Shown: positions 1 through 64,000 of the stretch, piece after piece
Numbering within the stretch: position 1 is the stretch's first letter
How the letters are laid out: every line of letters begins with the position of its first letter
From: an uncultured Acidobacteriota bacterium
GTDB taxonomy: Bacteria; Acidobacteriota; Thermoanaerobaculia; UBA5066
DNA length: 64,000 nucleotides
Direction of reading: 5' to 3'
NCBI GenBank assembly: GCA_963801475.1
Contig: CAWDEX010000001.1
Coordinates: 2,118,271 to 2,182,270 of the forward strand
Translations under genes and position numbers: made by a program
The notes under the pieces: model-generated
The model's database searches: none
What the model was told of the DNA's origin: nothing
Seen by the model: the letters and a program-made list of their open reading frames with translations, nothing else

Positions 1-25
1 CCGCGGCCAGCGTCACGGCTGCGAC

Positions 26-2081
26 CTACGCCTGGATCTCGCTGAAGCGGGCGACGCGGAAGAACTGGTCGCGCATGGCGCGGAGGAGGGCCACCCGGTT
101 GCCCCGGAGCGCCGCGTCGTCGGTCAGGACCATCACCTCGGTGAAGAAACGGTCGAGCGAGGGGCCGAGCGACGCCATGATCGAGAGGGCGACTCGGTAG
201 TCCCGCTGACCGATCAGCTCGTCGAGGACGCCCTTGGCCTGCATGTAGTCTCCGGCGAGCGCCCGCTCCGCGTCTTCGCAGATCAGGGCCGGATCCAGCT
301 CGCCGCCGGTCTTCCCCGCCTGCGCCAGGATGTTCTGGATCCGCTTGAAGGCGGTCGCGACCGGGACGAAGTCCTCCTCCGCGCGGGCCGTCTCGACGGC
401 CGCCACCCGCTCCGCCGCGTCGGCGACGTCGCTGCAATCGGTCGTCAGGACGGACTCGATCGTGTCGGGACGGAGGCCGCGCTTTTCGAGAAGGAAGCGG
501 AGCCGGTCGAGGAGAAAGGCGTTCAGCTCGGGAACCACCTCGTCCCCTGTCCGCGGCAGGCTCCCGTGGAGCGCGATGGCGTCCGAGCAGGCCACCGGAA
601 GGTCGAGGTGCCAGCCCTTGTCGAGCAGGATCTTCACGACGCCGAGAGCCGCCCGGCGGAGCGCGTACGGGTCCCGCGAGCCGGTCGGAACGAGGCCGAG
701 CCCGAAGAGGCCCGTCAGCGTGTCGAGCCGGTCGGCCAGCGCCACGATGCCGCCCACGTCGCCCCGCGGGACGTCATCCTCGGCCGAGGCGGGCCGGTAC
801 TGGTCGTAGAGCGCCTGCCAGACCTCGTCCGGGGCCCCTTCGCGGCGCGCATAGAGGCCGCCGACGACGCCCTGCAGATCGGGGAACTCCCGGACCATGT
901 CCGTGACGAGGTCGGTCTTGGCGAGACGCGCGGCCTGAACGACCAGGGGGGCCTTGTCCGCGAACCCGAGCCGCGTCGCGAGCCGTTCGGCCAGTTCCTG
1001 GATCCGCCCCGTCTTCCGGAGGTAGTCGCCGAGCTTCTCCTGGAAGCCGAGCGACCCGAGGCGCGGGAGGCGCTCCTCGAGACGCGTCTTCGTGTCGTCC
1101 TCGAAGAAGAACCGCGCGTCGGCGAAGCGGGCGTTCAGCACCCACTCGTTCCCGCGGACGATGAACCCCTTCGGGTCGCCCGCCTGATCGGCGACCGCGA
1201 GGAAGTGCGCCGCGAGGCCTCCCGCCGTCCGGACGGGGAACACCTTCTGGTGTTCGCGCATCGAGGTGACGAGGACTTCCTCGGGAAGGGCGAGGTACCC
1301 CTCGTCGAACGAGCCCCGCACCATGAGGGGCCACTCGACGAGATGGGCGAGCGTGTCGAGGAGGGCCTCGTCGCGCGCCGGCTCGCCGCCGGCCCGGGCC
1401 GCCAGCTCGCCGGCCTGCGCCGCCAGGGACGCCCGGCGTGCGGAGGCGTCGGGCTCGACGAAAGCCGCCCGGACCTTCGCGAAGTAGTCGGCGACGCCGA
1501 CGACGACGAGGCGGCCCGGCGCGAGCGTCCGGTGGCCGAAGGTCGTCCGGCTCGTCTCGACGCCGAAGAGCGAGAAAGGAATGACCAGGCCGTCGAAGAG
1601 GGCGAGGACGGAGTGGACGGGCCGGACCCAGAGCGGGATCCCGTCGCCCCATCGCATCATCCGCGGGAAGCTCATCTTCGAGACGATGGGCGGGAGGAAT
1701 TCCGCGATGACCTCCACGGCCGGGCGGCCCGGGACCGTCTTCGTCGCGACGACGTAGGGTCCCTTCGGGAGCTGCTCGACCCGGAGGTCGTCCACCGTGA
1801 CGCCCTGCGCCCGGGCGAAACCGTGCGCGGCCTTCGTCGGGGCGCCCTCGGCGTCGTAGGCCGCCGCCGCCGAGGGGCCGACGACCTCGCTCGTCAGGTC
1901 GGGCTGGTGGTCGGCGATCCCCTCGCCGACGAGGACCAGCCGCCGCGAGGTGGAGTGGACCTCGAGCGTCCCGCCGAGGCGAGCCTCCCGCATGGCCTCC
2001 TGCACTCTCCGGAGCAGCTCCTCGCGCGCCGCGGGGAGCACGCCCGCCGGAATCTCCTCTGCCAGGATCTCCAGGAGAAAT

Positions 2082-2089
<8 letters not shown>
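26..2089 (-). CDS. glyS: glycine--tRNA ligase beta subunit
   Basis: The 687-aa ORF begins [15 protein letters not shown], the conserved N-terminus of GlyS beta. Its length is typical for the family. It lies directly downstream of glyQ on the same strand. Confidence 0.9.
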
Positions 2090-2972
<883 letters not shown>

Positions 2973-3035
2973 CGCGTCGTCACCAACAACTCCAGGAGAG
3001 CGAAGGAAGTGTACCGGAATCGCGTGGCGGGCCGG

Positions 3036-3776
3036 TCAGCCGAGGCTTCCGAGGAACCGGTAGCTCTTCAGCTCGTGGCCGAGAAACCGCCGCCGGATCT
3101 CGCGCGCCATCTCGTCGAGGGCGGCGAGGGCCCCGGCGTCTGCGGGCCGTGTCGCCACATCGGGGAGGGAGCCCTTCCGGAAGGCGGCAAGGAGCGGCCG
3201 GGCCGACGCCGGCACGGGAATCGCCCCGCGGCCGGCGCACTCGGGCGAGACGAACCCCGGGATCTCCGGGTCGAGACGCACGCTCCCCGGCGGGAGCGGC
3301 TCGCCGCACGCGGCGCAGACGACGTCGTCGGGAAGGAGCCCGGCGAACCGGAGGAGCCAGCTCTCGAAGTAGCGCGCCGCGACCGACGCCGGAACGCCGT
3401 CGCGGAGCGCGCCCAGGACGTGCCTCACGAGGCGGAAGACTTCGTCCCCCGGCTCGGCCTCGGGGACGAACGTCGCCGCGCTCTCGGCCACGTACGGCAG
3501 GAGCATCGCCGTCTCCTCCCGGGAGGCGAGGTCGAACGAGCTCCGGACGAGTTCGATCCCGTCGAGCCGCGCCAGGTCCGCCCCTTCCTTGCGGAAGAAG
3601 GTGACGGCGACCTCCGAGAGGAGCTGGAGCGAGGCCGCCCGCTTCGACGCGCCGCGCGCCCCGCGCACGGCGGCGCGGACGACCCCGTCACGCTCGGTCA
3701 GCAACGCCGCGACGAGGTCCTTCTCCGAAAGCGGGTCGAGCCTCAGAATGAAGGCGCGAGTGGCGAGGAGCGACAT
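3036..3776 (-). CDS. recO: DNA repair protein RecO
   Basis: The ORF is RecO-like from MSLLATRAFILRLDPLSEKD..., with an OB-fold N-terminus and a Cys-rich C-terminus (CAACGEPL...PECAGRG). The start was moved to the internal ATG at 3776; the listed ORF begins further upstream at a spurious start. Confidence 0.75.
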   Translation of the reverse strand: MSLLATRAFILRLDPLSEKDLVAALLTERDGVVRAAVRGARGASKRAASLQLLSEVAVTFFRKEGADLARLDGIELVRSSFDLASREETAMLLPYVAESAATFVPEAEPGDEVFRLVRHVLGALRDGVPASVAARYFESWLLRFAGLLPDDVVCAACGEPLPPGSVRLDPEIPGFVSPECAGRGAIPVPASARPLLAAFRKGSLPDVATRPADAGALAALDEMAREIRRRFLGHELKSYRFLGSLG

Positions 3777-5103
3777 CGTCCCCGATTCTCCCGCGACGGG
3801 CCGCCTTCCGCCCGCGGTCGTCCGGCTGGGGTGGGTCTCGTTCCTGACCGACGTCTCCTCCGAGATGATCGTCCCGCTCCTCCCGGCCTTCCTCGCCACC
3901 CTCCCGGGAGCGCCGGCCCGGGCTCTCGGCTGGATCGAGGGGATCGCGGAGACGACGGCTTCGGCCACGAAGATCCTCTCGGGCCGCTGGACGGACAGGG
4001 CCCGGGCCAAGAAGCCGCTCGTCCTGCTCGGCTACGGCCTCTCGTCGGTCGTCCGCCCCCTGATCGGCCTCGCCCCGAGCTGGCCGACGGTCGCGGTGAT
4101 CCGTTTCTTCGACCGGGTCGGGAAGGGAATCCGCGGCGCGCCCCGGGACACGATGATCGCCGCGGCCGCGCCTCCCGAACGGCGAGGCGCCGCCTTCGGC
4201 CTCCACCGCGCCTTCGACAACGCCGGCGCGGTCCTCGGCCCGCTGGTCGCCGCCGCGCTCGTCGGCCTCGCCGGCCTCTCCTTCCGGACCGTCTTTCTCC
4301 TGGCCGCAATTCCGGCGGTGTTCTCCTTCCTGGTTCTCGGATTCATGGTGAAGGAAAAGATTAGAAGGGATTCAGTCGGGGAGAAGGACCGAAAGAGCTC
4401 TTCGAAAGTTGAAGAGTCGACGGGCGGCGTGCCCTCCGACGCCAGCGCGCACTGTTTGAGCGAAGCGAGTTTGCGCGCCAAGGAGGAGGGGATGCCGCCA
4501 GGCGAACGCGCGGCGAGCGGTGTGCTGTCCGACGCCGGCGAACTTTCGCCCGCTTTCTGGCGTGTCGCAGGCGTCGTCGGTTTCTTCACGCTCGCCGCGT
4601 CGTCCGACACGTTCATCCTCCTCCGCGCCCGCGAGATCGGGATCGCAGCGGCATGGCTGCCGCTCCTCTGGGCCTTCTCGAACGCCGTGAAGTCGCTCTT
4701 CTCCACGTGGGGCGGCGGCCTCTCGGACCGCTTCGGGCGGCGGAGCCTTCTCCTCGCCGCGTGGGGCCTCTACGCCACCTGTTACGCGGCTTTCGCCGTC
4801 GTCACGAAGGCGGCCGTCTTCGTCGCGCTCGTGGGGGTCTACTCGCTCTACTACTCGCTCTCCGAGGGAACGGAGCGCGCGCTCGTCACGGACCTCGTCC
4901 CCTCCGCCTCGCGGGGCCGCGCCTTCGGCTGGCTGAACGGCCTGACGGGTCTCGCGGCCCTCCCGGCGAGCGCCGGCTTCGGCCTCCTGTGGGAGCGATT
5001 CGGCTCCGGGCCGGCGTTTCTCGCCGGGGCGGGGATCTCGGCCGCGGCCGCCGGGGCCCTTCTCGTCCTCGTCCCGGGCCGGCGCGCCGCAGGGAACCGC
5101 TAG
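3748..5103 (+). CDS. MFS transporter
   Basis: The protein has multiple hydrophobic helices and MFS-like loops (GRWTDRARAKKP, FFDRVGKGIRGAPRD). A long charged central loop is encoded by a locally lower-GC stretch. The start was chosen at the ATG at 3748, so the exact start is uncertain. Confidence 0.7.
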   Translation: MKARVARSDIVPDSPATGRLPPAVVRLGWVSFLTDVSSEMIVPLLPAFLATLPGAPARALGWIEGIAETTASATKILSGRWTDRARAKKPLVLLGYGLSSVVRPLIGLAPSWPTVAVIRFFDRVGKGIRGAPRDTMIAAAAPPERRGAAFGLHRAFDNAGAVLGPLVAAALVGLAGLSFRTVFLLAAIPAVFSFLVLGFMVKEKIRRDSVGEKDRKSSSKVEESTGGVPSDASAHCLSEASLRAKEEGMPPGERAASGVLSDAGELSPAFWRVAGVVGFFTLAASSDTFILLRAREIGIAAAWLPLLWAFSNAVKSLFSTWGGGLSDRFGRRSLLLAAWGLYATCYAAFAVVTKAAVFVALVGVYSLYYSLSEGTERALVTDLVPSASRGRAFGWLNGLTGLAALPASAGFGLLWERFGSGPAFLAGAGISAAAAGALLVLVPGRRAAGNR

Positions 5104-6413
5104 TCCTTCGCCTCCTCGAGCTGCTTCCGGATCGACGCGATCGTCCGGTCCGAGCGCTGCTCCGCCGGGAGCGCCTCCGCGTACGCCAGCATCTCCTGAA
5201 GTGTCTTCCTGGCGGCCTCGGCGTCGCCCTTCTTCTTCAGGAGATCGACGCGCGTGCGGTAGACGACGAGCTTTCGTGGCCCGTACGCCCGCGCCATCGC
5301 GCGGTCCGAGGCGGCGAGGGCGTCGTCGTACTTCTTCATCGCCCCGTAGGCGATGGCGAGGCGTTGCGGCGGGTTGTAGTCGTCCGGGAAATCCCTCTCG
5401 GAGGCGAGAAGCGCCGGGACGACGCGTTCGGGCTGGCCGAGCAGGAGCCAGACGGTCGTGAGGTGCGCGTCGAAAACGGCCCGCTCCGCGGGCGTCTTCG
5501 CCCTGGCGGTCTCGCCCTCGAGGTACGTGGCCCACGCCTCGAGGACCTTCTTCTCTCCGCCCTGGTCCTTCGCCGCACGCCGCTCCTCGGCGACCGTCTG
5601 GTAGACGGCCGAGACGTCGTCGGCCGCGAGACCGGCCTTCGGCCCCTCGAGAACCGACCGCGCGTCCGCCGCGAGGGCCGCGACGAGGGCGGCCTTCTTC
5701 GGCTCGCCGTCCTTCATCGAAAGGGCGCAGTCGAGACCGGAGCCCGCGACGTTTGCCGCCGACGGCGCGCCCCTGAGGCTCGCGAAGGCATCGCGCGCCG
5801 CCACGGCGCAGGCCTCGTGCTGCCCGCTGGAGGAGAGGGCGAACAGGAGGGATTCGACCGTCCGCGCGTACGAGGGCGATTCCGGGCGAAGCGTCCTGAG
5901 CGCCTCCCGATAGGCCGCGGCGGCCTCGGGGTTCTTCCCTTCAGCGAAGAGGCGATCCGCGTTCGCGAGGGCGGCCCCGGGAGCCCTGCCGCCCCCGGCC
6001 GCCTTCGCGCCGTCGTCGAGGATCCGGAGCATCTGCGGAGTCGTGGCGCCCCCGACCCAGCGGAAGACGATCTTTTCGGTCGCGGCGTCGATGACGTAGA
6101 ACGACGGCCAGACCTTGACCGGGTATTTCCCGAGAACGGCGGCGTTCTCGCGCTTCTCCGTGTTGATCGAGAGCCAGACGAACCGTCCGGCCTGCCGCCC
6201 GAGCGCCTTGTCCGTGAAGACGAAGGCCCTCATCGAACGGCACGTGTGTCACCAGGGCGCCCAGGCCTCGAGGAAGATCGGCTTCTTCGCGGACCGCGCC
6301 TCGGCGAGCGCCTTCGGGTAGTCGTCGGATATGAAGGGGAGGACTTCACCCCCGGACGCCGGCGCGGCCAGGAGGGCGGCGGCGAGCGCCGCCGGAAAGA
6401 GCGTCGTTCTCAT
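5100..6413 (-). CDS. secreted thioredoxin-fold/TPR protein, candidate selenoprotein (in-frame TGA=Sec at 6249-6251)
   Basis: Two same-frame ORFs (6249..6482 and 5100..6233) are separated only by a TGA. Read through, the sequence is ...KKPIFLEAWAPW-[TGA]-HTCRSMRAF..., so the TGA sits at the first Cys of the thioredoxin WCxxC motif. There is an N-terminal signal peptide (MRTTLFPAALAAALLAAPASG) and C-terminal TPR-like repeats. Confidence 0.6.
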
Positions 6414-6480
6414 GACGCGACTATACGGCCGCCTCCCGCCCGGCGCCCCGACAGGCCCCGGGCGAAGTAAGATCCCGGGC

Positions 6481-6729
6481 ATGTCCGGACCCGTCTGGAA
6501 GCGCCTCCGCCTCGAAGGGACGTGCGACGCCTGCGGCGCGGCGTCGAAGGAGCTCCTCGCCGTCGGAACCGTCGTCGACTTCTGTTTCCGCCCCGACTTC
6601 CGCTTCTGCCCCGCCTGCTACGAGCGGTACCGGGGCCGCCACGACGAGCTGCACCCCCAGGCCGTGGCCGAGCAGCAGAACCCGCCCGTGATCTCCCGGC
6701 CGTCCGGCGACTCGGATCTCCCCGAGTGA
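6481..6729 (+). CDS. small zinc-ribbon-like hypothetical protein (CxxC...CxxC)
   Basis: The 82-aa ORF reads MSGPVWKRLRLEGTCDACGA...FCPACYERY and has four Cys in two CxxC pairs. Its stop overlaps the start of the next gene. Confidence 0.4.
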   Translation: MSGPVWKRLRLEGTCDACGAASKELLAVGTVVDFCFRPDFRFCPACYERYRGRHDELHPQAVAEQQNPPVISRPSGDSDLPE

Positions 6730-7943
6730 TCCGGCGCTTCGCCGCGTCGCCGCTCCGGCCAATCGCCGAAAAGGTCCTCGCGGGAGAGCGCCTCTCGTTC
6801 GAGGACGGCGTGGCCCTGTTCCGCTCTCCCGACCTCCTCGGTGTCGGGGCGCTCGCCAACCGGGTGCGGGAACGGAGGCACGGCAACGTCGCCTACTACA
6901 ACGTCAACCGGTACCTCAACCCCACGAACCTCTGCTGGGTGGACTGCGGCCTCTGCGCGTGGGCGCGGAAGCCCGGCGTCGAGGGCGGCTACTCGATGTC
7001 GATCGAGGAGGCCGTCTCCGAGGCGGCCGCGGGATGGCACGACGGGATCACGGAGCTCCATGTCGTCGGCGGCCTCCATCCGTCGCTTCCCTATGCCTGG
7101 TATCTCGACCTCTGCCGGACGCTGAAGTCCCGCTTCCCCGGCGTCCACCTGAAGGCCTGGACCATGGTGGAGCTGGACTGGTTCGCGCGGGTCGGGAAGA
7201 AGGACGTCGTGGAGGTGATCCGGGACCTGAAGGGCGCGGGGATGGATTCCTGCCCGGGCGGCGGCGCCGAGATCTTCGAGAAGAGGGTGCGCGACGTGAT
7301 CTGCCGCGACAAGATCACCGGCGAGCGCTGGCTCGAGCTGGCGCGCCTCTGCCACCTCGAAGGGGTGAAGACGAACGTCACGATGCTCTACGGGCACGTC
7401 GAGAGCGCCGAGGACCGCGTCGACCACCTCCTCCGGATCCGGGCGCTGCAGGACGAGACGAAGGGGTTCCTCGGCTTCATCCCGCTCGCCTTCCACCCCG
7501 AGGAGACGCAGCTCCCGCACCTTCGGCCCGTCGACGGGATGACCGACCTTCGCGTCATCGCGGCCTCCCGGCTCCTGCTCGACAACGTCGACCACGTCAA
7601 GGCGTACTGGGTCCAGATCGGCGAGAAGCTGGCCCCCGTCGCCCTCCACTTCGGGGCCGACGACCTCGTCGGAACGGTGACCGAGGAGACCATCACGCAC
7701 GCCGCCGGCGCGAAGACCTCCTCGGGGCTCACGCGCGCGGAGATGGAGCGGATGATCCGGGGCGCCGGGCGCGAGCCGTTCGAGCGCGACGCGTACTACG
7801 AGCGCGTCGTCCGGGACGAGACGGGGCGCGTCCTTCGCGCCAACCGCTTCGACTTCGTCGCCCGCACCCCCGTCGCGCCGCCCCCGCACGCACCGGCTCA
7901 CCTGCACCCGTCGACTCTCGACGACGCCATCGCCTCAAGCTGA
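6726..7943 (+). CDS. radical SAM enzyme, menaquinone (futalosine pathway) MqnE/MqnC family
   Basis: The protein has the motifs YYNVNRYLNPTNLCWVDCGLCAW (CxxxCxxC) and a TIM-barrel radical SAM core resembling aminofutalosine synthase or cyclic dehypoxanthinyl-futalosine synthase. A GTG start overlaps the upstream stop. Confidence 0.7.
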   Translation: MIRRFAASPLRPIAEKVLAGERLSFEDGVALFRSPDLLGVGALANRVRERRHGNVAYYNVNRYLNPTNLCWVDCGLCAWARKPGVEGGYSMSIEEAVSEAAAGWHDGITELHVVGGLHPSLPYAWYLDLCRTLKSRFPGVHLKAWTMVELDWFARVGKKDVVEVIRDLKGAGMDSCPGGGAEIFEKRVRDVICRDKITGERWLELARLCHLEGVKTNVTMLYGHVESAEDRVDHLLRIRALQDETKGFLGFIPLAFHPEETQLPHLRPVDGMTDLRVIAASRLLLDNVDHVKAYWVQIGEKLAPVALHFGADDLVGTVTEETITHAAGAKTSSGLTRAEMERMIRGAGREPFERDAYYERVVRDETGRVLRANRFDFVARTPVAPPPHAPAHLHPSTLDDAIASS

Positions 7944-8004
7944 AGGGGAAGGAAGGCGGGCAAAGGGGGGACGCGCTTCCGGCGCTCCCCCCTCTGGATC
8001 CCCC

Positions 8005-9531
8005 CTATTCCGGCTTCACGGCCGCGATGAACTTCTGCGCGCGCGGGATCGAGCGCAGAACGTAGAACCGGACCCAGCGGTCCTTCGGGGCCTTCTTGAG
8101 CTGGGCCTGGAGGTCGCCCAGCGAGGAGACCTCGACGCCGTTCACCTCGAGGATGACGTCGCCCTCGGCGAGGCCGGCGTCGGCCGCGGGCGAGACCGGC
8201 TTGACGTGAGTGATCAGGACGCCCTTCTGGGCTTCGCGGTCGATCCGGTACTGGCGGCGAAGCTCCGCCCCGAGGTCCCGGATCTCGAGGCCGAGCGTCT
8301 TCTCCTTCTGACCGCCCCTGTCGGCCGTCTCCTCGACCTCGGGCTTCTCGCCCGGTTCGGAGCGCGTGGCGAGCGTCGCGACGGTTGACTTCTCCTTCCC
8401 GTCGCGGATGAACGTGACGGTGACCTTGGTTCCAGGGCTCTTCGAGGAGACGTAGTCGATGAGGTCCCGGTTCGTCTTCACGGGAGTGTCGTCCACCCGG
8501 ACGATGATGTCCTCGTGCTTCAGGCCGGCCTTGTCGCCCGGCTTGCCCGGCTCGACGGACTGAATGACGGCCCCCTCGGCGGACTTCAGCCCGTAGGCCT
8601 CCTGCAGCTTCTTGTCGACCGTGGCGATCGTGATGCCGAGGTAGCCGCGGACGACCTTCCCGGCCTTGAGCTGCGGGAGAAGCCTCTTGGCCACGTTGAC
8701 CGGGACGGCGAAGCCGATGTTCTGGGCGAAGCGCGAGATGGCGGTGTTGATCCCGACGACCTCGCCGGAGGTGTTCAGGAGCGGCCCGCCCGAATTGCCG
8801 AAGTTGATCGCGGCGTCGGTCTGGATGAGGCTCTCGAAGGAGCTCGTCGCCTGCGAGAGGCCGGCCCAGCGTCCCTTTCCCGACACGACGCCCACCGTGA
8901 CCGTCTTCTCGAAGTTGAGCGGGTCGCCGATCGCCATGACCCAGTCGCCCACGCGGAGCTTCTCCGAGTCGCCGAGGGTCACGGTCGGGAAGGGCGTCTT
9001 CCCCTCGATCTTCAGGAGCGCGAGGTCGGTCGCCGGGTCGCGGCCGACGACTTTCGCGTCGTAGTCGTCCTTTCCGTTCACCTTGACCTGGACCTTCGTC
9101 GCGTTCTCCACGACGTGGTTGTTCGTCAGGATGTAGCCGTCGGACTCGATCAGGAAACCGGTCCCGCCGGACATCTCCTTCCGCTCCTCCGGCTCCTCGG
9201 TGGAGCGGCGGCGGTCCGGCGGCATGAAGAAGTCGAAGGGCCCGCCTTCCTCGAATCGGTGGTACGGCATTCGCTGCCCCTTGACGATGTCCGTCGAGGT
9301 GACGGAGACGACCGCCGGGGAGACCTTCTCCACGAGGTCCGCGAAGGACGGCATGGCGACGGGCGAACCGGCACGGCCCGGCGCCGGAGCGGACGCCGCC
9401 GGGGCCGCGGCGGACGGCTTCTGGGCCGCCGCCAGCTTCGTCAGGTCGAGACTTCCCGCCAGGATCATTCCGACGATGACGGAGGCGGAGACGAGGGTCG
9501 CCACAGAGATCAGCTTGGTGGTGGTACGCAT
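8005..9531 (-). CDS. htrA: periplasmic serine endoprotease DegP/HtrA (Do family, 2 PDZ)
   Basis: The protein has the catalytic motifs TNNHVV, DLALLK and GNSGGPL plus two PDZ-like regions. A signal/TM sequence (MRTTTKLISVATLVSASVIV) is present. The start was set at the internal ATG at 9531. Confidence 0.88.
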   Translation of the reverse strand: MRTTTKLISVATLVSASVIVGMILAGSLDLTKLAAAQKPSAAAPAASAPAPGRAGSPVAMPSFADLVEKVSPAVVSVTSTDIVKGQRMPYHRFEEGGPFDFFMPPDRRRSTEEPEERKEMSGGTGFLIESDGYILTNNHVVENATKVQVKVNGKDDYDAKVVGRDPATDLALLKIEGKTPFPTVTLGDSEKLRVGDWVMAIGDPLNFEKTVTVGVVSGKGRWAGLSQATSSFESLIQTDAAINFGNSGGPLLNTSGEVVGINTAISRFAQNIGFAVPVNVAKRLLPQLKAGKVVRGYLGITIATVDKKLQEAYGLKSAEGAVIQSVEPGKPGDKAGLKHEDIIVRVDDTPVKTNRDLIDYVSSKSPGTKVTVTFIRDGKEKSTVATLATRSEPGEKPEVEETADRGGQKEKTLGLEIRDLGAELRRQYRIDREAQKGVLITHVKPVSPAADAGLAEGDVILEVNGVEVSSLGDLQAQLKKAPKDRWVRFYVLRSIPRAQKFIAAVKPE

Positions 9532-9641
9532 AGGCTCCTTCCCGAAAACTCCATGATACGAAACGGCCGGCCACGGGGCGGCCACCGGAGCGTCTGGCGC
9601 AAGTCGCGTGCCGGGGTCAGAACGGCCGGAATGGCATCTTC

Positions 9642-11024
9642 TCAGCGGCTCCCGCCGGATCGCTCGTCTTCGGGACGCATGTTGTAGAAGAACGTGATCG
9701 TCACCCCTTCGCGGTCCTTGCCGAGGTCGGCGGGGAGCGGCCGGAACCGGCTGGAGCGGGCGATCGCCTGGAACGCGGCGTTGTCGTACGGGGGGATGCC
9801 CGACGAGGCCAGGATCCGTTCCGCGTCCACGGTCCCGTCCTTCAGGATGAAGAACCGGACGACGAGCCGGCCCTTGACGCCGTAATGGGCGAGGGTCGGA
9901 ACGTCCCAGTTCCGCTTGATCTTCCGGAGCATGTCCGCCGCATAGGCGCCCCAGTCGTAGCCCTGCGTGTCGAAGGAGAGGGGCCCCGAGTCGACGAACC
10001 CCCCCTCGCGCTCGTAGCCGGCGCCTCCGTCGCCTCCTCCGTCCCCGCGACCGCTGGCGGCGTCCTCCGGTCGGACCGAGGCCAGCGGCTGTGGCGGGAG
10101 CAGGAGGGGCCGCTTGCTGCCGACATCGTCGTATCCCCGCGGCTGCCGGAGCGCCGTGAGGGATCGCGAGGTCTCGCTGCTGCTCTTGTCACCGGTCTCG
10201 ACACCGCGGGCGGACGGCGCCGGCGTGGGCGCGGCCGGCGCGCCCGCGGACCCCTTCTTCCCCGCCTCGAGATCCTGGATTCCCTGCTTCGCCACCGCTT
10301 TCGGTTGGGCGAGCGGCGGGAGCTTCGGATCTCCGCCGTGCGCCTTCCGGTCGAGGTCCGAAAGGAGCGGGTTCTTTCCGGGTGCCGGCGCCTTCGGGCC
10401 CGGAGCGGGGAAGAACTGGAGCGGGATGGGCGGCGGCGTCGGGTCGGGCGTCCAGAGACGCATGATCCCGAGCGGATCGTTCTCGTCGTTCAGGTCCTTC
10501 GGGACGCCGGGTCGGTGGCTCGGCGTGACGATCAGGGCGAGGAGCACGAGAAGATGGACGATCACCGAGGCCGCCGTCGCCCGTTCGCGCGAGATCCGGA
10601 ATCGCGAGACTTTTTCCGGGCCGGGAACCAGAGCATCGCGCAGCTCGAGGACCCGGGTGAGCGTCTCGCCGAGCGGCGTGAGGGCGAAGCCCCCTTCCGG
10701 CTCCGGCCACGGGCGCGGCGCCTCATCTCCTCCGACGACGTGGTCGTTCAGGCGCGGGAAGGCGAGATCCTTGAGCTGCGTCTCCTCGTCTTCGGCCTGG
10801 AAATCCTCGGGAGGGAGCTCGATGACGACGACTCGCGTCTTCTTGCGGAGCCGGGCCACTTCCGGGGAAAAGGCAAATGTCGGTTCCGAAGGGGGCCGGG
10901 GCCCCGATGGACGACCCTCCACGGGCCACGGCTCCGCCCTCTCCGTCCCCTCGATCAGGGGAGCGTTGAGGCCGAGTGTGGTCAGCTTTCCGATGTGCGC
11001 TCCTCGCCCGGGCTGGGCTGGCAC
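9642..11024 (-). CDS. TonB-family protein (C-terminal TonB domain) with long N-terminal extension
   Basis: The C-terminus (GRLVVRFFILKDGTVDAERILASSGIPPYDNAAFQAIARSSRFRPLP) is a typical TonB domain, and there is a Pro-rich linker. The single TM helix lies about 150 aa in. A GTG start at 11024 is used, but the true start is uncertain. Confidence 0.6.
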   Translation of the reverse strand: MPAQPGRGAHIGKLTTLGLNAPLIEGTERAEPWPVEGRPSGPRPPSEPTFAFSPEVARLRKKTRVVVIELPPEDFQAEDEETQLKDLAFPRLNDHVVGGDEAPRPWPEPEGGFALTPLGETLTRVLELRDALVPGPEKVSRFRISRERATAASVIVHLLVLLALIVTPSHRPGVPKDLNDENDPLGIMRLWTPDPTPPPIPLQFFPAPGPKAPAPGKNPLLSDLDRKAHGGDPKLPPLAQPKAVAKQGIQDLEAGKKGSAGAPAAPTPAPSARGVETGDKSSSETSRSLTALRQPRGYDDVGSKRPLLLPPQPLASVRPEDAASGRGDGGGDGGAGYEREGGFVDSGPLSFDTQGYDWGAYAADMLRKIKRNWDVPTLAHYGVKGRLVVRFFILKDGTVDAERILASSGIPPYDNAAFQAIARSSRFRPLPADLGKDREGVTITFFYNMRPEDERSGGSR

Positions 11025-11111
11025 CAGCCGCCCGTTCCCATGAAAGCGGCGTGCCAGCGTCGCACCGCAAGGATAGAGGACCCGGCGCTGGCGCGCCGCC
11101 CCGCGACGACC

Positions 11112-11117
11112 TATACT
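11112..11117 (+). promoter_or_regulatory. candidate -10 element (TATACT) of a short leader upstream of rimP
   Basis: TATACT lies about 30 nt upstream of the intrinsic-terminator hairpin. The -35 element is weak. Confidence 0.3.
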
Positions 11118-11144
11118 CCGCGCTGGCTGGCTTTCAAGGACCTT

Positions 11145-11172
11145 GAAAGAGGGCTTCGGCCCTCTTTTTTTT
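11145..11172 (+). terminator. intrinsic terminator-like hairpin + T7-8 tract in rimP leader
   Basis: The sequence gaaAGAGGGCttcgGCCCTCTtttttttt is a perfect 7-9 bp stem followed by 7-8 T, in a 70% GC genome. It ends 26 nt before the rimP GTG. Confidence 0.6.
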
Positions 11173-11197
11173 CCTCCGGCCGGCCGCGAACAGGCTC

Positions 11198-11665
11198 GTG
11201 GAGAACGTGAACCCGCTTCCGGGCGAGGCCGTCGAGGCCCTCCGGGGTGCCCTCTCGGCGCTCGGGCTCGAGCTCTGTCATCTCGACTGGAAACGGGGGC
11301 GGCGCAGCACGCTCCTCCTTTATATCGACAGGCCGACCGGCGTCACCGTCGATGACTGCGAGAGGGCGTCACGCGCGGCCTCTTCGGTTCTCGATCCCCT
11401 GGAGGACCGCCTTCCGAGCTACGTGCTCGAAGTCTCCTCTCCGGGGCTCGACCGGCTGCTCTGGACGCCGGCGGACTGCGAGCGGTTTTCGGGGCGCCGG
11501 GTCGACGTGAAGTTGCACCGGCCCGTGGAAGGAACCTCGCGCGTGAGAGGTCTCCTGGAGGCGGCTTCGGGAGACCGCCTGACGATCCTTGATGAGGACC
11601 GGAAGCGCCGGTACACTATCCAGTTTGGCGACGTGAAGTCAGCGCGCCTCGTGCCGGAGTTCTAG
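11198..11665 (+). CDS. rimP: ribosome maturation factor RimP
   Basis: The 155-aa protein has the RimP fold. It is the first gene of the rimP-nusA-infB arrangement and uses a GTG start. Confidence 0.85.
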   Translation: MENVNPLPGEAVEALRGALSALGLELCHLDWKRGRRSTLLLYIDRPTGVTVDDCERASRAASSVLDPLEDRLPSYVLEVSSPGLDRLLWTPADCERFSGRRVDVKLHRPVEGTSRVRGLLEAASGDRLTILDEDRKRRYTIQFGDVKSARLVPEF

Positions 11666-11727
11666 GGAATCCGGGCGAGGCCGAATCGATCCAGGACGGA
11701 ACACTTAACACCGGAGAGACCAGCGAC

Positions 11728-13548
11728 ATGGATTCGACCCAGGCTCCGACGAAGGGCGACGCGCCGGGCGGCAAGGCCGCGCGCGGCAAGGGCGCCCGTG
11801 CGCCGAAGGGGGGCAAGGCGGCGAAGGCCGGCCGGCCCGCCAAGGCGGTCAAGGCGGCCAAAGCTCCCCCGACCACCAAAGCGGACGAGATCATCGAGGC
11901 GCTCCGGGCCGCGTCCCGGGACAAGGACATCGGCTTCGAACGGCTCGTGGCCGCCCTCGAAGAGGCCATCGCGACCGCGGCGCGCAAGGTCTACAAGGTG
12001 CGCGAGATGGCGGCCCGGTTCGACGCGAAGACCGGGACGCTGACGGCCTGGACGCCGTACCGGATCGTGGAGCAGAAGACCAAGGTGGAGGTGCCGGCGG
12101 CACCCGCCGAGATCGATCCGGACGACATTCCGCTGGGACAGGTCGCGCTGGCGGCCCCGCCCCCGCCGCTCGAGGTGGAGCCCGAGAAGGAAATCCGCCT
12201 CCCCTGGATCGAGGTCCTGCCGGAGGAGGCGCACGCGCTCCTCGAGGGCGAGCTGGCCGGCCAGAGCTGGCAGGTCTTCCGGTACCCCGCCGGCGACGAG
12301 GGCCCCGAGGAGTTGATCGCTCCGGAACAGATGACGCTTGGCGACGAGATCCGCCTCTATCGCTCGACGGAAGGGCTCGGGCGCATCGCCGCCCAGAGCG
12401 CCAAGCAGGTTCTCTACCAGAAGGTCCGCGAGGCCGAGCGCGAGAACATCTACAACGAATACTCCCCGAAAGTGGGCGAGCTGATTACCGGAACCGTGAA
12501 ACGCTTCGAGCGCGGCGACATGATCGTCGACCTCGGGCGGACCGAAGCCGTCATCCCGCGCGAGCACCAGTCGCGCGCCGAGCGGTACACGCAGGGCGAG
12601 CGCGTCCGGGCGGTGCTCGCCGACGTCCACAAGAACCCCAAGGGCGCCCAGCTCGTCCTGTCGCGCACGGCGCCCGAGCTCCTGATGCAGCTGATGAAGA
12701 TGGAGGTCCCGGAGATCTACGACGAGACGGTCGTCATCCGGGGCTGCGTCCGCCAGCCCGGAGACCGCGCCAAGGTGGCCGTCTCCTCGCGCGAGCGCGA
12801 CGTCGACCCGGTCGGGGCGTGCGTCGGCATGCGCGGTGCCCGCGTCCAGGCCATCATGCGCGAGCTGCGCGGAGAGCGGATCGACATCATCCAGTACTCC
12901 GACGACCTCGTGACGTACGCGCAGAACGCTCTGGCGCCCGCGAAGATCACGCGGGTCTCCGTCATGCCGGGGGACGAAGACGAGGAGCCCGAGATCGGTC
13001 CCGAGGGCGAGCCGCTCGAGCCCCTTCCGACGCTCGAGTGCATCGTCGAGGAAGACCAGCTCTCGCTCGCCATCGGCAAGCGCGGGCAGAACGTCCGCCT
13101 CGCGGCGGCCCTCATCGGCGCGAAGATCGAGATCAAGAGCGAGCAGGCCGTCAAGGCGGAGGTCGCGGAGGCTCTCCAGCGAATGCTCCTTACCTCACAG
13201 CGCCGTGGCACGGCGCTGTCCGAGGTGCCCGGCGTCGACGAAGCCGCCGTCGCCGCGTTCACCGCGCAGGGCCTGGAAACCGTTGGCGACGTCCTCGAAG
13301 CCGCCAGCGGCGCCGACGAGGAGAAGGCCGCGGCCTGGGGCGCCGTCGCCCTCGAGCCCGAGGCGAAGGACGCCGTCCTCGAGGCGGCCCGCGAGTTCGA
13401 GGAGGCCCCGGCACCCGAACCCGAGCCCGAGCCCGACGAGGACGCCGCCCTCGATCTGGCCGACGAGGCCGAGGGAGAGCCCGAACAGAACGAAAACGGC
13501 GGAGACGCCGCGGAAGCCGCCCCCGTGGCGGAGACACCGGAGAAGTGA
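11728..13548 (+). CDS. nusA: transcription termination/antitermination factor NusA (with Lys/Ala-rich N-extension and acidic C-tail)
   Basis: The S1 domain and two KH domains are recognisable ([18 protein letters not shown]..., [19 protein letters not shown]). An N-terminal segment of about 55 aa is rich in Lys, Gly and Ala. Confidence 0.92.
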
Positions 13549-13553
13549 ACCCG

Positions 13554-16500
13554 ATGGCCGCCAAGTTCACCGTCGCCGAGCTCGCGAAAATGATGGGCAA
13601 GCCCGCGAAGGAGGTCCTCTTTCTCCTTCAGGGCATCGGCGTCGACGTCAAGAGCGTCGAATCCGTCATCGAGGGCTCGACGGCCCAGGCGATCCTCACC
13701 GGCAAGACGCAGGCCCCGAAGTCCCTCATCGTCCGCCAGACGATGGCCTCTCCGACCGCCACAGCGGTCGCGCCCAAGGTGAAGACGGAGCGTGCGGCGC
13801 TCAAGCGGATCAAGATCGTCGAGAAGCCGCCCGAGGCCGAAGGCGCTCCCGTCGAGCCAGAGGTCCCGTCCGCCGAGCCCGAAGCGGCCTCAGCGCCCGA
13901 GGTCATGGCGCCCACACCTCCGCCGCCTCCTCCCCCGCCGGCCCCGGCCCCGCCGGCCGTCACGCCGACTCCTGCGAGAACCGCGCAGCGGGTCGTCACG
14001 GCCACGGTCAGCGCGGGCGCCGAGAACGTTCCCGGTGCCGGGGCGACCGCGGTGCCTTCCTCGGTGACGGTCGCACCACGCCGTCCGGTGGCCGCGGCGC
14101 ATCGGACTGCCCCGGCGCGACCGGCGGCCGCGCCGGCCGCCCTCCCGAAGCCTCCGCCGCCCGCCGGAGCTCTGGGCCGGATTCTGAAGCGTCAGTCGGA
14201 GGCTCCCGTCCGTGCGGAAACGCAGGCGCCTCCGCCGCCGCCCCCACGCGGCGAGACGCCGTCGATCGAGGCCGCTCCTTCGATCGGCGTGCCGCCGGCC
14301 GTCCCCGCCCCGGCTCCTCCGGCGCCCGCCCGCGGCGCCGGCGGTCTCGGCCGCGCCGTCATCGCACCGCCGACACCCGCGACGCTCCGCCCCATCCGGG
14401 CCGCCGCCGCCGGCACGCCGGTGGCCCGCCCCGGACTTCCGCCGCGCCCCGGATTCCCCCCACGTCCAGGGATGCCCCTGCGCCCGGGGATGCCCCTGCG
14501 CCCGGGGATGGCGCCCCGACCCGGCATGCCGCTCCGGCCGGGCATGCCGACCCGCCCCGGCTTCGGCCGCCCGACCGGCCCCGGCGCGCCGCCCGTCGCC
14601 CTTCCCGAATCCACCGACAAGCGCCGGAAGGATGCGACGAAGACCGCCGTCAAGAAAGACGATGCCAAGAAGCAGCCCTCGAAGAAGCCCCGGACCAAGG
14701 AGGTCTCCGCCCTCGAGGAGGACGTCCGCGAGTACCTCGGCTCGTTCCAGCAGGACACGTACGAGGACATCCAGACGCCGCTCACCGACGAGGCGGCCGC
14801 CGCGGCGGCCGGAAAGCCCCTCTCGAAGTCGGCCCAGCGTCGCGCCGGGAAGAAGACGGTCGCGAGCGAGACCGGCGAGGTCGTCGAGACCCGGAAGGGA
14901 ACGCCCCAGGGCCCCGTCTTCCTCTCCGAGGGCGTGACGGTCAAGGAGCTCTCCGAGAAGATCGGCATCCTCGCGAAGGACCTGATGAAGGCGCTCCTCC
15001 AGCGCGGCATCCTCGCGACGATCAACCAGCCCATCGTGCCCGCGACCGCCGTCGAGGTCGCCCGCGAGTTCGGCGTCGAGGCGGCCGTCGTCTCCTTCGA
15101 GGAAGAGCTCGAGCTGGCGCGCCAGCAGACCCTCGCGGGCCCGGCCGGCGAGGCCGCCGCCCCCGAAGGCGCTCCCGCAGGCGCCCGCGTTCCGCGCCCC
15201 CCCGTCGTCACCGTCATGGGCCACGTCGACCACGGCAAGACGTCGCTCCTCGACGCCATCCGCTCCACGCGCGTCGCCGAGGGCGAGGCCGGCGGCATCA
15301 CGCAGCACATCGGCGCCTACCGCGTCGAGGCACGGGGCCGCTCGATCGTCTTCCTGGACACCCCGGGCCACGAGGCCTTCACGATGATGCGCGCCCGCGG
15401 CGCCAAGGCGACGGACATCGTCGTCCTCGTCGTGGCGGCCGACGACGGCGTCATGCCCCAGACGGTCGAGGCGATCGACCACGCCCGGGCGGCCAAGGTC
15501 CCGGTCGTCGTCGCGATCAACAAGATCGACAAGCCGGAGGCGAACCCGGGCCGCGTCAGGCAGGAGCTCGCGGACAAGGGCGTCATCGTCGAGGCCTTCG
15601 GCGGTCAGGTCGTCGCCTGCGAGATCTCCGCCAAGAAGCGGATCGGCATCGACCAGCTCCTCGAGATGATCCTCCTGCAGGCGGACCTCCTCGAGCTGAA
15701 GGGAATGCCCGAGGGACCGGCGCGGGGCGTCGTCCTCGAGGCGCGGCGCGAAGCCGGTCGCGGCACGCTGGCCACGATCCTCATCCAGCAGGGAACCCTG
15801 CGCGTCGGGGACGTCTTCTTCGCCGGAACTGCCGTCGGGCGCGTGCGCGCCATGCACGATGACCGCGGAGCGCGCGTCGAGGCGGCCGGGCCGGCCGTGC
15901 CCGTCGAGGTCATGGGCTTCGACGACATTCCGAACGCCGGCGATACGATCCAGGTCGTCGACGACGAGACGAAGGCGCGCCAGGTCTCGGGGTTCCGGCG
16001 CGAGAAGGAGCGCGAGGAAGCGCTCGCCAAGTCGTCCCGCATGTCGCTCGACTCGCTCTTCGCCCGGATGAAGCAGGGCGAGATGAAGGAGCTCCCGATC
16101 ATCCTGAAGGCCGACGTCGGCGGCTCCGAGGAGGTCCTCATCCAGACTCTCGGGAAGATCTCGACCGAGAAGGTCAAGGTCTCGATCCTCCACTCGGGAG
16201 TCGGCGCCATCTCGGTCAACGACGTCCTTCTCGCCTCCGCCTCCGAGGCGATCATCATCGGCTTCAACGTCAAGCCCGAGAAGAAGGCCCAGGAGCTGGC
16301 GGACAAGGAGGGGATCGACATCCGCCTCTACTCCGTCATCTACAACCTGACCGACGAGATCAAGAAAGCCATGACGGGCCTCCTCGAAGCCGTCAAGAAG
16401 GAGGTCGTGCGCGGCCACGCCGAAGTCCGCGAGACCTTCAAGGTCCCGAAGATCGGTACCGTCGCCGGCTGCATGGTCGTGGACGGAATGATCCCGCGGT

Positions 16501-16700
16501 CGGCTTCCGTCCGGCTCGTCCGCGACAACCGCGTCATCTACGAGGGGAAGATCGGGTCGCTCCGGCGCTTCAAGGACGACGCGTCCGAGGTGAAGCAGGG
16601 CTTCGAGTGCGGCATCGGCATCGCGGGGTACCAGGACGTGAAGGTCGGAGACGTCCTGGAGGCCTTCGTCGTCGAGGAAGTCGCCGCCTCGCTGACTTGA
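13554..16700 (+). CDS. infB: translation initiation factor IF-2
   Basis: The G-domain motifs are present ([24 protein letters not shown]) and the C-terminal domains are conserved. The N-terminus is long and Pro-rich. The start was chosen at the ATG at 13554 ([12 protein letters not shown]). Confidence 0.93.
14440..14570 (+). repeat. imperfect 18-nt tandem repeat (~7 units) encoding (R-P-G-M-P-L)n in the IF2 N-terminal linker
   Basis: The nucleotide units are cgcccggggatgcccctg and the protein reads [36 protein letters not shown]. Confidence 0.8.
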
Positions 16701-16785
16701 GTGAATCAGGGGAACCCGGTCTTCGGGTTCCCCTAAGACCTCTCCGCGCGAACCGCCAACCCATACCCGAGCGAACTTCTGACTC

Positions 16786-17142
16786 ATGGTCGTTGCCATC
16801 GCCGTCTTCGACATCCACCTCCCGCACTGCCGCGGGCTGAAGGAAAAGCGGGCCTTTCTCCGCCCGCTGAAGTCGAAGCTCCGCGGCGATTTCGAGATCT
16901 CTGCGGCGGAGGTCGCGCACCAGGATCTTCTCCAGCGTGCGGTCCTCGGGATCGCGGCCGTCGGACCCGACCGAACGGCCCTCGAGCCGCTCCTCGCGAA
17001 GGTCGCCGGCTTCGTCGAGGGCTACGCCGAGGAGTCCGGGGCGGAGATCGCCTCGGCGCGGCGGGAGTTCCTCTCCTACGGCGACGTCGCGGCGCCCGGC
17101 AGCGGGTTCGGCGCGGACGAGGGAGGCGACGATGAACGCTAG
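16786..17142 (+). CDS. DUF503 family protein (YlxP-like) between infB and rbfA
   Basis: The 118-aa protein begins MVVAIAVFDIHLPHCRGLKEKRAFLRPLKSKL. Its position between infB and rbfA is the conserved context for this family. Confidence 0.75.
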   Translation: MVVAIAVFDIHLPHCRGLKEKRAFLRPLKSKLRGDFEISAAEVAHQDLLQRAVLGIAAVGPDRTALEPLLAKVAGFVEGYAEESGAEIASARREFLSYGDVAAPGSGFGADEGGDDER

Positions 17143-17509
17143 GGCGAAAGGGGGCGGCGGCCGCCGTCCCCGCCAGGTGGGAGACGTGATCCGCGCGGAG
17201 CTGGCGCGGCTGCTCCGCGAGGAGCTGCGGGACCCTGCGATCGGCTTCGCGACGATCACCGACGTCGAGATGGCGGCCGACCTTCGCTCGGCCAAGGTAT
17301 TCGTCTCGGTCTTCGGAGACGCCGAAGCGTTCCGGACGACCGTGACCGCGCTGAATCACGCACGGGGCCTCCTCCGGTCGCTCGTCGGACGGAACTGCGG
17401 CCTTCGATACGCCCCGGACCTCCATTTCGTCGAGGACCACACGATCGAGCGCGGCGCCCGCATCAACGAGCTCCTCCGGAAGCTGCCGGACGGCGGCGAG
17501 ACACCGTGA
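17132..17509 (+). CDS. rbfA: ribosome-binding factor A
   Basis: The protein begins MNARAKGGGGRRPRQVGDVIRAELARLLREELRDP... and has the RbfA KH-like fold. The start was chosen at the internal ATG at 17132. Confidence 0.85.
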   Translation: MNARAKGGGGRRPRQVGDVIRAELARLLREELRDPAIGFATITDVEMAADLRSAKVFVSVFGDAEAFRTTVTALNHARGLLRSLVGRNCGLRYAPDLHFVEDHTIERGARINELLRKLPDGGETP

Positions 17510-18504
17510 CGGAGCCGCTCGACGCCTCCTACCGCGCCGTCGCAGGGCTTCTCGAAGGCGGCCGGCGCTTCCTGGTCACCGGGCACCGGAACCCGGACGG
17601 CGACGCGCTGGGCTCCGCCCTCGGGCTCGCTCTCGCGCTCGAGGCGCGCGGCAAGGAGGCCCGGGTCGTCATGCGGGACGGGTGGTCGGCCGCCTACGCC
17701 GGGATGCCCGCCATCGAACGGGTCGCTGTGGCCGACGCGCTTCCGCCGGACTGGCCGGCGGGGTGGGACGCGCTGATCGCCATGGAGTGCCCCTCCGCCG
17801 ACCGGACCGGCTGGACGAACCAGGGGGAAGGTCGCGTGGCGAACGTGGACCACCACCCCGGGAACACCTTGTGGGGCACCGTGAATCTCGTCGACCTCCC
17901 GGCGTCCGCCGTCGGCGAGATCGTCGCCGACCTGCTCGACCTGCTCGGCTGGCCGCTGACGCCGGAGATCGCGACGAACCTGTGGGTCTCGCTCGTCTCG
18001 GACACGGGGTCGTTCCGCTACGGAAACACGACGCCGAAAGCGCTCGCCCTCGGCGCCCGCCTCGTCGCGGCCGGCGCCTCGCCGTCAGCCGTGAACGAGT
18101 TCCTCTTCGAGGCGCAGCCGCTCTCCACGCTCCGCCTCGAAGCGCTCGTCCTCGGGACGCTCGCTCTCCACGCGGGCGGTCGCGTCGCGACCGTCGAGCT
18201 GCCGAAACGCTTCCTCTCGGAGAGCGGCGCACGGGACGAGGACACCGAGGGGCTCGTGAACCGCGCCCGCAGCATCGACGGTGTCCTCGCGGCCGCGCTC
18301 ATCCGCGAGGGGGACGGCGGCGAGATCCGCTGCTCCCTCCGCTCGAAGGGACGCGTCGACGTCCGCGCCGTCGCCGCAAGGCACGGGGGCGGCGGTCACC
18401 GGAACGCCGCCGGCTGCCGTCTCGCCGGGACGATCGACTCCGTCCGGCCGCTTCTCGTCGCCGACCTCGCCGCCGCCGTGGCAGCCCCGGAGGCCGCTCC
18501 GTGA
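17506..18504 (+). CDS. nrnA: DHH-family phosphoesterase NrnA (oligoribonuclease/pAp phosphatase)
   Basis: DHH motifs are present (GHRNPDGDALGS, DHH) and there is a DHHA1-like C-terminus. It occupies the expected position between rbfA and truB. Confidence 0.8.
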   Translation: MTEPLDASYRAVAGLLEGGRRFLVTGHRNPDGDALGSALGLALALEARGKEARVVMRDGWSAAYAGMPAIERVAVADALPPDWPAGWDALIAMECPSADRTGWTNQGEGRVANVDHHPGNTLWGTVNLVDLPASAVGEIVADLLDLLGWPLTPEIATNLWVSLVSDTGSFRYGNTTPKALALGARLVAAGASPSAVNEFLFEAQPLSTLRLEALVLGTLALHAGGRVATVELPKRFLSESGARDEDTEGLVNRARSIDGVLAAALIREGDGGEIRCSLRSKGRVDVRAVAARHGGGGHRNAAGCRLAGTIDSVRPLLVADLAAAVAAPEAAP

Positions 18505-19430
18505 AGGGCGCGGCCGCGGACGGGCCGGCGGGCCTCCTCCTCGTCGACAAGCCGGAGAAGCTGACCTCGCACGACGTCGTGGACGAGGGCCGCCGGCTGC
18601 TCGATCTGCGCCGCATCGGCCACACCGGGACGCTCGACCCGGCGGCGACCGGTCTTCTGGTCCTTTGCGTCGGGCGCGCCGTCCGGCTGCAGTCCTTTCT
18701 GACCGGGTTCGACAAGACGTACGAGGGCGAGATGCTCTTCGGCGTCGAGACGGACACCTATGACCGTGACGGAACTCCTGTCGGACCCCCGCACCCCGCC
18801 CCCGACCCCGACCCCGCGCGGCTCCGCGAGGAGGCGGCGCGGTTCACGGGAGAGTTCCTGCAGACGCCGCCGCCCTTCTCGGCGAAAAAGGTCGCGGGGC
18901 GGAAGTTCTACGACCTCGCCCGTCGGGGCGAGGCCGTGCCGCACGCCCCGAAGAGCGTGAAGGTCTCGGCCCTCGAGATCCTGGAGGTCCGTGGCCCTCG
19001 GGCGACGTTCCGGGTCTCCTGCTCCTCGGGAACCTACGTCCGTTCGCTGGTCCACGACATCGGCAAGGGCCTCGGCCCGGGCGCCCACCTCGTGGCGCTC
19101 CGGCGGACCGCCGTCGGCCCGTTCCGGCTCGAAGACGCCATCACGCTGGCGGGACTCGACGCGATTCCCGCCGGCGAGCGACTGATCCGCCCGCACTGGA
19201 TTCCCCTCGCCGGCATTCCGCTCCCGTACCCGAGCGTCCCGGTCGGGGCCGCGGAGGCGACGAAGGTCCGGCATGGAAACGCCGTCCCCGTCAGGCTCCC
19301 CGCCGGGGCGGCGGGCACCGGCTGGATCCGCCTCGAAGCCGGCGGCGAACTGATCGCCCTGGCGGAGCTCGAGCCGCTGGGAAGGGGGGCCGTCGCCCTG
19401 GCGCGTCCGAAGATCGTGCTCTCGGAGTGA
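18501..19430 (+). CDS. truB: tRNA pseudouridine(55) synthase TruB
   Basis: The protein begins GLLLVDKPEKLTSHDVVDEGRRLLDLRRIGHTGTLDPAATGLLVLCVG, which contains the catalytic Asp motif. A PUA-like C-terminus follows. Confidence 0.9.
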   Translation: MKGAAADGPAGLLLVDKPEKLTSHDVVDEGRRLLDLRRIGHTGTLDPAATGLLVLCVGRAVRLQSFLTGFDKTYEGEMLFGVETDTYDRDGTPVGPPHPAPDPDPARLREEAARFTGEFLQTPPPFSAKKVAGRKFYDLARRGEAVPHAPKSVKVSALEILEVRGPRATFRVSCSSGTYVRSLVHDIGKGLGPGAHLVALRRTAVGPFRLEDAITLAGLDAIPAGERLIRPHWIPLAGIPLPYPSVPVGAAEATKVRHGNAVPVRLPAGAAGTGWIRLEAGGELIALAELEPLGRGAVALARPKIVLSE

Positions 19431-19464
19431 GGCTGCCGCCGTAAAGCCCTGCGGTGCAGGAGGT

Positions 19465-19493
19465 TTGACCTTTCGAACCGGGCAGGTTAGAGT
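19465..19493 (+). promoter_or_regulatory. candidate sigma70-type promoter for rpsO (TTGACC-N17-TAGAGT)
   Basis: The -35 element TTGACC is at 19465-19470 and the -10 element TAGAGT at 19488-19493, with a 17-nt spacer. The pair lies about 40 nt upstream of the rpsO start. Confidence 0.5.
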
Positions 19494-19531
19494 TCGCCGT
19501 TCGAAAGTAGAGAAGAAGGGACAAGAAGACA

Positions 19532-19801
19532 TTGGCCCACCCCAGGACGAACAAGGCGGAAACGATCAAGTCGTACAAGCGGCACGAGGCCGACACCGGC
19601 TCCCCCGAGGTCCAGGTCGCTCTCCTCTCCCGGCGGATCACCGAGCTGACCGAGCACTTCAAGTCGCACGCGAAAGACCACCATTCGCGTCGGGGGCTGC
19701 TGCAGATGGTCGGCCGGCGGCGCCGGCTTCTCGACTACCTGAAGAAGCGCGACGTGGAGCGCTACCAGGTCCTGATCGAGTCGCTCGGGCTGCGCAAGTA
19801 G
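19532..19801 (+). CDS. rpsO: 30S ribosomal protein S15
   Basis: The protein is 89 aa and reads ...[50 protein letters not shown]. It apparently uses a TTG start. Confidence 0.93.
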
Positions 19802-19906
19802 CCCCCCGCCTTCCCCTCATCCCGGCGCCCTCCGAACCCCCGTCCCTCAGGGGCTGATGGCGCACGCCGGGCTCGTCCTCAGGGCCTCCGCAGGAAAGGA
19901 ACCGAC

Positions 19907-22201
<2,295 letters not shown>

Positions 22202-22219
22202 CCGGACCGCCGCAAACGT

Positions 22220-23932
22220 TCAGGGTCCGGTCGCGACGTATCGGCGCTCGGGGGGAGCGATCCCCTCGGGCGCGACGCGCGTGAACGATCGCTCCCCGAG
22301 AAGCCAGGCGTAGACCGACTGCTCGCCCGCGGCGCGGTTCGGGTCGTCCCCCCCCTCCTCGAGGTAGCGCCGGATTTCGGCCGCGCCGGCCTCCGGGCCG
22401 GATCGTGCTTCCGCCAGCGTCCCGGCCACGATGGCGTCGGCCCAGCGATGGCGCGCGGTCGGGATCGGAGACGGGAGATACGCCGAGAGGGCACTGACGG
22501 CGAGAGTCGCGATCGAGAGACCGAGGGCGGGCAGGCGTCGGCGCGCGCGCCAGTCCTCGATCAGGAAGAAGACGAGCAGCCCGGCCCCGAGTGCGACCGG
22601 TGGTACGACGCCGACCCGGTAGCGTGCCGTCGTCTGGACGAGGAGGCACGCGACGACCGGAGTCGCAACCGCAAACGCCGCAAGCCAGGCTTCGTCCTTT
22701 CGGAGCGTGCCGCGCGCGACGGCCGCGAAGAGGCCGACGAGCCCCGCTCCGACGAGGCAGGGAAAGACCGGCAGGACCCGCAGGACGCCGATCCGGTCCC
22801 GGAAGAAGTACCAGTTGGAGTTGTCGGGAACCTCGTAGGCCAGGACGAACGTCGCCGCCTTCTTCGCCCAGAGGAGAGGAAGCTCCCACGGGGCATCGGC
22901 GTAGCCCTGCAGAACGAGCCGCGCCGTCTTCCCCGTCGAGCCTCCGGCCTTCTCCAGAATCCCCCTCATCGAAGAAGGGGGGGCCGTGGAGGCGTCCGCA
23001 CCGCGGCCGTTTCCCCAGGCGAGCCCGATCGCCTGCCGCGTGTCGAACGTCAGCGGCGGGACGCCGACGGCGAGGTTGCGCGCCACGAGAGCCGTCAAAG
23101 GGATCGCGAGGCCAAAGGCTCCGAGAGCGAATCGGCGCGTTGCGCCGACGGGGGACTTCTTCGAGAGTAGAAACACCGAAAGAAGCGCCAGCGGCAGGGT
23201 CGTCTGCTTGAGCAGCGCGGCAAAGCCCCCGAGGAGCCCGAGGAAGAACGTCCCGGTCTTCCCACGCGAGAAACAGCTCACGCGTTCGCTCTCCCCCGCC
23301 TCTGCGATCAGGGGCCAGGCGAGGAGGAGTGCCGAGACGTGCGCCACCGGCCCGTCCCTGTAAGCGAAGCCGTCCTGGAAGACGAGGGGGCCGTACACCC
23401 CGTAGAGGATCCCCGCAACGGTCCCGGCGGCCGCAGGGCCCAGAGAAGGCCATCCGACCCCCGGCGCATCGGCGTTCTTCTCCCTTTCTTCTCGGAGGAA
23501 TCTCCCGGCGACGGTCTGGCACGCCGCGGCGACGGCGGCCGCTGCGAGGCACGCGAGAAGAAGCTGGAGGATCCGGATCGTCGGAACGACCGGGAGGCCC
23601 GCGACCCGAAGGAGGGCGAGGCCGTAGGGATAGAGCGGTCCGGCGAAATAGGCGTTCTTCTGATAGAGGCTCTCCCACGCCTCCGGCGGACCGTAGGGAG
23701 TCTGCCAGGAGAAGTAAGACCTCCAGGCCGGGGCGTCCATCCAGTTTCCCGACGCCAGGTGGGCCGACCAGTCGACGTAACCCCACTCGTCCGTCTCCAT
23801 CCAGAGATGCCAGCCCGAGAGCGGCGACGCCTCGAGAGCGACGAAGTAGACGGATCGGACGGCGGCAACGACGACGAAGACGATCACCGGCACGAGCCGC
23901 CGCCACGTCTCCGGACGGTCGGTAAAGGGCAC
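22220..23932 (-). CDS. polytopic membrane protein, ArnT/PMT (GT39)-like glycosyltransferase family (tentative)
   Basis: The 570-aa protein has many predicted TM helices, with a large loop after TM1 and Tyr/Trp-rich periplasmic segments. The family assignment comes from architecture alone. Confidence 0.45.
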   Translation of the reverse strand: MPFTDRPETWRRLVPVIVFVVVAAVRSVYFVALEASPLSGWHLWMETDEWGYVDWSAHLASGNWMDAPAWRSYFSWQTPYGPPEAWESLYQKNAYFAGPLYPYGLALLRVAGLPVVPTIRILQLLLACLAAAAVAAACQTVAGRFLREEREKNADAPGVGWPSLGPAAAGTVAGILYGVYGPLVFQDGFAYRDGPVAHVSALLLAWPLIAEAGESERVSCFSRGKTGTFFLGLLGGFAALLKQTTLPLALLSVFLLSKKSPVGATRRFALGAFGLAIPLTALVARNLAVGVPPLTFDTRQAIGLAWGNGRGADASTAPPSSMRGILEKAGGSTGKTARLVLQGYADAPWELPLLWAKKAATFVLAYEVPDNSNWYFFRDRIGVLRVLPVFPCLVGAGLVGLFAAVARGTLRKDEAWLAAFAVATPVVACLLVQTTARYRVGVVPPVALGAGLLVFFLIEDWRARRRLPALGLSIATLAVSALSAYLPSPIPTARHRWADAIVAGTLAEARSGPEAGAAEIRRYLEEGGDDPNRAAGEQSVYAWLLGERSFTRVAPEGIAPPERRYVATGP

Positions 23933-23996
23933 GAGCGATTGTAGGACGGCCGGGAGAGAGGAAGAGGGGCGGCGCGGCCGCGCCGCCCTTGCGCGG

Positions 23997-24548
23997 TCAG
24001 AACTGGAAGCCGACAGAAACGGGGATGCTCCAGAGATCCGAGTCCTGCACCCTGAAGTAGACGACGTTGGCCTCGGCGAAGAACCAGCCCCGGGAGTAGC
24101 CGACGCCGGCGATGCCCGACAGCTTCGTGTCGGTCTGGGTCACCTTGAAGCCAGAACCCTCCACTTTCTGACGAAGAGCCCGGACACCAATCCCTGCGTT
24201 GGCGTACAGGCCTTCGGCGCCCTTCCCGGCCAGCCGGAAGGCGGCGCTCACATCGCCGCCGTAGAGGGCGCTGTTCCCGATGGTCGTTCCGAAGAAGTCT
24301 CCGTACTTGGAAGCGTTCTGGCCGTAACACGCCGCTGCGCGGACGCCCACGACGGACGAGCTCGGAAGCCAGAGGGCGCGGATCGTTCCGTGCCAGCCGG
24401 TCTCGTAGGCATCGGCGTAGTCACCGACCGTGAAGGTCGCCCCGCCCCCGACGCCGAGTTTGAAGTCCTCGGCCGGAGCCGGGCACGAGAGAACCAGGGC
24501 GAGCAGCATGCTGGATGCGAGCACGAAAGTCCTGACGGTCTTTTCCAT
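23997..24548 (-). CDS. outer-membrane beta-barrel protein (OmpW/OmpA-like porin family)
   Basis: There is a signal peptide (MEKTVRTFVLASSMLLALVLSCPAPA). The body has alternating amphipathic strands and the protein ends in a C-terminal Phe (..VGFQF). Confidence 0.65.
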   Translation of the reverse strand: MEKTVRTFVLASSMLLALVLSCPAPAEDFKLGVGGGATFTVGDYADAYETGWHGTIRALWLPSSSVVGVRAAACYGQNASKYGDFFGTTIGNSALYGGDVSAAFRLAGKGAEGLYANAGIGVRALRQKVEGSGFKVTQTDTKLSGIAGVGYSRGWFFAEANVVYFRVQDSDLWSIPVSVGFQF

Positions 24549-24785
24549 TTCTTCCTCCTCTATTACGATCAGGAAGCGGCGCCGCTCGTAAGATCCCGGG
24601 TCCCACCGGCCTCCGGAAGCGCAACTCCCGGGCCATCTGAACCTCCGCTCCGCCGGCTGATCCCAAGCCTCTGCGGGGAAAGGAGATCCAGCTTGCAGGC
24701 GGAGCTGCTGCGCCCCGGCAGGACCTCACCAACCCTCACCAAATGACGAGAGGCCTCACTCTCCCGTTAGTTCGGAACATGGAAA

Positions 24786-24807
24786 GGGCGCCGCTTGCGC
24801 GGCGCCC
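24786..24807 (-). terminator. candidate intrinsic terminator downstream of rplQ
   Basis: On the minus strand the sequence reads GGGCGCCGC-gcaa-GCGGCGCCC followed by UUUCCAUGUUCC. It lies about 30 nt after the L17 stop. Confidence 0.5.
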
Positions 24808-24837
24808 CGAGGATCCGTGCGGTCCGGATGAGACGGT

Positions 24838-25461
24838 CTAGGTGCCGACCTTGCGAGGCGTCCCGCCGTGGGTTCCGCCGCCCTTCTTGCCCGAGCCCTT
24901 CGGGGCGCGGGGGCCCTTGACCGTGTGCGGCTTCTCGGCGGGGAACTTCTTCTCGGCCTTCTCCTCGCCCTCGGCTGCCGGCGCCTCCGCCTTCTCTTCG
25001 GCGCCCTTGCCCGCCACGAGCTTCTTGGCCTTGTCCAGGAGCGACTCCTTCTTCTCGGCGGCGGCCTTGGCGGCCACCTTCTTCTCGGCCTGGCGCTGCG
25101 CGAAGTCGAAGTCGATGAACTCGAGGATCGCCATCTCGGCGCCGTCGCCGGGGCGGCGACCCAGCTTCAGGATGTGCGTGTAACCTCCGACCCGGTCCTT
25201 GAAGCGCGGCGCGATCTCGTCGAACACCTTCTTGATCACGCCGGCGTCCGGCAGGTTCTTCAGGGCCAGCCGGCGGGCGTGGAGGCCTCCCCGCTTTCCG
25301 AGGGTGACCATCTTCTCCGCCAGCGGGCGAAGCTCCTTCGCCTTCGGAAGGGTCGTCGTGATTCGTTCGTGGGTGAAGAGCGACGCGAGCTGGTTGCGGA
25401 AGAGGGCGCGACGGTGCGACGTCGTCCGGCCCAGCTTGCGGCCTGCGCGGTTGTGCTGCAT
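24838..25461 (-). CDS. rplQ: 50S ribosomal protein L17 with ~85-aa Lys/Ala/Glu-rich C-terminal extension
   Basis: The L17 core begins [25 protein letters not shown] tail reading ...[33 protein letters not shown]... follows it. Confidence 0.9.
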
Positions 25462-25471
25462 GGACGCCGCC

Positions 25472-26443
25472 TCACCGTCCCGCGCCGGTCGGGGCCTCGA
25501 TCTTCATGCCGAAGGCGAGTCCCTTTTCGCGCAGGATTTCCTTGATCTCGTTCAGGCTCTTCCGCCCGAAGTTCTTGGTCTCGAGCATGTCCTTCTCGGT
25601 CTTCTGGACGAGCTCGCGAAGCGTCCGGATCCCCGCGTTCTTCAGGCAGTTCGCGCTTCGGACGGAAAGCTCCAGCTCCTCGACGTTCGTATCGAGGAGC
25701 GCGTCGAGCTCGCTCTGGGGCAGCTCCGGCCCGGTCGAAGGCTTCGCCTCGTCCGTCTCCACGTTGACGAAGATGGCCAGGTGGTCGCGCAGGAGCACGG
25801 CCGCGAGGCCCATCGCGTCGCGCGGCGTGATCGTGCCATTCGTCCAGACCTCGATCACGAGCTTGTCGTAGTCCGTCGCCTGGCCGACGCGCGCCGCCTC
25901 GACGTGGTAGTTCACGCGGCGGACGGGGGAGTGGGCGGAGTCGAGGGGGATCGTTCCGATCGGCGCTTCCGGGTCGAAGTTCCGGTCGGCCGGAACGTAG
26001 CCGCGCCCCTTGCCGATCGTCGCCTCGAGCCGGAGCCGCCCCCCGTCGGCGAGCGTCGCGACCGGGGCTTCGGCGTTCAGGATCTCGATCTGGGCGTCGT
26101 CGTCGAATGCGTCGGCCGTGACGAGGCCCTTCGTCTTGGCGTCGAGGACGAGCGTCCGCGGGCCGTCCTCGTGCAGCCGGATGGCCAGCTGCTTGAGGTT
26201 CAGGATGATGTCCGTGACGTCCTCGACGACGCCCGGTACCGCCGTGAACTCGTGTTCGACGCCCTCGATCTTCACGGCAGTGATCGCCGCCCCCTCGATG
26301 GAGGAGAGCAGGACGCGCCGGAGCGCGTTGCCGACCGTCGTTCCCCAGCCGCGCTCGAGCGGCTGGGCCGTGTACCGGCCGTAGTTTCCCTTCTCCTCCT
26401 CGACGTCGAGACGGTTCGGACGCTGAAAGTTCTTCCACATCAT
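25472..26443 (-). CDS. rpoA: DNA-directed RNA polymerase subunit alpha
   Basis: The NTD and alpha-CTD are present (..[42 protein letters not shown]..). Confidence 0.95.
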
Positions 26444-26572
26444 GGTCTTTTCTCCCGGCCCTGCGTCTTATCCGCTGAGCGGCGCGCTAGAGCCTTCTTG
26501 CCGATTGTCAAACCCCTCCGGTTCTCTCCGCCGCGGAGGGGGTACGAGGGGGAACCCGAGGCCGGGTGCCCC

Positions 26573-27199
26573 CTACTTCGAATAGAGCTCGACGATCAGC
26601 TTCTCGTTGACGGGGAGCGCGACGTCCTCTCGCTTCGGCAGCGCGACGACCTTCCCCTGGAACTCGGCCGCGTTCAGCTCGAGCCACGCCGGGATGCCGC
26701 GGCCCTTGGCCGTCTCGACCGCCCCGACGATGAGCGGGTTCTTGCGGCTCTTCTCCTTCACGGAGACGACGGCGCCGGCGGTCACGACGAAGCTCGGCAC
26801 GTTCACCTTCCGGCCGTTCACCCGGACGTGGCCGTGCCGGACGAGCTGGCGGGCCTGCGTCCGCGAGGCGGCGAAACCGAGCCGGTGGACGACGTTGTCC
26901 AGCCGGCGCTCGAGGAGCGAGAGGAGGTTCTCGCCCGTCACGCCGCGCATCCGCTCCGCCCGCTGGAAGGTGAGGCGGAACTGCTCCTCGAGGATGCCGT
27001 AGAAGCGCTTGACCTTCTGCTTCTCGCGGAGCTGGATGCCGTAGCCGAGGATCTTGGACCGCCGCTTTCCGTGCTGCCCCGGCGGGAAGTTGCGGCGCTC
27101 GATCGCGCACTTGTTCGTGAAGCAGCGGTCCCCCTTGAGGAACAGCTTCATCGCTTCGCGCCGGCAGAGCCGGCAGACGGACTGACGATAGCGAGCCAT
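26573..27199 (-). CDS. rpsD: 30S ribosomal protein S4
   Basis: The protein begins [36 protein letters not shown]... Confidence 0.95.
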
Positions 27200-27627
27200 T
27201 AGACCCTTCTCCTCTTGCGCGGCCGGCAGCCGTTGTGCGGAATGGGCGTGACGTCCTTGATGGAACGGATGTCGATGCCCGCTGCCGCGAGGGCTCGAAT
27301 CGCGCTCTCGCGCCCCGCACCGGGCCCGTTCACGCGAACCTCGAGCGAGCGGACGCCGTGCTCCTGCGCGAGCTGCGCGGCGTTGCCGGCCGCCAGCTGC
27401 GCCGCGAACGGCGTCCCCTTGCGGGAGCCCTTGAACCCGATCCGCCCCGCCGACGACCAGGAGATGACGTTTCCCTGGGCATCGGTGATCGAGATGATCG
27501 TGTTGTTGAAGGACGCCTGCACGGTCGCCATGGCGTGCGGGATGTTCTTCTTTTCCTTCTTCGGGCCCTTTTTCTTGCCCTTTGCGGCGGTCTTGGCGCC
27601 TTCGGTCGCGGTGGCCATTCCTGTCAT
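27199..27627 (-). CDS. rpsK: 30S ribosomal protein S11 (Lys-rich N-terminal extension)
   Basis: The protein has the conserved stretch ...[31 protein letters not shown]...[26 protein letters not shown]. Confidence 0.93.
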
Positions 27628-27633
27628 CTCCCC

Positions 27634-28017
27634 TTACTTCTTCGTGGCCTTCTTCTTGCCGGCGATCGCGCCCTTCCGCGGGCCCTTCCTCGTCCGGGCG
27701 TTGGTGTGCGTCCGCTGGCCGCGCACGGGAAGCCCCCGCCGGTGCCGGAGGCCGCGATAGCAGCCGATCTCCATGAGCCGCTTGATGTCCTGGGAGACTT
27801 CCTTCCGGAGGTCGCCTTCGACGCTTACGTCGTCCTGGATCACCTTGCGGATGCGTGAGACCTCGTCCTCGGACAGGTCCTTCACGCGCGTGTCGGGGTT
27901 CACCCGGGCCGTCGCGAGGACGCGGTTCGAGGTCGGGCGCCCGATCCCGAAGATGTAGGTCAGGCCGATCTCCACGCGCTTGTTGGGGGGCAGGTCGATG
28001 CCGGCGATTCGAGCCAT
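27634..28017 (-). CDS. rpsM: 30S ribosomal protein S13
   Basis: The protein begins [34 protein letters not shown]... Confidence 0.95.
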
Positions 28018-28030
28018 TGGTCCGTTCCTC

Positions 28031-28144
28031 TCAGCCCTGGCGCTGCTTGTGCTTCGGGTTCTCGCAGATGACGCGCACGACGCCCGCGCGGCGGATCACC
28101 TTGCATTTGGTGCAGATCTTCTTGACGGACGTTCTCACTTTCAC
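28031..28144 (-). CDS. rpmJ: 50S ribosomal protein L36
   Basis: This ORF is not in the supplied track; I translated it by hand as (V/M)[36 protein letters not shown]. It uses a GTG start and sits between infA and rpsM. Confidence 0.85.
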
Positions 28145-28158
28145 GGATGGGACTCCTC

Positions 28159-28383
28159 TTACTTGTACCGGTAGATGATCCGTCCCCGGGTCAGGTCGTA
28201 GGGGGACAGCTCGACGAGCACCTTGTCGCCGGGCAGGATGCGGATGAAGTGCTTGCGCATCTTTCCCGAGATGTGCGCGAGCACCTGGTGATCCGGCTTG
28301 TTGTCGAGCTGCACCCGGAACATCGCGTTCGGAAGCGGCTCGACGACGGTGGCCGTGACTTCGATGGCGTCTTCTTTCGACAT
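28159..28383 (-). CDS. infA: translation initiation factor IF-1
   Basis: The protein reads [55 protein letters not shown]... Confidence 0.95.
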
Positions 28384-28401
28384 GTCCCTCTACCGTCTCC
28401 C

Positions 28402-29241
28402 TCAGGCCACGTTTGCCGTCAGGCCGGTCTCGGCCGCGTCCGGATACTCGCTTACGGACGGCGCGCCCGGGACCGACCGGTCCTCGGCGTACCGCCCGAA
28501 TCCGAGGACGACCGGCCCGTCGGCCGTCGCCACCACGGTGTGCTCGAAGTGTGCGGAGGACTTCCCGTCCGCCGCGCGAACCGTCCAGCCGTCACTGCCC
28601 ACGACGACCTTCGGGGTGCCGAGATTGAACATCGGCTCGATGGCCAGCGTCATCCCCTCCCGGATCGACTCCCGCCGCCCGGCCGGCCCGTAGTTCGGGA
28701 CCTGCGGCTCCTCGTGGAGCGAGGTGCCGATGCCGTGGCCGACGAACTCGCGGACGACGCCGTAGCCCTTGCGCTTCGCGACGGATTCCACGGCGGCGCC
28801 GATGTCGCCGACCTTGCCGCCGACCCGGACCGCCTCGATTCCCGCGAGGAGCGCCTCGTGCGTCACGACGACGAGCTCGCGGACCGCTTCGGGCACGGGC
28901 TCGAGAATCGCGGTGCGGGCCGCGTCGCCGTAATAGCCGTCGACGATCGCCCCCAGGTCGAGCCCCACGATGTCGCCGGCCTTCAGGACGCGCTTCGGCG
29001 ACGGAATGCCGTGAACGACCTCTTCGTTGACGGAGACGCAGATGGACTTCGGGTAGCCGCGGTATCCGAGGAAGGCGGGCTTCGCGCCGCGGGCGCGAAT
29101 GCCCGCGTCGGCGATCCGGTCGATCTCCTCCGTCGTCGCGCCCGGCCGGCACGCGGCCATGCACTCGGCGAGGACCTCCTGGACGATGCGCGTGGCGCGC
29201 TCCATCTTCAGGATCTCCGCCTTCCCCTTGCAGGTGATCAT
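28402..29241 (-). CDS. map: type I methionine aminopeptidase
   Basis: The 279-aa protein has the pita-bread fold with metal-binding residues (..[15 protein letters not shown]...[16 protein letters not shown]..). Confidence 0.92.
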
Positions 29242-29825
29242 CGGGTGCCCTTCCGGGCGGCCTCCACGGCGGCGCGGACGTCGGACGCCACGGCGTCCAC
29301 CGGCCGGTGTCCGTCGATCGTCACGAGGACACCGGCCGCCCGGTAACGGTCGGCCAGCGGCGCCGTCTTCTCCCGGTAGACGCGGAGCCGCTCGCGGATC
29401 GTCTCCGGCGTGTCGTCGGCCCGCCCTTCCAGCTGTGCCCGCTTGACGAGCCGCTCGACGATGGGAGCATCCGGCACGTCGATGAAGAGAACGGCGCCGA
29501 TCCGCGTGTCGCGCTCCTTCAGGATGCCGTCCAGCGCCGCCGCCTGCGCGACCGTCCGGGGATAACCGTCGAAGAGCGCGCCGCCGGCCGCGTCCTTCTC
29601 GGCGAGCCGGTCCTTCAGCATGGCCGTCACGAGATCGTCCGGCACGAGGGCGCCCGACTCCATGATCGGCTTCGCCGTCCGTCCGAGGTCGGTCCCCCGC
29701 GCCACGTGCGACCGGAGAAGGTCGCCCGTGGAGATCTGGGGAATGGCGAGATCGGCCGCGAGGCGCGACGCCTGCGTGCCCTTGCCCGAGCCGGGAGGTC
29801 CGAAGAAAACGACGTAGATCGCCAT
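29238..29825 (-). CDS. adk: adenylate kinase
   Basis: The protein begins MAIYVVFFGPPGSGKGTQASRLAADLAIPQISTGDLLR. The start was set at the internal ATG, because the listed ORF extends upstream into the secY frame. Confidence 0.92.
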   Translation of the reverse strand: MAIYVVFFGPPGSGKGTQASRLAADLAIPQISTGDLLRSHVARGTDLGRTAKPIMESGALVPDDLVTAMLKDRLAEKDAAGGALFDGYPRTVAQAAALDGILKERDTRIGAVLFIDVPDAPIVERLVKRAQLEGRADDTPETIRERLRVYREKTAPLADRYRAAGVLVTIDGHRPVDAVASDVRAAVEAARKGTR

Positions 29826-29830
29826 ATGCC

Positions 29831-31237
29831 CTACCCGCGCCGGCCGCGGATGCGGCCCTTCTTCAGGAAGCCGTCGTAGTTCCGCATGACGAGCTGCGAC
29901 TCGATCTGCTGGACGGTGTCCATCGCCACGCCGACCACGATGAGGAGCGACGTGCCGCCGAAGTAGAACGGGACGCCCAGGCCCTGCGTGACGAACACCG
30001 GGAGGTGCGTGTCGAGCCACGGCCCGATGCCCGGGATGCTCTGAACCTTGAAGCCCATGAGCAGGAACTCGGGGATCAGCGCCACGACGACAAGGTAGAG
30101 CGCCCCCACGAGCGTGATCCGCGTCAGCACGTTGTCGATGTATTCCGAGGTCGCCTTCCCGGGGCGGATGCCCGGAATGAACCCGCCGTACTTCCGCATG
30201 TTCTCGGCGGTGTCGTTCGGGTTGAAGATGATGGAGATGTAGAAGTAACAGAAGAAGACGATGCCGGCCCCGTAGAAGAAGTTGTAGAGGGGCTGGCCCA
30301 TCGAGAGCTGCTCGGCGATCTTCTTCATCACGTCGCTCTTGAAGGCGGACGCGATGTACTGCGGAAACTGGATGATCGAGACGGCGAAGATGATCGGAAT
30401 GACGCCGCCCGTGTTGACGCGGAGCGGGAGATACGTGTTCTGTCCCCCGTAGACCCGCCGTCCGACGACCCGCTTGGCGTACTGGACCGGGATGCGCCGC
30501 TGGGCCCGTTCGACGTAGACGATGGCCGCCACGACGGCGATCATGAAGAGGAGCAGGAAGAGCGCCGTGAAGAGCGACATCTGTCCGCGCTGGACCTGCT
30601 GGACGAAGCCGAACGTGGCCGAGGGCAGGCCCGCCACGATCCCCGCGAAGATGATCAGCGAGATGCCGTTGCCGATGCCGCGCTCGGTGATCTGCTCGCC
30701 GAGCCACATGACGAAGGCGGTGCCCGTCGTCAGGGTCAGGATCGCCATCAGCACGAACGGGATCTTCCCGGCCTCGGACGAGGGGTCGCGCAGGGCGAGG
30801 TGCCGGCCCGTGGGCGTCGTCTGGGACCAGAGCCAGATCGCGATGCCGGCGCCCTGGACGATCGACAGGATGACCGTGCCGTAGCGCGTGTACTGGGTGA
30901 TCTTCCGGCGGCCCATCTCCCCTTCCTTCGAGAGCTTCTCGAGGTAGGGCCAGACGACCGTGAGGAGCTGAAGGATGATCGACGCCGTGATGTAGGGCGT
31001 GATGCCGAGGGCGAACACGGAGAGCCGGCGCAGCGCGCCTCCCGAGAAGATGTCGAGGAAGCCCAGCAGGCCGCCGGCCTGCGACTTGAAGAACTCCTCG
31101 AGCGCCGAAGCGTCCAGCCCCGGCGTCGGCAGGTGGGAGCCGATCCGGTAGATCCCCAGGAGCGCGAACGTGAACAGCACCCGCTTGCGCAGGTCCGGGA
31201 TCGCGAAAACGTTCCGGAGGGAGTCGAAGATGTTCAC
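29831..31237 (-). CDS. secY: preprotein translocase subunit SecY
   Basis: The 468-aa protein has 10 TM segments and begins [40 protein letters not shown]. Confidence 0.95.
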
Positions 31238-31689
31238 GCCGGAAGGACCTCGCAGCGGCCGCCCGCGGCCTCGATCTTCTTCTTGGCCCCTTCGGTGAAC
31301 TTGTGGGCCGAGACCGTCAGCGCTTTCTTCAGATCGCCCGTCCCGAGGACCTTCAGGCCGTCGCCTTTCCGCTTGACCGCGCCGGCCGCCCGGAGGCTCT
31401 CGGGCGTCACGGCCGTCCCGGCGGCGAACCGGGCCTCGAGCTGGGCGACCGTGACGGTCACCCAGTCCGTGCGGAAGATGTTCGTGAAGCCGCGCTTCGG
31501 GATGCGGCGATGGAGCGGCATCTGGCCGCCCTCGTGCCCGCGCAGGTGGGAATAGCCGGAGCGGGAGTTCTGCCCCTTGTGGCCGCGCCCCGACGTCTTG
31601 CCGAGGCCCGAACCGGGCCCGCGGCCGAGCCGCTTGCGCGAGGAAGTCGCCCCCTTCCGGGGACCGAGGGTGTGCAGTCCGTGCGCCAT
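31234..31689 (-). CDS. rplO: 50S ribosomal protein L15
   Basis: The protein has the conserved stretch ...[23 protein letters not shown]... Confidence 0.93.
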
Positions 31690-31690
31690 G

Positions 31691-31894
31691 TCAGTTCGCT
31701 CCCGAGGCCGCCTCGTCGACGACCTCGACGAGGTGGCGGACCTTGTGAATGAGACCCCGGACGGCCGGAGTGTCGGGCCGGACGACCTCCTGCCGGATCC
31801 GGCGGAGGCCTAGGCCCTTGAGAGTCAGCTTCTGGTCCACCGGGGCGCAGATGCCCGAGCGGACCTGGCGGATGCGGAGCGTCTTCGCGGTCAT
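31691..31894 (-). CDS. rpmD: 50S ribosomal protein L30
   Basis: The 67-aa protein reads [35 protein letters not shown]. Confidence 0.9.
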
Positions 31895-32550
31895 CCCTTC
31901 GTCTCCGGGGCCGGGGCCACCTCGGCGGCCGGGGCCTCCTTCGTGACCTTGGCTTCTCTCGCCTCGTCCGTGACCTCGCGGCCGAGCGCCTTCCGGATCG
32001 CGTCCTCGAGATGGAGCCGGCCGAGCGCGTCGAACGTGGCCTTGACGACGTTGTGCGGGTTCGTCGTGCCGAGCGACTTCGTGAGGATGTTCTGGACGCC
32101 GGCCGACTCGAGCACGGCCCGGACCGCGCCGCCGGCGATGACGCCGGTGCCGTCCGAGGCCGGCTTGAGCATGACCCGGCCCGCGCCGAAGTGTCCGATG
32201 ACCGCGTGCGGAATCGTCGTCCCCTTCAGCGGGACGTGAATCATCCGCTTCTTGGCCATCTCAATCCCCTTCTTGATCGCGACGGGGACCTCCTTGGCCT
32301 TGCCGGCGCCGTAGCCGACCCGGCCGTGCCCGTCCCCGACGACGACGAGCGCGGAGAAGGAGAAGTTCTTGCCTCCCTTGACGACCTTCGTCACCCGGTT
32401 GATGTGGACGACGTGGTCGATCAGGTCGGCCCCGGCGCGCCCCTCGCCGAGCTGGCCGGGCTGCCGCGCCGGGGGCCCGGACGGGCCCGATGGACGCGAC
32501 GGGCGGTTGAACCGGGGAGGACGGCTGCCGGGTGTTACGTTGGTGCTCAA
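31891..32550 (-). CDS. rpsE: 30S ribosomal protein S5 (Pro-rich N-extension)
   Basis: The protein has the conserved stretch ..[44 protein letters not shown].. Confidence 0.93.
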
Positions 32551-32915
32551 AACTTCAACCCCTTCTCGCGGGCCGCGTCCGCGAGCGCCTTCACGTTGCC
32601 GTGGTAGAGGTGGCCCCCGCGGTCGAAGACGACGGCGGAGATGCCCTTGCCCCGGGCGCGCTCGGCGATGAGCGCACCGACCCGGGCCGCGGCCGACTTG
32701 TTGGCCGCGCTCTTCGACTTGCCCTTTACGTCGCCCTCGCGGGACGAGGCGCAGGCGAGCGTCGCCCCGGCGTCGTCGTCGATGAGCTGGACCGAGATGT
32801 ACTTCAGCGACCGCGTCACGCAGAGGCGCGGCCGGTTCGCCGTCCCCTTGACGGTGTTGCGGATCCGTCGATGAATCCGCTCGCGCGCTTCGCGCCGTTC
32901 GAAAGCCTTGTCCAT
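32547..32915 (-). CDS. rplR: 50S ribosomal protein L18
   Basis: The protein reads ..[30 protein letters not shown]... Confidence 0.93.
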
Positions 32916-32924
32916 ACGCCGTCC

Positions 32925-33482
32925 TTACTTGCCCGTCGCCTTCCCGGCCTTCTTCTTCAGGACCTCGCCGACGAAGCGGAAGCCCTTCAGCTTGTACGGG
33001 TCGGGGGGCTTGATGCCGCGGATCTCCGTCGCCGTCTGTCCCACCATCTGCTTGTCGACGCCGGTGACGATGATGTGCGTGACGTCCTTTGCCTTCGCGT
33101 CCGGAGCCACGTTGATCGTGATTCCCTCCGGCTCCGGGAAGCGGACCTGGTGCGAGTACCCGACGCTGAAGACGACCTCTTTCCCCTTCTTCTCGGCCTT
33201 GTAGCCGATGCCGACGAGGTCGATTTCCCGCTTGTAGCCTTCGGTCACGCCGTGCACCGCGTTCTGGAGGAGCGCCCGGTTCAGGCCGTGGAGCGCCTTG
33301 TCGCGCTTCTCCTCGCCCGCGCGGGAGACCTCGATCTTGCCGTCCCGCGTCACGACCGAGATGCCGGCGAGGATCGGGGCGGACGTCGCCCCCTTCGGCC
33401 CCTTCACCTGGACCGCGCCGGACTGAACGTTCACGTCGACCCCCTTCGGGATCGGAATCGGCTTCTTACCCACTCGAGACAT
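32925..33482 (-). CDS. rplF: 50S ribosomal protein L6
   Basis: The protein begins [31 protein letters not shown]... Confidence 0.93.
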
Positions 33483-33499
33483 CGATTTCTCCTCGCGCC

Positions 33500-33898
33500 T
33501 TACCAGACCGTGCAGACGACTTCGCCGCCGAGGCCGCGCTTCCGGGCGTCCTGCCCGGTCAGGAGGCCCTGCGACGTGGAGACGATGGAGATGCCGAGGC
33601 CTCCCAGGACCTCCGGCAGCGCATCCTTGCCCCGGTAGAGGCGGCGCCCCGGCTTGCTCGTCCGCGTCAGGCCGTGGATGACCGGTGTCCCCGTCTCGTC
33701 GTACTTGAGGTAGAGACGAAGCAGGCTTCCGCCGCGGTCGTCCATCACCTTGAAGTTCTTGATGTAGCCCTCGTCCTTCAGGATGCGCGCCAGCTCCACC
33801 TTGAAGCGGGACGACGGGACGTCCGTCTTCTCGTGGCGGGCCCCCAGCGCGTTGCGTACTCGGGCGAGGAGATCGGCGATCGGATCCGACATGCTCAT
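33500..33898 (-). CDS. rpsH: 30S ribosomal protein S8
   Basis: The protein begins MSMSDPIADLLARVRNALGARHEKTDVPSSRFK... Confidence 0.93.
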   Translation of the reverse strand: MSMSDPIADLLARVRNALGARHEKTDVPSSRFKVELARILKDEGYIKNFKVMDDRGGSLLRLYLKYDETGTPVIHGLTRTSKPGRRLYRGKDALPEVLGGLGISIVSTSQGLLTGQDARKRGLGGEVVCTVW

Positions 33899-33908
33899 GC
33901 GTCCCTCC

Positions 33909-34094
33909 TCACCACGACGCCTTCGTCACGCCCGGGACATAGCCCCCGAGCGAGAGGTTGCGGAAGCAGATCCGGCACAGGCCGAACTTCCGCAGGTAGG
34001 CCCGGGGCCGGCCGCACCGGCGGCAGCGGTTGCGCTTGCGGATGACGTACTTCAGCTTCGAGTTCGCTTTGATGATTGCGGCGCGGCGAGCCAT
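33909..34094 (-). CDS. rpsZ: 30S ribosomal protein S14 type Z
   Basis: The 61-aa protein has a Cys4 zinc motif (..[22 protein letters not shown]..). Confidence 0.92.
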
Positions 34095-34111
34095 CGTGTC
34101 TGCTCCTTGGA

Positions 34112-34654
34112 TCAGCGTCCGAACGGCATGCCGAGCTCCCGGAGGAGCACCCGGGCCCGGTCATCCGAGCCGGCCGTCGTGACGATCGTGACATTGAGAC
34201 CCCGGGATTTCTCGATCTTCGCGGGATCGATCTCGGGGAAGATGACGTGGTCCTTGACGCCGAGGGTGTAGTTCCCGCGTCCGTCGAACGCGCGCGTCGG
34301 CACGCCGCGGAAGTCGCGGACGCGCGGGAGCGCGACGTTCAGCAGCCGGTCGAGGAACTCGTACATCCGCTCCCCCCGGAGCGTGACGCGGCATCCGATC
34401 GGCATCCCGGCGCGCAGCTTGAAGGAGGCGATCGACTTCTTCGCCTTCGTCACGACGGCGCGCTGGCCGGCGATCTTGGTCAGTTCCTCCGCGGCGGCGT
34501 CGACGACCTTCGCGTTCGAGATCGCCTCGCCGATGCCCATGTTCAGGATGACCTTCTCGATCTTCGGGACGGCCATCGGGTTCTCGATGCCGAACTCCTT
34601 CCGGAGGGCCGGAATGACGTCCTTGCGGTACTTCTCGAACAGACGGGCGGCCAT
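34112..34654 (-). CDS. rplE: 50S ribosomal protein L5
   Basis: The protein begins [40 protein letters not shown]... Confidence 0.93.
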
Positions 34655-34657
34655 GAC

Positions 34658-35026
34658 TTACTCCCCCGAAGCGGCCGTCACGGCCGAAACCGTCACGCCG
34701 CTCTTCTTCGCGAAGCGCACCCGCTCCTCCCCCTCGGTCCGCACGCCGATGCGGGTCGCCTTGCCCGTCTCTGGGTCCTTGAGCTGGACGTTCGCGACCG
34801 CGATCGGCGCCTCGCGCTCGAGGATTCCGCCCTTGATGTTCTTCTGCGGGTTCGCGCGGGTGGCGCGCTTGATCTTGTTCACGCCCTCGACGATGACGCG
34901 GCCCTTGGCCGGCAGGACCCGGAGGACCTTGCCCGAGGCGCCGCGGTCCTTCCCGGCCGTGACGAGGACGACGTCGCCGCGGCGAATGCGCAGTTTTCCG
35001 GTGAACAGGGACTTCTTCTTCTTCAC
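34658..35026 (-). CDS. rplX: 50S ribosomal protein L24
   Basis: The protein has a KOW motif and reads ..[27 protein letters not shown].. Confidence 0.92.
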
Positions 35027-35027
35027 G

Positions 35028-35402
35028 TCAGATGACCTCGGGTGCCAGGGAAATGATCTTCATGAACTTCTTCTCGCGCAGCTCGCGGGCCACGGGCCCG
35101 AAGACGCGGGTCCCGATCGGCTCCTTCTCGGCGTTGATCAGGACCGCGGCGTTCGTGTCGAACCGGATGTAGCTGCCGTCGCGCCGGCGCTGCTCGCGCA
35201 CCGTCCGGACGATGACCGCCTTGACGACCTTCCCCTTCTTGACCGGGTCCGGCGCGTCGGGGTTCGACTCGCGGACCGCGCAGGTGATGATGTCGCCGAG
35301 GCGGCCGTACCGCCCCACCGACCCTCCCTGGAGGCGGATGCAGGACAGGCGCCGCGCGCCCGAGTTGTCGGCCACTTCCAGGATCGTGCCCATCTGGATC
35401 AC
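35028..35402 (-). CDS. rplN: 50S ribosomal protein L14
   Basis: The protein begins [27 protein letters not shown]... Confidence 0.95.
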
Positions 35403-35430
35403 GGCGTCCTCCTTCGTCCCTCGTCGCGCA

Positions 35431-35748
35431 TCAGGAAGCCGACGCCTCGACGGCGATCTCCGGCACGACGCCCCGGCCCCGGGTGACGACGGCCTTCACG
35501 CGCCAGCGCTTCTTCGCCGAGAGCGGACGCGTCTCTTCGATCTCGACGACGTCGCCCGGCTGGCACTTGAACACGCGGTCGTCGGCCAGGAAGCGCGCCG
35601 TGCGCTTCTGGATCCGCCCGTAACGGGGGTTCCGGACGAAACGCGTCACCTCGACGACGACGGTCTTCTCCATCTTGGCCGAGACGACCTTGCCGAGCTT
35701 GTGTGCGCGGCGAACGGCCGTCTTCGGGGTTTCGGTGGTGGCGCTCAT
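35431..35748 (-). CDS. rpsQ: 30S ribosomal protein S17
   Basis: The protein reads ..[41 protein letters not shown].. Confidence 0.92.
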
Positions 35749-36192
35749 TTACTTCCCCTTGCTCTTCTTCGCGCTCTTCGCGGCGCTCTTCTTCGCCGGA
35801 GCGGCTTTCTTCGCCGCCTTCGGAGCCGGCTTTCTGGCCGCCTTCGGAGCCGCCTTCTTCGCCGCCTTCTTCGCGGGCGCACCTCTCCTGGCCGCCGGGG
35901 CCGGCGCCGCAGTGCCGGCCGCCGGGCTTCCGGCCGCGGCGTGGGCGGTCGCCGCTGCACGCGGCTCCCCGTCGTGCTCCGCGTGGGCCTTCAGGGCCGC
36001 GGCGCGCGCCGCGCCCATGTGGTCGAGGGTCTTGAGCCGTGCGATGTCCCGGCGGATCTCGCGGAGCCTCATCGGGTTGTCGAGCTGGCCGGTCGCCTTC
36101 TGCAGCTTCAGCGTGAAGAGGGCCTGGCGCCACTCCTTCTCCTTGGCCGCGCGCTCTTCGGCGCTCCACTCGATCATGGCGTCGATCTTCAT
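35749..36192 (-). CDS. rpmC: 50S ribosomal protein L29 with ~80-aa Ala/Lys-rich (histone H1-like) C-terminal extension
   Basis: The L29 core (MKIDAMIEWSAEERAAKEKEWRQALFTLKLQKATGQLDNPMRLREIRRDIARLKT) is followed by a tail reading ...AAPAPAARRGAPAKKAAKKAAPKAARKPAPKAAKKAAPAKKSAAKSAKKSKGK. Confidence 0.88.
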   Translation of the reverse strand: MKIDAMIEWSAEERAAKEKEWRQALFTLKLQKATGQLDNPMRLREIRRDIARLKTLDHMGAARAAALKAHAEHDGEPRAAATAHAAAGSPAAGTAAPAPAARRGAPAKKAAKKAAPKAARKPAPKAAKKAAPAKKSAAKSAKKSKGK

Positions 36193-36195
36193 CGG

Positions 36196-36621
36196 CTACC
36201 TCACCGCCGCAAGGAACCCGCGCGACACGAAGCGCGTCCGGATCCCGATCTTGTCGGCGGCCAGCTGAAAGGCGTCCCGCGCGGTCTTCTCGTCGACGCC
36301 TTCCATCTCGAAGAGGACGCGGGCCGGCCTGACGACGGCGACCCACCCCTCCGGCGCGCCCTTCCCCTTGCCCATTCGGGTCTCGGCGGGCTTCTTGGTG
36401 ATCGGCTTGTCCGGGAAGACGCGGATCCAGAGCTTCCCGCCGCGCTTGACGTGACGCTGGATCGCGACGCGTCCGGCCTCGATCTGGCGGGCGGTCAGCC
36501 ACCCCGGCTCGGTCGCCTGCAGCCCGTACTCGCCGAAGGCGAGCTCCGACCCGCGGAGCGCCGTGCCGCGCATCCGTCCCCGCTGCTGTTTCCTGTACTT
36601 GACCTTCGAAGGCATCAACAT
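36196..36621 (-). CDS. rplP: 50S ribosomal protein L16
   Basis: The protein begins [36 protein letters not shown]... Confidence 0.95.
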
Positions 36622-36703
36622 GGATTAATTCCTCTTCGCGCCCAGGGGTGGGGGTCCGGGGGGACGACGCGCAGCGTCGGCGCCCCGGGTTCAGCCCGGT
36701 TCA

Positions 36704-37351
36704 TCAGGCTGCTTTCCGGCGGGACTTCGCCCGGTGCAGGTCGCCCTTGTAGATCCAGACCTTCACGCCGATGGCGCCGTATGTCGTCCGCGAGCTGGCG
36801 ACGCCGTAGTCGATGTCGGCCTTGAGGGTGTGGAGCGGCAGGCGCCCTTCCTGGTACCACTCGGAGCGCGCGATCTCCGCGCCGTTCAGCCGGCCGGAGC
36901 AGCGGATCTTGATCCCCTGCGCGCCGAACCGGAACGCGGACTCCATCCCCTTCTTCATCGCGCGGCGGAACGCCACGCGCCGCTCGAGCTGCATGGCGAT
37001 GGACTCGGCCACGAGCTGCGCGTCGGTCTCCGGGCGCTGGATCTCCACGATGTTCACGTGGATGTCCTTGCCCAGCCGCTGCTGCAGCCGGTCGCGGAGC
37101 TGGTCCACGGACGCGCCCTTCTTCCCGATGATGACGCCGGGGCGCGCCGTCATGATGTTGATTTTCAGCTTGTTCCCGCGCTCGATCTCGATCTCGGAAA
37201 CCGCGGCGTTCGCGAGGTCCCGCTTCAGCTCATCGCGGAGCTTCAGGTCGTCGTGAAGGAACCGGAGGTAGTCCTTCTCCGCGTACCAGCGCGAGTGCCA
37301 CGTGCGGTTGTAGCCGATCCGGAATCCGTAGGGGTGTACTTTCTGGCCCAT
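36704..37351 (-). CDS. rpsC: 30S ribosomal protein S3
   Basis: The protein begins [28 protein letters not shown]... and has a KH domain. Confidence 0.95.
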
Positions 37352-37370
37352 TGTTTCGCTCCGCGGCTCC

Positions 37371-37934
37371 TCAGGACTTCTTCGACTTCTTGTCGGTTTT
37401 CGGCGCGGCCTTCTCGACCTTCGGCGCGCCCTTGCCGCGGACGCCCGCGGCGGCGACGGCCTGGGCCACGCGGCCCGGCTTCTTCTTCACGAGCGGTTTC
37501 GGCGCCTCCGCCGGCAGTCCGGCGGCCTTCCGGATGGTCGGGTCGTCGGACAGGATGATCGTGACGTGGCAGAACGGGCGCGGGATGAGCCACATCCGTC
37601 CCTGCGGCCCGCTCATGAAGCGCGGGCGCGCGAACCGCTTCTTGTAGTTCGAGACGGCCCGGATCATCGCGTTCCGCTGGAGCGGCTTGCGGCCCGCCTC
37701 GTCGACCGTGATCTTCCTGACGACGAGAGCGTCCGCGTCGGTCCCGGCCTCGTTCTGCTGTGCGTTGGCGAGCGCCGATTCGACCAGCTTGAGCAGGGCC
37801 GGCGAGCAGCGCCGCCGGGTCGTCCGAAGCGTGTCGATCGCCCTCCCGACCGGCTTCATCCGGATCAGGTCCGCGACGAGGCGCACCTTCTGCGCCGAGC
37901 CGCGGTAGTGGCGGAGTCGGGCAACGGCTTCCAT
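37371..37934 (-). CDS. rplV: 50S ribosomal protein L22 with Lys-rich C-terminal extension
   Basis: The protein reads [37 protein letters not shown]...CHVTIILSD and ends in a tail reading [12 protein letters not shown]...[16 protein letters not shown]. The start was set at the internal ATG, because the 609-aa listed ORF is an upstream read-through. Confidence 0.88.
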
Positions 37935-37948
37935 TCTCTCGCCCTCCC

Positions 37949-38299
37949 TCACGCCTTGGCCGCGGGCGCCGCGGCCGGCGCCGCGGCGGCGGGAGCGCCC
38001 GGTGCGCCCGGCGCGCCCGGCGTGGCGCCCTTCTCGACCTTCTTGCCGGAATGGCCCTTGAAGATCCGCGTCGGCGAGAACTCGCCGAGCTTGTGGCCGA
38101 CCATGTTCTCGGAGACGTACACCGGCGTGAACTTCCTGCCGTTGTGGATGGCCAGCGTGTGACCGACCATCTCCGGCACGATCGTGGAGCGGCGCGACCA
38201 GGTCTTGACGACGCGCTTCTCCCCCGTCGCGTTCAGCGCGGTGATCTTCTCGAGGAGATGGCCGTCGATGAACGGCCCTTTCTTGGTGGAACGAGACAT
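37949..38299 (-). CDS. rpsS: 30S ribosomal protein S19 with Ala/Pro-rich C-terminal extension
   Basis: The protein reads [19 protein letters not shown]...[40 protein letters not shown] and is followed by the tail [31 protein letters not shown]. Confidence 0.92.
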
Positions 38300-38317
38300 C
38301 GCCTTCTTCTCCTCGCC

Positions 38318-39142
38318 TTACGACTTCCGCCGCTTGACGATCAGCGCGTCGGTGCGCTTGTTGTTGCGGGTCTTCATGCCCTTGGTCTTCCAGCCCCATG
38401 GCGAACACGGGTGACGGCCGCCGGAGGTCTTCCCCTCGCCGCCGCCCATCGGGTGATCGACGGGGTTCATCGCGACGCCGCGGTTGTGCGACCGCCAGCC
38501 GAGCCAGCGGTTCCGTCCGGCCTTCCCGATCGAGACGTTCTCGTGCTCGAGGTTTCCGACCTGGCCGATCGTGGCGTAGCAGTCCACGCGGACCCGCCGG
38601 AGCTCGCCCGAGGGGACGCGGAGGAGCGCGTAGCCCCCTTCTTTCGCCATGAGCTGCGCGCCGGCACCCGCCGCGCGGGCCATCTTCGCCCCGGCGCCCG
38701 GCTTGAACTCGACGTTGTGGACGATCGTGCCGACGGGGATTCCCTTCAGCGGCAGCGCGTTGCCGACGACGATGTCGGCCGCCGCGCCGGCGATGACCGT
38801 CTGCCCGACGGTCAGGCCGTTCGGCGCCAGGATGTACCGCTTCTCGCCGTCGGCGTAGGCGAGCAGGGCGATGCGCGCCGAGCGGTTCGGGTCGTACTCG
38901 ATCGCCGCGACCTTCGCCGGGATCTCGTGCTTGTCCCGCAGGAAGTCGATGTCCCGGTAGCGGCGCTTGTGGCCGCCGCCGCGCCACCAGGACGTCAGGT
39001 GGCCCTTGTTGTTCCGGCCTCCGGTCTTCACCTTGCCGCGGGTGAGGGCCTTCTCCGGAGCGGTCTTCGTGATCTCCGAGAAGTCGGCCGTCGTCCGCTG
39101 GCGGAGGCCCGGGGTCGTGGGCTTGTAGGACTTGACGGGCAT
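38318..39142 (-). CDS. rplB: 50S ribosomal protein L2
   Basis: The 274-aa protein has the conserved stretch ..[22 protein letters not shown]... ..[26 protein letters not shown].. Confidence 0.95.
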
Positions 39143-39147
39143 GGCTC

Positions 39148-39441
39148 TTACACCCCCTCGAAGATCGCCGGGGGCTTCTGCCCGGCCGCCAGCTTGACAT
39201 ACGCCTTCTTGCGGTCCTGAGCCCGGCCGATCGACTTGCCGACCTTCTTGATCTTCCCGGAGACCTTCACGACGCGAACCGAGTCCACTTTCACGCTGAA
39301 AAGCGTCTCGACCGCGTGGCGGATCTCGATCTTGTTCGCGTCGCGCGCCACGTCAAACGTGATGACGTTCTGGGAGACCGTGAGCGCCGTCGATTTCTCC
39401 GTGAGCACGGGACGGACGATGATCGACTGCGGGGTCCTCAC
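39148..39441 (-). CDS. rplW: 50S ribosomal protein L23
   Basis: The protein begins [45 protein letters not shown]... Confidence 0.93.
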
Positions 39442-40085
39442 GACAGCACCTCCGTGACGGTGCGGAGCGCGTCCTCGGACAGCACGATCGTCCCGGCGTG
39501 GAGCGCGTCGTAGACGTTGAGCCCCTTCGCGTCCCGCGCGACGACGCCCGGCTGGTTCCGCGCGGCCTTCGAGAGGTTCGCGTTCGCCCCACCGTCGACG
39601 AGGAGCGCCTTGCCCGCGACGCCGAGGCCCGCGAGAGCGCCCGCCAGGGCCTGCGTCTTGTGCGACGCCAGCTCGAGGCTGTCGAGGAGCACGATCCTGT
39701 TCTCGCGCGCCTTCTCGGAGAGGACGCAGCAGAGGGCCGCCTTCTTGGCGCGGACGTTCATCTTCATCGCGTAGGAGCGCGGCACGGGGCCGTGCACCGT
39801 TCCACCGTGACGGTGGATCGGCGGGCGGCCGCCGCCCTGTCGCGCGCGACCCGTGTGCTTCTGCTTGAACGGCTTCTTTCCCGAGCCGGAGACCTCCGCC
39901 CGGGTCTTCGTCTTGTGGGTTCCCCGGTGGTCCCGCGCCCGGATCTCCTTGACCGCCTCCCAGACGAGGTGGCGGCGGAAGGGGACGCCGAAGATCTCCG
40001 CGGGAAGGGTCGCCTCGCCCACCGTCTCGGCCTTGAGGTTCCGGACGGGGACGGTCAGGGGCGCGGGGGGGGTCTTCGGGGCCAT
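39438..40085 (-). CDS. rplD: 50S ribosomal protein L4
   Basis: The protein reads MAPKTPPAPLTVPVRNLKAETVGEATLP...GSGKKPFKQKHTGRARQGGGRPPIHRHGG. The start was set at the internal ATG, because the listed ORF reads through L3 in another frame. Confidence 0.9.
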   Translation of the reverse strand: MAPKTPPAPLTVPVRNLKAETVGEATLPAEIFGVPFRRHLVWEAVKEIRARDHRGTHKTKTRAEVSGSGKKPFKQKHTGRARQGGGRPPIHRHGGTVHGPVPRSYAMKMNVRAKKAALCCVLSEKARENRIVLLDSLELASHKTQALAGALAGLGVAGKALLVDGGANANLSKAARNQPGVVARDAKGLNVYDALHAGTIVLSEDALRTVTEVLS

Positions 40086-40096
40086 CGCGCCTCCTC

Positions 40097-40753
40097 TCAC
40101 GCCGCCGCGCCGGGCGCGTGTCGCGCCGGACGCTTGACGATCTTCACGACGGTGTTGCGGGCTCCGGGGACGGCGCCGCGCAGGTAAATGAGGTGGTTCT
40201 CGGCGTCCACCCGGACGACGACGAGGTTCTTCATCGTCGTCTGCTTGCCTCCCATCCGTCCCGAGGACCGCGTGCCGGGATAGACGCGGGACGGGTAGGC
40301 CGAGGGGCCGATGGAGCCGGGCGCCCGGTGGAACATCGAGCCGTGAGTCGCCACGCCGCCCGCGAAGTGGTGCCGCTTGACGACGCCCTGGAAGCCCTTG
40401 CCCTTGGACACGCCCACGACGTCCACCGACTCCTTCTCGGAGAAGATGTCGCAGAGAACCTTGTCCCCGGGGGCCACGGCGTCGCCCGCGTCGCAGCGGA
40501 CCTCGCCCAGCGTCCCCGCCGGCGGAATCGAGGCCTTGTCGAAGTGGCCGCGGAGCGCTCGCGTCAGGCGCCGCGGAGAGACGCGCTTTCCGACGAGACC
40601 CAGCTGGACCGCGTCGTAGCCGTCGTTCTCCCTTGTCTTTCGCTGGACGACCAGGCACGGCCCGGCCTCGACGACCGTCACGGGCACAGCCGTCCCGTCG
40701 GCCTCGAAGACCTGGGTCATGCCGATCTTTCGTCCCAGAATGCCGTTGATCAT
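40097..40753 (-). CDS. rplC: 50S ribosomal protein L3
   Basis: The protein begins [33 protein letters not shown]... Confidence 0.95.
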
Positions 40754-40780
40754 GTTCGGTTCCTCAAAACAGAGGCGGCG

Positions 40781-41098
<318 letters not shown>

Positions 41099-41113
41099 AG
41101 CTGCCTTCTTCGC

Positions 41114-42316
<1,203 letters not shown>

Positions 42317-42347
42317 CGCAATTCCTCCGTTCTGCTCGGATCTCTTC

Positions 42348-44423
42348 CTAGACCGAAACTTTCGCGATGATCCCGTCGGCGATCGCCTTCGGGACCTCGT
42401 CGTACTTCTCGAACTGCATCGTGTAGTTGGCCCGGCCCTGCGTCAGGGAGCGGAGCTGGGTCGCGTAGCCGAACATCTCCGACAGCGGGACCGAGGCATT
42501 GATGACCTGGAAGTTCAGGCGCGCCTCCATGTGGTTGATCTTTCCCCGCCGCGAGTTCAGGTCGCCGATCACGTCGCCCATGAACTCCTCGGGCGTGACG
42601 ACCTCGACGGCCATCATGGGCTCGAGAATGAAGGGGTCGGCCTTCTTCGCCGCGTCCTGGTAGGCCATCGATCCCGCGATCTTGAAGGCCATCTCCGAGG
42701 AGTCGACCTCGTGGAACGAGCCGTCGTACAGCTCAACTTGCAGCTTGACCGTCGGGTAGCCGGCGAGGACGCCGGTGGTCGTCGCCTCGCGGATGCCCTG
42801 CTCGATCGGCTTGATGAACTCCCGGGGGATCGTGCCGCCCGTGATCCCGTTGACGAACTCGAAGTCCTTCCCCTCCGGGTGCGGCCGCAGGTAGATCTTC
42901 GCGTGGCCGTACTGTCCCTTGCCGCCCGACTGCCGGATGAACCGGCCTTCGCCCTTTGTCTGCTTGCGGATCCCCTCGCGGTAGGCGACCTGGGGCTTGC
43001 CGACGTTGGCCCCGACGTTGAACTCGCGGACCATGCGGTCGACGATGATCTCGAGGTGCAGTTCGCCCATCCCGGCGATGATGGTCTGGTTCGTCTCCTT
43101 GTCCGTGTGGACGCGGAACGTCGGGTCCTCCTGCATGAGCTTGGCGAGCGCCATCCCCATCTTTTCCTGGTCGGCCTTCGTCTTCGGCTCGATGGAGAGC
43201 GTGATGACCGGCTCGGGGAACTTCATCGCCTCGAGGACGACGATGGAGTTCCGGTCGCAGATCGTGTCGCCCGTCGTGACGTTCTTCAGCCCGACGGCCG
43301 CCGCGATGTCGCCGGCCCAGACCTCCTTGATCTCCTCGCGCTTGTTCGCGTGCATCTTCAGGATCCTGCCGACGCGCTCGTTCGACTGCTTCGTCGAGTT
43401 GTAGACCCCCGAGCCGGCGTCGAGGTGCCCCGAGTAGACGCGGAAGAAGGCGAGCTGCCCCACGAAGGGGTCGGTCATGATCTTGAAGACGAGGCCGGCG
43501 AATGGCGCGTCGTCCTTCGTCTCGCGGATCAGCTCCTTGCCGTCCTCGTCGAGCCCGGTGATGGCCGGGATGTCGATCGGCGACGGAAGGTACTCGCAGA
43601 CGGCGTCGAGGAGCTGCTGCACGCCCTTGTTCTTGAAGGCCGAGCCGCAGACGACCGGGTGGAGCTTCCCGGAGACGGTGGCCTTCCGAAGGGCCGCGCG
43701 GATCTGCGCGGGCTCCGGCACGTGGCCCTCCATCCACTGGTGCATGATTCCGTCGTCGACTTCCGCGACCGACTCGACGAGCCGCTCGCGGTACTTGTCG
43801 AAGAGCGCCTTGTGGTCGGCCGGGACCTCCACCGTCTCGAACTCGGCGCCGAGGCTGTCATCCCGGAAGTCGTAGGCCTTCCCCTCGATGAGGTCGATGA
43901 CCCCCTCGAACGTTTCGGCCGAGCCCCACGGGACCTGGATCGGGGTCGGCTTCGCGGCCAGCTTCGTGACCATCATGTCGACGCACTTCTCGAAGTCCGC
44001 GCCGACGCGGTCCATCTTGTTGATGAAGGCGATACGGGGGACCCCGTAGCGGTCCGCCTGGCGCCAGACGGTCTCGGACTGCGGCTCGACGCCCGAAACG
44101 GCGTCGAACACGGCGACGGCGCCGTCGAGGACGCGGAGGGAGCGCTCCACCTCGGCCGTGAAGTCGACGTGGCCGGGGGTGTCGATGATGTTGATCCGGG
44201 TCCCCTGCCAGAAGCACGTCGTCGCGGCCGACGTGATCGTGATGCCGCGCTCCTGCTCCTGGACCATCCAGTCCATCGTCGCCGTCCCGTCATGGACCTC
44301 TCCGAGCTTGTAGTTCACGCCCGTGTAATAGAGGATCCGCTCGGTCGTCGTCGTCTTGCCCGCGTCGATGTGGGCCATGATGCCGATGTTCCGGCAGCTT
44401 TCGAGGGGATGAGTTCTCGGCAT
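42348..44423 (-). CDS. fusA: elongation factor G
   Basis: The protein begins [35 protein letters not shown]... The start was set at the internal ATG, 15 codons into the listed ORF. Confidence 0.95.
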
Positions 44424-44640
44424 GTCGAATGCGTCCCGTTCCGGGTCCGTCTGCGCCGTCGAACCCATCGGTCCTGCGTTTGGCTCGCTCCGCTCGCCAA
44501 ACGGTCCGGAGGTTTTCTCCCTCCGGCTTTCAGACCTGGGTTCCGCACGCTGAAAGGCGTGATCCGGGATCTTTCAAAGGACCTTTCCGGACCCTCAGGG
44601 CCGGCCGGTTTCCCTCCTCCCGGAGCGTCTCAGTGCAGGC

Positions 44641-45111
44641 TTACCAGCGGTAGTGGGCAAAGGCCTTGTTGGCCTCCGCCATCTTGTGGGTGTCCTCCTT
44701 CTTCTTGATGGCATTCCCGCGGTTGTTGGCCGCGTCGAGGAGTTCGCCGGCGAGCTTGTCGCGCATCGTCTTCTCGCCGCGCGCCTGGGAGTAGGAGATG
44801 AGCCAGCGGATCGCCAGGGAGGTGCGCCGGTTCGGCTTCACCTCGACCGGTACCTGGTAGGTCGAACCGCCGACGCGGCGGGACTTGACCTCGAGGACCG
44901 GCTTGACGTTCTCCACGGCCTTCTTGAACGTCTTGAGTGGGTCGTCCTGGGTCTTCTGCTCGATCTGCTTCATCGCGCCGTAGAAGATTCCCTCGGACAG
45001 GGACTTCTTCCCGCGCTCCATGACGCAGTTGATGAACTTCGTCACCAGCTGGGACTGGTAGACCGGATCCGGCAGGACTTCGCGCTTGGGGACTTCGCGG
45101 CGACGGGGCAT
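44641..45111 (-). CDS. rpsG: 30S ribosomal protein S7
   Basis: The protein begins [46 protein letters not shown]... and is 156 aa. The start was set at the internal ATG. Confidence 0.93.
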
Positions 45112-45122
45112 CTCGGTATCTC

Positions 45123-45497
45123 TTACGCCTTGGGCCGTTTCGCGCCGTACTTGCTGCGCGACTGCTTGCGGTTCGCCACGCCGACGGCGTCGAGGGTCCC
45201 GCGGATGATGTGATAGCGGACGCCCGGGAGGTCCTTCACGCGGCCGCCGCGGATCATGACGATCGAGTGCTCCTGGAGGTTGTGCCCGATCCCCGGAATG
45301 TAGGTCGTGACCTCGATGCCGTTCGTCAGGCGGACGCGGGCAATCTTCCGGAGAGCCGAGTTCGGCTTCTTCGGTGTCGTAGTTTTGACCTGGGTGCACA
45401 CCCCGCGGCGCTGCGGGCACGACTGCAGGGCCGGCGACTTCGTCTTGTAGCGGACGGGGTCGCGCCCCTTGCGGACGAGCTGGCTGATGGTCGGCAT
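45123..45497 (-). CDS. rpsL: 30S ribosomal protein S12
   Basis: The protein begins [51 protein letters not shown]... Confidence 0.96.
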
Positions 45498-45634
45498 CGG
45501 TCTTGAACGACTCCTTCAGGGACTCCGTTACGCGGCTCCCCGGGTTCTAACCCCAACTCCCAGAGCCGCTTGACGGCAATGGGCACGAGGCGAGCCGACA
45601 CAACGTATGCCCCGGCTCCCGGAGAAACCCGCGA

Positions 45635-45663
45635 AGGATACGGGGGGGGCAACGGTCTGTCAA
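45635..45663 (-). promoter_or_regulatory. candidate sigma70-type promoter for str operon (TTGACA-N17-TATCCT) upstream of rpsL
   Basis: On the minus strand the sequence reads TTGACAgaccgttgccccccccgTATCCT, placed 135-165 nt upstream of the rpsL ATG. Confidence 0.5.
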
Positions 45664-45690
45664 GCTCGATCTGGCCCCGAAGTCGTGGCT

Positions 45691-47643
45691 TCAGGTCCAG
45701 TGAATCGTCTCCCGGGACCCCTCGCGCCCTTCGCCGGCCGCCGGAGCCCCGGCCGCCGGGGCCACACGCCCCAGCTCCGGGTAGAGCTCCAGCACCCTGG
45801 CCACGACGCCGGGGGCGTCGACCTTATAGAGGGCGCGCTGGAGGCTCTGCGGGCTGTGATCGACGAAGGTATCCGAGACGCCGTGGGTCCGGACGCCGTC
45901 CGCCGGCAGCCCGGCCGCGTGGATCGCTTCCAGAACGCCGCTCCCGAAGCCCCCCATGAGGAGGTGCTCCTCAAGGGTCAGGAGACGCGGCGAGGCGGCG
46001 AGAAGGCCCCGGATCAGCTCGACGTCGAGGGGTTTGGCGAAACGCGCATGCGCCACCCCGCAGTCGATCCCCTGACCCCGGAGCGCCTCGGCCGCCTTCT
46101 GCGCGACGGGCACCATCGCGCCGTAGGCGAGGAGGTTGAGGTCCCGCCCCGACGAGAGGATTTCCCCCGTTCCGATCGGGATCTCCCGCCGCCGTTCGTC
46201 CAGCGGCAGGCCGAGACCGGCGCCCCGGGGGAACCGGATCGTGAAAGGGCGGCCCGAGGCCACCGCCGTATGGAGGAGGTGCTGCAGCTCGTTCTCGTCC
46301 TTCGGGGCGGCCACCGTCATGTTCGGGATGCCGCGCGTGAAGGCGATGTCGTAGATCCCCTGGTGCGTCTTCCCGTCGTCCCCGACGAAGCCGGCCCGGT
46401 CGACGCAGACGACGACCGGCAGGTTCTGGAGGCAGACGTCGTGGATGAGCTGGTCGTACGAGCGCTGGAGGAAGGTCGAGTAAATGGAGACGACCGGCTT
46501 CAGCCCCGCCTTCGCCATGCCGCCCGCCATGATGATGGCGTGCTCCTCGGCGATTCCGACGTCGTACACCCGGTCCGGGAACCGTTTCTTCACCTCGACG
46601 AGCGCCGTCCCCTCCAGCATCGCCGCACTGATGCCGACGATCTTCGGGTCCTCCTCCATCAGGGCGATCAGCGTCTTCGCGAAGACCTGCGAGTACGTGT
46701 AGGCCGCCCCCGAGCCGGCCGCGGGGGACGGCGTCCCCGGCTGGTGGAACCGGGTCGGATTGTCCTCGGCGCGCGTGTATCCCCGCCCCTTGTGCGTCAG
46801 CGCGTGGATGACGACCGGCGTGCCGTCCGCCGACACGTCCTTCGCCCGGCCGAAGGCCTCCTCCATCTCCGTGTAGTCGTGGCCGTCGATCGGGCCGATG
46901 TAGTGAAACCCGAGCTCGTCCCAGATCAGGTTCGGGAAGAAGAGCCCCTCGACCGAGGCCTTCATCTTCTTGGCGAGGCCCCAGGCTTCTTCACCCTTCG
47001 GAAGGCGGCGGAAGAACTTGTGCCCGGCCTCGATGAACTTCTGGTAGTTCGGGTGGAGCTCGAAGCGGTTGCGCCAGTGGGCCATCCAGCCGACGTTCTC
47101 CGAGATGGACCAGCCGTTGTCGTTCAGGACGACGATGAGGCGCTTCGGCTTGACGTGGACGATGTTGTTCATCGCCTCGTAGCTCGTCCCGCAGGTCAGT
47201 GCCCCGTCCCCGACGATGACCACCGTGTACGGCTTGCCCGGATCGTCCTGCGACGCCGCGGCCATCCCCATGCCGTAGGAGAGGCCGGTCCCGGCGTGCC
47301 CCGCGGCCAGCGTGTCGTGCTCGCTCTCGGACGGCTCCGCGAATCCCGAGAGGCCTCCCGGCATCCGGACGGTCGGGAAGCGGTCCCGGCGCCCCGTCAC
47401 GAGCTTGTGCGTGTAGCACTGGTTCGAGGTGTCCCAGACGAACTTGTCCCGGGGGCTCTCGAAGGCGCGGTGGAGCGCCAGCGTCAGCTCGACGACGCCG
47501 AGGTTCGACGCGAGGTGTCCGCCAGTCTTCGTGATCGTCTCGATGATGAGGTTCCGGCAGTCCTGTGCGACCTGCGCCAGCTCGTCGTGGCTCAGGGCCT
47601 TCAGGTCCTGCGGCCCCTCGATGCGGCTCAGAATGTTCATCAA
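45691..47643 (-). CDS. dxs: 1-deoxy-D-xylulose-5-phosphate synthase
   Basis: The 650-aa protein has the TPP-binding motif (GDGALTCGTSYEAMNN) plus transketolase-like pyrimidine-binding and C-terminal domains. The N-terminus reads MMNILSRIEGPQDLKALSHDEL... Confidence 0.93.
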   Translation of the reverse strand: MMNILSRIEGPQDLKALSHDELAQVAQDCRNLIIETITKTGGHLASNLGVVELTLALHRAFESPRDKFVWDTSNQCYTHKLVTGRRDRFPTVRMPGGLSGFAEPSESEHDTLAAGHAGTGLSYGMGMAAASQDDPGKPYTVVIVGDGALTCGTSYEAMNNIVHVKPKRLIVVLNDNGWSISENVGWMAHWRNRFELHPNYQKFIEAGHKFFRRLPKGEEAWGLAKKMKASVEGLFFPNLIWDELGFHYIGPIDGHDYTEMEEAFGRAKDVSADGTPVVIHALTHKGRGYTRAEDNPTRFHQPGTPSPAAGSGAAYTYSQVFAKTLIALMEEDPKIVGISAAMLEGTALVEVKKRFPDRVYDVGIAEEHAIIMAGGMAKAGLKPVVSIYSTFLQRSYDQLIHDVCLQNLPVVVCVDRAGFVGDDGKTHQGIYDIAFTRGIPNMTVAAPKDENELQHLLHTAVASGRPFTIRFPRGAGLGLPLDERRREIPIGTGEILSSGRDLNLLAYGAMVPVAQKAAEALRGQGIDCGVAHARFAKPLDVELIRGLLAASPRLLTLEEHLLMGGFGSGVLEAIHAAGLPADGVRTHGVSDTFVDHSPQSLQRALYKVDAPGVVARVLELYPELGRVAPAAGAPAAGEGREGSRETIHWT

Positions 47644-47735
47644 AGCGTCCTTAGCTCCCGCGGCGGACGCGGGAGCCGCGAATCATACTCCAGCAAAGCG
47701 GGTCTTCGAGGCCGCCGCCAGGGCCTTCGGGCGCC

Positions 47736-48638
47736 TCAGCGCGCCGGAACGGCCGGCGTGCCCCGGTCGAGGGCGTGCTTCAGCCGGCGAGTGATCAGGA
47801 AGAGCTCCGGACGCGAGACTTTCGCGCCGGGCCCCTTCTCCTCGACCTTCCCGAGCGTCGCGCGGGCGAGGAGCACGGGGAGGGCGCAGAACTCCACGAG
47901 GCCGCGCGGAGCGCCCGCCCCCTGAAGGATGCCGATGTACTCCGCCGCCACGCCGAGATCCTGGCGGGCGAGGGCGAACACCTCGGACACCGGAACGGAC
48001 GCGGGGAGGTACCGCCGCCCCTCCGCCGCATCGTCCGCCGCGTCCTTCAGGATGTTCACGAGCTGCAGCGCTTCGCCGAACGCCGCCGCGCGGGACCGGA
48101 GCGCCCCGGCGGAGGAGTCAAGGTGCGGGCGGGCGAGGAGGAAGAGCTCGGTCAGCATCTCGCCGACGATGCCGGCCACGAAGTAGCAGTAGCGCCGGAG
48201 CTCCGGAAGGCCCGGCAGGGCGAGACGACCGTCGTGCGTTGCCGCCACGTACTCCCCCATGCCGTCCGACGACCGGATGACGTGCTCGCGGATGGACGCC
48301 ACGGCCTCGGGCGAAAGCGAAAAGAAGGCGCTGAGGACGAAGGGCACTTCGGCGATCAGCTCGCGGTACCCCTCGTGCTCCGCCGGCCGCGCAGCACTCC
48401 ACGCCGCAGCGAGGCGGGCGGACTCGGCCGAATCGTTCTCGCGGAGAAGTCGCTCGAAGTCCGAAAGGGCCTCGATCCGGCGCTCGACCGGCCAGTGGGA
48501 CGCGTCCTCGAACGTGTCGGCGATCCGGAAAAGGAGGTAGGCGATCATCACCTCGCGACGCGTCGGCTCCGGAAGGACCGGTATCGAGAGCGCGAACGTG
48601 CGGCTCGTCTTCCCGAGAAGGCCTTCGAGAGTCGGCAC
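47736..48638 (-). CDS. squalene/phytoene synthase family protein (HpnC/HpnD-like)
   Basis: The 300-aa protein has an isoprenoid synthase class-1 fold with Asp-rich regions (LFRIADTFED, YCYFVAGIVGEMLTELF, NILKDAADDAAEGRRYLP). It sits in a hopanoid gene context. Confidence 0.75.
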   Translation of the reverse strand: MPTLEGLLGKTSRTFALSIPVLPEPTRREVMIAYLLFRIADTFEDASHWPVERRIEALSDFERLLRENDSAESARLAAAWSAARPAEHEGYRELIAEVPFVLSAFFSLSPEAVASIREHVIRSSDGMGEYVAATHDGRLALPGLPELRRYCYFVAGIVGEMLTELFLLARPHLDSSAGALRSRAAAFGEALQLVNILKDAADDAAEGRRYLPASVPVSEVFALARQDLGVAAEYIGILQGAGAPRGLVEFCALPVLLARATLGKVEEKGPGAKVSRPELFLITRRLKHALDRGTPAVPAR

Positions 48639-48640
48639 GC

Positions 48641-49447
48641 TCAGATCTTCTCCGGAAGGAGCCGCTCAAGGAAGTGGCCGAGCGTCCCCGCCCCCTCCCG
48701 GACCCGCCGGCGTACCCGGAGGAGCTTCGGGAGCGCCGAGGGGCGCCGGACCAGCCGGCGCGCGACGGCCGCACGGTTGATCGAGCCGTCCCTCGAGAGA
48801 CAGAGCGCGAGAAACCCCGGGAGCTCCTCCTCGAAGGAGTCCGAAACGGCGCGAAGAATCGCATAGGGTATGCCGTGCTTCGCCGCGGCGCGTGCCCATG
48901 CCGCCGACTCCATGTCGACGACCGCGGCGACGCCCGGATCGACGCCGAAGCGAAGCGCAACCTCGCTCCTCTCCCTTGAATTACAGGCCGGTCTCGCCCA
49001 CGTCACGAACGTCGCCGGCTTCGCTCCGAGGACGACGGCCCGGGAGAGCCATCCGGCGTCGGGAGGAGGGGCATCGCCCTGCTCGTCGACGACGCGCGAG
49101 GCGACGACGATTTCTCCCGCGCCGAGGGACGACACGAGCGCCCCGGCCGCGCCGACGCCGATAAGGAGGGAGACTGCGGATTCCCCCAGAAGGAGAGTCG
49201 CCCCGCGCTCGGCCCGCATTCCGCCGTCGCCGGTCATCGCGAGAAGGACGGGCACGCCGGAGAGTCTTCCTCGGAGAAGAAACCTCCGTTCGCCCTTGCG
49301 TGCGCGGCCGTGCATCGGGTCGGCGACGCATTTTTCGATCGCGTGGAATTCCTCCCGGATCGCCGTCACGATGGCGGTGAGCCCCGCGCGGGCCGCCGGC
49401 GGGTGCGACGGGTGCTTCATCCCGCCCCCCGGCTCAGGCGCGAACAT
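48641..49447 (-). CDS. hpnG: hopanoid-associated phosphorylase/nucleosidase HpnG (PNP/UDP family)
   Basis: The protein has the purine nucleoside phosphorylase/MTA nucleosidase fold (..VDMESAAWARAAAKHGIPYAILRAVSD..). It is embedded between hpnA and the squalene-synthase-family gene. Confidence 0.7.
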   Translation of the reverse strand: MFAPEPGGGMKHPSHPPAARAGLTAIVTAIREEFHAIEKCVADPMHGRARKGERRFLLRGRLSGVPVLLAMTGDGGMRAERGATLLLGESAVSLLIGVGAAGALVSSLGAGEIVVASRVVDEQGDAPPPDAGWLSRAVVLGAKPATFVTWARPACNSRERSEVALRFGVDPGVAAVVDMESAAWARAAAKHGIPYAILRAVSDSFEEELPGFLALCLSRDGSINRAAVARRLVRRPSALPKLLRVRRRVREGAGTLGHFLERLLPEKI

Positions 49448-50453
49448 GGCCGTTCTCCCGAAACCAGGTGACGGCGCGCCCGAGGGCGCCCTCGACCGGG
49501 CTCTGCGGGAGCCCCAGCTCGCGCACGGCCTTCGACGCGTCGAAGAACATCCGGTGCCGCGACATTCGGACGCTCTCGAGGCTGACGCGTGGCGGGCGCC
49601 CGAGGAGCCCGGCGACGAACGTGTCGACGGCGGCGACCGCCAGGGGGACGGCGTGCGGCAGGCGGACCCGCGGCGCGGAGAGGCCGGTGATCCGGGAGAG
49701 CGCTTCGAGGATCTCCTTCAGGGTCATGTTCCGGTGTCCGAGGATGTACTTCTCCCCCGTCCGCCCCTTCTCGGCTGCGAGTAGGTGCCCCGCGGCCACG
49801 TCGTGAACGTCGACGAGGTTCAGGCCCGTGTCGACGTAGGCCGGGAGCCTCCCGTTCAGGAAGTCGACGACGAGCTGTCCGGTCGGCGTCGGCTTCACGT
49901 CGAGCTCGCCGACCGGCGTGGACGGGTTCACGATGACGACGGGGAGTCCGCGGGCCGCCCACGCCTCGGCGACCCGCTCGGCGTCGTACTTGCTCTTCTT
50001 GTAGTGGCCGACGACCTCCTCACGGGCGACGGGCGTCGTCTCGTCGGCCGGCGAACCGTCCGGCCGCAGCCCCAGCGCCCCGACGGAGCTCGTGTAGACC
50101 ACGCGCGAGACGCCGGCCTCCCCGGCGGCCGCCAGGACATTCTCCGTACCGCCGACGTTCGCCCGGAAGAGCTCGCCGGGGTCCTTCGTCCAGAGCCGGT
50201 AGTCCGCCGCCACGTGGTAGAGCGTCGATACGCCGCGAACCGCGCGCCCGAGGGAGGCCCGGTCGGCGAGGTCTCCCTCGGCGATCTCCACGGGAAGGCC
50301 TTCCAGATTCGCGCGCCGGCTCGACGGGCGGACGAGGCAGCGGACCGGTTCCCTCCGCGCCAGGAGGGCCCTCACCACGTGGGCGCCGACGAATCCTGTC
50401 CCGCCCGTGACCAGATTCAAGGTCTCACCCGTCTGCTCAAGCGAGGGGGGCAC
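49434..50453 (-). CDS. hpnA: hopanoid-associated NAD-dependent sugar epimerase/dehydratase HpnA
   Basis: The protein has a Rossmann fold with the motifs GGTGFVGAHVVRAL and YKKSKYDAE (YxxxK). It lies next to hpnH and hpnG. Confidence 0.7.
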   Translation of the reverse strand: MPPSLEQTGETLNLVTGGTGFVGAHVVRALLARREPVRCLVRPSSRRANLEGLPVEIAEGDLADRASLGRAVRGVSTLYHVAADYRLWTKDPGELFRANVGGTENVLAAAGEAGVSRVVYTSSVGALGLRPDGSPADETTPVAREEVVGHYKKSKYDAERVAEAWAARGLPVVIVNPSTPVGELDVKPTPTGQLVVDFLNGRLPAYVDTGLNLVDVHDVAAGHLLAAEKGRTGEKYILGHRNMTLKEILEALSRITGLSAPRVRLPHAVPLAVAAVDTFVAGLLGRPPRVSLESVRMSRHRMFFDASKAVRELGLPQSPVEGALGRAVTWFRENGHVRA

Positions 50454-50510
50454 GGAGGGTGCGACCCCGGCTTCGCGACCTGCCCCGAGGGACTTCGCAC
50501 CCCCCGAGTA

Positions 50511-51518
50511 TCACGCCACCAGGTCGAGGTTCCAGGCGATGAGCCGGACCATGTCGCCCGGGCTCTTCGGGAGCTCCTTCACGACCGAGGCCTCGAATCC
50601 CGAGTGCATGAGGCAGTTCGCGCAGAGGGGGTCCTTCCGCGACTCCCAGTAAGCCCAGTCGGTCCCGTTCCAGAACTCCTCGTACGTCTCCGACCAGGTC
50701 TTGCCGATGAGATAGCAGGGGCCCTTCCACCCCTTCGGGGTGTAGGTCACGGTGCTCCAGGGAGAGCACTTGTACTCCCGGAGCCCCGCCGCGAACTCGA
50801 GGAACATCGGCGTGGAGGTGAGCCGGTAGGACTTCGAGATCTCGAGGATCCGCCGGAACTTCCGGTGGATCTCGGACTTGGTCAGGAAGATCTGGGCGCC
50901 CACCGACTCGTAGTGATAGCCCGGCGAGACGAGCATCCCCTCGACGCCGAGGTCCGTCAGGAACCGGCAGAGCTCCTCGACCTCCTCGACGCTCGTCTCC
51001 TTGAAGACCGTCGTGTTCGCCATGACGTGGTGGCCGAGCTTCACGCCTTCCCGGATCATGGCGACGGCCTTGTCGAACGTTCCCTCCTTGGCGCAGACGT
51101 AGTCGTGCGTCTCCCGCATCCCGTCGAGGTGAACGTTGATCATCAGCCGCTTGTGCGGCGGGAGGACGCCGTAGACGGTCTCGTCCAGGAGGAGCCCGTT
51201 CGTGCAGAGGTAGATGTGGCGCTTCCGCTCGATGATGCCGGAGACGAGCTCGGAGAGCTCCGGGTAGAGCGTCGGCTCGCCCCCGCAGATGGAGACGACC
51301 GGCGCCCGGGAGACGTCGACCGCCTCGAGGCATTTCTTGAGCGGAAGGCGGTCCTTCAGCTTTCCCGTGTGGCGCTCCACCGCGCAGCCGAGGCAGGCGA
51401 GATTGCAGGTATAGAGCGGCTCCAGCATCAGGACGAACGGGTACCGCTTCTTCCCCCGGACGGCGTTCCGCACCTGGTGCGAGATCGTGTCCGTCATGAT
51501 GTGGGCCGGGAATCTCAT
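50511..51518 (-). CDS. hpnH: adenosylhopane synthase HpnH (radical SAM)
   Basis: The protein has the motif YPFVLMLEPLYTCNLACLGCAV (CxxxCxxC) and a conserved C-terminal Cys cluster (CSPW...GPCYL...CANCLMH). It sits immediately downstream of shc. Confidence 0.85.
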   Translation of the reverse strand: MRFPAHIMTDTISHQVRNAVRGKKRYPFVLMLEPLYTCNLACLGCAVERHTGKLKDRLPLKKCLEAVDVSRAPVVSICGGEPTLYPELSELVSGIIERKRHIYLCTNGLLLDETVYGVLPPHKRLMINVHLDGMRETHDYVCAKEGTFDKAVAMIREGVKLGHHVMANTTVFKETSVEEVEELCRFLTDLGVEGMLVSPGYHYESVGAQIFLTKSEIHRKFRRILEISKSYRLTSTPMFLEFAAGLREYKCSPWSTVTYTPKGWKGPCYLIGKTWSETYEEFWNGTDWAYWESRKDPLCANCLMHSGFEASVVKELPKSPGDMVRLIAWNLDLVA

Positions 51519-51522
51519 CGCG

Positions 51523-53583
51523 TCAGTCCCTTTTCTTCGCGGCCGCGCGCCTCACGCCGGCGAATCCGCCCGCCCGGGACCCCGCCGTCCCTTCGACGCG
51601 CCCGTAGAGCGACAGCGCCCAGAGGGGGAAGTAGGTCGCGTAGAGATGGTAACGAAGGTAGAAGACCTTCGGAAAGCCCGTCCCGGTCCAGTGAGCGTCC
51701 CGCCACGAACCGTCGTACTGCTGCTCCCGGAGAAGGTACGCCACGCCGCGCTCGACGCTTTCGGAGCGGTCCTCCCCGAGCGTGAAGAGCGCCATCAGCG
51801 CCCAGGCCGTCTGGGCGGCCGTCGAGGGGCCGCGGCCCTTCGTGGACGGATCGTCGTACGAGCGCGGCAGCTCGCCCCACCCGCCGTCGGCGTTCTGGTG
51901 GGCGCGCAGCCACGCGGCGGCCCGCTGGTAGCGCGGCTGATCCAGGTCCTCCCCCGCGTGCGCGAGGCCCCGGAGGACGAGCCACGTCCCGTAAATGTAG
52001 TTGACGCCCCACCGCCCGTACCACGTGCCGTCCCGCTCCTGCTTCTCCTTCAGGAAGGAGACGGCGGCGCGCACCGCCGGGTGGGACGGCGGGACGCCGA
52101 GGTTGTGGAGCGCCTCGAGCGCCCGGCCGCTGATGTCCTCGCAGCTCGGGTCCAGCATCGCGTTGTGGTCGGCGAAGGGGATGTAGGTCAGGACCTCGAG
52201 GTCACACCCCTTGTCGAAGGCTCCCCAGCCGCCGTCCCGGTTCTGCATCGACAGGAGCCAGCCCAGCCCCCGCTCGATGGCCTCGACGCGGCGCGCTTCC
52301 TCCGGCGCCTCGGCGAACCGGACGCGGGAGAGCGCCGTCAAGACCTCGGCCGTGTCGTCCGTGTCGGGATAGAACTCGTTGGCGTACTCGAAGTACCAGC
52401 CGCCGACCGGCCCGTCGGGGTTCGCCTTCTTCCAGTCGCCCGGGAGGCGGATCTCCCGGTCGAGGAGCCAGCGGGCCGCGAGGCGAAGAGAGGCGTCGTC
52501 GGCCGGCGCGCCCGATTCCGACAAGGCGACGGCGGCGATGGCCGTGTCCCAGACCGGTGAGAAGCAGGGCTGCACCCGGAGCGTGTCGTCGTCCTCGATC
52601 TCGAACCGCTCGAGCTCGTGCACCTGGGCGAGAAGCCGCGGGTCGTCCAGGCCGTATCCGAGGCAGCGGAAGGCGAAGATCGTGTTGACGATCGGCGGAA
52701 AGATCGCACCGAGCCCGTCGCTCCGGACGAGCCGGTCGTGAATCCAGGTTTCGCAGCCGGCGAGCGCCCTCTTCCGGAAGGGCTTCAGGCCGGCCGCCTC
52801 GAGCCCCCGAAGGACCACGTCGGCGGTCGTGAAGATCCCGCGCCAGAACCGCTCGCGGGGAGTCCGCCTCCGCTCCGGGTGGAAGTGAGGGACGTGAAGC
52901 TCCGGGATCTCCGCGTGGGCCGGCACCGGACAGAACGGCTTGGTGGCCCAGATGACCGAGAGAGGTACCACGATCGTCCGGGACCATGACGACATCCGGT
53001 AGATGTTGAACGGGATCCAGTCGGGCAGGAGGACCAGTTCCGGAGGTACGGCCGGGCAGCGGCTCCAGTCACACTGGCCGAAGATGGCCAGATAGATCTT
53101 GGTGAAGGAGTTGCACGCCTCCACGCCGCCCATCCGGCGGATCACTTCGCGCGCCTTCGACATGTGCGGCGCGTCCGGCGCATCGCCTACGAGCTTCAGG
53201 ACGAAGTACGCTTTCACCGACGTCGAGACGTCGGCCGGACCCCCCGGGTAGTTCGGCCAGCCCCCCTCGGGGAGCTGCTGCCGGCGGAGGTACTCCGCGG
53301 CTTTCTTTACCCGGGCTTCCCCGGTCCGACCGAGGAAGTGCATCGTCAGGACGTACTCGGACTCCAGGATCGTGTCGCCTTCCAGCTCCGCGCACCAGTG
53401 CCCGTCAGGGTACTGGATCGAAAGGAGATAGCGGCGAGCGGCAGCGACCGAGAAGCGGACCCGGTCGGCCGTCGGCTCTCCCCTGGATACACCCGGAGCG
53501 GCCTGCGGATCGCTCATAGACGGGCGGATCGTAAGGGACCTCACAGAATCGCGCAAGTCGGGACCTCCATCCTGAGACTCCAT
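51523..53583 (-). CDS. shc: squalene-hopene cyclase
   Basis: The 686-aa protein has multiple QW repeats, the catalytic motif DDTAEV (DxDDTA), and the motifs GGWGAFD and GRWGVNYIYGT. Confidence 0.93.
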   Translation of the reverse strand: MESQDGGPDLRDSVRSLTIRPSMSDPQAAPGVSRGEPTADRVRFSVAAARRYLLSIQYPDGHWCAELEGDTILESEYVLTMHFLGRTGEARVKKAAEYLRRQQLPEGGWPNYPGGPADVSTSVKAYFVLKLVGDAPDAPHMSKAREVIRRMGGVEACNSFTKIYLAIFGQCDWSRCPAVPPELVLLPDWIPFNIYRMSSWSRTIVVPLSVIWATKPFCPVPAHAEIPELHVPHFHPERRRTPRERFWRGIFTTADVVLRGLEAAGLKPFRKRALAGCETWIHDRLVRSDGLGAIFPPIVNTIFAFRCLGYGLDDPRLLAQVHELERFEIEDDDTLRVQPCFSPVWDTAIAAVALSESGAPADDASLRLAARWLLDREIRLPGDWKKANPDGPVGGWYFEYANEFYPDTDDTAEVLTALSRVRFAEAPEEARRVEAIERGLGWLLSMQNRDGGWGAFDKGCDLEVLTYIPFADHNAMLDPSCEDISGRALEALHNLGVPPSHPAVRAAVSFLKEKQERDGTWYGRWGVNYIYGTWLVLRGLAHAGEDLDQPRYQRAAAWLRAHQNADGGWGELPRSYDDPSTKGRGPSTAAQTAWALMALFTLGEDRSESVERGVAYLLREQQYDGSWRDAHWTGTGFPKVFYLRYHLYATYFPLWALSLYGRVEGTAGSRAGGFAGVRRAAAKKRD

Positions 53584-53625
53584 CGCACGAGGGAGGCCCG
53601 CCTGTGCGCCTGCGGGACACCCGGT

Positions 53626-54948
53626 TCAGCGTCCCGGCGACGGCGTCAGGGCGAGGACGGCGATCTCGCCGCGGAGAGAGAGGAGGGTGAGGCGTGCTCC
53701 GGCCAGCGCCTCGGCGGCCCGGGAGACGGCGTCCTCGGCGTCGGCGGCCTCCAGCTCGGCCCGGGGGACGCCGTCCGGTTCCCCGCGCCCCTCGCGGGCC
53801 TGCGCCTCGGCGACGCGAACGGCCTCCCGGGCGACGGCGAGCCCCTGTCGGGCCAGCTCCAGCTCGCGCCGGGCGAGATCCGCCTCGGCCGAAGCCGCCC
53901 GTGCGGCGCGCGCCACGTCGTTCTCCCGCGCCCGGCGCTGCTCGTTCACGCGCCCTTCCTTCGCGCGGGCCTGAGCCGCATGCGCCGTGTCGAGCCCCCC
54001 CGTGAGGACGGGGATGACGACGGAGACGCCGGCGCTGGCGGTGTTCGTGTCGACCTTCAGGTAGTACTTGTCGTAGTTGTAGTAGGGCGGAACGTAGAGG
54101 TAGCGCGCCTCGGCGACGACCTGCGGGCGGAACCAGCGGTCCGCGAGGTTCGCGGCGCGGGCGGTCGCATCTGCCTCCTCCCCGAGCGCCCGAAGCTCCG
54201 GATCGGAGGCGAGGGCCGCGGAGACGGGGTCGACGGCCGCCGCGTCCGGCAGCGCCTGAAGCGGGTCCTCCGCGAGGAGCAGACCGGCCCCCTCCGGAAG
54301 GCCGGTGGCGGCCCGGAGATCGACGGCTGCGAGTGTGCGCTCGGTCTCGGCGACGACGAGACCGTGCCGCGCCCGCGCGAGGCCGAGGCCCGAACGGCCG
54401 ACCTCGAGGCTCGTCGCCCGCCCCTCGCGGCCGAGCGCCTCGGTCCGTGCATGGAGCGTCTCGCGAGCCGCCACCCGCCGGCGCGCGCTCGCCACCCGCC
54501 GCTCCGCCGCGTGGAGGCGGGCGTAGGCGAGCGCGGTCCGGCGGATCGTCTCCCGCCGGACCGACTCGAGCCGTCCCGCGGACCCGGCGGAGCGGCCCCG
54601 GGCGAGCGCCTCGTCTTCCTTCAGCGCCGGATCCCAGAGCATCAGGCGAAGCCGGGCGCCCGCCGCCGCGGGAGGCTCGCCCGCGACGGTGAGGGGAAGC
54701 CCCGAGGTCACGCCCGGGGTCGACGTCAGAAAGAACTGGGGCCTGAAGGCGCTCCGCGCCATCTTCACGCCTTCCGACGCCTCCTCGGCCGCGCTCCCGG
54801 CCGCGAGGAGCGCCGGTTCCCGGGCGAGGGCCCGTTCGACGGCGCCCCGGAGGGTCAGCGGCACGGCAGCGTCCTCCGCCGCCGCGGGCGCAGCGGTCAG
54901 GAGGAGAGCGAGGAGCGCCGCCCCGGTGGCGGTCCGTCCGTCATTCAT
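53626..54948 (-). CDS. TolC-family outer membrane efflux protein
   Basis: There is a signal peptide followed by two repeats of the coiled-coil/beta-barrel outer membrane efflux protein architecture. It is co-oriented with and overlaps the permease gene. Confidence 0.8.
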   Translation of the reverse strand: MNDGRTATGAALLALLLTAAPAAAEDAAVPLTLRGAVERALAREPALLAAGSAAEEASEGVKMARSAFRPQFFLTSTPGVTSGLPLTVAGEPPAAAGARLRLMLWDPALKEDEALARGRSAGSAGRLESVRRETIRRTALAYARLHAAERRVASARRRVAARETLHARTEALGREGRATSLEVGRSGLGLARARHGLVVAETERTLAAVDLRAATGLPEGAGLLLAEDPLQALPDAAAVDPVSAALASDPELRALGEEADATARAANLADRWFRPQVVAEARYLYVPPYYNYDKYYLKVDTNTASAGVSVVIPVLTGGLDTAHAAQARAKEGRVNEQRRARENDVARAARAASAEADLARRELELARQGLAVAREAVRVAEAQAREGRGEPDGVPRAELEAADAEDAVSRAAEALAGARLTLLSLRGEIAVLALTPSPGR

Positions 54949-56146
54949 GACGCAGCGCCTCCACGGGGTTCAGGCCGGCGGCACGCATCGCCGGGAAGAC
55001 CCCGAAGACGATCGTGACGCCGCTGGAGAAAAGGAACGCGAGGACACCCGACAGGGCCGAGACCCGGATCGTGACGCCCGTGACGAGAAGGCGCACCGCG
55101 AGGGGCAGGCCGAGCCCGAATAGGACGCCGATGAGCGACCCGATCGACCCGAGAAGGAACGCCTCGAGGAGGAACTGCCGCAGGATGTCGCGGCGCCGCG
55201 CCCCGAGGGACTTCCTGAGCCCGATCTCCCGCGTCCGCTGCTCCACGGAGGCGAGGAGGATGTTCATGATGCCGACGCCGCCCACGACGACGGAAACGGC
55301 CGCCGCGGCGACGAAGACGAGGATCAGGCCCGAGGAGATCGCCTCGGCCACCTTGATGACCGTCGTCATGCTCTCCACCTTGAAGACCGCCCCCTGCCGG
55401 TGGCGCTCGCGGAGGAGCGACTCCATGGCCGCGACCCCTTCGGGGATCAGCGGAAACTCACGGACCTCCGCGAAGAGCGTGTCAACCCGCCGAATCGGCG
55501 TGAAGAACCACCCCACCGTGATCGGGACGAAGATGGTCCGCGGAATCACCTCGCCCCGCCCCATCGTGTCGACCGGCTTGTCGAAGACGCCGACGATGCG
55601 GAAGGTCATCCCGAGGGTCCGGAGCGTCTTCTCCCCGATCGGCTCCGTCCCGAAGAGCTCCTCGTAGAGCGGCCGGTTGACGACGCAGACCTTCGCCCGC
55701 TGGAGGATGTCCTCTTCGTCGAGGAAGCGTCCGTCGACGATTCGCACGTTGCGGCGGACGGCCGTGTAGTTGGGCGTCGTGCCGACGATCCGGAGCGTGG
55801 CGGTCGTCGAGAGCGTCGCCACCGTCGCCTGAAGCTCCACGATCGGCGTCACGCCCCGGAAGAGGTCCGTTCGGGCCGCGAGGGCCTTCGCGTCTCCCTC
55901 GGTGATCTGGTCGTCGCGCAGGCGCGACACGCCCGAGGTGACGGTCCCCTGGTAGGTCGCCCAGACGAGATGCGAGCCGACCCCCTCGATCTGCTCCATG
56001 ACGAAACCGCGCCCCGTGAGGCCGAGCGAGACGATCAGGATGATCGCGGCCGTCCCGACGATGAGCCCGGCGAGCGTCAGCCAGGTCTGGATGGGGTGCG
56101 TCCGGAACCGGTTCAGCGCGGTCTCGAGGACCTCGCGGAAGACCAT
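54941..56146 (-). CDS. ABC-type efflux permease, FtsX/MacB/LolC-like (no fused ATPase)
   Basis: The protein has an N-terminal TM helix, a roughly 200-aa periplasmic domain, and a C-terminal FtsX three-TM bundle (..SVEQRTREIGLRKSLGARRRDILRQFLLEA..). The start was set at the internal ATG at 56146. Confidence 0.8.
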   Translation of the reverse strand: MVFREVLETALNRFRTHPIQTWLTLAGLIVGTAAIILIVSLGLTGRGFVMEQIEGVGSHLVWATYQGTVTSGVSRLRDDQITEGDAKALAARTDLFRGVTPIVELQATVATLSTTATLRIVGTTPNYTAVRRNVRIVDGRFLDEEDILQRAKVCVVNRPLYEELFGTEPIGEKTLRTLGMTFRIVGVFDKPVDTMGRGEVIPRTIFVPITVGWFFTPIRRVDTLFAEVREFPLIPEGVAAMESLLRERHRQGAVFKVESMTTVIKVAEAISSGLILVFVAAAAVSVVVGGVGIMNILLASVEQRTREIGLRKSLGARRRDILRQFLLEAFLLGSIGSLIGVLFGLGLPLAVRLLVTGVTIRVSALSGVLAFLFSSGVTIVFGVFPAMRAAGLNPVEALRHE

Positions 56147-56148
56147 CT

Positions 56149-57336
56149 TCAGCCCCCGCGGACGAGGACGCGGACGCCGTCGGCGACGGGCGTCGTGCCC
56201 GGCAGGAGGACCACGTCTCCCTCGGCCAGCCCCGAGGTCACCTCTACGGCCGTCAGCCCCAGGAGGCCGACGGCGATGTCCCTGCGTCGCGCCCGGCCGT
56301 CCACGGGGACGAAGACGAAACGTTTCTCGCCGTCCCGCTGAAGGGCGGCCCGGGGGACGACGAGCACCCCCTTCTTCTCGCCCGACACGATCTCCACGTT
56401 GACGGAGGCGTTCGGCGGAAGCTCGTCGGACGCCCCCCGGATCTCGCCGAGGACGTCGGACACCTCGCGCCCGCCGACCTCGCGCAGGCCCGGGGAGACG
56501 CGCGCGATCGTTCCTTCCCAGGTCTTGTCCGGGAGGCCGTCGAACGTGACGCGCATCCGCTGTCCCGGGGCGATCCGGGGAAGGTCCGGCTGGTCGACGC
56601 GCGCCCGGACGCTCCGGACGACCGGGTCCGCCACGCCCGCCACGATCTGTCCGGGCACCACGATCTCCCCCGTCTTCCGCGGGAGCCCGTAGACCATGCC
56701 GTCGCGCGGCGCCACGACGGTGAGCGCCGCCACGCGCTCCTCGAGGTCGCGCGCGGAGGCCCGCACCAGCTCCAGCCGCGACGTGCCGCCGTTCGCGGTC
56801 CCGTCCAGCGAGGCGAGCCGTGCCTCGGCGCTCCGAAGCCGCTCCTCCGCGTCGCGGAAGGCGGCCTCGCCCGCCTCCCACGCGGACTTCGTGATCGCCT
56901 TCTCGGACAGGAGCCGCGTGTCGGCTTCGAAGGTCCGCTTCTTCTCCGCCACCTCGCGCCGCGCACGCTCGGCCTCGCCGGTCGCCTGGATCCTCTCGGC
57001 CGCGAGGCGGAGGGCCTCGGCCCGGGCTTCGCGCGCCTTCTCCGAGACGGCGGGGCTCTCCAGACGGACGAGCGTCTCCCCCTTCCGGACCCGGTCGCCG
57101 TCATGGACGAGGACGGCGGCCACCGTCGCGGCGTCGAGGGCCCGCAGCTCGCCCCCGGGGAGCGGCTCGAGCGTCCCGTCGCAGAGGATCGGCACGACGA
57201 GGTCCGCCCGCGCCGCTTTCGCTGACGGGACGGAGGGCGGCCTCGGCCGCCAGAGCCCCGCCGCGAGAAGGAGGACGACGAGAATTCCGGCCGCGGCCGC
57301 GAGCCAGCGGAAGGGATGCGAAGGGCCGTTCGCCAC
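56149..57336 (-). CDS. periplasmic adaptor (membrane fusion protein, HlyD/MacA family)
   Basis: The protein has an N-terminal TM anchor, a long coiled-coil (..AEALRLAAERIQATGEAERARREVAEKKRTFEADTR..), and beta-barrel plus lipoyl domains. It uses a GTG start. Confidence 0.8.
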   Translation of the reverse strand: MANGPSHPFRWLAAAAGILVVLLLAAGLWRPRPPSVPSAKAARADLVVPILCDGTLEPLPGGELRALDAATVAAVLVHDGDRVRKGETLVRLESPAVSEKAREARAEALRLAAERIQATGEAERARREVAEKKRTFEADTRLLSEKAITKSAWEAGEAAFRDAEERLRSAEARLASLDGTANGGTSRLELVRASARDLEERVAALTVVAPRDGMVYGLPRKTGEIVVPGQIVAGVADPVVRSVRARVDQPDLPRIAPGQRMRVTFDGLPDKTWEGTIARVSPGLREVGGREVSDVLGEIRGASDELPPNASVNVEIVSGEKKGVLVVPRAALQRDGEKRFVFVPVDGRARRRDIAVGLLGLTAVEVTSGLAEGDVVLLPGTTPVADGVRVLVRGG

Positions 57337-57362
57337 GAAGCGATGTTACGGGAAAAGGACGC

Positions 57363-57385
57363 CGGGCCGGCTTTCGCCGGCCCGG
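57363..57385 (-). terminator. candidate intrinsic terminator after rpoC (second of two hairpins)
   Basis: On the minus strand the sequence reads CCGGGCCGGC-gaaa-GCCGGCCCGG followed by CGUCCUUUUCCCG. A second perfect 9-bp hairpin (GGGGGAACC..GGTTCCCCC) lies at 57407-57431. Confidence 0.45.
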
Positions 57386-57445
57386 GGAGCAGCGATTGGC
57401 TCGGAGGGGGCTTGGGGGAACCGGCCATGGTTCCCCCAGGGCACT

Positions 57446-61669
<4,224 letters not shown>

Positions 61670-61684
61670 CGATTTCGTCTCTCC

Positions 61685-64000
61685 TCAGACCTTCAGCAGC
61701 TCGACATCGAGGCAGAGCGACTGCAGCTCGCGCACGAGCACGTTGAACGACTCCGGGAGGCCGGGCTCGTCGGGAACCTCGCCCTTCACGATGGCCTCGT
61801 AGACCTTCGAGCGGCCTTCGACGTCGTCGGACTTCACGGTCAGGAGCTCCTGGAGGGTGTACGCCGCGCCGTAAGCCTCGAGCGCCCAGACCTCCATCTC
61901 GCCGAACCGCTGGCCGCCGAACTGGGCCTTCCCGCCGAGCGGCTGCTGCGTGATGAGGGAGTAGGGCCCGATGGAGCGGGCGTGGATCTTGTCGTCGACG
62001 AGGTGCGACAGCTTGAGCATGTAGATCTGCCCGACCGTCACCTTCTGTTCGAAACGGTCGCCGGTCATGCCGTCGTAAAGCACCGTCTTGCCGTCGGTCG
62101 GCAGGTTGGCCTTCCGAAGCAGCTCGCGGATCTCGGTCTCGGTCGCGCCGTCAAAGACCGGCGTCGCCAGCGAGAGGCCGAGCGCCTTCGCGGCCCACCC
62201 GAGGTGGGTCTCGAGGATCTGACCGACGTTCATCCGCGACGGGACGCCGAGCGGGTTGAGGACGATCTCGACCGGGGTGCCGTCCGGCAGGTACGGCATG
62301 TCCTCCTCGGGGAGGATCCGGCTGATGACCCCCTTGTTGCCGTGGCGCCCGGCCATCTTGTCGCCGACCTGGAGCTTCCGCTTCATGGCGACGAAGACCT
62401 TGACCGTTTTGTTGACGCCGGGCGCGAGGTCGTCGCCCTTCGTCAGGTTCTCGATCCGCTCGCCCGAGACCTTCTTGATGACGTCGATCTGGGAGTCCGT
62501 TCTCTGGAGGATGAGCCGCACCTGGTCGCGGATCTCTTCGTCCTTCAGCTTCAGCCCCTTCAGCATCCGCGGCGTCATCAGGCCGATCTTCTCGGCGGAG
62601 AGCTTCCCGCCCTCCTTCACGAGCACGTTCCCCTGCGAGTCGGCCACGTCCTCGAGAACGGTGCGGCCGGCGAGGAGGGACTCGATCTTCCGCTTCGCCT
62701 CGGTCCGGATGATGCGGCTCTCGTCCTCCTCGTTCTTCCGGATCCGGCCGATCTCCTCGTCGAGGATCTGCTTGGCCCGGACGTCCTTCTGCTTCTCCTC
62801 GTCCTTGCGGGCGAAGATCTTCACGTCGACGACGACGCCCTCGATGCCCGGCGGGCACTTGAGCGACGCGTCGCGCACGTCGCCGGCCTTTTCTCCGAAG
62901 ATCGCGCGGAGGAGTTTTTCCTCCGGGGTCAGCTGCGTCTCGCCCTTCGGCGTGACCTTGCCGACCAGGATGTCGCCCGGCTTGACGTTGGCGCCGATCC
63001 GGACGATGCCGGACTCGTCGAGGTCGCGGAGCGCGTGCTCGGAGACGTTCGGGATGTCCTTGGTGATCTCCTCGGCGCCCAGCTTCGTCTCGCGGGCCTC
63101 GATCTCGAACTCCTCGATGTGGATGGAAGTGTAGTAGTCCTCCTTGACCATCTTCTCGGAGATGAGGATCGCGTCTTCGAAGTTGTAGCCGCGCCACGGC
63201 ATGAAGGCCACGAGGACGTTCCGACCCAGGGCGAGCTCGCCCGCCGACGTGCAGGGCCCGTCCGCCAGGACCTGCCCGGCCACGACGCGCTCGCCCTCGC
63301 GGACGACCGGGCGCTGGTTGATGCAGGTGTTCTGGTTCGAGCGGCGGAACTTCAGGAGCGGATAGATGTCCGCCCCGAAGTCACGCGTCTCGCCGTCCGG
63401 GCCGAGCCCCTCGACGCGGACGATGATGCGGCGCGCGTCGACCGTGTCGATGACCCCGTCACGCTTGCAGAGGACGACCGCGCCCGAGTCGCGGGCCACG
63501 ATGCCCTCGAGGCCGGTGCCGACGTATGGCGGCTCGGTCTTCAGGAGCGGCACCGACTGGCGCTGCATGTTCGAGCCCATGAGGGCGCGGTTCGCGTCGT
63601 CGTGCTCGAGGAACGGAATGAGCGCGGCCGCCACCGAGACGAGCTGCTTGGGCGACACGTCCATGAAGTCGATCTTTTCGCGGTCGACGCTCAGGAACTC
63701 GCCGCCGTGGCGCGCCACGACCCGGTCGTCGGTCAGCTTTCCGCGCTCGTCCACCGCGGCGTTCGCCTGGGCGATGATGTAGTTCTCCTCTTCCCAGGCC
63801 GGCTGGAAGAACGCCGTCGGCCGACCCACGGCCAGTTTCTTGTGGGCGCGCTTCAGGCGCTGGTTCGTCTCCTCCAGCTCCTCCGCCTCCACGATCGTCC
63901 CCTTCGTCCAGCCCGAATCGCCGACGGTGCCGATCTCGTAATGGTCGAGGACGCGGCCGCCGCGGACCTTCTTGTACGGGCTCTCGATGAAGCCGAACTC
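61685..64000 (-). CDS. rpoB: DNA-directed RNA polymerase subunit beta (partial; N-terminal part beyond window end)
   Basis: This is the C-terminal two-thirds of RpoB (..[12 protein letters not shown].., ..[26 protein letters not shown]..). The reading frame stays open to position 64000. Confidence 0.97.

Follow-up and report, generated by a model that had tools for sequence, protein, structure and literature searches.

Evidence for selenocysteine at an in-frame UGA in a thioredoxin-TPR protein of soil Acidobacteriota and for a possible two-part SECIS

Introduction

Known thioredoxin-fold UxxC selenoproteins combine a thioredoxin fold with selenocysteine (Sec) in place of the N-terminal cysteine of a CxxC motif, commonly possess Cys orthologues, and carry their SECIS within the coding sequence downstream of the UGA codon. 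According to the consensus model of the bacterial SECIS (bSECIS), an upper stem of 4-16 bp is capped by an apical loop of 3-9 nt with a G as its first or second nucleotide and usually a G or U next to it, the minimum free energy (MFE) is −7.5 kcal/mol or lower, and the spacing from the UGA to the apical loop is 16-37 nt (PMC13188914 Fig. 2A). Acidobacteria have been recorded as selenoprotein users (PMC1794560 Table 2; PMC12013277). A selenoprotein family joining a thioredoxin domain to TPR repeats is found neither in the 119-family inventory nor in NCBIfam, nor in the main text of three recent selenoproteome papers.

Here we describe a locus with this domain combination in a 64-kb window, the window being the whole stretch of DNA that was analysed. 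It shares all of the features of known thioredoxin-fold UxxC selenoproteins listed above, its proposed SECIS included, and we compare its UGA codon, the RNA structure that follows, and the encoded protein with those of its orthologues and of described systems.

Results

The minus strand around the TGA (6251..6249) reads GCG CCC TGG TGA CAC ACG TGC CGT TCG ATG, and this TGA lies in frame between an ORF at 6249..6482 and another at 5100..6233. A first-pass annotation of this DNA had described a single TGA interrupting one minus-strand frame, which is borne out by the frame across the TGA and by the positions of both ORFs; the readthrough product is ...KKPIFLEAWAPW-*-HTCRSMRAFVF.... Judging from the full-length Cys homologues P0008, P0009 and P0012, the start is most likely the ATG at 6413..6411 (MRTTLFPAALAAALLAAPASGG...). 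A start at 6482 is disfavored because the extension would overlap the start of a divergent gene at 6481. With the start at 6413, the segment before the UGA is therefore 54 amino acids in length, not 77 as had been annotated, while the signal peptide ascribed to it in the same annotation is supported by inspection. The features of the locus are as follows, with positions in the hairpins counted from the U of the UGA.

5100..6413, minus strand: recoded gene of 437 codons including one UGA (Sec55), with the stop TAG at 5102..5100
6249..6251, minus strand: UGA almost certainly read as selenocysteine, codon 55 (orthologue comparison, Cys homologues)
6240..6251, minus strand: UxxC active-site motif U-H-T-C of the thioredoxin fold (A1 alignment, model)
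6348..6413, minus strand: predicted Sec-type signal peptide MRTTLFPAALAAALLAAPASGG, with a basic n-region and then an Ala/Leu-rich hydrophobic stretch (inspection)
6042..6335, minus strand: thioredoxin-fold domain, about aa 27-124 (Pfam, PDB profile, fold match, model)
5103..6041, minus strand: all-helical TPR-like superhelix, about aa 125-437 (Pfam, model, Foldseek)
6192..6243, minus strand: H1, long irregular hairpin, +9..+60 (folding, Sec versus Cys forms)
6205..6227, minus strand: apical part of H1, GCCUUCGUC..GACAAGGC, the hairpin named in the first-pass annotation (folding, alignments A2/A4)
6173..6191, minus strand: H2, GCCGGAC-GGUUC-GUCUGGC, +61..+79, loop at 6184..6180 (folding, covariation, synonymous sites)
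5100..5103: CTAG, overlapping stop codons of the recoded gene (minus strand) and the convergent MFS transporter gene (plus strand, 3589..5103)

The convergent gene has an MFS_1 match in Pfam (E 8e-36), and the stop-codon overlap noticed in the first pass is real. Public gene calls for TGA forms all begin at the first Met past the TGA (MRAFVFTDK) and give products of 374-382 aa. The protein, which is common in soil Acidobacteriota, is annotated in public databases in this truncated form.

Orthologues were sampled from 80 species-representative genomes, with at least 90 further distinct metagenomic sequences carrying the TGA form. Codon 55 is TGA in 62 of the 80 orthologues, TGC in 17 and TGT in one, and a minimum of nine Sec/Cys switches is required to account for this distribution (NJ tree with Fitch parsimony). 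Full-length Cys homologues, including P0008, P0009 and P0012, read EAWAPW-C-HTCRSM with the Cys aligned to the UGA, and W54, C55, H56, T57 and C58 are invariant columns in the A1 alignment. Protein conservation among the 62 TGA-bearing orthologues covers 30 codons upstream and 382 codons downstream, placing the in-frame UGA between conserved coding sequences on both sides, with cysteine at the aligned position in the other orthologues. The TGA recurs independently in many assemblies, well beyond what chance would produce. Together with a Sec-specific constraint on the downstream RNA, the Sec/Cys alternation and the upstream conservation support the earlier proposal that UGA specifies Sec in place of the N-terminal redox Cys in a thioredoxin-fold UxxC motif. 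Further support comes from the tRNA-Sec and the PrdB-like gene of relatives described below. The in-frame TGA is thus, almost certainly, a genuine selenocysteine codon, placed at the active site of a thioredoxin-TPR protein with a predicted export signal.

Downstream of the UGA, the H2 hairpin (consensus GCCGGAC-[G/A]GUUC-GUCUGGC) is the only element conserved across 153 Sec-form sequences. The full set of 7 pairs is present in all but one of the 63 genome-derived Sec forms and in every one of the 91 metagenome sequences of alignment A4, while just 2 of 21 Cys forms retain H2 and, on the NJ tree, 7 of the 9 Cys lineages show it decayed. H2 is therefore a conserved stem-loop tied to the presence of Sec. 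It folds with −11.8 kcal/mol (z −3.87; mean over Sec forms −12.7) and was recovered by RNAalifold in both alignments. At the synonymous sites +63, +66 and +75, Sec forms show pair-preserving bases and no others, and their synonymous diversity falls to the minimum of the whole gene at codons +17..+22 (0.08-0.10; mean 0.41, sd 0.09). At the same codons, the values for Cys forms are 0.36-0.54, so the minimum is restricted to Sec forms. In A4, the +66/+74 pair is A-U in 66 sequences, G-U in 18, G-C in 7 and unpaired in none, while 54 sequences have G-C and 17 have A-U at +68/+72. Covariation is scored at 0.138 versus 0.105 +/- 0.003 for shuffles (0 of 500 reached 0.138), with only 2 of the 8 pairs able to show covariation. 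Part of the invariance is protein-driven because the 3' arm of H2 encodes a conserved V-W-L. Within the loop ([G/A]-G-U-U-C), G69 and U70 are invariant in 62/62 and 91/91 sequences, and the apex GAC-GGUnn-GUC is also the apex of the hairpin in a PrdB-like selenoprotein gene.

Measured against the consensus rules, H2 has an acceptable stem and loop (7 bp with a 5-nt loop, or 8 bp with a 3-nt loop when G68-C72 is closed), a loop G in the required position and a sufficiently low MFE. Its spacing is outside the rule, as each of the 112 family matches has 57 nt between the UGA and the stem and 64 nt between the UGA and the loop. Within the canonical range, we found no rule-abiding hairpin that all Sec forms have in common. 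From these comparisons, we propose H2 as the putative SelB-binding SECIS hairpin.

The interval between the UGA and H2 is occupied by H1, which folds with −28.7 kcal/mol (z −4.05). The sequence from +4 to +60 forms one closed domain in 145 of 145 distinct Sec forms (mean −27.6 kcal/mol), compared with 71% of Cys forms (mean −17.9 kcal/mol) and 68% of third-position shuffles (mean −19.3 kcal/mol). Given H1 folding, a median of 7 unpaired nucleotides is left from the UGA to H2. In a divergent subfamily, H1 is closed by another helix, GCUUCAUG/CGUGAAGC. No significant column-wise covariation was seen in the lower stem of H1, the support for which is thermodynamic and comparative.

The first-pass annotation had assigned the SECIS to the hairpin GCCUUCGUC..GACAAGGC and had placed it about 17-20 nt past the UGA. 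A hairpin does exist there, at 6227..6205 (−9.2 kcal/mol, z −3.5), but it begins 21 nt past the UGA (+25) and represents the variable apex of H1. For this apex, the share of paired cells is 88.5% in A2 and 71.3% in A4, with the outer pairs broken in 43-66 of the 91 A4 sequences, and RNAalifold did not recover it in either alignment. The expectation that a conserved stem-loop follows the UGA is thus satisfied by H2 rather than by the hairpin originally named. These data also bear on the possibility that the gene encodes a selenoprotein with H1 as its SECIS, H2 being accessory or unrelated, for example a pause or stability element. The apical loop of H1 (+35..+38) lies 31 nt past the UGA, inside the 16-37 nt rule (PMC13188914), H1 is more stable in Sec than in Cys forms, and the synonymous diversity of Sec forms is lowered from codon −3 to +26, which is beyond H2 alone. 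However, the loop (UCAC or UUCACG) lacks a G in its first two positions and fails the loop-G rule. The apical helix is also poorly maintained in A4 and missed by RNAalifold, no rule-abiding hairpin in the canonical range is shared by all Sec forms, and the hairpin of the PrdB-like selenoprotein gene in the same lineage resembles H2, not H1. We therefore regard H1 as an improbable SECIS on its own, and H2 as the better candidate for SelB recognition.

At the protein level, a Pfam search across the TGA matched Thioredoxin_7 (PF13899) with 37.5 bits (cutoff 27) and Thioredoxin with 26.1 bits (cutoff 23.5), while TPR_12 reached 25.1 bits at aa 351-413 (E 2e-5), under its cutoff of 30.1. The AlphaFold model of a 78%-identical Cys orthologue (pLDDT 88.7, pTM 0.83) consists of a thioredoxin fold and a helical superhelix. 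The modelled thioredoxin domain has the order beta-alpha-beta-alpha-beta-beta-alpha with the active-site motif at the start of helix alpha-1; score, motif position and topology all identify it as a Thioredoxin_7 fold, in agreement with a match to PDB 2kuc. The superhelix comprises 17 helices with pLDDT mostly >90, and its Foldseek matches are TPR superhelices. The TPR-like repeats previously noted downstream of the TGA are thus confirmed as an all-helical TPR superhelix in the structure model, with TPR_12 itself below cutoff. The signal-peptide region is conserved in kind, not in sequence, in all full-length homologues, and in the model the corresponding residues (1-24) stay below a pLDDT of 50. 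From the signal peptide as inspected, the protein is predicted to be exported to the cell envelope.

An alternative with two genes, in which a secreted peptide of 54-77 aa ends at the TGA and an independent 377-aa TPR protein starts from ATG 6233, takes its appeal from the gene callers, which in dozens of assemblies annotate nothing but the C-terminal product of 374-382 aa, and from the presence of an ATG 6 codons past the TGA. Such a split, however, would sever the thioredoxin fold one residue before the active site. The upstream sequence ..LPFIxDDYxKALxxAxxxxxPIFxEAWAPW is kept as protein, always in frame, at every TGA locus, and the five codons from TGA to ATG (HTCRS) are invariant. In addition, a single ORF with Cys at codon 55 is present in 18 of the 80 orthologues as well as for P0008, P0009 and P0012, and the RNA structure downstream of the TGA is Sec-specific. 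With Cys or TGA at codon 55, the two halves are not separate genes among the homologues, as the first-pass reading had anticipated, and the two-gene alternative is very unlikely.

We found no tRNA or Rfam family in the 64-kb window and no sel gene among the 20 ORFs of the window scanned with Pfam, consistent with the earlier remark that selA, selB, selD and tRNA-Sec are not visible there. Relatives whose orthologues are 53-60% identical provided a tRNA-Sec and a second selenoprotein gene. The tRNA-Sec lies on contig L070, 10 kb from a TGA-form orthologue (ARAGORN; Rfam RF01852 69.5 bits, threshold 47), and a PrdB/GrdB-family gene with a TGA at its UxxC site was found on orthologue contigs L035 and L063 (GRDB 37 bits vs 22; TIGR04483 E 7.5e-40). 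The hairpin of this PrdB-like gene has canonical spacing, with 17 nt from UGA to loop.

That Sec machinery was not found within the window raises the question of whether the UGA is read by other means, such as a reassigned code (UGA as Trp or Gly), near-cognate read-through or Cys insertion. Some systems put Cys at Sec codons under selenium shortage, which lends the last of these a precedent. However, TGA terminates many ordinary genes in the window, such as rpoB at 61685, and codon 55 alternates only with Cys codons and never with Trp or Gly codons. The tRNA-Sec and the second selenoprotein gene in relatives also stand against non-Sec reading, as does the SelB-type loop of the downstream hairpin, and we assign it very little probability. 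Finally, although TGA and TGC differ by one base, the comparative data effectively refute both an artefact (TGC misread as TGA in sequencing or assembly) and a pseudogene that has recently acquired a nonsense mutation. An identical TGA occurs in 62 species-level genomes that are independent of one another and in at least 90 different contigs from metagenomes, both halves are under purifying selection, and synonymous diversity is normal (mean 0.41) outside the SECIS zone.

Discussion

Very probably, the locus encodes one exported selenoprotein of 437 residues whose UGA is decoded by SelB and tRNA-Sec under the direction of a two-part signal, H1 plus H2. In the mechanism that we propose, the UGA at 6251..6249 would be decoded as selenocysteine through the bacterial SelB/tRNA-Sec pathway, with both parts of the recoding signal contained in the 80 coding nucleotides that follow. 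H2, with its 7-8 bp and a small loop with invariant G and U, would act as the SelB-type hairpin, and H1 would close into a domain that leaves about 5-13 unpaired nucleotides between the UGA and H2. The usual short spacing between UGA and SECIS would thereby be mimicked by the closed H1.

The reason for such a layout likely lies in the protein, given that the codons past UxxC encode helix alpha-1 (HTCRSMRAFVFTD). Because these codons are strongly constrained, there would be no room for a SelB hairpin among them and it would be displaced downstream, A-G-R/Q-F-V-W-L being the first stretch permissive for a hairpin. The bridging geometry is uncertain because a ribosome with the UGA in its A-site should already open the first base pairs of H1. 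Whether this is a bipartite bacterial SECIS, with a SelB-type hairpin 57 nt past the UGA (about double the longest spacing that the consensus model allows) made functional by the intervening hairpin, appears to us evenly balanced. If it is, the bipartite signal would represent a distinct class of bacterial SECIS, and SelB-dependent recoding would tolerate a long linear distance when RNA structure shortens it. It would also explain the evolution of Sec at sites where constraint on the downstream protein leaves no place for a hairpin, and the failure of structure-based predictors to detect such genes.

The mature protein is most likely a cell-envelope thiol-disulfide oxidoreductase. Sec55 would serve as the attacking nucleophile and Cys58 as the resolving residue, while the TPR domain of about 310 residues may hold a client or partner protein. 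No conserved gene neighbour hinting at a substrate was found.

The only solved structures matching both domains are YbbN/CnoX (E. coli 3qou, Salmonella 3qdn; Foldseek E 1.7e-5), and this likeness suggests, by analogy, that a redox domain is linked here to a scaffold for binding clients. CnoX is a cytoplasmic protein with a shorter TPR domain, and its E. coli form is without CxxC. The domain arrangement differs here because the superposition is poor (TM 0.2-0.3, rmsd 22-23 Å), and a profile search of the PDB gave no sequence-level match to YbbN/CnoX. With a predicted signal peptide and UxxC in addition, we consider the protein an analogue of CnoX/YbbN and not a member of that family. For the thioredoxin domain itself, the closest solved structure is PDB 2kuc, a putative disulphide isomerase of Bacteroides thetaiotaomicron (profile E 4e-14; 26% identity, TM 0.75, rmsd 2.5 Å), which has Cys, lacks TPR and consists of one 130-residue domain.

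Among selenoproteins, the Trx7/PDZ family (NF041199) likewise joins a Thioredoxin_7-type domain to a protein-binding domain and has Sec in its redox motif, but it uses CxxU and PDZ where UxxC and TPR are found here. Together with TsoB NF045694 (29.4/805) and VPGUxxT NF041383 (19.1/275), it scored below its cutoff in the NCBIfam selenoprotein comparison (17.8/300). Known thioredoxin-fold UxxC selenoproteins differ from the present protein in that a predicted signal peptide and a C-terminal TPR superhelix some 310 residues long are added here, and in that the best Pfam match here is Thioredoxin_7, with PF13098 under cutoff.

As to the consensus SECIS, of which E. coli fdhF is the archetype, H2 resembles it in its upper stem of 7-8 bp and its loop of 3-5 nt with an early G then U, and with G68-C72 closed it fits N1-G-U-N-N2. 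It differs in position, at 64 nt to the loop versus 16-37, with a conserved 52-nt hairpin filling the gap. This thioredoxin-TPR protein would add a member to the known thioredoxin-fold UxxC selenoproteins, and the layout of its SECIS may be new.

An in-frame UGA at the active site of a thioredoxin-TPR gene

The minus strand reads ...GCG CCC TGG TGA CAC ACG TGC CGT TCG ATG AGG... around a TGA (window 6251..6249) that links the ORFs at 6249..6482 and 5100..6233 in one frame, and the readthrough product is ...KKPIFLEAWAPW-[UGA]-HTCRSMRAFVF.... The in-frame TGA described by the first-pass annotation was confirmed. Pfam matches to Thioredoxin_7, at 37.5 bits (cutoff 27), and to Thioredoxin, at 26.1 bits (cutoff 23.5), both span the TGA, and TPR_12 matched, below its cutoff, close to the C-terminus of the protein. 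The same annotation had let the gene begin at 6482. However, the extension to 6482 runs into a divergent gene that begins at 6481, and the N-termini of full-length homologues, MSTTLFRAALAAALMAAPA... and MRTTPFRAALAAAL..., agree with the ATG at 6413..6411. We therefore place the start at ATG 6413, resulting in a gene of 437 codons (6413..5100) with Sec as codon 55. The overlap of its stop codon with that of the convergent MFS gene in a shared CTAG is real. Some 68 nucleotides are all that separate ATG 6413 from the divergent gene, with TATAGT placed 6 nucleotides before this ATG (window 6414-6430, minus strand). A sigma-70 scan found no full promoter, and the mRNA may be leaderless or possess a very short leader.

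The UGA codon alternates with cysteine codons in orthologues

A search covering 5.8 billion proteins was performed and the best 120 matches were considered. Most of them are 374-382 amino acids in length and cover 86% of the query, and the truncated matches inspected all start with MRAFVFTDK, the first methionine after the TGA. A smaller number, 442-452 amino acids in length, contain EAWAPW-C-HTCRSM. One database protein (P0051, 470 amino acids) carries an unrelated C-terminal extension, which suggests a frameshift or fusion call. At the DNA level, using one genome per GTDB species, at least 217 genomes contained a relative; in the best 80 of these 217, the aligned codon is TGA in 62, TGC in 17 and TGT in 1 (TGA-carrying orthologues are termed Sec forms, and the others Cys forms). 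The upstream frame is open at every TGA locus, with ..LPFIxDDYxKALxxAxxxxxPIFxEAWAPW conserved in its product. A pattern search in metagenome contigs matched at least 120 stretches and provided at least 90 further distinct family members with TGA.

A reassigned genetic code is excluded because Cys codons are the sole alternatives to TGA at this position and because ordinary genes of the window, such as rpoB, end in TGA. Given the codon pattern among orthologues, the conserved upstream frame and the TGA-carrying metagenome members, the locus cannot be explained by a sequencing error, by a pseudogene or by two separate genes either. The alternation of TGA with Cys codons and the conserved upstream frame thus support a Sec-encoding UGA at a thioredoxin-fold UxxC motif, as first proposed, and we have little doubt that the selenoprotein gene is genuine. 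Parsimony on a neighbour-joining tree indicated at least nine Sec/Cys switches.

Selenocysteine machinery and a second selenoprotein

Acidobacteria have been recorded as selenoprotein users (PMC1794560; PMC12013277). SelA, SelB and SelD were absent from the 20 non-ribosomal window ORFs scanned with Pfam, and neither tRNA genes nor Rfam families (at gathering thresholds) were found within the 64-kb window; a permissive Rfam scan, limited to 6100-6300, gave chance-level matches only. A tblastn search detected no SelD in the window or the 80 loci, a weak negative as the query was an approximate E. coli SelD sequence. In Acidobacteria bacterium gp7 AA9 (contig L070), a TGA-form orthologue lies about 10 kb away from a tRNA-Sec, and the contig ends 170 nucleotides beyond this tRNA. 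Two other TGA-form contigs, L035 and L063, each encode a PrdB/GrdB-family protein with TGA at the UxxC site of that family (..LLVPV-U-PMCHQT..; Pfam GRDB, 37 bits vs 22; TIGR04483, E 7.5e-40).

Selenocysteine-related features on orthologue-bearing contigs
L070, 19410-19507, minus strand: tRNA-Sec (ARAGORN SeC(tca), anticodon UCA; Rfam RF01852, 69.5 bits vs 47)
L035, about 12284, and L063, about 12246, minus strand: PrdB/GrdB-family selenoprotein gene, 249 amino acids, TGA at UxxC

Among the TGA-interrupted ORFs sought across the window and loci, the PrdB-like gene was the only real extra selenoprotein. Other such ORFs with redox-like motifs were mostly adjacent same-frame genes (recO/glyQ, rpoB/rpoC) and were rejected; the interrupted 2,180-amino-acid ORF at 61685-61687 (minus strand) is an ordinary gene junction, in which the TGA stop of rpoB is followed by rpoC in the same frame.

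A conserved hairpin is found 57 nucleotides downstream of the UGA

With the U of UGA numbered +1 (window coordinate equals 6252 minus position), the element conserved in the family is a hairpin at +61..+79, GCCGGAC-[G/A]GUUC-GUCUGGC (H2). All seven pairs are present in 62 of 63 genome-derived Sec forms and in 91 of 91 metagenome sequences in our alignment (A4), but in only 2 of 21 Cys forms, both of them singleton lineages. Synonymous sites in Sec forms carry only pair-keeping nucleotides (C at +63, A or G at +66, C or U at +75), whereas Cys forms encoding the same amino acids carry GCG, GGC and GTG, by which H2 pairs are broken. Scanning 411 seven-codon windows across the whole gene placed the gene-wide minimum of synonymous diversity among Sec forms at codons +17..+22 (0.077-0.096 vs a mean of 0.407, sd 0.093); the values for Cys forms at these codons are 0.36-0.54.

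Two H2 pairs covary among the metagenome sequences, which are more diverse than the genome set. Pair +66/+74 is A-U in 66 sequences, G-U in 18 and G-C in 7, with none unpaired, and a Val-to-Ala change (GUC to GCC) is invariably accompanied by GGG. At +68/+72, the pair that closes the loop, G-C occurs in 54, A-U in 17 (CAG with the rare TTT) and A.C in 20. The covariation score of the whole structure reached 0.138 compared with 0.105 +/- 0.003 in shuffles, and 0 of 500 shuffles scored as high. On the neighbour-joining tree, H2 is down to 3-6 pairs in seven of nine Cys lineages, and the link between H2 and Sec is phylogenetically replicated.

The consensus bacterial SECIS element possesses a loop of 3-9 nucleotides, a stem of 4-16 base pairs, G in the first two loop positions followed usually by G or U, a UGA-to-loop distance of 16-37 nucleotides and a minimum free energy of −7.5 kcal/mol or lower (2026 review, PMC13188914). 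H2 fits all of these rules except spacing, which is 57 nucleotides to the stem and 64 to the loop and is constant in 112 of 112 family matches. Within the canonical range, no hairpin that follows the rules is common to all Sec forms. The hairpin originally assigned as SECIS (+25..+47) is present in the window (−9.2 kcal/mol, z −3.5) but is not conserved in the family. It is paired in 88.5% of cells among the 63 genome sequences and in 71.3% among the 91 metagenome sequences, of which 43-66 have lost the outer pairs. It is also absent from the RNAalifold prediction, its UCAC loop is without G, and its column-wise covariation in the genome set is no better than in shuffles. That SECIS assignment needs revision, and H2 is probably the SelB hairpin. 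An out-of-frame TGA inside AUGAGG, 38 nucleotides before H2, was rejected, being in a non-coding frame and missing from many members.

A comparison is provided by the PrdB-like gene of L035, whose hairpin AUCAGAC-GGUCG-GUCUGAU starts 10 nucleotides after the UGA with the loop at 17 nucleotides and has the apex GAC-GGUnn-GUC in common with H2. On this sequence likeness, the SelB of the lineage therefore appears to use hairpins of this type at normal spacing in other genes, and the thioredoxin-TPR gene carries the same hairpin type shifted by about 47 nucleotides. Canonical SECIS elements are present in 87.4% of BSepDB entries, hence about 12.6% are without one (PMC13326102).

A long hairpin fills the gap between the UGA and H2

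The +4..+60 region forms one closed domain in all 145 of 145 distinct Sec sequences, with a mean of −27.6 kcal/mol; its long hairpin (H1, +9..+60) reaches −28.7 kcal/mol (z −4.05) in the window, where the +25..+47 hairpin is its apical part. By contrast, mean energies of this region are −17.9 kcal/mol in Cys forms, −19.3 in third-position shuffles and −16.1 in full shuffles. A single domain with at most 13 unpaired nucleotides is formed by 100% of Sec forms, compared with 71% of Cys forms, 68% of third-position shuffles and 39% of full shuffles. The UGA and H2 are separated, in minimum-energy folds, by 5-13 unpaired nucleotides (median 7) and one helix junction. In a divergent subfamily (R-F-M...V-K-H), H1 is instead closed by the helix GCUUCAUG/CGUGAAGC, whose register differs, which points to selection on architecture and not on sequence. 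Because column-wise covariation in the lower stem of H1 (main family, genome set) is no better than in shuffles, the case for H1 is thermodynamic and comparative. Folding −9..+72 in one piece was unremarkable (z −0.89) and was set aside, as this cut halves H2 while properly delimited segments are significant.

We infer a bipartite signal in which H2 would bind SelB and H1 would serve as a foldable spacer. Codons +1..+13 after Sec (HTCRSMRAFVFTD) encode the constrained helix alpha-1 of the thioredoxin fold, and this may explain the layout, as a SelB hairpin would not fit at its normal position. Whether H1 acts as a bridging spacer is, in our judgement, evenly balanced. Geometry is the weak point, because with the UGA in the A-site the ribosome should have opened the first H1 pairs already.

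Several individual loci deserve mention. The TGC orthologues of L016 (10133) and L083 (783) retain an intact H2 and an H1 with few changes, which suggests very recent Sec-to-Cys replacement or possibly base-call or assembly differences. A metagenomic family member (L171, about 4999) carries a frameshift within the H1 region. TGA forms with intact H2 also occur in MAGs labelled Candidatus Eisenbacteria, Krumholzibacteriia and Udaeobacter (L046, L054, L058, L059, L061, L067, L077), representing either horizontal spread beyond Acidobacteriota or binning or labelling differences.

Predicted fold and role of the protein

An AlphaFold2 model was made on P0008, a full-length Cys orthologue 78% identical to the window protein (pLDDT 88.7, pTM 0.83). 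Residues 1-24 of the model are disordered. They are followed by a thioredoxin fold (beta-alpha-beta-alpha-beta-beta-alpha), whose helix 1 begins with the motif, and by a TPR-like superhelix of 17 helices. The structure closest to the thioredoxin domain is PDB 2kuc, a putative disulphide isomerase, followed by Trx2 and the C-terminal domain of DsbD. E. coli YbbN/CnoX and its Salmonella homologue are the only solved proteins matching both domains; because the superposition is poor, this likeness is one of common architecture and not of membership. From sequence, the N-terminus in all homologues looks like a Sec-type signal peptide. The protein is most likely an envelope thiol-disulfide oxidoreductase with Sec55 as its nucleophile and the TPR domain as the putative binding site of a client or partner protein.

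Genomic setting

The window is a housekeeping region with glyQS, recO, the MFS gene, the selenoprotein gene, htrA, tonB, rimP-nusA, pnp and rpoA, together with ribosomal protein genes, tuf, fusA, dxs, hopanoid genes, an efflux system, rpoB and rpoC. No functional partner was found among the gene neighbours in this housekeeping setting.

Other features of the window
6481-6729, plus strand: Cys-rich ORF, 82 amino acids (..CDACG..CPAC..), no Pfam match, divergent from the selenoprotein gene
to 7943: MqnC/CofH-like radical SAM gene, directly downstream of the 82-amino-acid ORF
22220-23932, minus strand: 570-amino-acid ORF, coding-like base composition, no Pfam match at E 1e-5
45691-53583, minus strand: isoprenoid/hopanoid cluster (dxs, squalene/phytoene synthase-like, NAD-dependent epimerase family, radical SAM with DUF3463 (HpnH-like), squalene-hopene cyclase)

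The pair of small ORF and radical-SAM gene recurs in L081, where the selenoprotein gene is placed differently, with respect to the radical-SAM and MFS genes, than in the window. The isoprenoid/hopanoid cluster is followed by genes for an outer-membrane efflux protein and an HlyD-type protein.

Comparison with known selenoproteins and SECIS elements

NCBIfam holds no model for the thioredoxin-TPR family, its best selenoprotein models scoring far under their cutoffs, and the truncated product is publicly named "tetratricopeptide repeat protein", "thiol reductase thioredoxin" or "hypothetical protein". The protein is widespread in soil and sediment Acidobacteriota (Thermoanaerobaculia and relatives, and also Eisenbacteria and Krumholzibacteriia MAGs). 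Since public annotation truncates it, its catalytic domain and selenium dependence are invisible there. With corrected annotation, the bacterial selenoproteome gains a family of new architecture (predicted signal peptide, Trx7, TPR), and an abundant, little-studied soil lineage gains a selenium requirement.

Among the 119 prokaryotic selenoprotein families inventoried in 2026 are Trx, thiol:disulfide interchange protein, thiol-disulfide isomerase-like protein and Trx7/PDZ. Selenoprotein families with TPR are named neither in this inventory nor in the main text of the deep-Sep and BSepDB papers, and homology-based catalogues may count these genes under the generic Trx family. We found no literature combining selenoprotein, tetratricopeptide and UxxC, or Thermoanaerobaculia and selenocysteine, and no published description of a spacer-hairpin SECIS arrangement; the SECIS layout may be new. 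The family represents a natural test case for the open question of what "non-canonical" bacterial SECIS elements look like, with a canonical-type hairpin at a non-canonical distance behind a putative spacer hairpin and a canonical-spacing gene in the same lineage for comparison. The repeated Sec/Cys switches, with hairpin decay after most of them, give a replicated picture of recoding-signal loss. Thus, the gene belongs to the thioredoxin-fold UxxC selenoproteins, but is a widespread and mis-annotated member of new architecture with a well-defined putative non-canonical SECIS element.

Follow-up and report, generated by a model that had tools for sequence, protein, structure and literature searches.

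Gene clusters for hopanoid biosynthesis (hpn clusters) are found in Proteobacteria and in Acidobacteria of subdivisions 1 and 3, the latter carrying shc-hpnH-ispH and hpnG-hpnA clusters, and Thermoanaerobaculum aquaticum, the only cultured member of Thermoanaerobaculia, lacks all hopanoid genes (Damste et al. 2017, PMC5462960). The known clusters use hpnC-hpnD-hpnE for squalene and adjoin a transporter of the RND type, HpnN. HpnM, HpnS and HpnT have been proposed as hopanoid trafficking factors (Lawrence et al., bioRxiv 10.1101/2025.07.29.667474). Two further systems are relevant here. One is the eukaryote-type one-enzyme squalene synthase Sqs/FDFT1 (TIGR01559; PDB 1EZF, 3WCA, 7WGH), with which we group the bacterial 'fdfT' genes noted in some Acidobacteria. 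The other is the MacAB-TolC system, in which MacB carries a fused N-terminal ATPase, together with the duplicated orphan permeases of Acidobacteria ('ADOP', TIGR03434).

We analyzed a 64,000-nucleotide stretch of DNA, hereafter the window, in which a preliminary description had placed a hopanoid cluster between the rpoBC genes and the str operon. Ribosomal protein S7 of the window is 92-94% identical to S7 of Thermoanaerobaculia/Acidobacteriota metagenome-assembled genomes and S12 is 100% identical to that of six metagenome contigs; the source is an uncultured soil or wetland acidobacterium of the Thermoanaerobaculia. Our analysis confirmed the basic observation and lent partial support to its interpretation: the locus is probably a native envelope-lipid cluster, conserved in one uncultured Thermoanaerobaculia lineage, between the rpoBC terminator and the str promoter.

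Results

Nine genes, all on the minus strand, fill the interval between rpoC and rpsL (45691-57336), and rpoB/rpoC and rpsL-rpsG-fusA-tuf share this strand; the tight, co-directional packing first described is thus borne out by the coordinates. Upstream lies rpoC (57446-61669, minus strand, a 1407-aa ORF 91-95% identical to rpoC of the related contigs L010 and L167), followed in coordinates by rpoB (from 61685 to beyond 63892). The downstream flank consists of the minus-strand ORFs rpsL (45123-45497) and rpsG (44641-45111), then fusA and tuf. The functions of the cluster genes are predicted from homology, using the curated cut-offs of TIGR models and Pfam.

The first three genes encode a putative tripartite module: a periplasmic membrane-fusion adaptor (MFP, HlyD/MacA-like, 56149-57336; TIGR01730 RND_mfp at 126 bits, above the cut-off of 94.9, with Pfam HlyD_D23 and HlyD_3), a MacB-type inner-membrane permease (54941-56146; Pfam MacB_PCD 98.8 bits, FtsX 68.9 bits) and a TolC-like outer-membrane channel (OEP, 53626-54948; two Pfam OEP repeats at 112 bits, TIGR01844 at 75 bits, below its cut-off). 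They are followed by shc, for squalene-hopene cyclase (51523-53583; TIGR01507, 713.8 bits vs cut-off 431.1), hpnH, for the radical-SAM adenosylhopane synthase (50511-51518; TIGR03470, 362.1 vs 225, with Pfam Radical_SAM and DUF3463), and hpnA, for a hopanoid-associated NAD-dependent epimerase/dehydratase-family protein (49434-50453; TIGR03466, 485.6 vs 367.65), whose start may lie about 11 codons further downstream, since HpnA of relatives has 328 aa. Next come an HpnG-like nucleosidase/phosphorylase of the PNP_UDP_1 superfamily (48641-49447), a short squalene-synthase-type (SQS-like) gene (47736-48638) and dxs, for 1-deoxy-D-xylulose-5-phosphate synthase (45691-47640 from ATG, with the 5' end at 47643 if TTG is used; TIGR00204, 690.6 vs 466). 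Shc, HpnH, HpnA and Dxs pass these cut-offs and keep their original names, whereas the gene once called 'hpnC/D' is of squalene-synthase type and HpnG is the best NCBIfam match of the nucleosidase (TIGR03468) at only 106 bits against a cut-off of 187. Its five orthologs likewise fall below the threshold (85-116 bits). The gene always lies between hpnA and the SQS-like gene in all relatives and evolves fastest among the cluster genes.

The gaps of 42 nt (TolC-shc), 57 nt (hpnH-hpnA) and 92-95 nt (SQS-dxs) and the 8-nt FtsX/TolC overlap agree with the first account, which gave all overlaps as 4-8 nt; the hpnA/hpnG overlap is 14 nt, and the MFP/permease, shc/hpnH and hpnG/SQS junctions are gaps of 2, 4 and 2 nt rather than overlaps. 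The outer gaps measure 109 nt (rpoC-MFP) and 193 nt (dxs-rpsL). A 9-bp hairpin, GCTCCCGCG-tccgc-CGCGGGAGC, can be read in the SQS-dxs spacer (47654-47676, minus strand), directly ahead of the ribosome-binding site of dxs.

Judged by family membership, Dxs would supply the MEP pathway, a compact one-enzyme squalene synthase would convert two farnesyl diphosphates to squalene, and Shc would convert squalene to diploptene or diplopterol. HpnH would then add adenosine to give adenosylhopane and the HpnG-like nucleosidase would remove adenine to give ribosylhopane; HpnA, whose role is putative, may assist the step to bacteriohopanetetrol. As in the known hpn clusters, shc, hpnH, hpnA and an hpnG-type gene are grouped, MEP-pathway genes lie alongside (here dxs, plus ispH in the relatives L173 and L174) and a transporter module adjoins. 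Unlike them, this cluster has one short SQS-type gene as its squalene source, a divergent, sub-threshold HpnG-like protein and a MacB-type module in place of an RND transporter; hpnN, hpnI/J/K, hpnO and hpnP/R are absent from it, and its host belongs to the class whose only cultured member is reported to lack all these genes.

The SQS-like protein (300 aa, SQS_PSY family) matched Pfam SQS_PSY at 126.8 bits. Its best TIGR match was TIGR01559 at 99 bits, far under the curated cut-off of 287; HpnD and HpnC scored 55 and 42 bits, and assignment to either was rejected. The family profile matched PDB squalene synthases with an E value of 1e-35 over positions 4-269, nearly full length, and CrtM at 1e-17 with partial coverage. 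The sections YCYFVAGIVGEML, NILKDAADD and EFCALP align with human SQS, and both Asp-rich motifs (DTFED, DAADD) and the YCxxVAG and FCA(I/L)P segments of Sqs/FDFT1 are present. The AlphaFold2 model (pLDDT 97.6) has the same fold at full length, its top 42 PDB fold matches all being squalene synthases (TM 0.67-0.78). Residue F288 of human SQS, which we take to be tied to the second, reductive step, lies in the stretch aligned with FCA(I/L)P; the fold matches include PDB entries titled as human SQS F288A/F288L mutants with presqualene diphosphate. Compared with Sqs/FDFT1, the protein is only about 24-25% identical to the solved structures, lacks a C-terminal anchor and falls into a separate family (E<1e-30; 247 clusters at 50% identity) with some representatives in carotenoid-like contexts. 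By profile and predicted fold, the gene thus represents a family of about 300 aa nearest to the eukaryote-type one-enzyme squalene synthase. Squalene for hopanoids may not be what every member of the family makes: one, 48% identical, has two amine-oxidase (CrtN/HpnE-like) genes beside it and not shc.

The tripartite module resembles MacAB-TolC in its adaptor, its MacB-fold permease (periplasmic core plus FtsX four-helix bundle) and its TolC-family channel, and in their order and near-zero spacing. In contrast to MacB, the permease aligns with MacB residues 254-648, the permease half only, and an HMM search found no ATPase domain in it; neither the window nor 11 related loci contain an ABC signature, so that no ATPase gene is nearby and the partner must be encoded elsewhere. 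The permease is single, whereas the ADOP permeases are duplicated. Among seven hopanoid clusters of the clade, which were found through other genes, six (L001, L002, L167, L170, L174 and L175) have the module immediately before shc in the same orientation, at gaps of 13-107 nt; L173 is without it.

An identical rpoC-MFP-permease-OEP-shc-hpnH-hpnA-hpnG-SQS-dxs-rpsL order is found in L167, an independent metagenome contig whose proteins are 84-95% identical, with the exception of HpnG (68%). The cluster also adjoins rpsL in L001, L002, L170 and L175, with other genes upstream in L170 and L175; in L173 and L174 it is kept at a distance from both operons, and more distant relatives retain it but have lost contact with rpoC, with rpsL or with both. 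In L010, only the SQS gene and a toxin-antitoxin pair lie between rpoC and rpsL. The position had been called atypical, with the proviso that an arrangement shared by close relatives would not be notable; close relatives do share it, which makes it a trait of the lineage rather than something recent and odd. In three other Acidobacteriota (L014, L019 and L058), rpoC directly abuts rpsL at gaps of 85-239 nt, and the arrangement with the cluster in the spacer is therefore derived. Direct adjacency of the two genes is far from universal: of 67 informative species, only 32 showed it, another 11 had 0.7-8 kb in between, and in the remaining 24 no rpoC was present over a distance of at least 5 kb. 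The position probably reflects a rearrangement within the lineage at a junction often broken in bacteria.

The rpoC terminator region (57362-57438, minus strand) contains two GC-rich hairpins (57413-57438 and 57362-57385) followed by CGTCCTTTTCC. A terminator scan marked 57385-57362, with 10 G-C pairs, and the predicted RNA fold of the region reaches -51.2 kcal/mol (z = -3.84). The second hairpin is kept in L167 and in L010, where the next gene is different. Only about 16 nt separate the T-tract from the MFP start. A motif, TTCCCGTAACATCG (57341-57354, minus strand), stands 4 nt upstream of the MFP GTG and is found nowhere else in the window. L167 and L170 carry it unchanged and L175 with one mismatch, despite their different upstream genes (rpoC, a mechanosensitive-channel-like gene and an OEP gene, respectively). 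The motif is possibly a promoter -10 element or a regulatory site travelling with the cluster. Downstream, a sigma-70-type promoter for rpsL, TTGACA-17-TATCCT (45635-45663, minus strand), is the only such match in 44400-58000 and one of two in the whole window, the second preceding rpsO; no consensus sigma-70 promoter for the cluster was found within 45691-57336. Twelve relatives retain the rpsL promoter, 163-206 nt before the gene and whichever gene precedes it, and the rpsL 5' leader (about 131 nt, 45498-45628, minus strand) is conserved over its first ~45 nt and its ribosome-binding-site region in 10 distinct relatives, with no Rfam match and no covariation support for the leader. Because the conserved rpoC hairpin and the rpsL promoter and leader bracket it, the cluster is predicted to occupy the space between two transcription units rather than form part of either, contrary to the earlier proposal that it is embedded in the flanking operons. 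Its transcription may come from read-through of the rpoC terminator or from a non-consensus promoter near TTCCCGTAACATCG.

Discussion

Expression mainly by rpoBC read-through, which would couple hopanoid and efflux expression to growth-rate-controlled transcription, fits the shared strand, the lack of an internal consensus promoter and the absence of space for one between hairpin and MFP start, and termination may be leaky because the T-tract (CCTTTTCC) is weak. We nevertheless hold this to be a doubtful account, given two strong GC hairpins, one of them kept before a different gene, and the presence of the same cluster far from rpoBC in L173 and L174; moreover, TTCCCGTAACATCG stays with the cluster in L170 and L175, where another gene takes the place of rpoC, which suggests a control element belonging to the cluster itself. 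Recent acquisition of the block as a genomic island, transferred horizontally into the rpoC-rpsL spacer, would accord with the direct adjacency in L014, L019 and L058, the variable spacer content among relatives, including the toxin-antitoxin pair of L010, and the absence of hopanoid genes from T. aquaticum (PMC5462960). This is very improbable. GC3 is 0.83-0.96 in the cluster and 0.84-0.96 in the other genes of the window, and the pooled codon-usage distance between cluster and ordinary genes (0.038) is smaller than that between ordinary and translation genes (0.052). Overall GC is equally indistinguishable, and nothing points to recent transfer, since composition matches that of ordinary window genes; the comparison proposed with the original insertion idea thus gives no indication of a recent insertion. 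The block has no integrase, transposase, tRNA or repeat boundaries, its proteins have diverged among relatives about as much as the flanking genes have, and the cluster occurs at several loci over a broad clade.

Within a native envelope-lipid cluster, the SQS_PSY gene could be an incomplete enzyme making presqualene diphosphate or dehydrosqualene, with squalene formed via HpnC/HpnE-like genes elsewhere; the sub-threshold TIGR01559 score, a length about 40 residues below that of characterized squalene synthases and the two genes after the 48%-identical member, from the amine-oxidase family that includes HpnE and CrtN, are in its favor. We consider it unlikely, as profile and predicted fold are clearly closer to squalene synthase than to CrtM or phytoene synthase, the HpnC and HpnD models score even lower, the FCA(I/L)P segment matches the F288 stretch, and this is the sole SQS_PSY gene of a cluster whose next enzyme requires squalene. 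A one-enzyme squalene synthase remains our preferred assignment. For the module, a role in hopanoid export is speculative. Like HpnN and HpnM/HpnS/HpnT, it would span the envelope of a diderm and lies beside shc, but it is of an entirely different family (MacB type rather than RND, Mla-like or lipocalin), its linkage to hopanoid genes is incomplete, and it was not reported by Lawrence et al. (bioRxiv 10.1101/2025.07.29.667474). That it delivers hopanoids, or a lipid containing them, to the outer membrane in place of proteobacterial HpnN would fit its place before shc and the absence of hpnN from the cluster; it is kept after a change of chromosomal location (L170 and L174) and found in the more distant contigs L087 and L094 (shc 60% identical), paralogous permeases (~35% identity) never adjoin shc, and the papers searched make no mention of the association. 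Yet in an unbiased sample, equally close permease orthologs were followed by unrelated genes in four of six informative contigs (L089-L092), linked and unlinked orthologs interleave in a neighbor-joining tree, L173 does without the module, and neither the window nor the 11 related loci encode its ATPase. Envelope genes often cluster without a common substrate, and the MacB-type pumps known to us act on peptides, macrolides and lipoproteins, not triterpenoids. Such export is thus improbable.

Two aspects of the locus are mildly new: an orphan MacB-type module accompanies six of seven hopanoid clusters of this clade, and hopanoid genes are present in Thermoanaerobaculia, a class whose only cultured member has none.

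Organization and composition of the cluster

Nine genes occupy window positions 45691-57336 on the minus strand, which also carries rpoB and rpoC upstream and the str operon (rpsL-rpsG-fusA-tuf) downstream. In transcription order they encode a membrane-fusion adaptor (MFP, 56149-57336), a MacB-type permease (54941-56146), a TolC-like channel (OEP, 53626-54948), Shc (51523-53583), HpnH (50511-51518), HpnA (49434-50453), an HpnG-like protein (48641-49447), a protein of the SQS_PSY family (47736-48638) and Dxs (45691-47640). The ORF calls, all on the minus strand, confirmed the preliminary description of nine co-directional genes between rpoC and rpsL, and the larger intergenic gaps that it listed (42, 57 and 92-95 nt) were correct. 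The tiny junctions, described there as overlaps of 4-8 nt, are actually a mixture of 2-4-nt gaps and 8-14-nt overlaps. The rpoC-MFP spacer measures 109 nt and the dxs-rpsL spacer 193 nt. The spacer between the squalene synthase (SQS)-like gene and dxs contains a 9-bp GC hairpin, GCTCCCGCG-tccgc-CGCGGGAGC (47654-47676, minus strand), immediately ahead of the ribosome-binding site of dxs; in L170 and L174, two of the related loci compared with the window (L-numbers), this spacer is occupied by an opposite-strand gene of ~300 aa with no Pfam match.

The G+C content is ~69% across the whole window. The GC3 values of the nine cluster genes (0.83-0.96) match those of eleven ordinary window genes (0.84-0.96), and the pooled codon-usage distance between cluster and ordinary genes (0.038) is smaller than that between ordinary genes and the translation and RNA polymerase genes (0.052). 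The edges of the cluster showed no integrase, transposase or tRNA gene. The preliminary description treated the cluster as an insert and proposed comparing its composition with that of the flanks; its GC3 and codon usage are native and its arrangement is conserved in relatives, and recent horizontal transfer was rejected.

Identities of the hopanoid genes

Gene identities were scored against the curated NCBIfam cut-offs, with Pfam as a second check. Shc passed TIGR01507 over its full length (713.8 bits, cut-off 431.1) and contains both SQHop_cyclase_N and SQHop_cyclase_C. HpnH passed TIGR03470 (362.1 bits, cut-off 225), matched Radical_SAM and DUF3463, and carries the sequence CNLACLGC, which fits the radical-SAM CxxxCxxC motif. 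Full-length matches above cut-off were also obtained for HpnA (TIGR03466, 485.6 bits, cut-off 367.65) and Dxs (TIGR00204, 690.6 bits, cut-off 465.95). Exact-sequence look-ups of Shc and HpnH gave no match, and that of S12 did.

The earlier assignments of shc, hpnH, hpnA and dxs were thus borne out by HMM scores, but that of hpnG is weaker, as the HpnG-like protein reached only 106.2 bits against the TIGR03468 cut-off of 187.1. Five orthologs from relatives also scored below it (85-116 bits). HpnG was nevertheless the top-scoring family for this protein and all five orthologs, and Pfam confirmed the PNP_UDP_1 fold family. The protein is the fastest evolving of the cluster, with 68% identity in a relative compared with 83-94% for the other cluster proteins. 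Its gene overlaps hpnA by 14 nt, a position unchanged in L002, L167, L170, L173, L174 and L175, and this fixed position supports an HpnG role. The HpnG-like protein is, in addition, weakly similar to futalosine hydrolase. Elsewhere in the window, a radical-SAM protein whose C-terminal domain is of the CofH/MqnC type (6522-7943, plus strand) hints at futalosine-route menaquinone synthesis.

A compact squalene synthase-like protein

The squalene-synthase-family gene, previously listed as hpnC/D, turned out to be neither. Its product scored 55 bits against HpnD (TIGR03465, cut-off 279) and 43 bits against HpnC (TIGR03464, cut-off 250), with only residues 142-214, a stretch of ~70 residues, aligned. 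The best model was the eukaryote-type squalene synthase TIGR01559 (99.1 bits), far under its cut-off of 286.75. The protein belongs to a family of ~300-aa proteins comprising 247 clusters at 50% identity (E<1e-30), whose close members in Thermoanaerobaculia and Acidobacteriota MAGs are annotated as 'farnesyl-diphosphate farnesyltransferase' or 'squalene/phytoene synthase family protein'. All 48 members tested matched TIGR01559, which also had the lowest best E-value of the families, and none of them passed the cut-off.

A profile of these 48 members matched solved squalene synthases at E ~1e-35 over positions 4-269, whereas it matched CrtM and phytoene synthase at only 1e-17, over a central stretch. 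The Asp-rich motifs DTFED and DAADD, the YCxxVAG-type segment YCYFVAGIVGEML and EFCALP align to human and fungal squalene synthases. In a fold search with the AlphaFold (AF2) model of the protein (pLDDT 97.6), the top 42 PDB matches were all squalene synthases (TM 0.67-0.78), followed by CrtM (0.57-0.62). Taken together, the family profile, the motif alignment and the fold matches of the model suggest that the gene encodes a compact one-step squalene synthase, predicted to convert FPP to squalene in an NADPH-dependent manner. A caveat comes from a 48%-identical family member (L176, 8001-12045; L177, 5952-9640), downstream of which lie two amine-oxidase-family (CrtN/HpnE-like) genes and, at a greater distance, a glycosyltransferase gene. 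This neighbourhood suggests that part of the family may feed a C30-carotenoid-like pathway.

The efflux module and its linkage to shc

The three genes preceding shc form an efflux module of consecutive genes, with an RND_mfp/HlyD adaptor, a MacB_PCD and FtsX permease, and an OEP channel with two repeats. The permease aligns to MacB residues 254-648 alone, that is, to the permease half, and no ABC ATPase signature LSGGQ was found anywhere in the 64-kb window, nor in any of 11 related loci carrying the module. Compared with a MacAB-TolC type pump, the adaptor, the MacB-fold permease and the TolC-family channel are therefore matched here, but the ABC ATPase, fused or adjacent, is not.

When sampled from the hopanoid side, the module lay directly upstream of shc, on the same strand and with gaps of 13-107 nt, in six of the seven clusters of the clade, and this linkage persists in genomes where the cluster is elsewhere on the chromosome. 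The ATPase-less module thus co-migrates with shc, hpnH, hpnA, hpnG and the SQS-like gene. Sampling from the permease side, by a metagenome scan that gave six informative contigs with orthologs of 61-67% identity, found the permease followed by shc in two (L087, L094) and by unrelated genes in the other four (L089-L092). Permease paralogs of ~35% identity were never linked to shc. A division of the hopanoid-linked and unlinked orthologs into separate clades was rejected, as they are interleaved in the tree, and this interleaving weakens the exporter idea. We found no prior description in the literature linking hopanoids to MacB/TolC; a recent microsynteny study of shc neighbourhoods proposed hpnL, hpnM, hpnS and hpnT and did not mention MacB/TolC (bioRxiv 10.1101/2025.07.29.667474). 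On balance, it is possible, but unlikely, that the module has a role in hopanoid export. We consider equally doubtful the broader proposal that the ATPase-less MacA/MacB/TolC-like module is a new export route for hopanoids or hopanoid lipids replacing the RND protein HpnN and that, in addition, the ~300-aa SQS-like family represents a new class of one-step squalene synthases in bacteria.

Boundaries of the cluster and its transcription

Two GC-rich hairpins lie downstream of rpoC. The second, at 57362-57385, contains ten G-C pairs, precedes CGTCCTTTTCC and was flagged by a terminator scan, and the RNA of the rpoC-MFP spacer folds at -51.2 kcal/mol (z = -3.84). This hairpin is kept in L167 and also in L010, where a different gene follows, which indicates that it belongs to rpoC. 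At the other end, the sole consensus sigma-70 promoter of the region (TTGACA-17-TATCCT; 45635-45663, minus strand) lies before rpsL. Together with the first ~45 nt of the leader, it is conserved in 12 relatives at 163-206 nt upstream of rpsL, although the gene upstream of it varies (dxs, a decarboxylase gene, a radical-SAM gene or SQS). The preliminary description suggested one or two transcripts embedded in this locus; the conserved rpoC terminator hairpin and rpsL promoter instead bracket the cluster, which puts it between two transcription units, with a terminator on one side and a promoter on the other to insulate it.

The promoter and the ~131-nt rpsL leader span 45498-45663 (minus strand), and the first ~45 nt of the leader are almost invariant (GGTTTCyCCGGG..CCGG..CGTCGTGTCGGC). 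Neither the whole window nor the leader had a match in Rfam scans, and no covariation support emerged when the leader alignment was folded; we therefore do not claim that the leader is a structured RNA. Apart from the rpsL promoter, the window has a single consensus sigma-70-type site, at 19465-19493 (plus strand), just before rpsO (19532-19801); pnp (19907-22201) comes next. A predicted membrane protein of 570 aa that lacks any Pfam match is encoded at 22220-23932 (minus strand), adjoining a small outer-membrane beta-barrel protein (23997-24548).

A scan for consensus sigma-70 promoters inside the cluster found none, and the GTG start of the MFP gene is only ~16 nt past the terminator T-tract. 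A 14-nt motif, TTCCCGTAACATCG (57341-57354, minus strand), ends 4 nt before this GTG and is conserved in L167 (1390-1403), L170 (1313-1326) and L175 (about 1448-1461) despite differing upstream genes. The motif could be a promoter -10 element, a leaderless start or a regulator site. It is possible that the cluster is transcribed by read-through from rpoC or from a non-consensus promoter.

Placement of the cluster in related genomes

The ribosomal protein S7 of the window is 92-94% identical to that of MAGs labelled Thermoanaerobaculia or Acidobacteriota. Near-identical contigs are present in the JGI wetland/soil samples 3300037011 and 3300036761. The order from rpoC through the nine genes to rpsL is identical in L167, a JGI metagenome contig, and as this independent contig has the same junctions, an assembly artefact was ruled out. 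In L001, L002 and L175, which likewise keep the cluster upstream of rpsL, dxs and rpsL are separated by an opposite-strand PLP-decarboxylase gene; ahead of the adaptor, L175 has another OEP gene instead of rpoC. L170 keeps the nine genes and rpsL, with a mechanosensitive-channel-like gene and an amino-acid permease gene where rpoC would be. In L003-L007, seven further genes separate dxs and rpsL. The hopanoid genes of L174 (with the efflux module) and L173 (without it) have neither rpoC nor rpsL within 10 kb.

More reduced arrangements were also observed. In L010, whose S7 is 92% identical, rpoC is followed by an opposite-strand toxin-antitoxin pair, a small secreted protein and SQS alone before rpsL (4816-6458); Pfam identified the pair as a PIN toxin and a FitA-like RHH antitoxin, and NCBIfam gave no recognition. 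L008 and L009 have SQS next to rpsL without dxs, and L011 and L012 (S7 78-79% identical) have neither rpoC nor SQS upstream of rpsL. In the other Acidobacteriota L014, L019 and L058, rpoC and rpsL are direct neighbours, 85-239 nt apart. Among 67 informative species representatives recovered with S7, the rpoC end was at most 600 nt from rpsL in 32 and 0.7-8 kb away in 11; in 24, no rpoC lay within at least 5 kb of rpsL. This gradation of relatives, together with the survey, indicates that the placement is derived, lineage-specific and common to close relatives, at an often-broken junction. The atypical placement noted in the preliminary description is thus real and derived, but close relatives share the same arrangement, in which case, as that description allowed, it would not be notable.

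Within this lineage the rpoC-rpsL spacer varies in content, with the hopanoid cluster, an inositol-lipid-like block, a toxin-antitoxin pair or the synthase alone found there in different genomes. The seven-gene block between dxs and rpsL (L003, 3176-9838; also in L004-L007, and partly in L173, L174 and, upstream of its adaptor, L089) is absent from the window. It comprises genes for an HpnL-like flippase-domain protein (110 bits against TIGR03476, below cut-off), a HAD phosphatase, a nucleotidyltransferase, a protein of no assigned family, a CDP-alcohol phosphatidyltransferase (DIPP/PIP synthase-like), myo-inositol-1-phosphate synthase and a radical-SAM protein. The block resembles a pathway for an inositol phospholipid or a headgroup, appended to the hopanoid cluster.

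Discussion

Hopanoid clusters uniting shc, hpnH, hpnG, hpnA and MEP genes with a transporter are well known, and the present cluster is accordingly of a known type, with a short SQS-type synthase and a MacB-type neighbour. Acidobacteria of subdivisions 1 and 3 have shc-hpnH-ispH and hpnG-hpnA clusters and mostly hpnCDE, and a few carry an SQS-like 'fdfT' (PMC5462960). The class is unexpected, since Thermoanaerobaculum aquaticum, the sole cultured subdivision-23 strain and class member, was reported without any hopanoid gene and without dxs (PMC5462960). We found no prior description of hopanoids in the Thermoanaerobaculia literature.

These results do not overturn current understanding, and the genomic position of the cluster carries no demonstrated functional consequence. 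Two candidates are now testable, a compact SQS family without a curated model and a hopanoid-linked MacB-type module. Taken together, the analysis extends predicted hopanoid production to uncultured soil and wetland Thermoanaerobaculia, and it matters for the choice of organisms to which environmental hopanoid (sqhC) signals are attributed.
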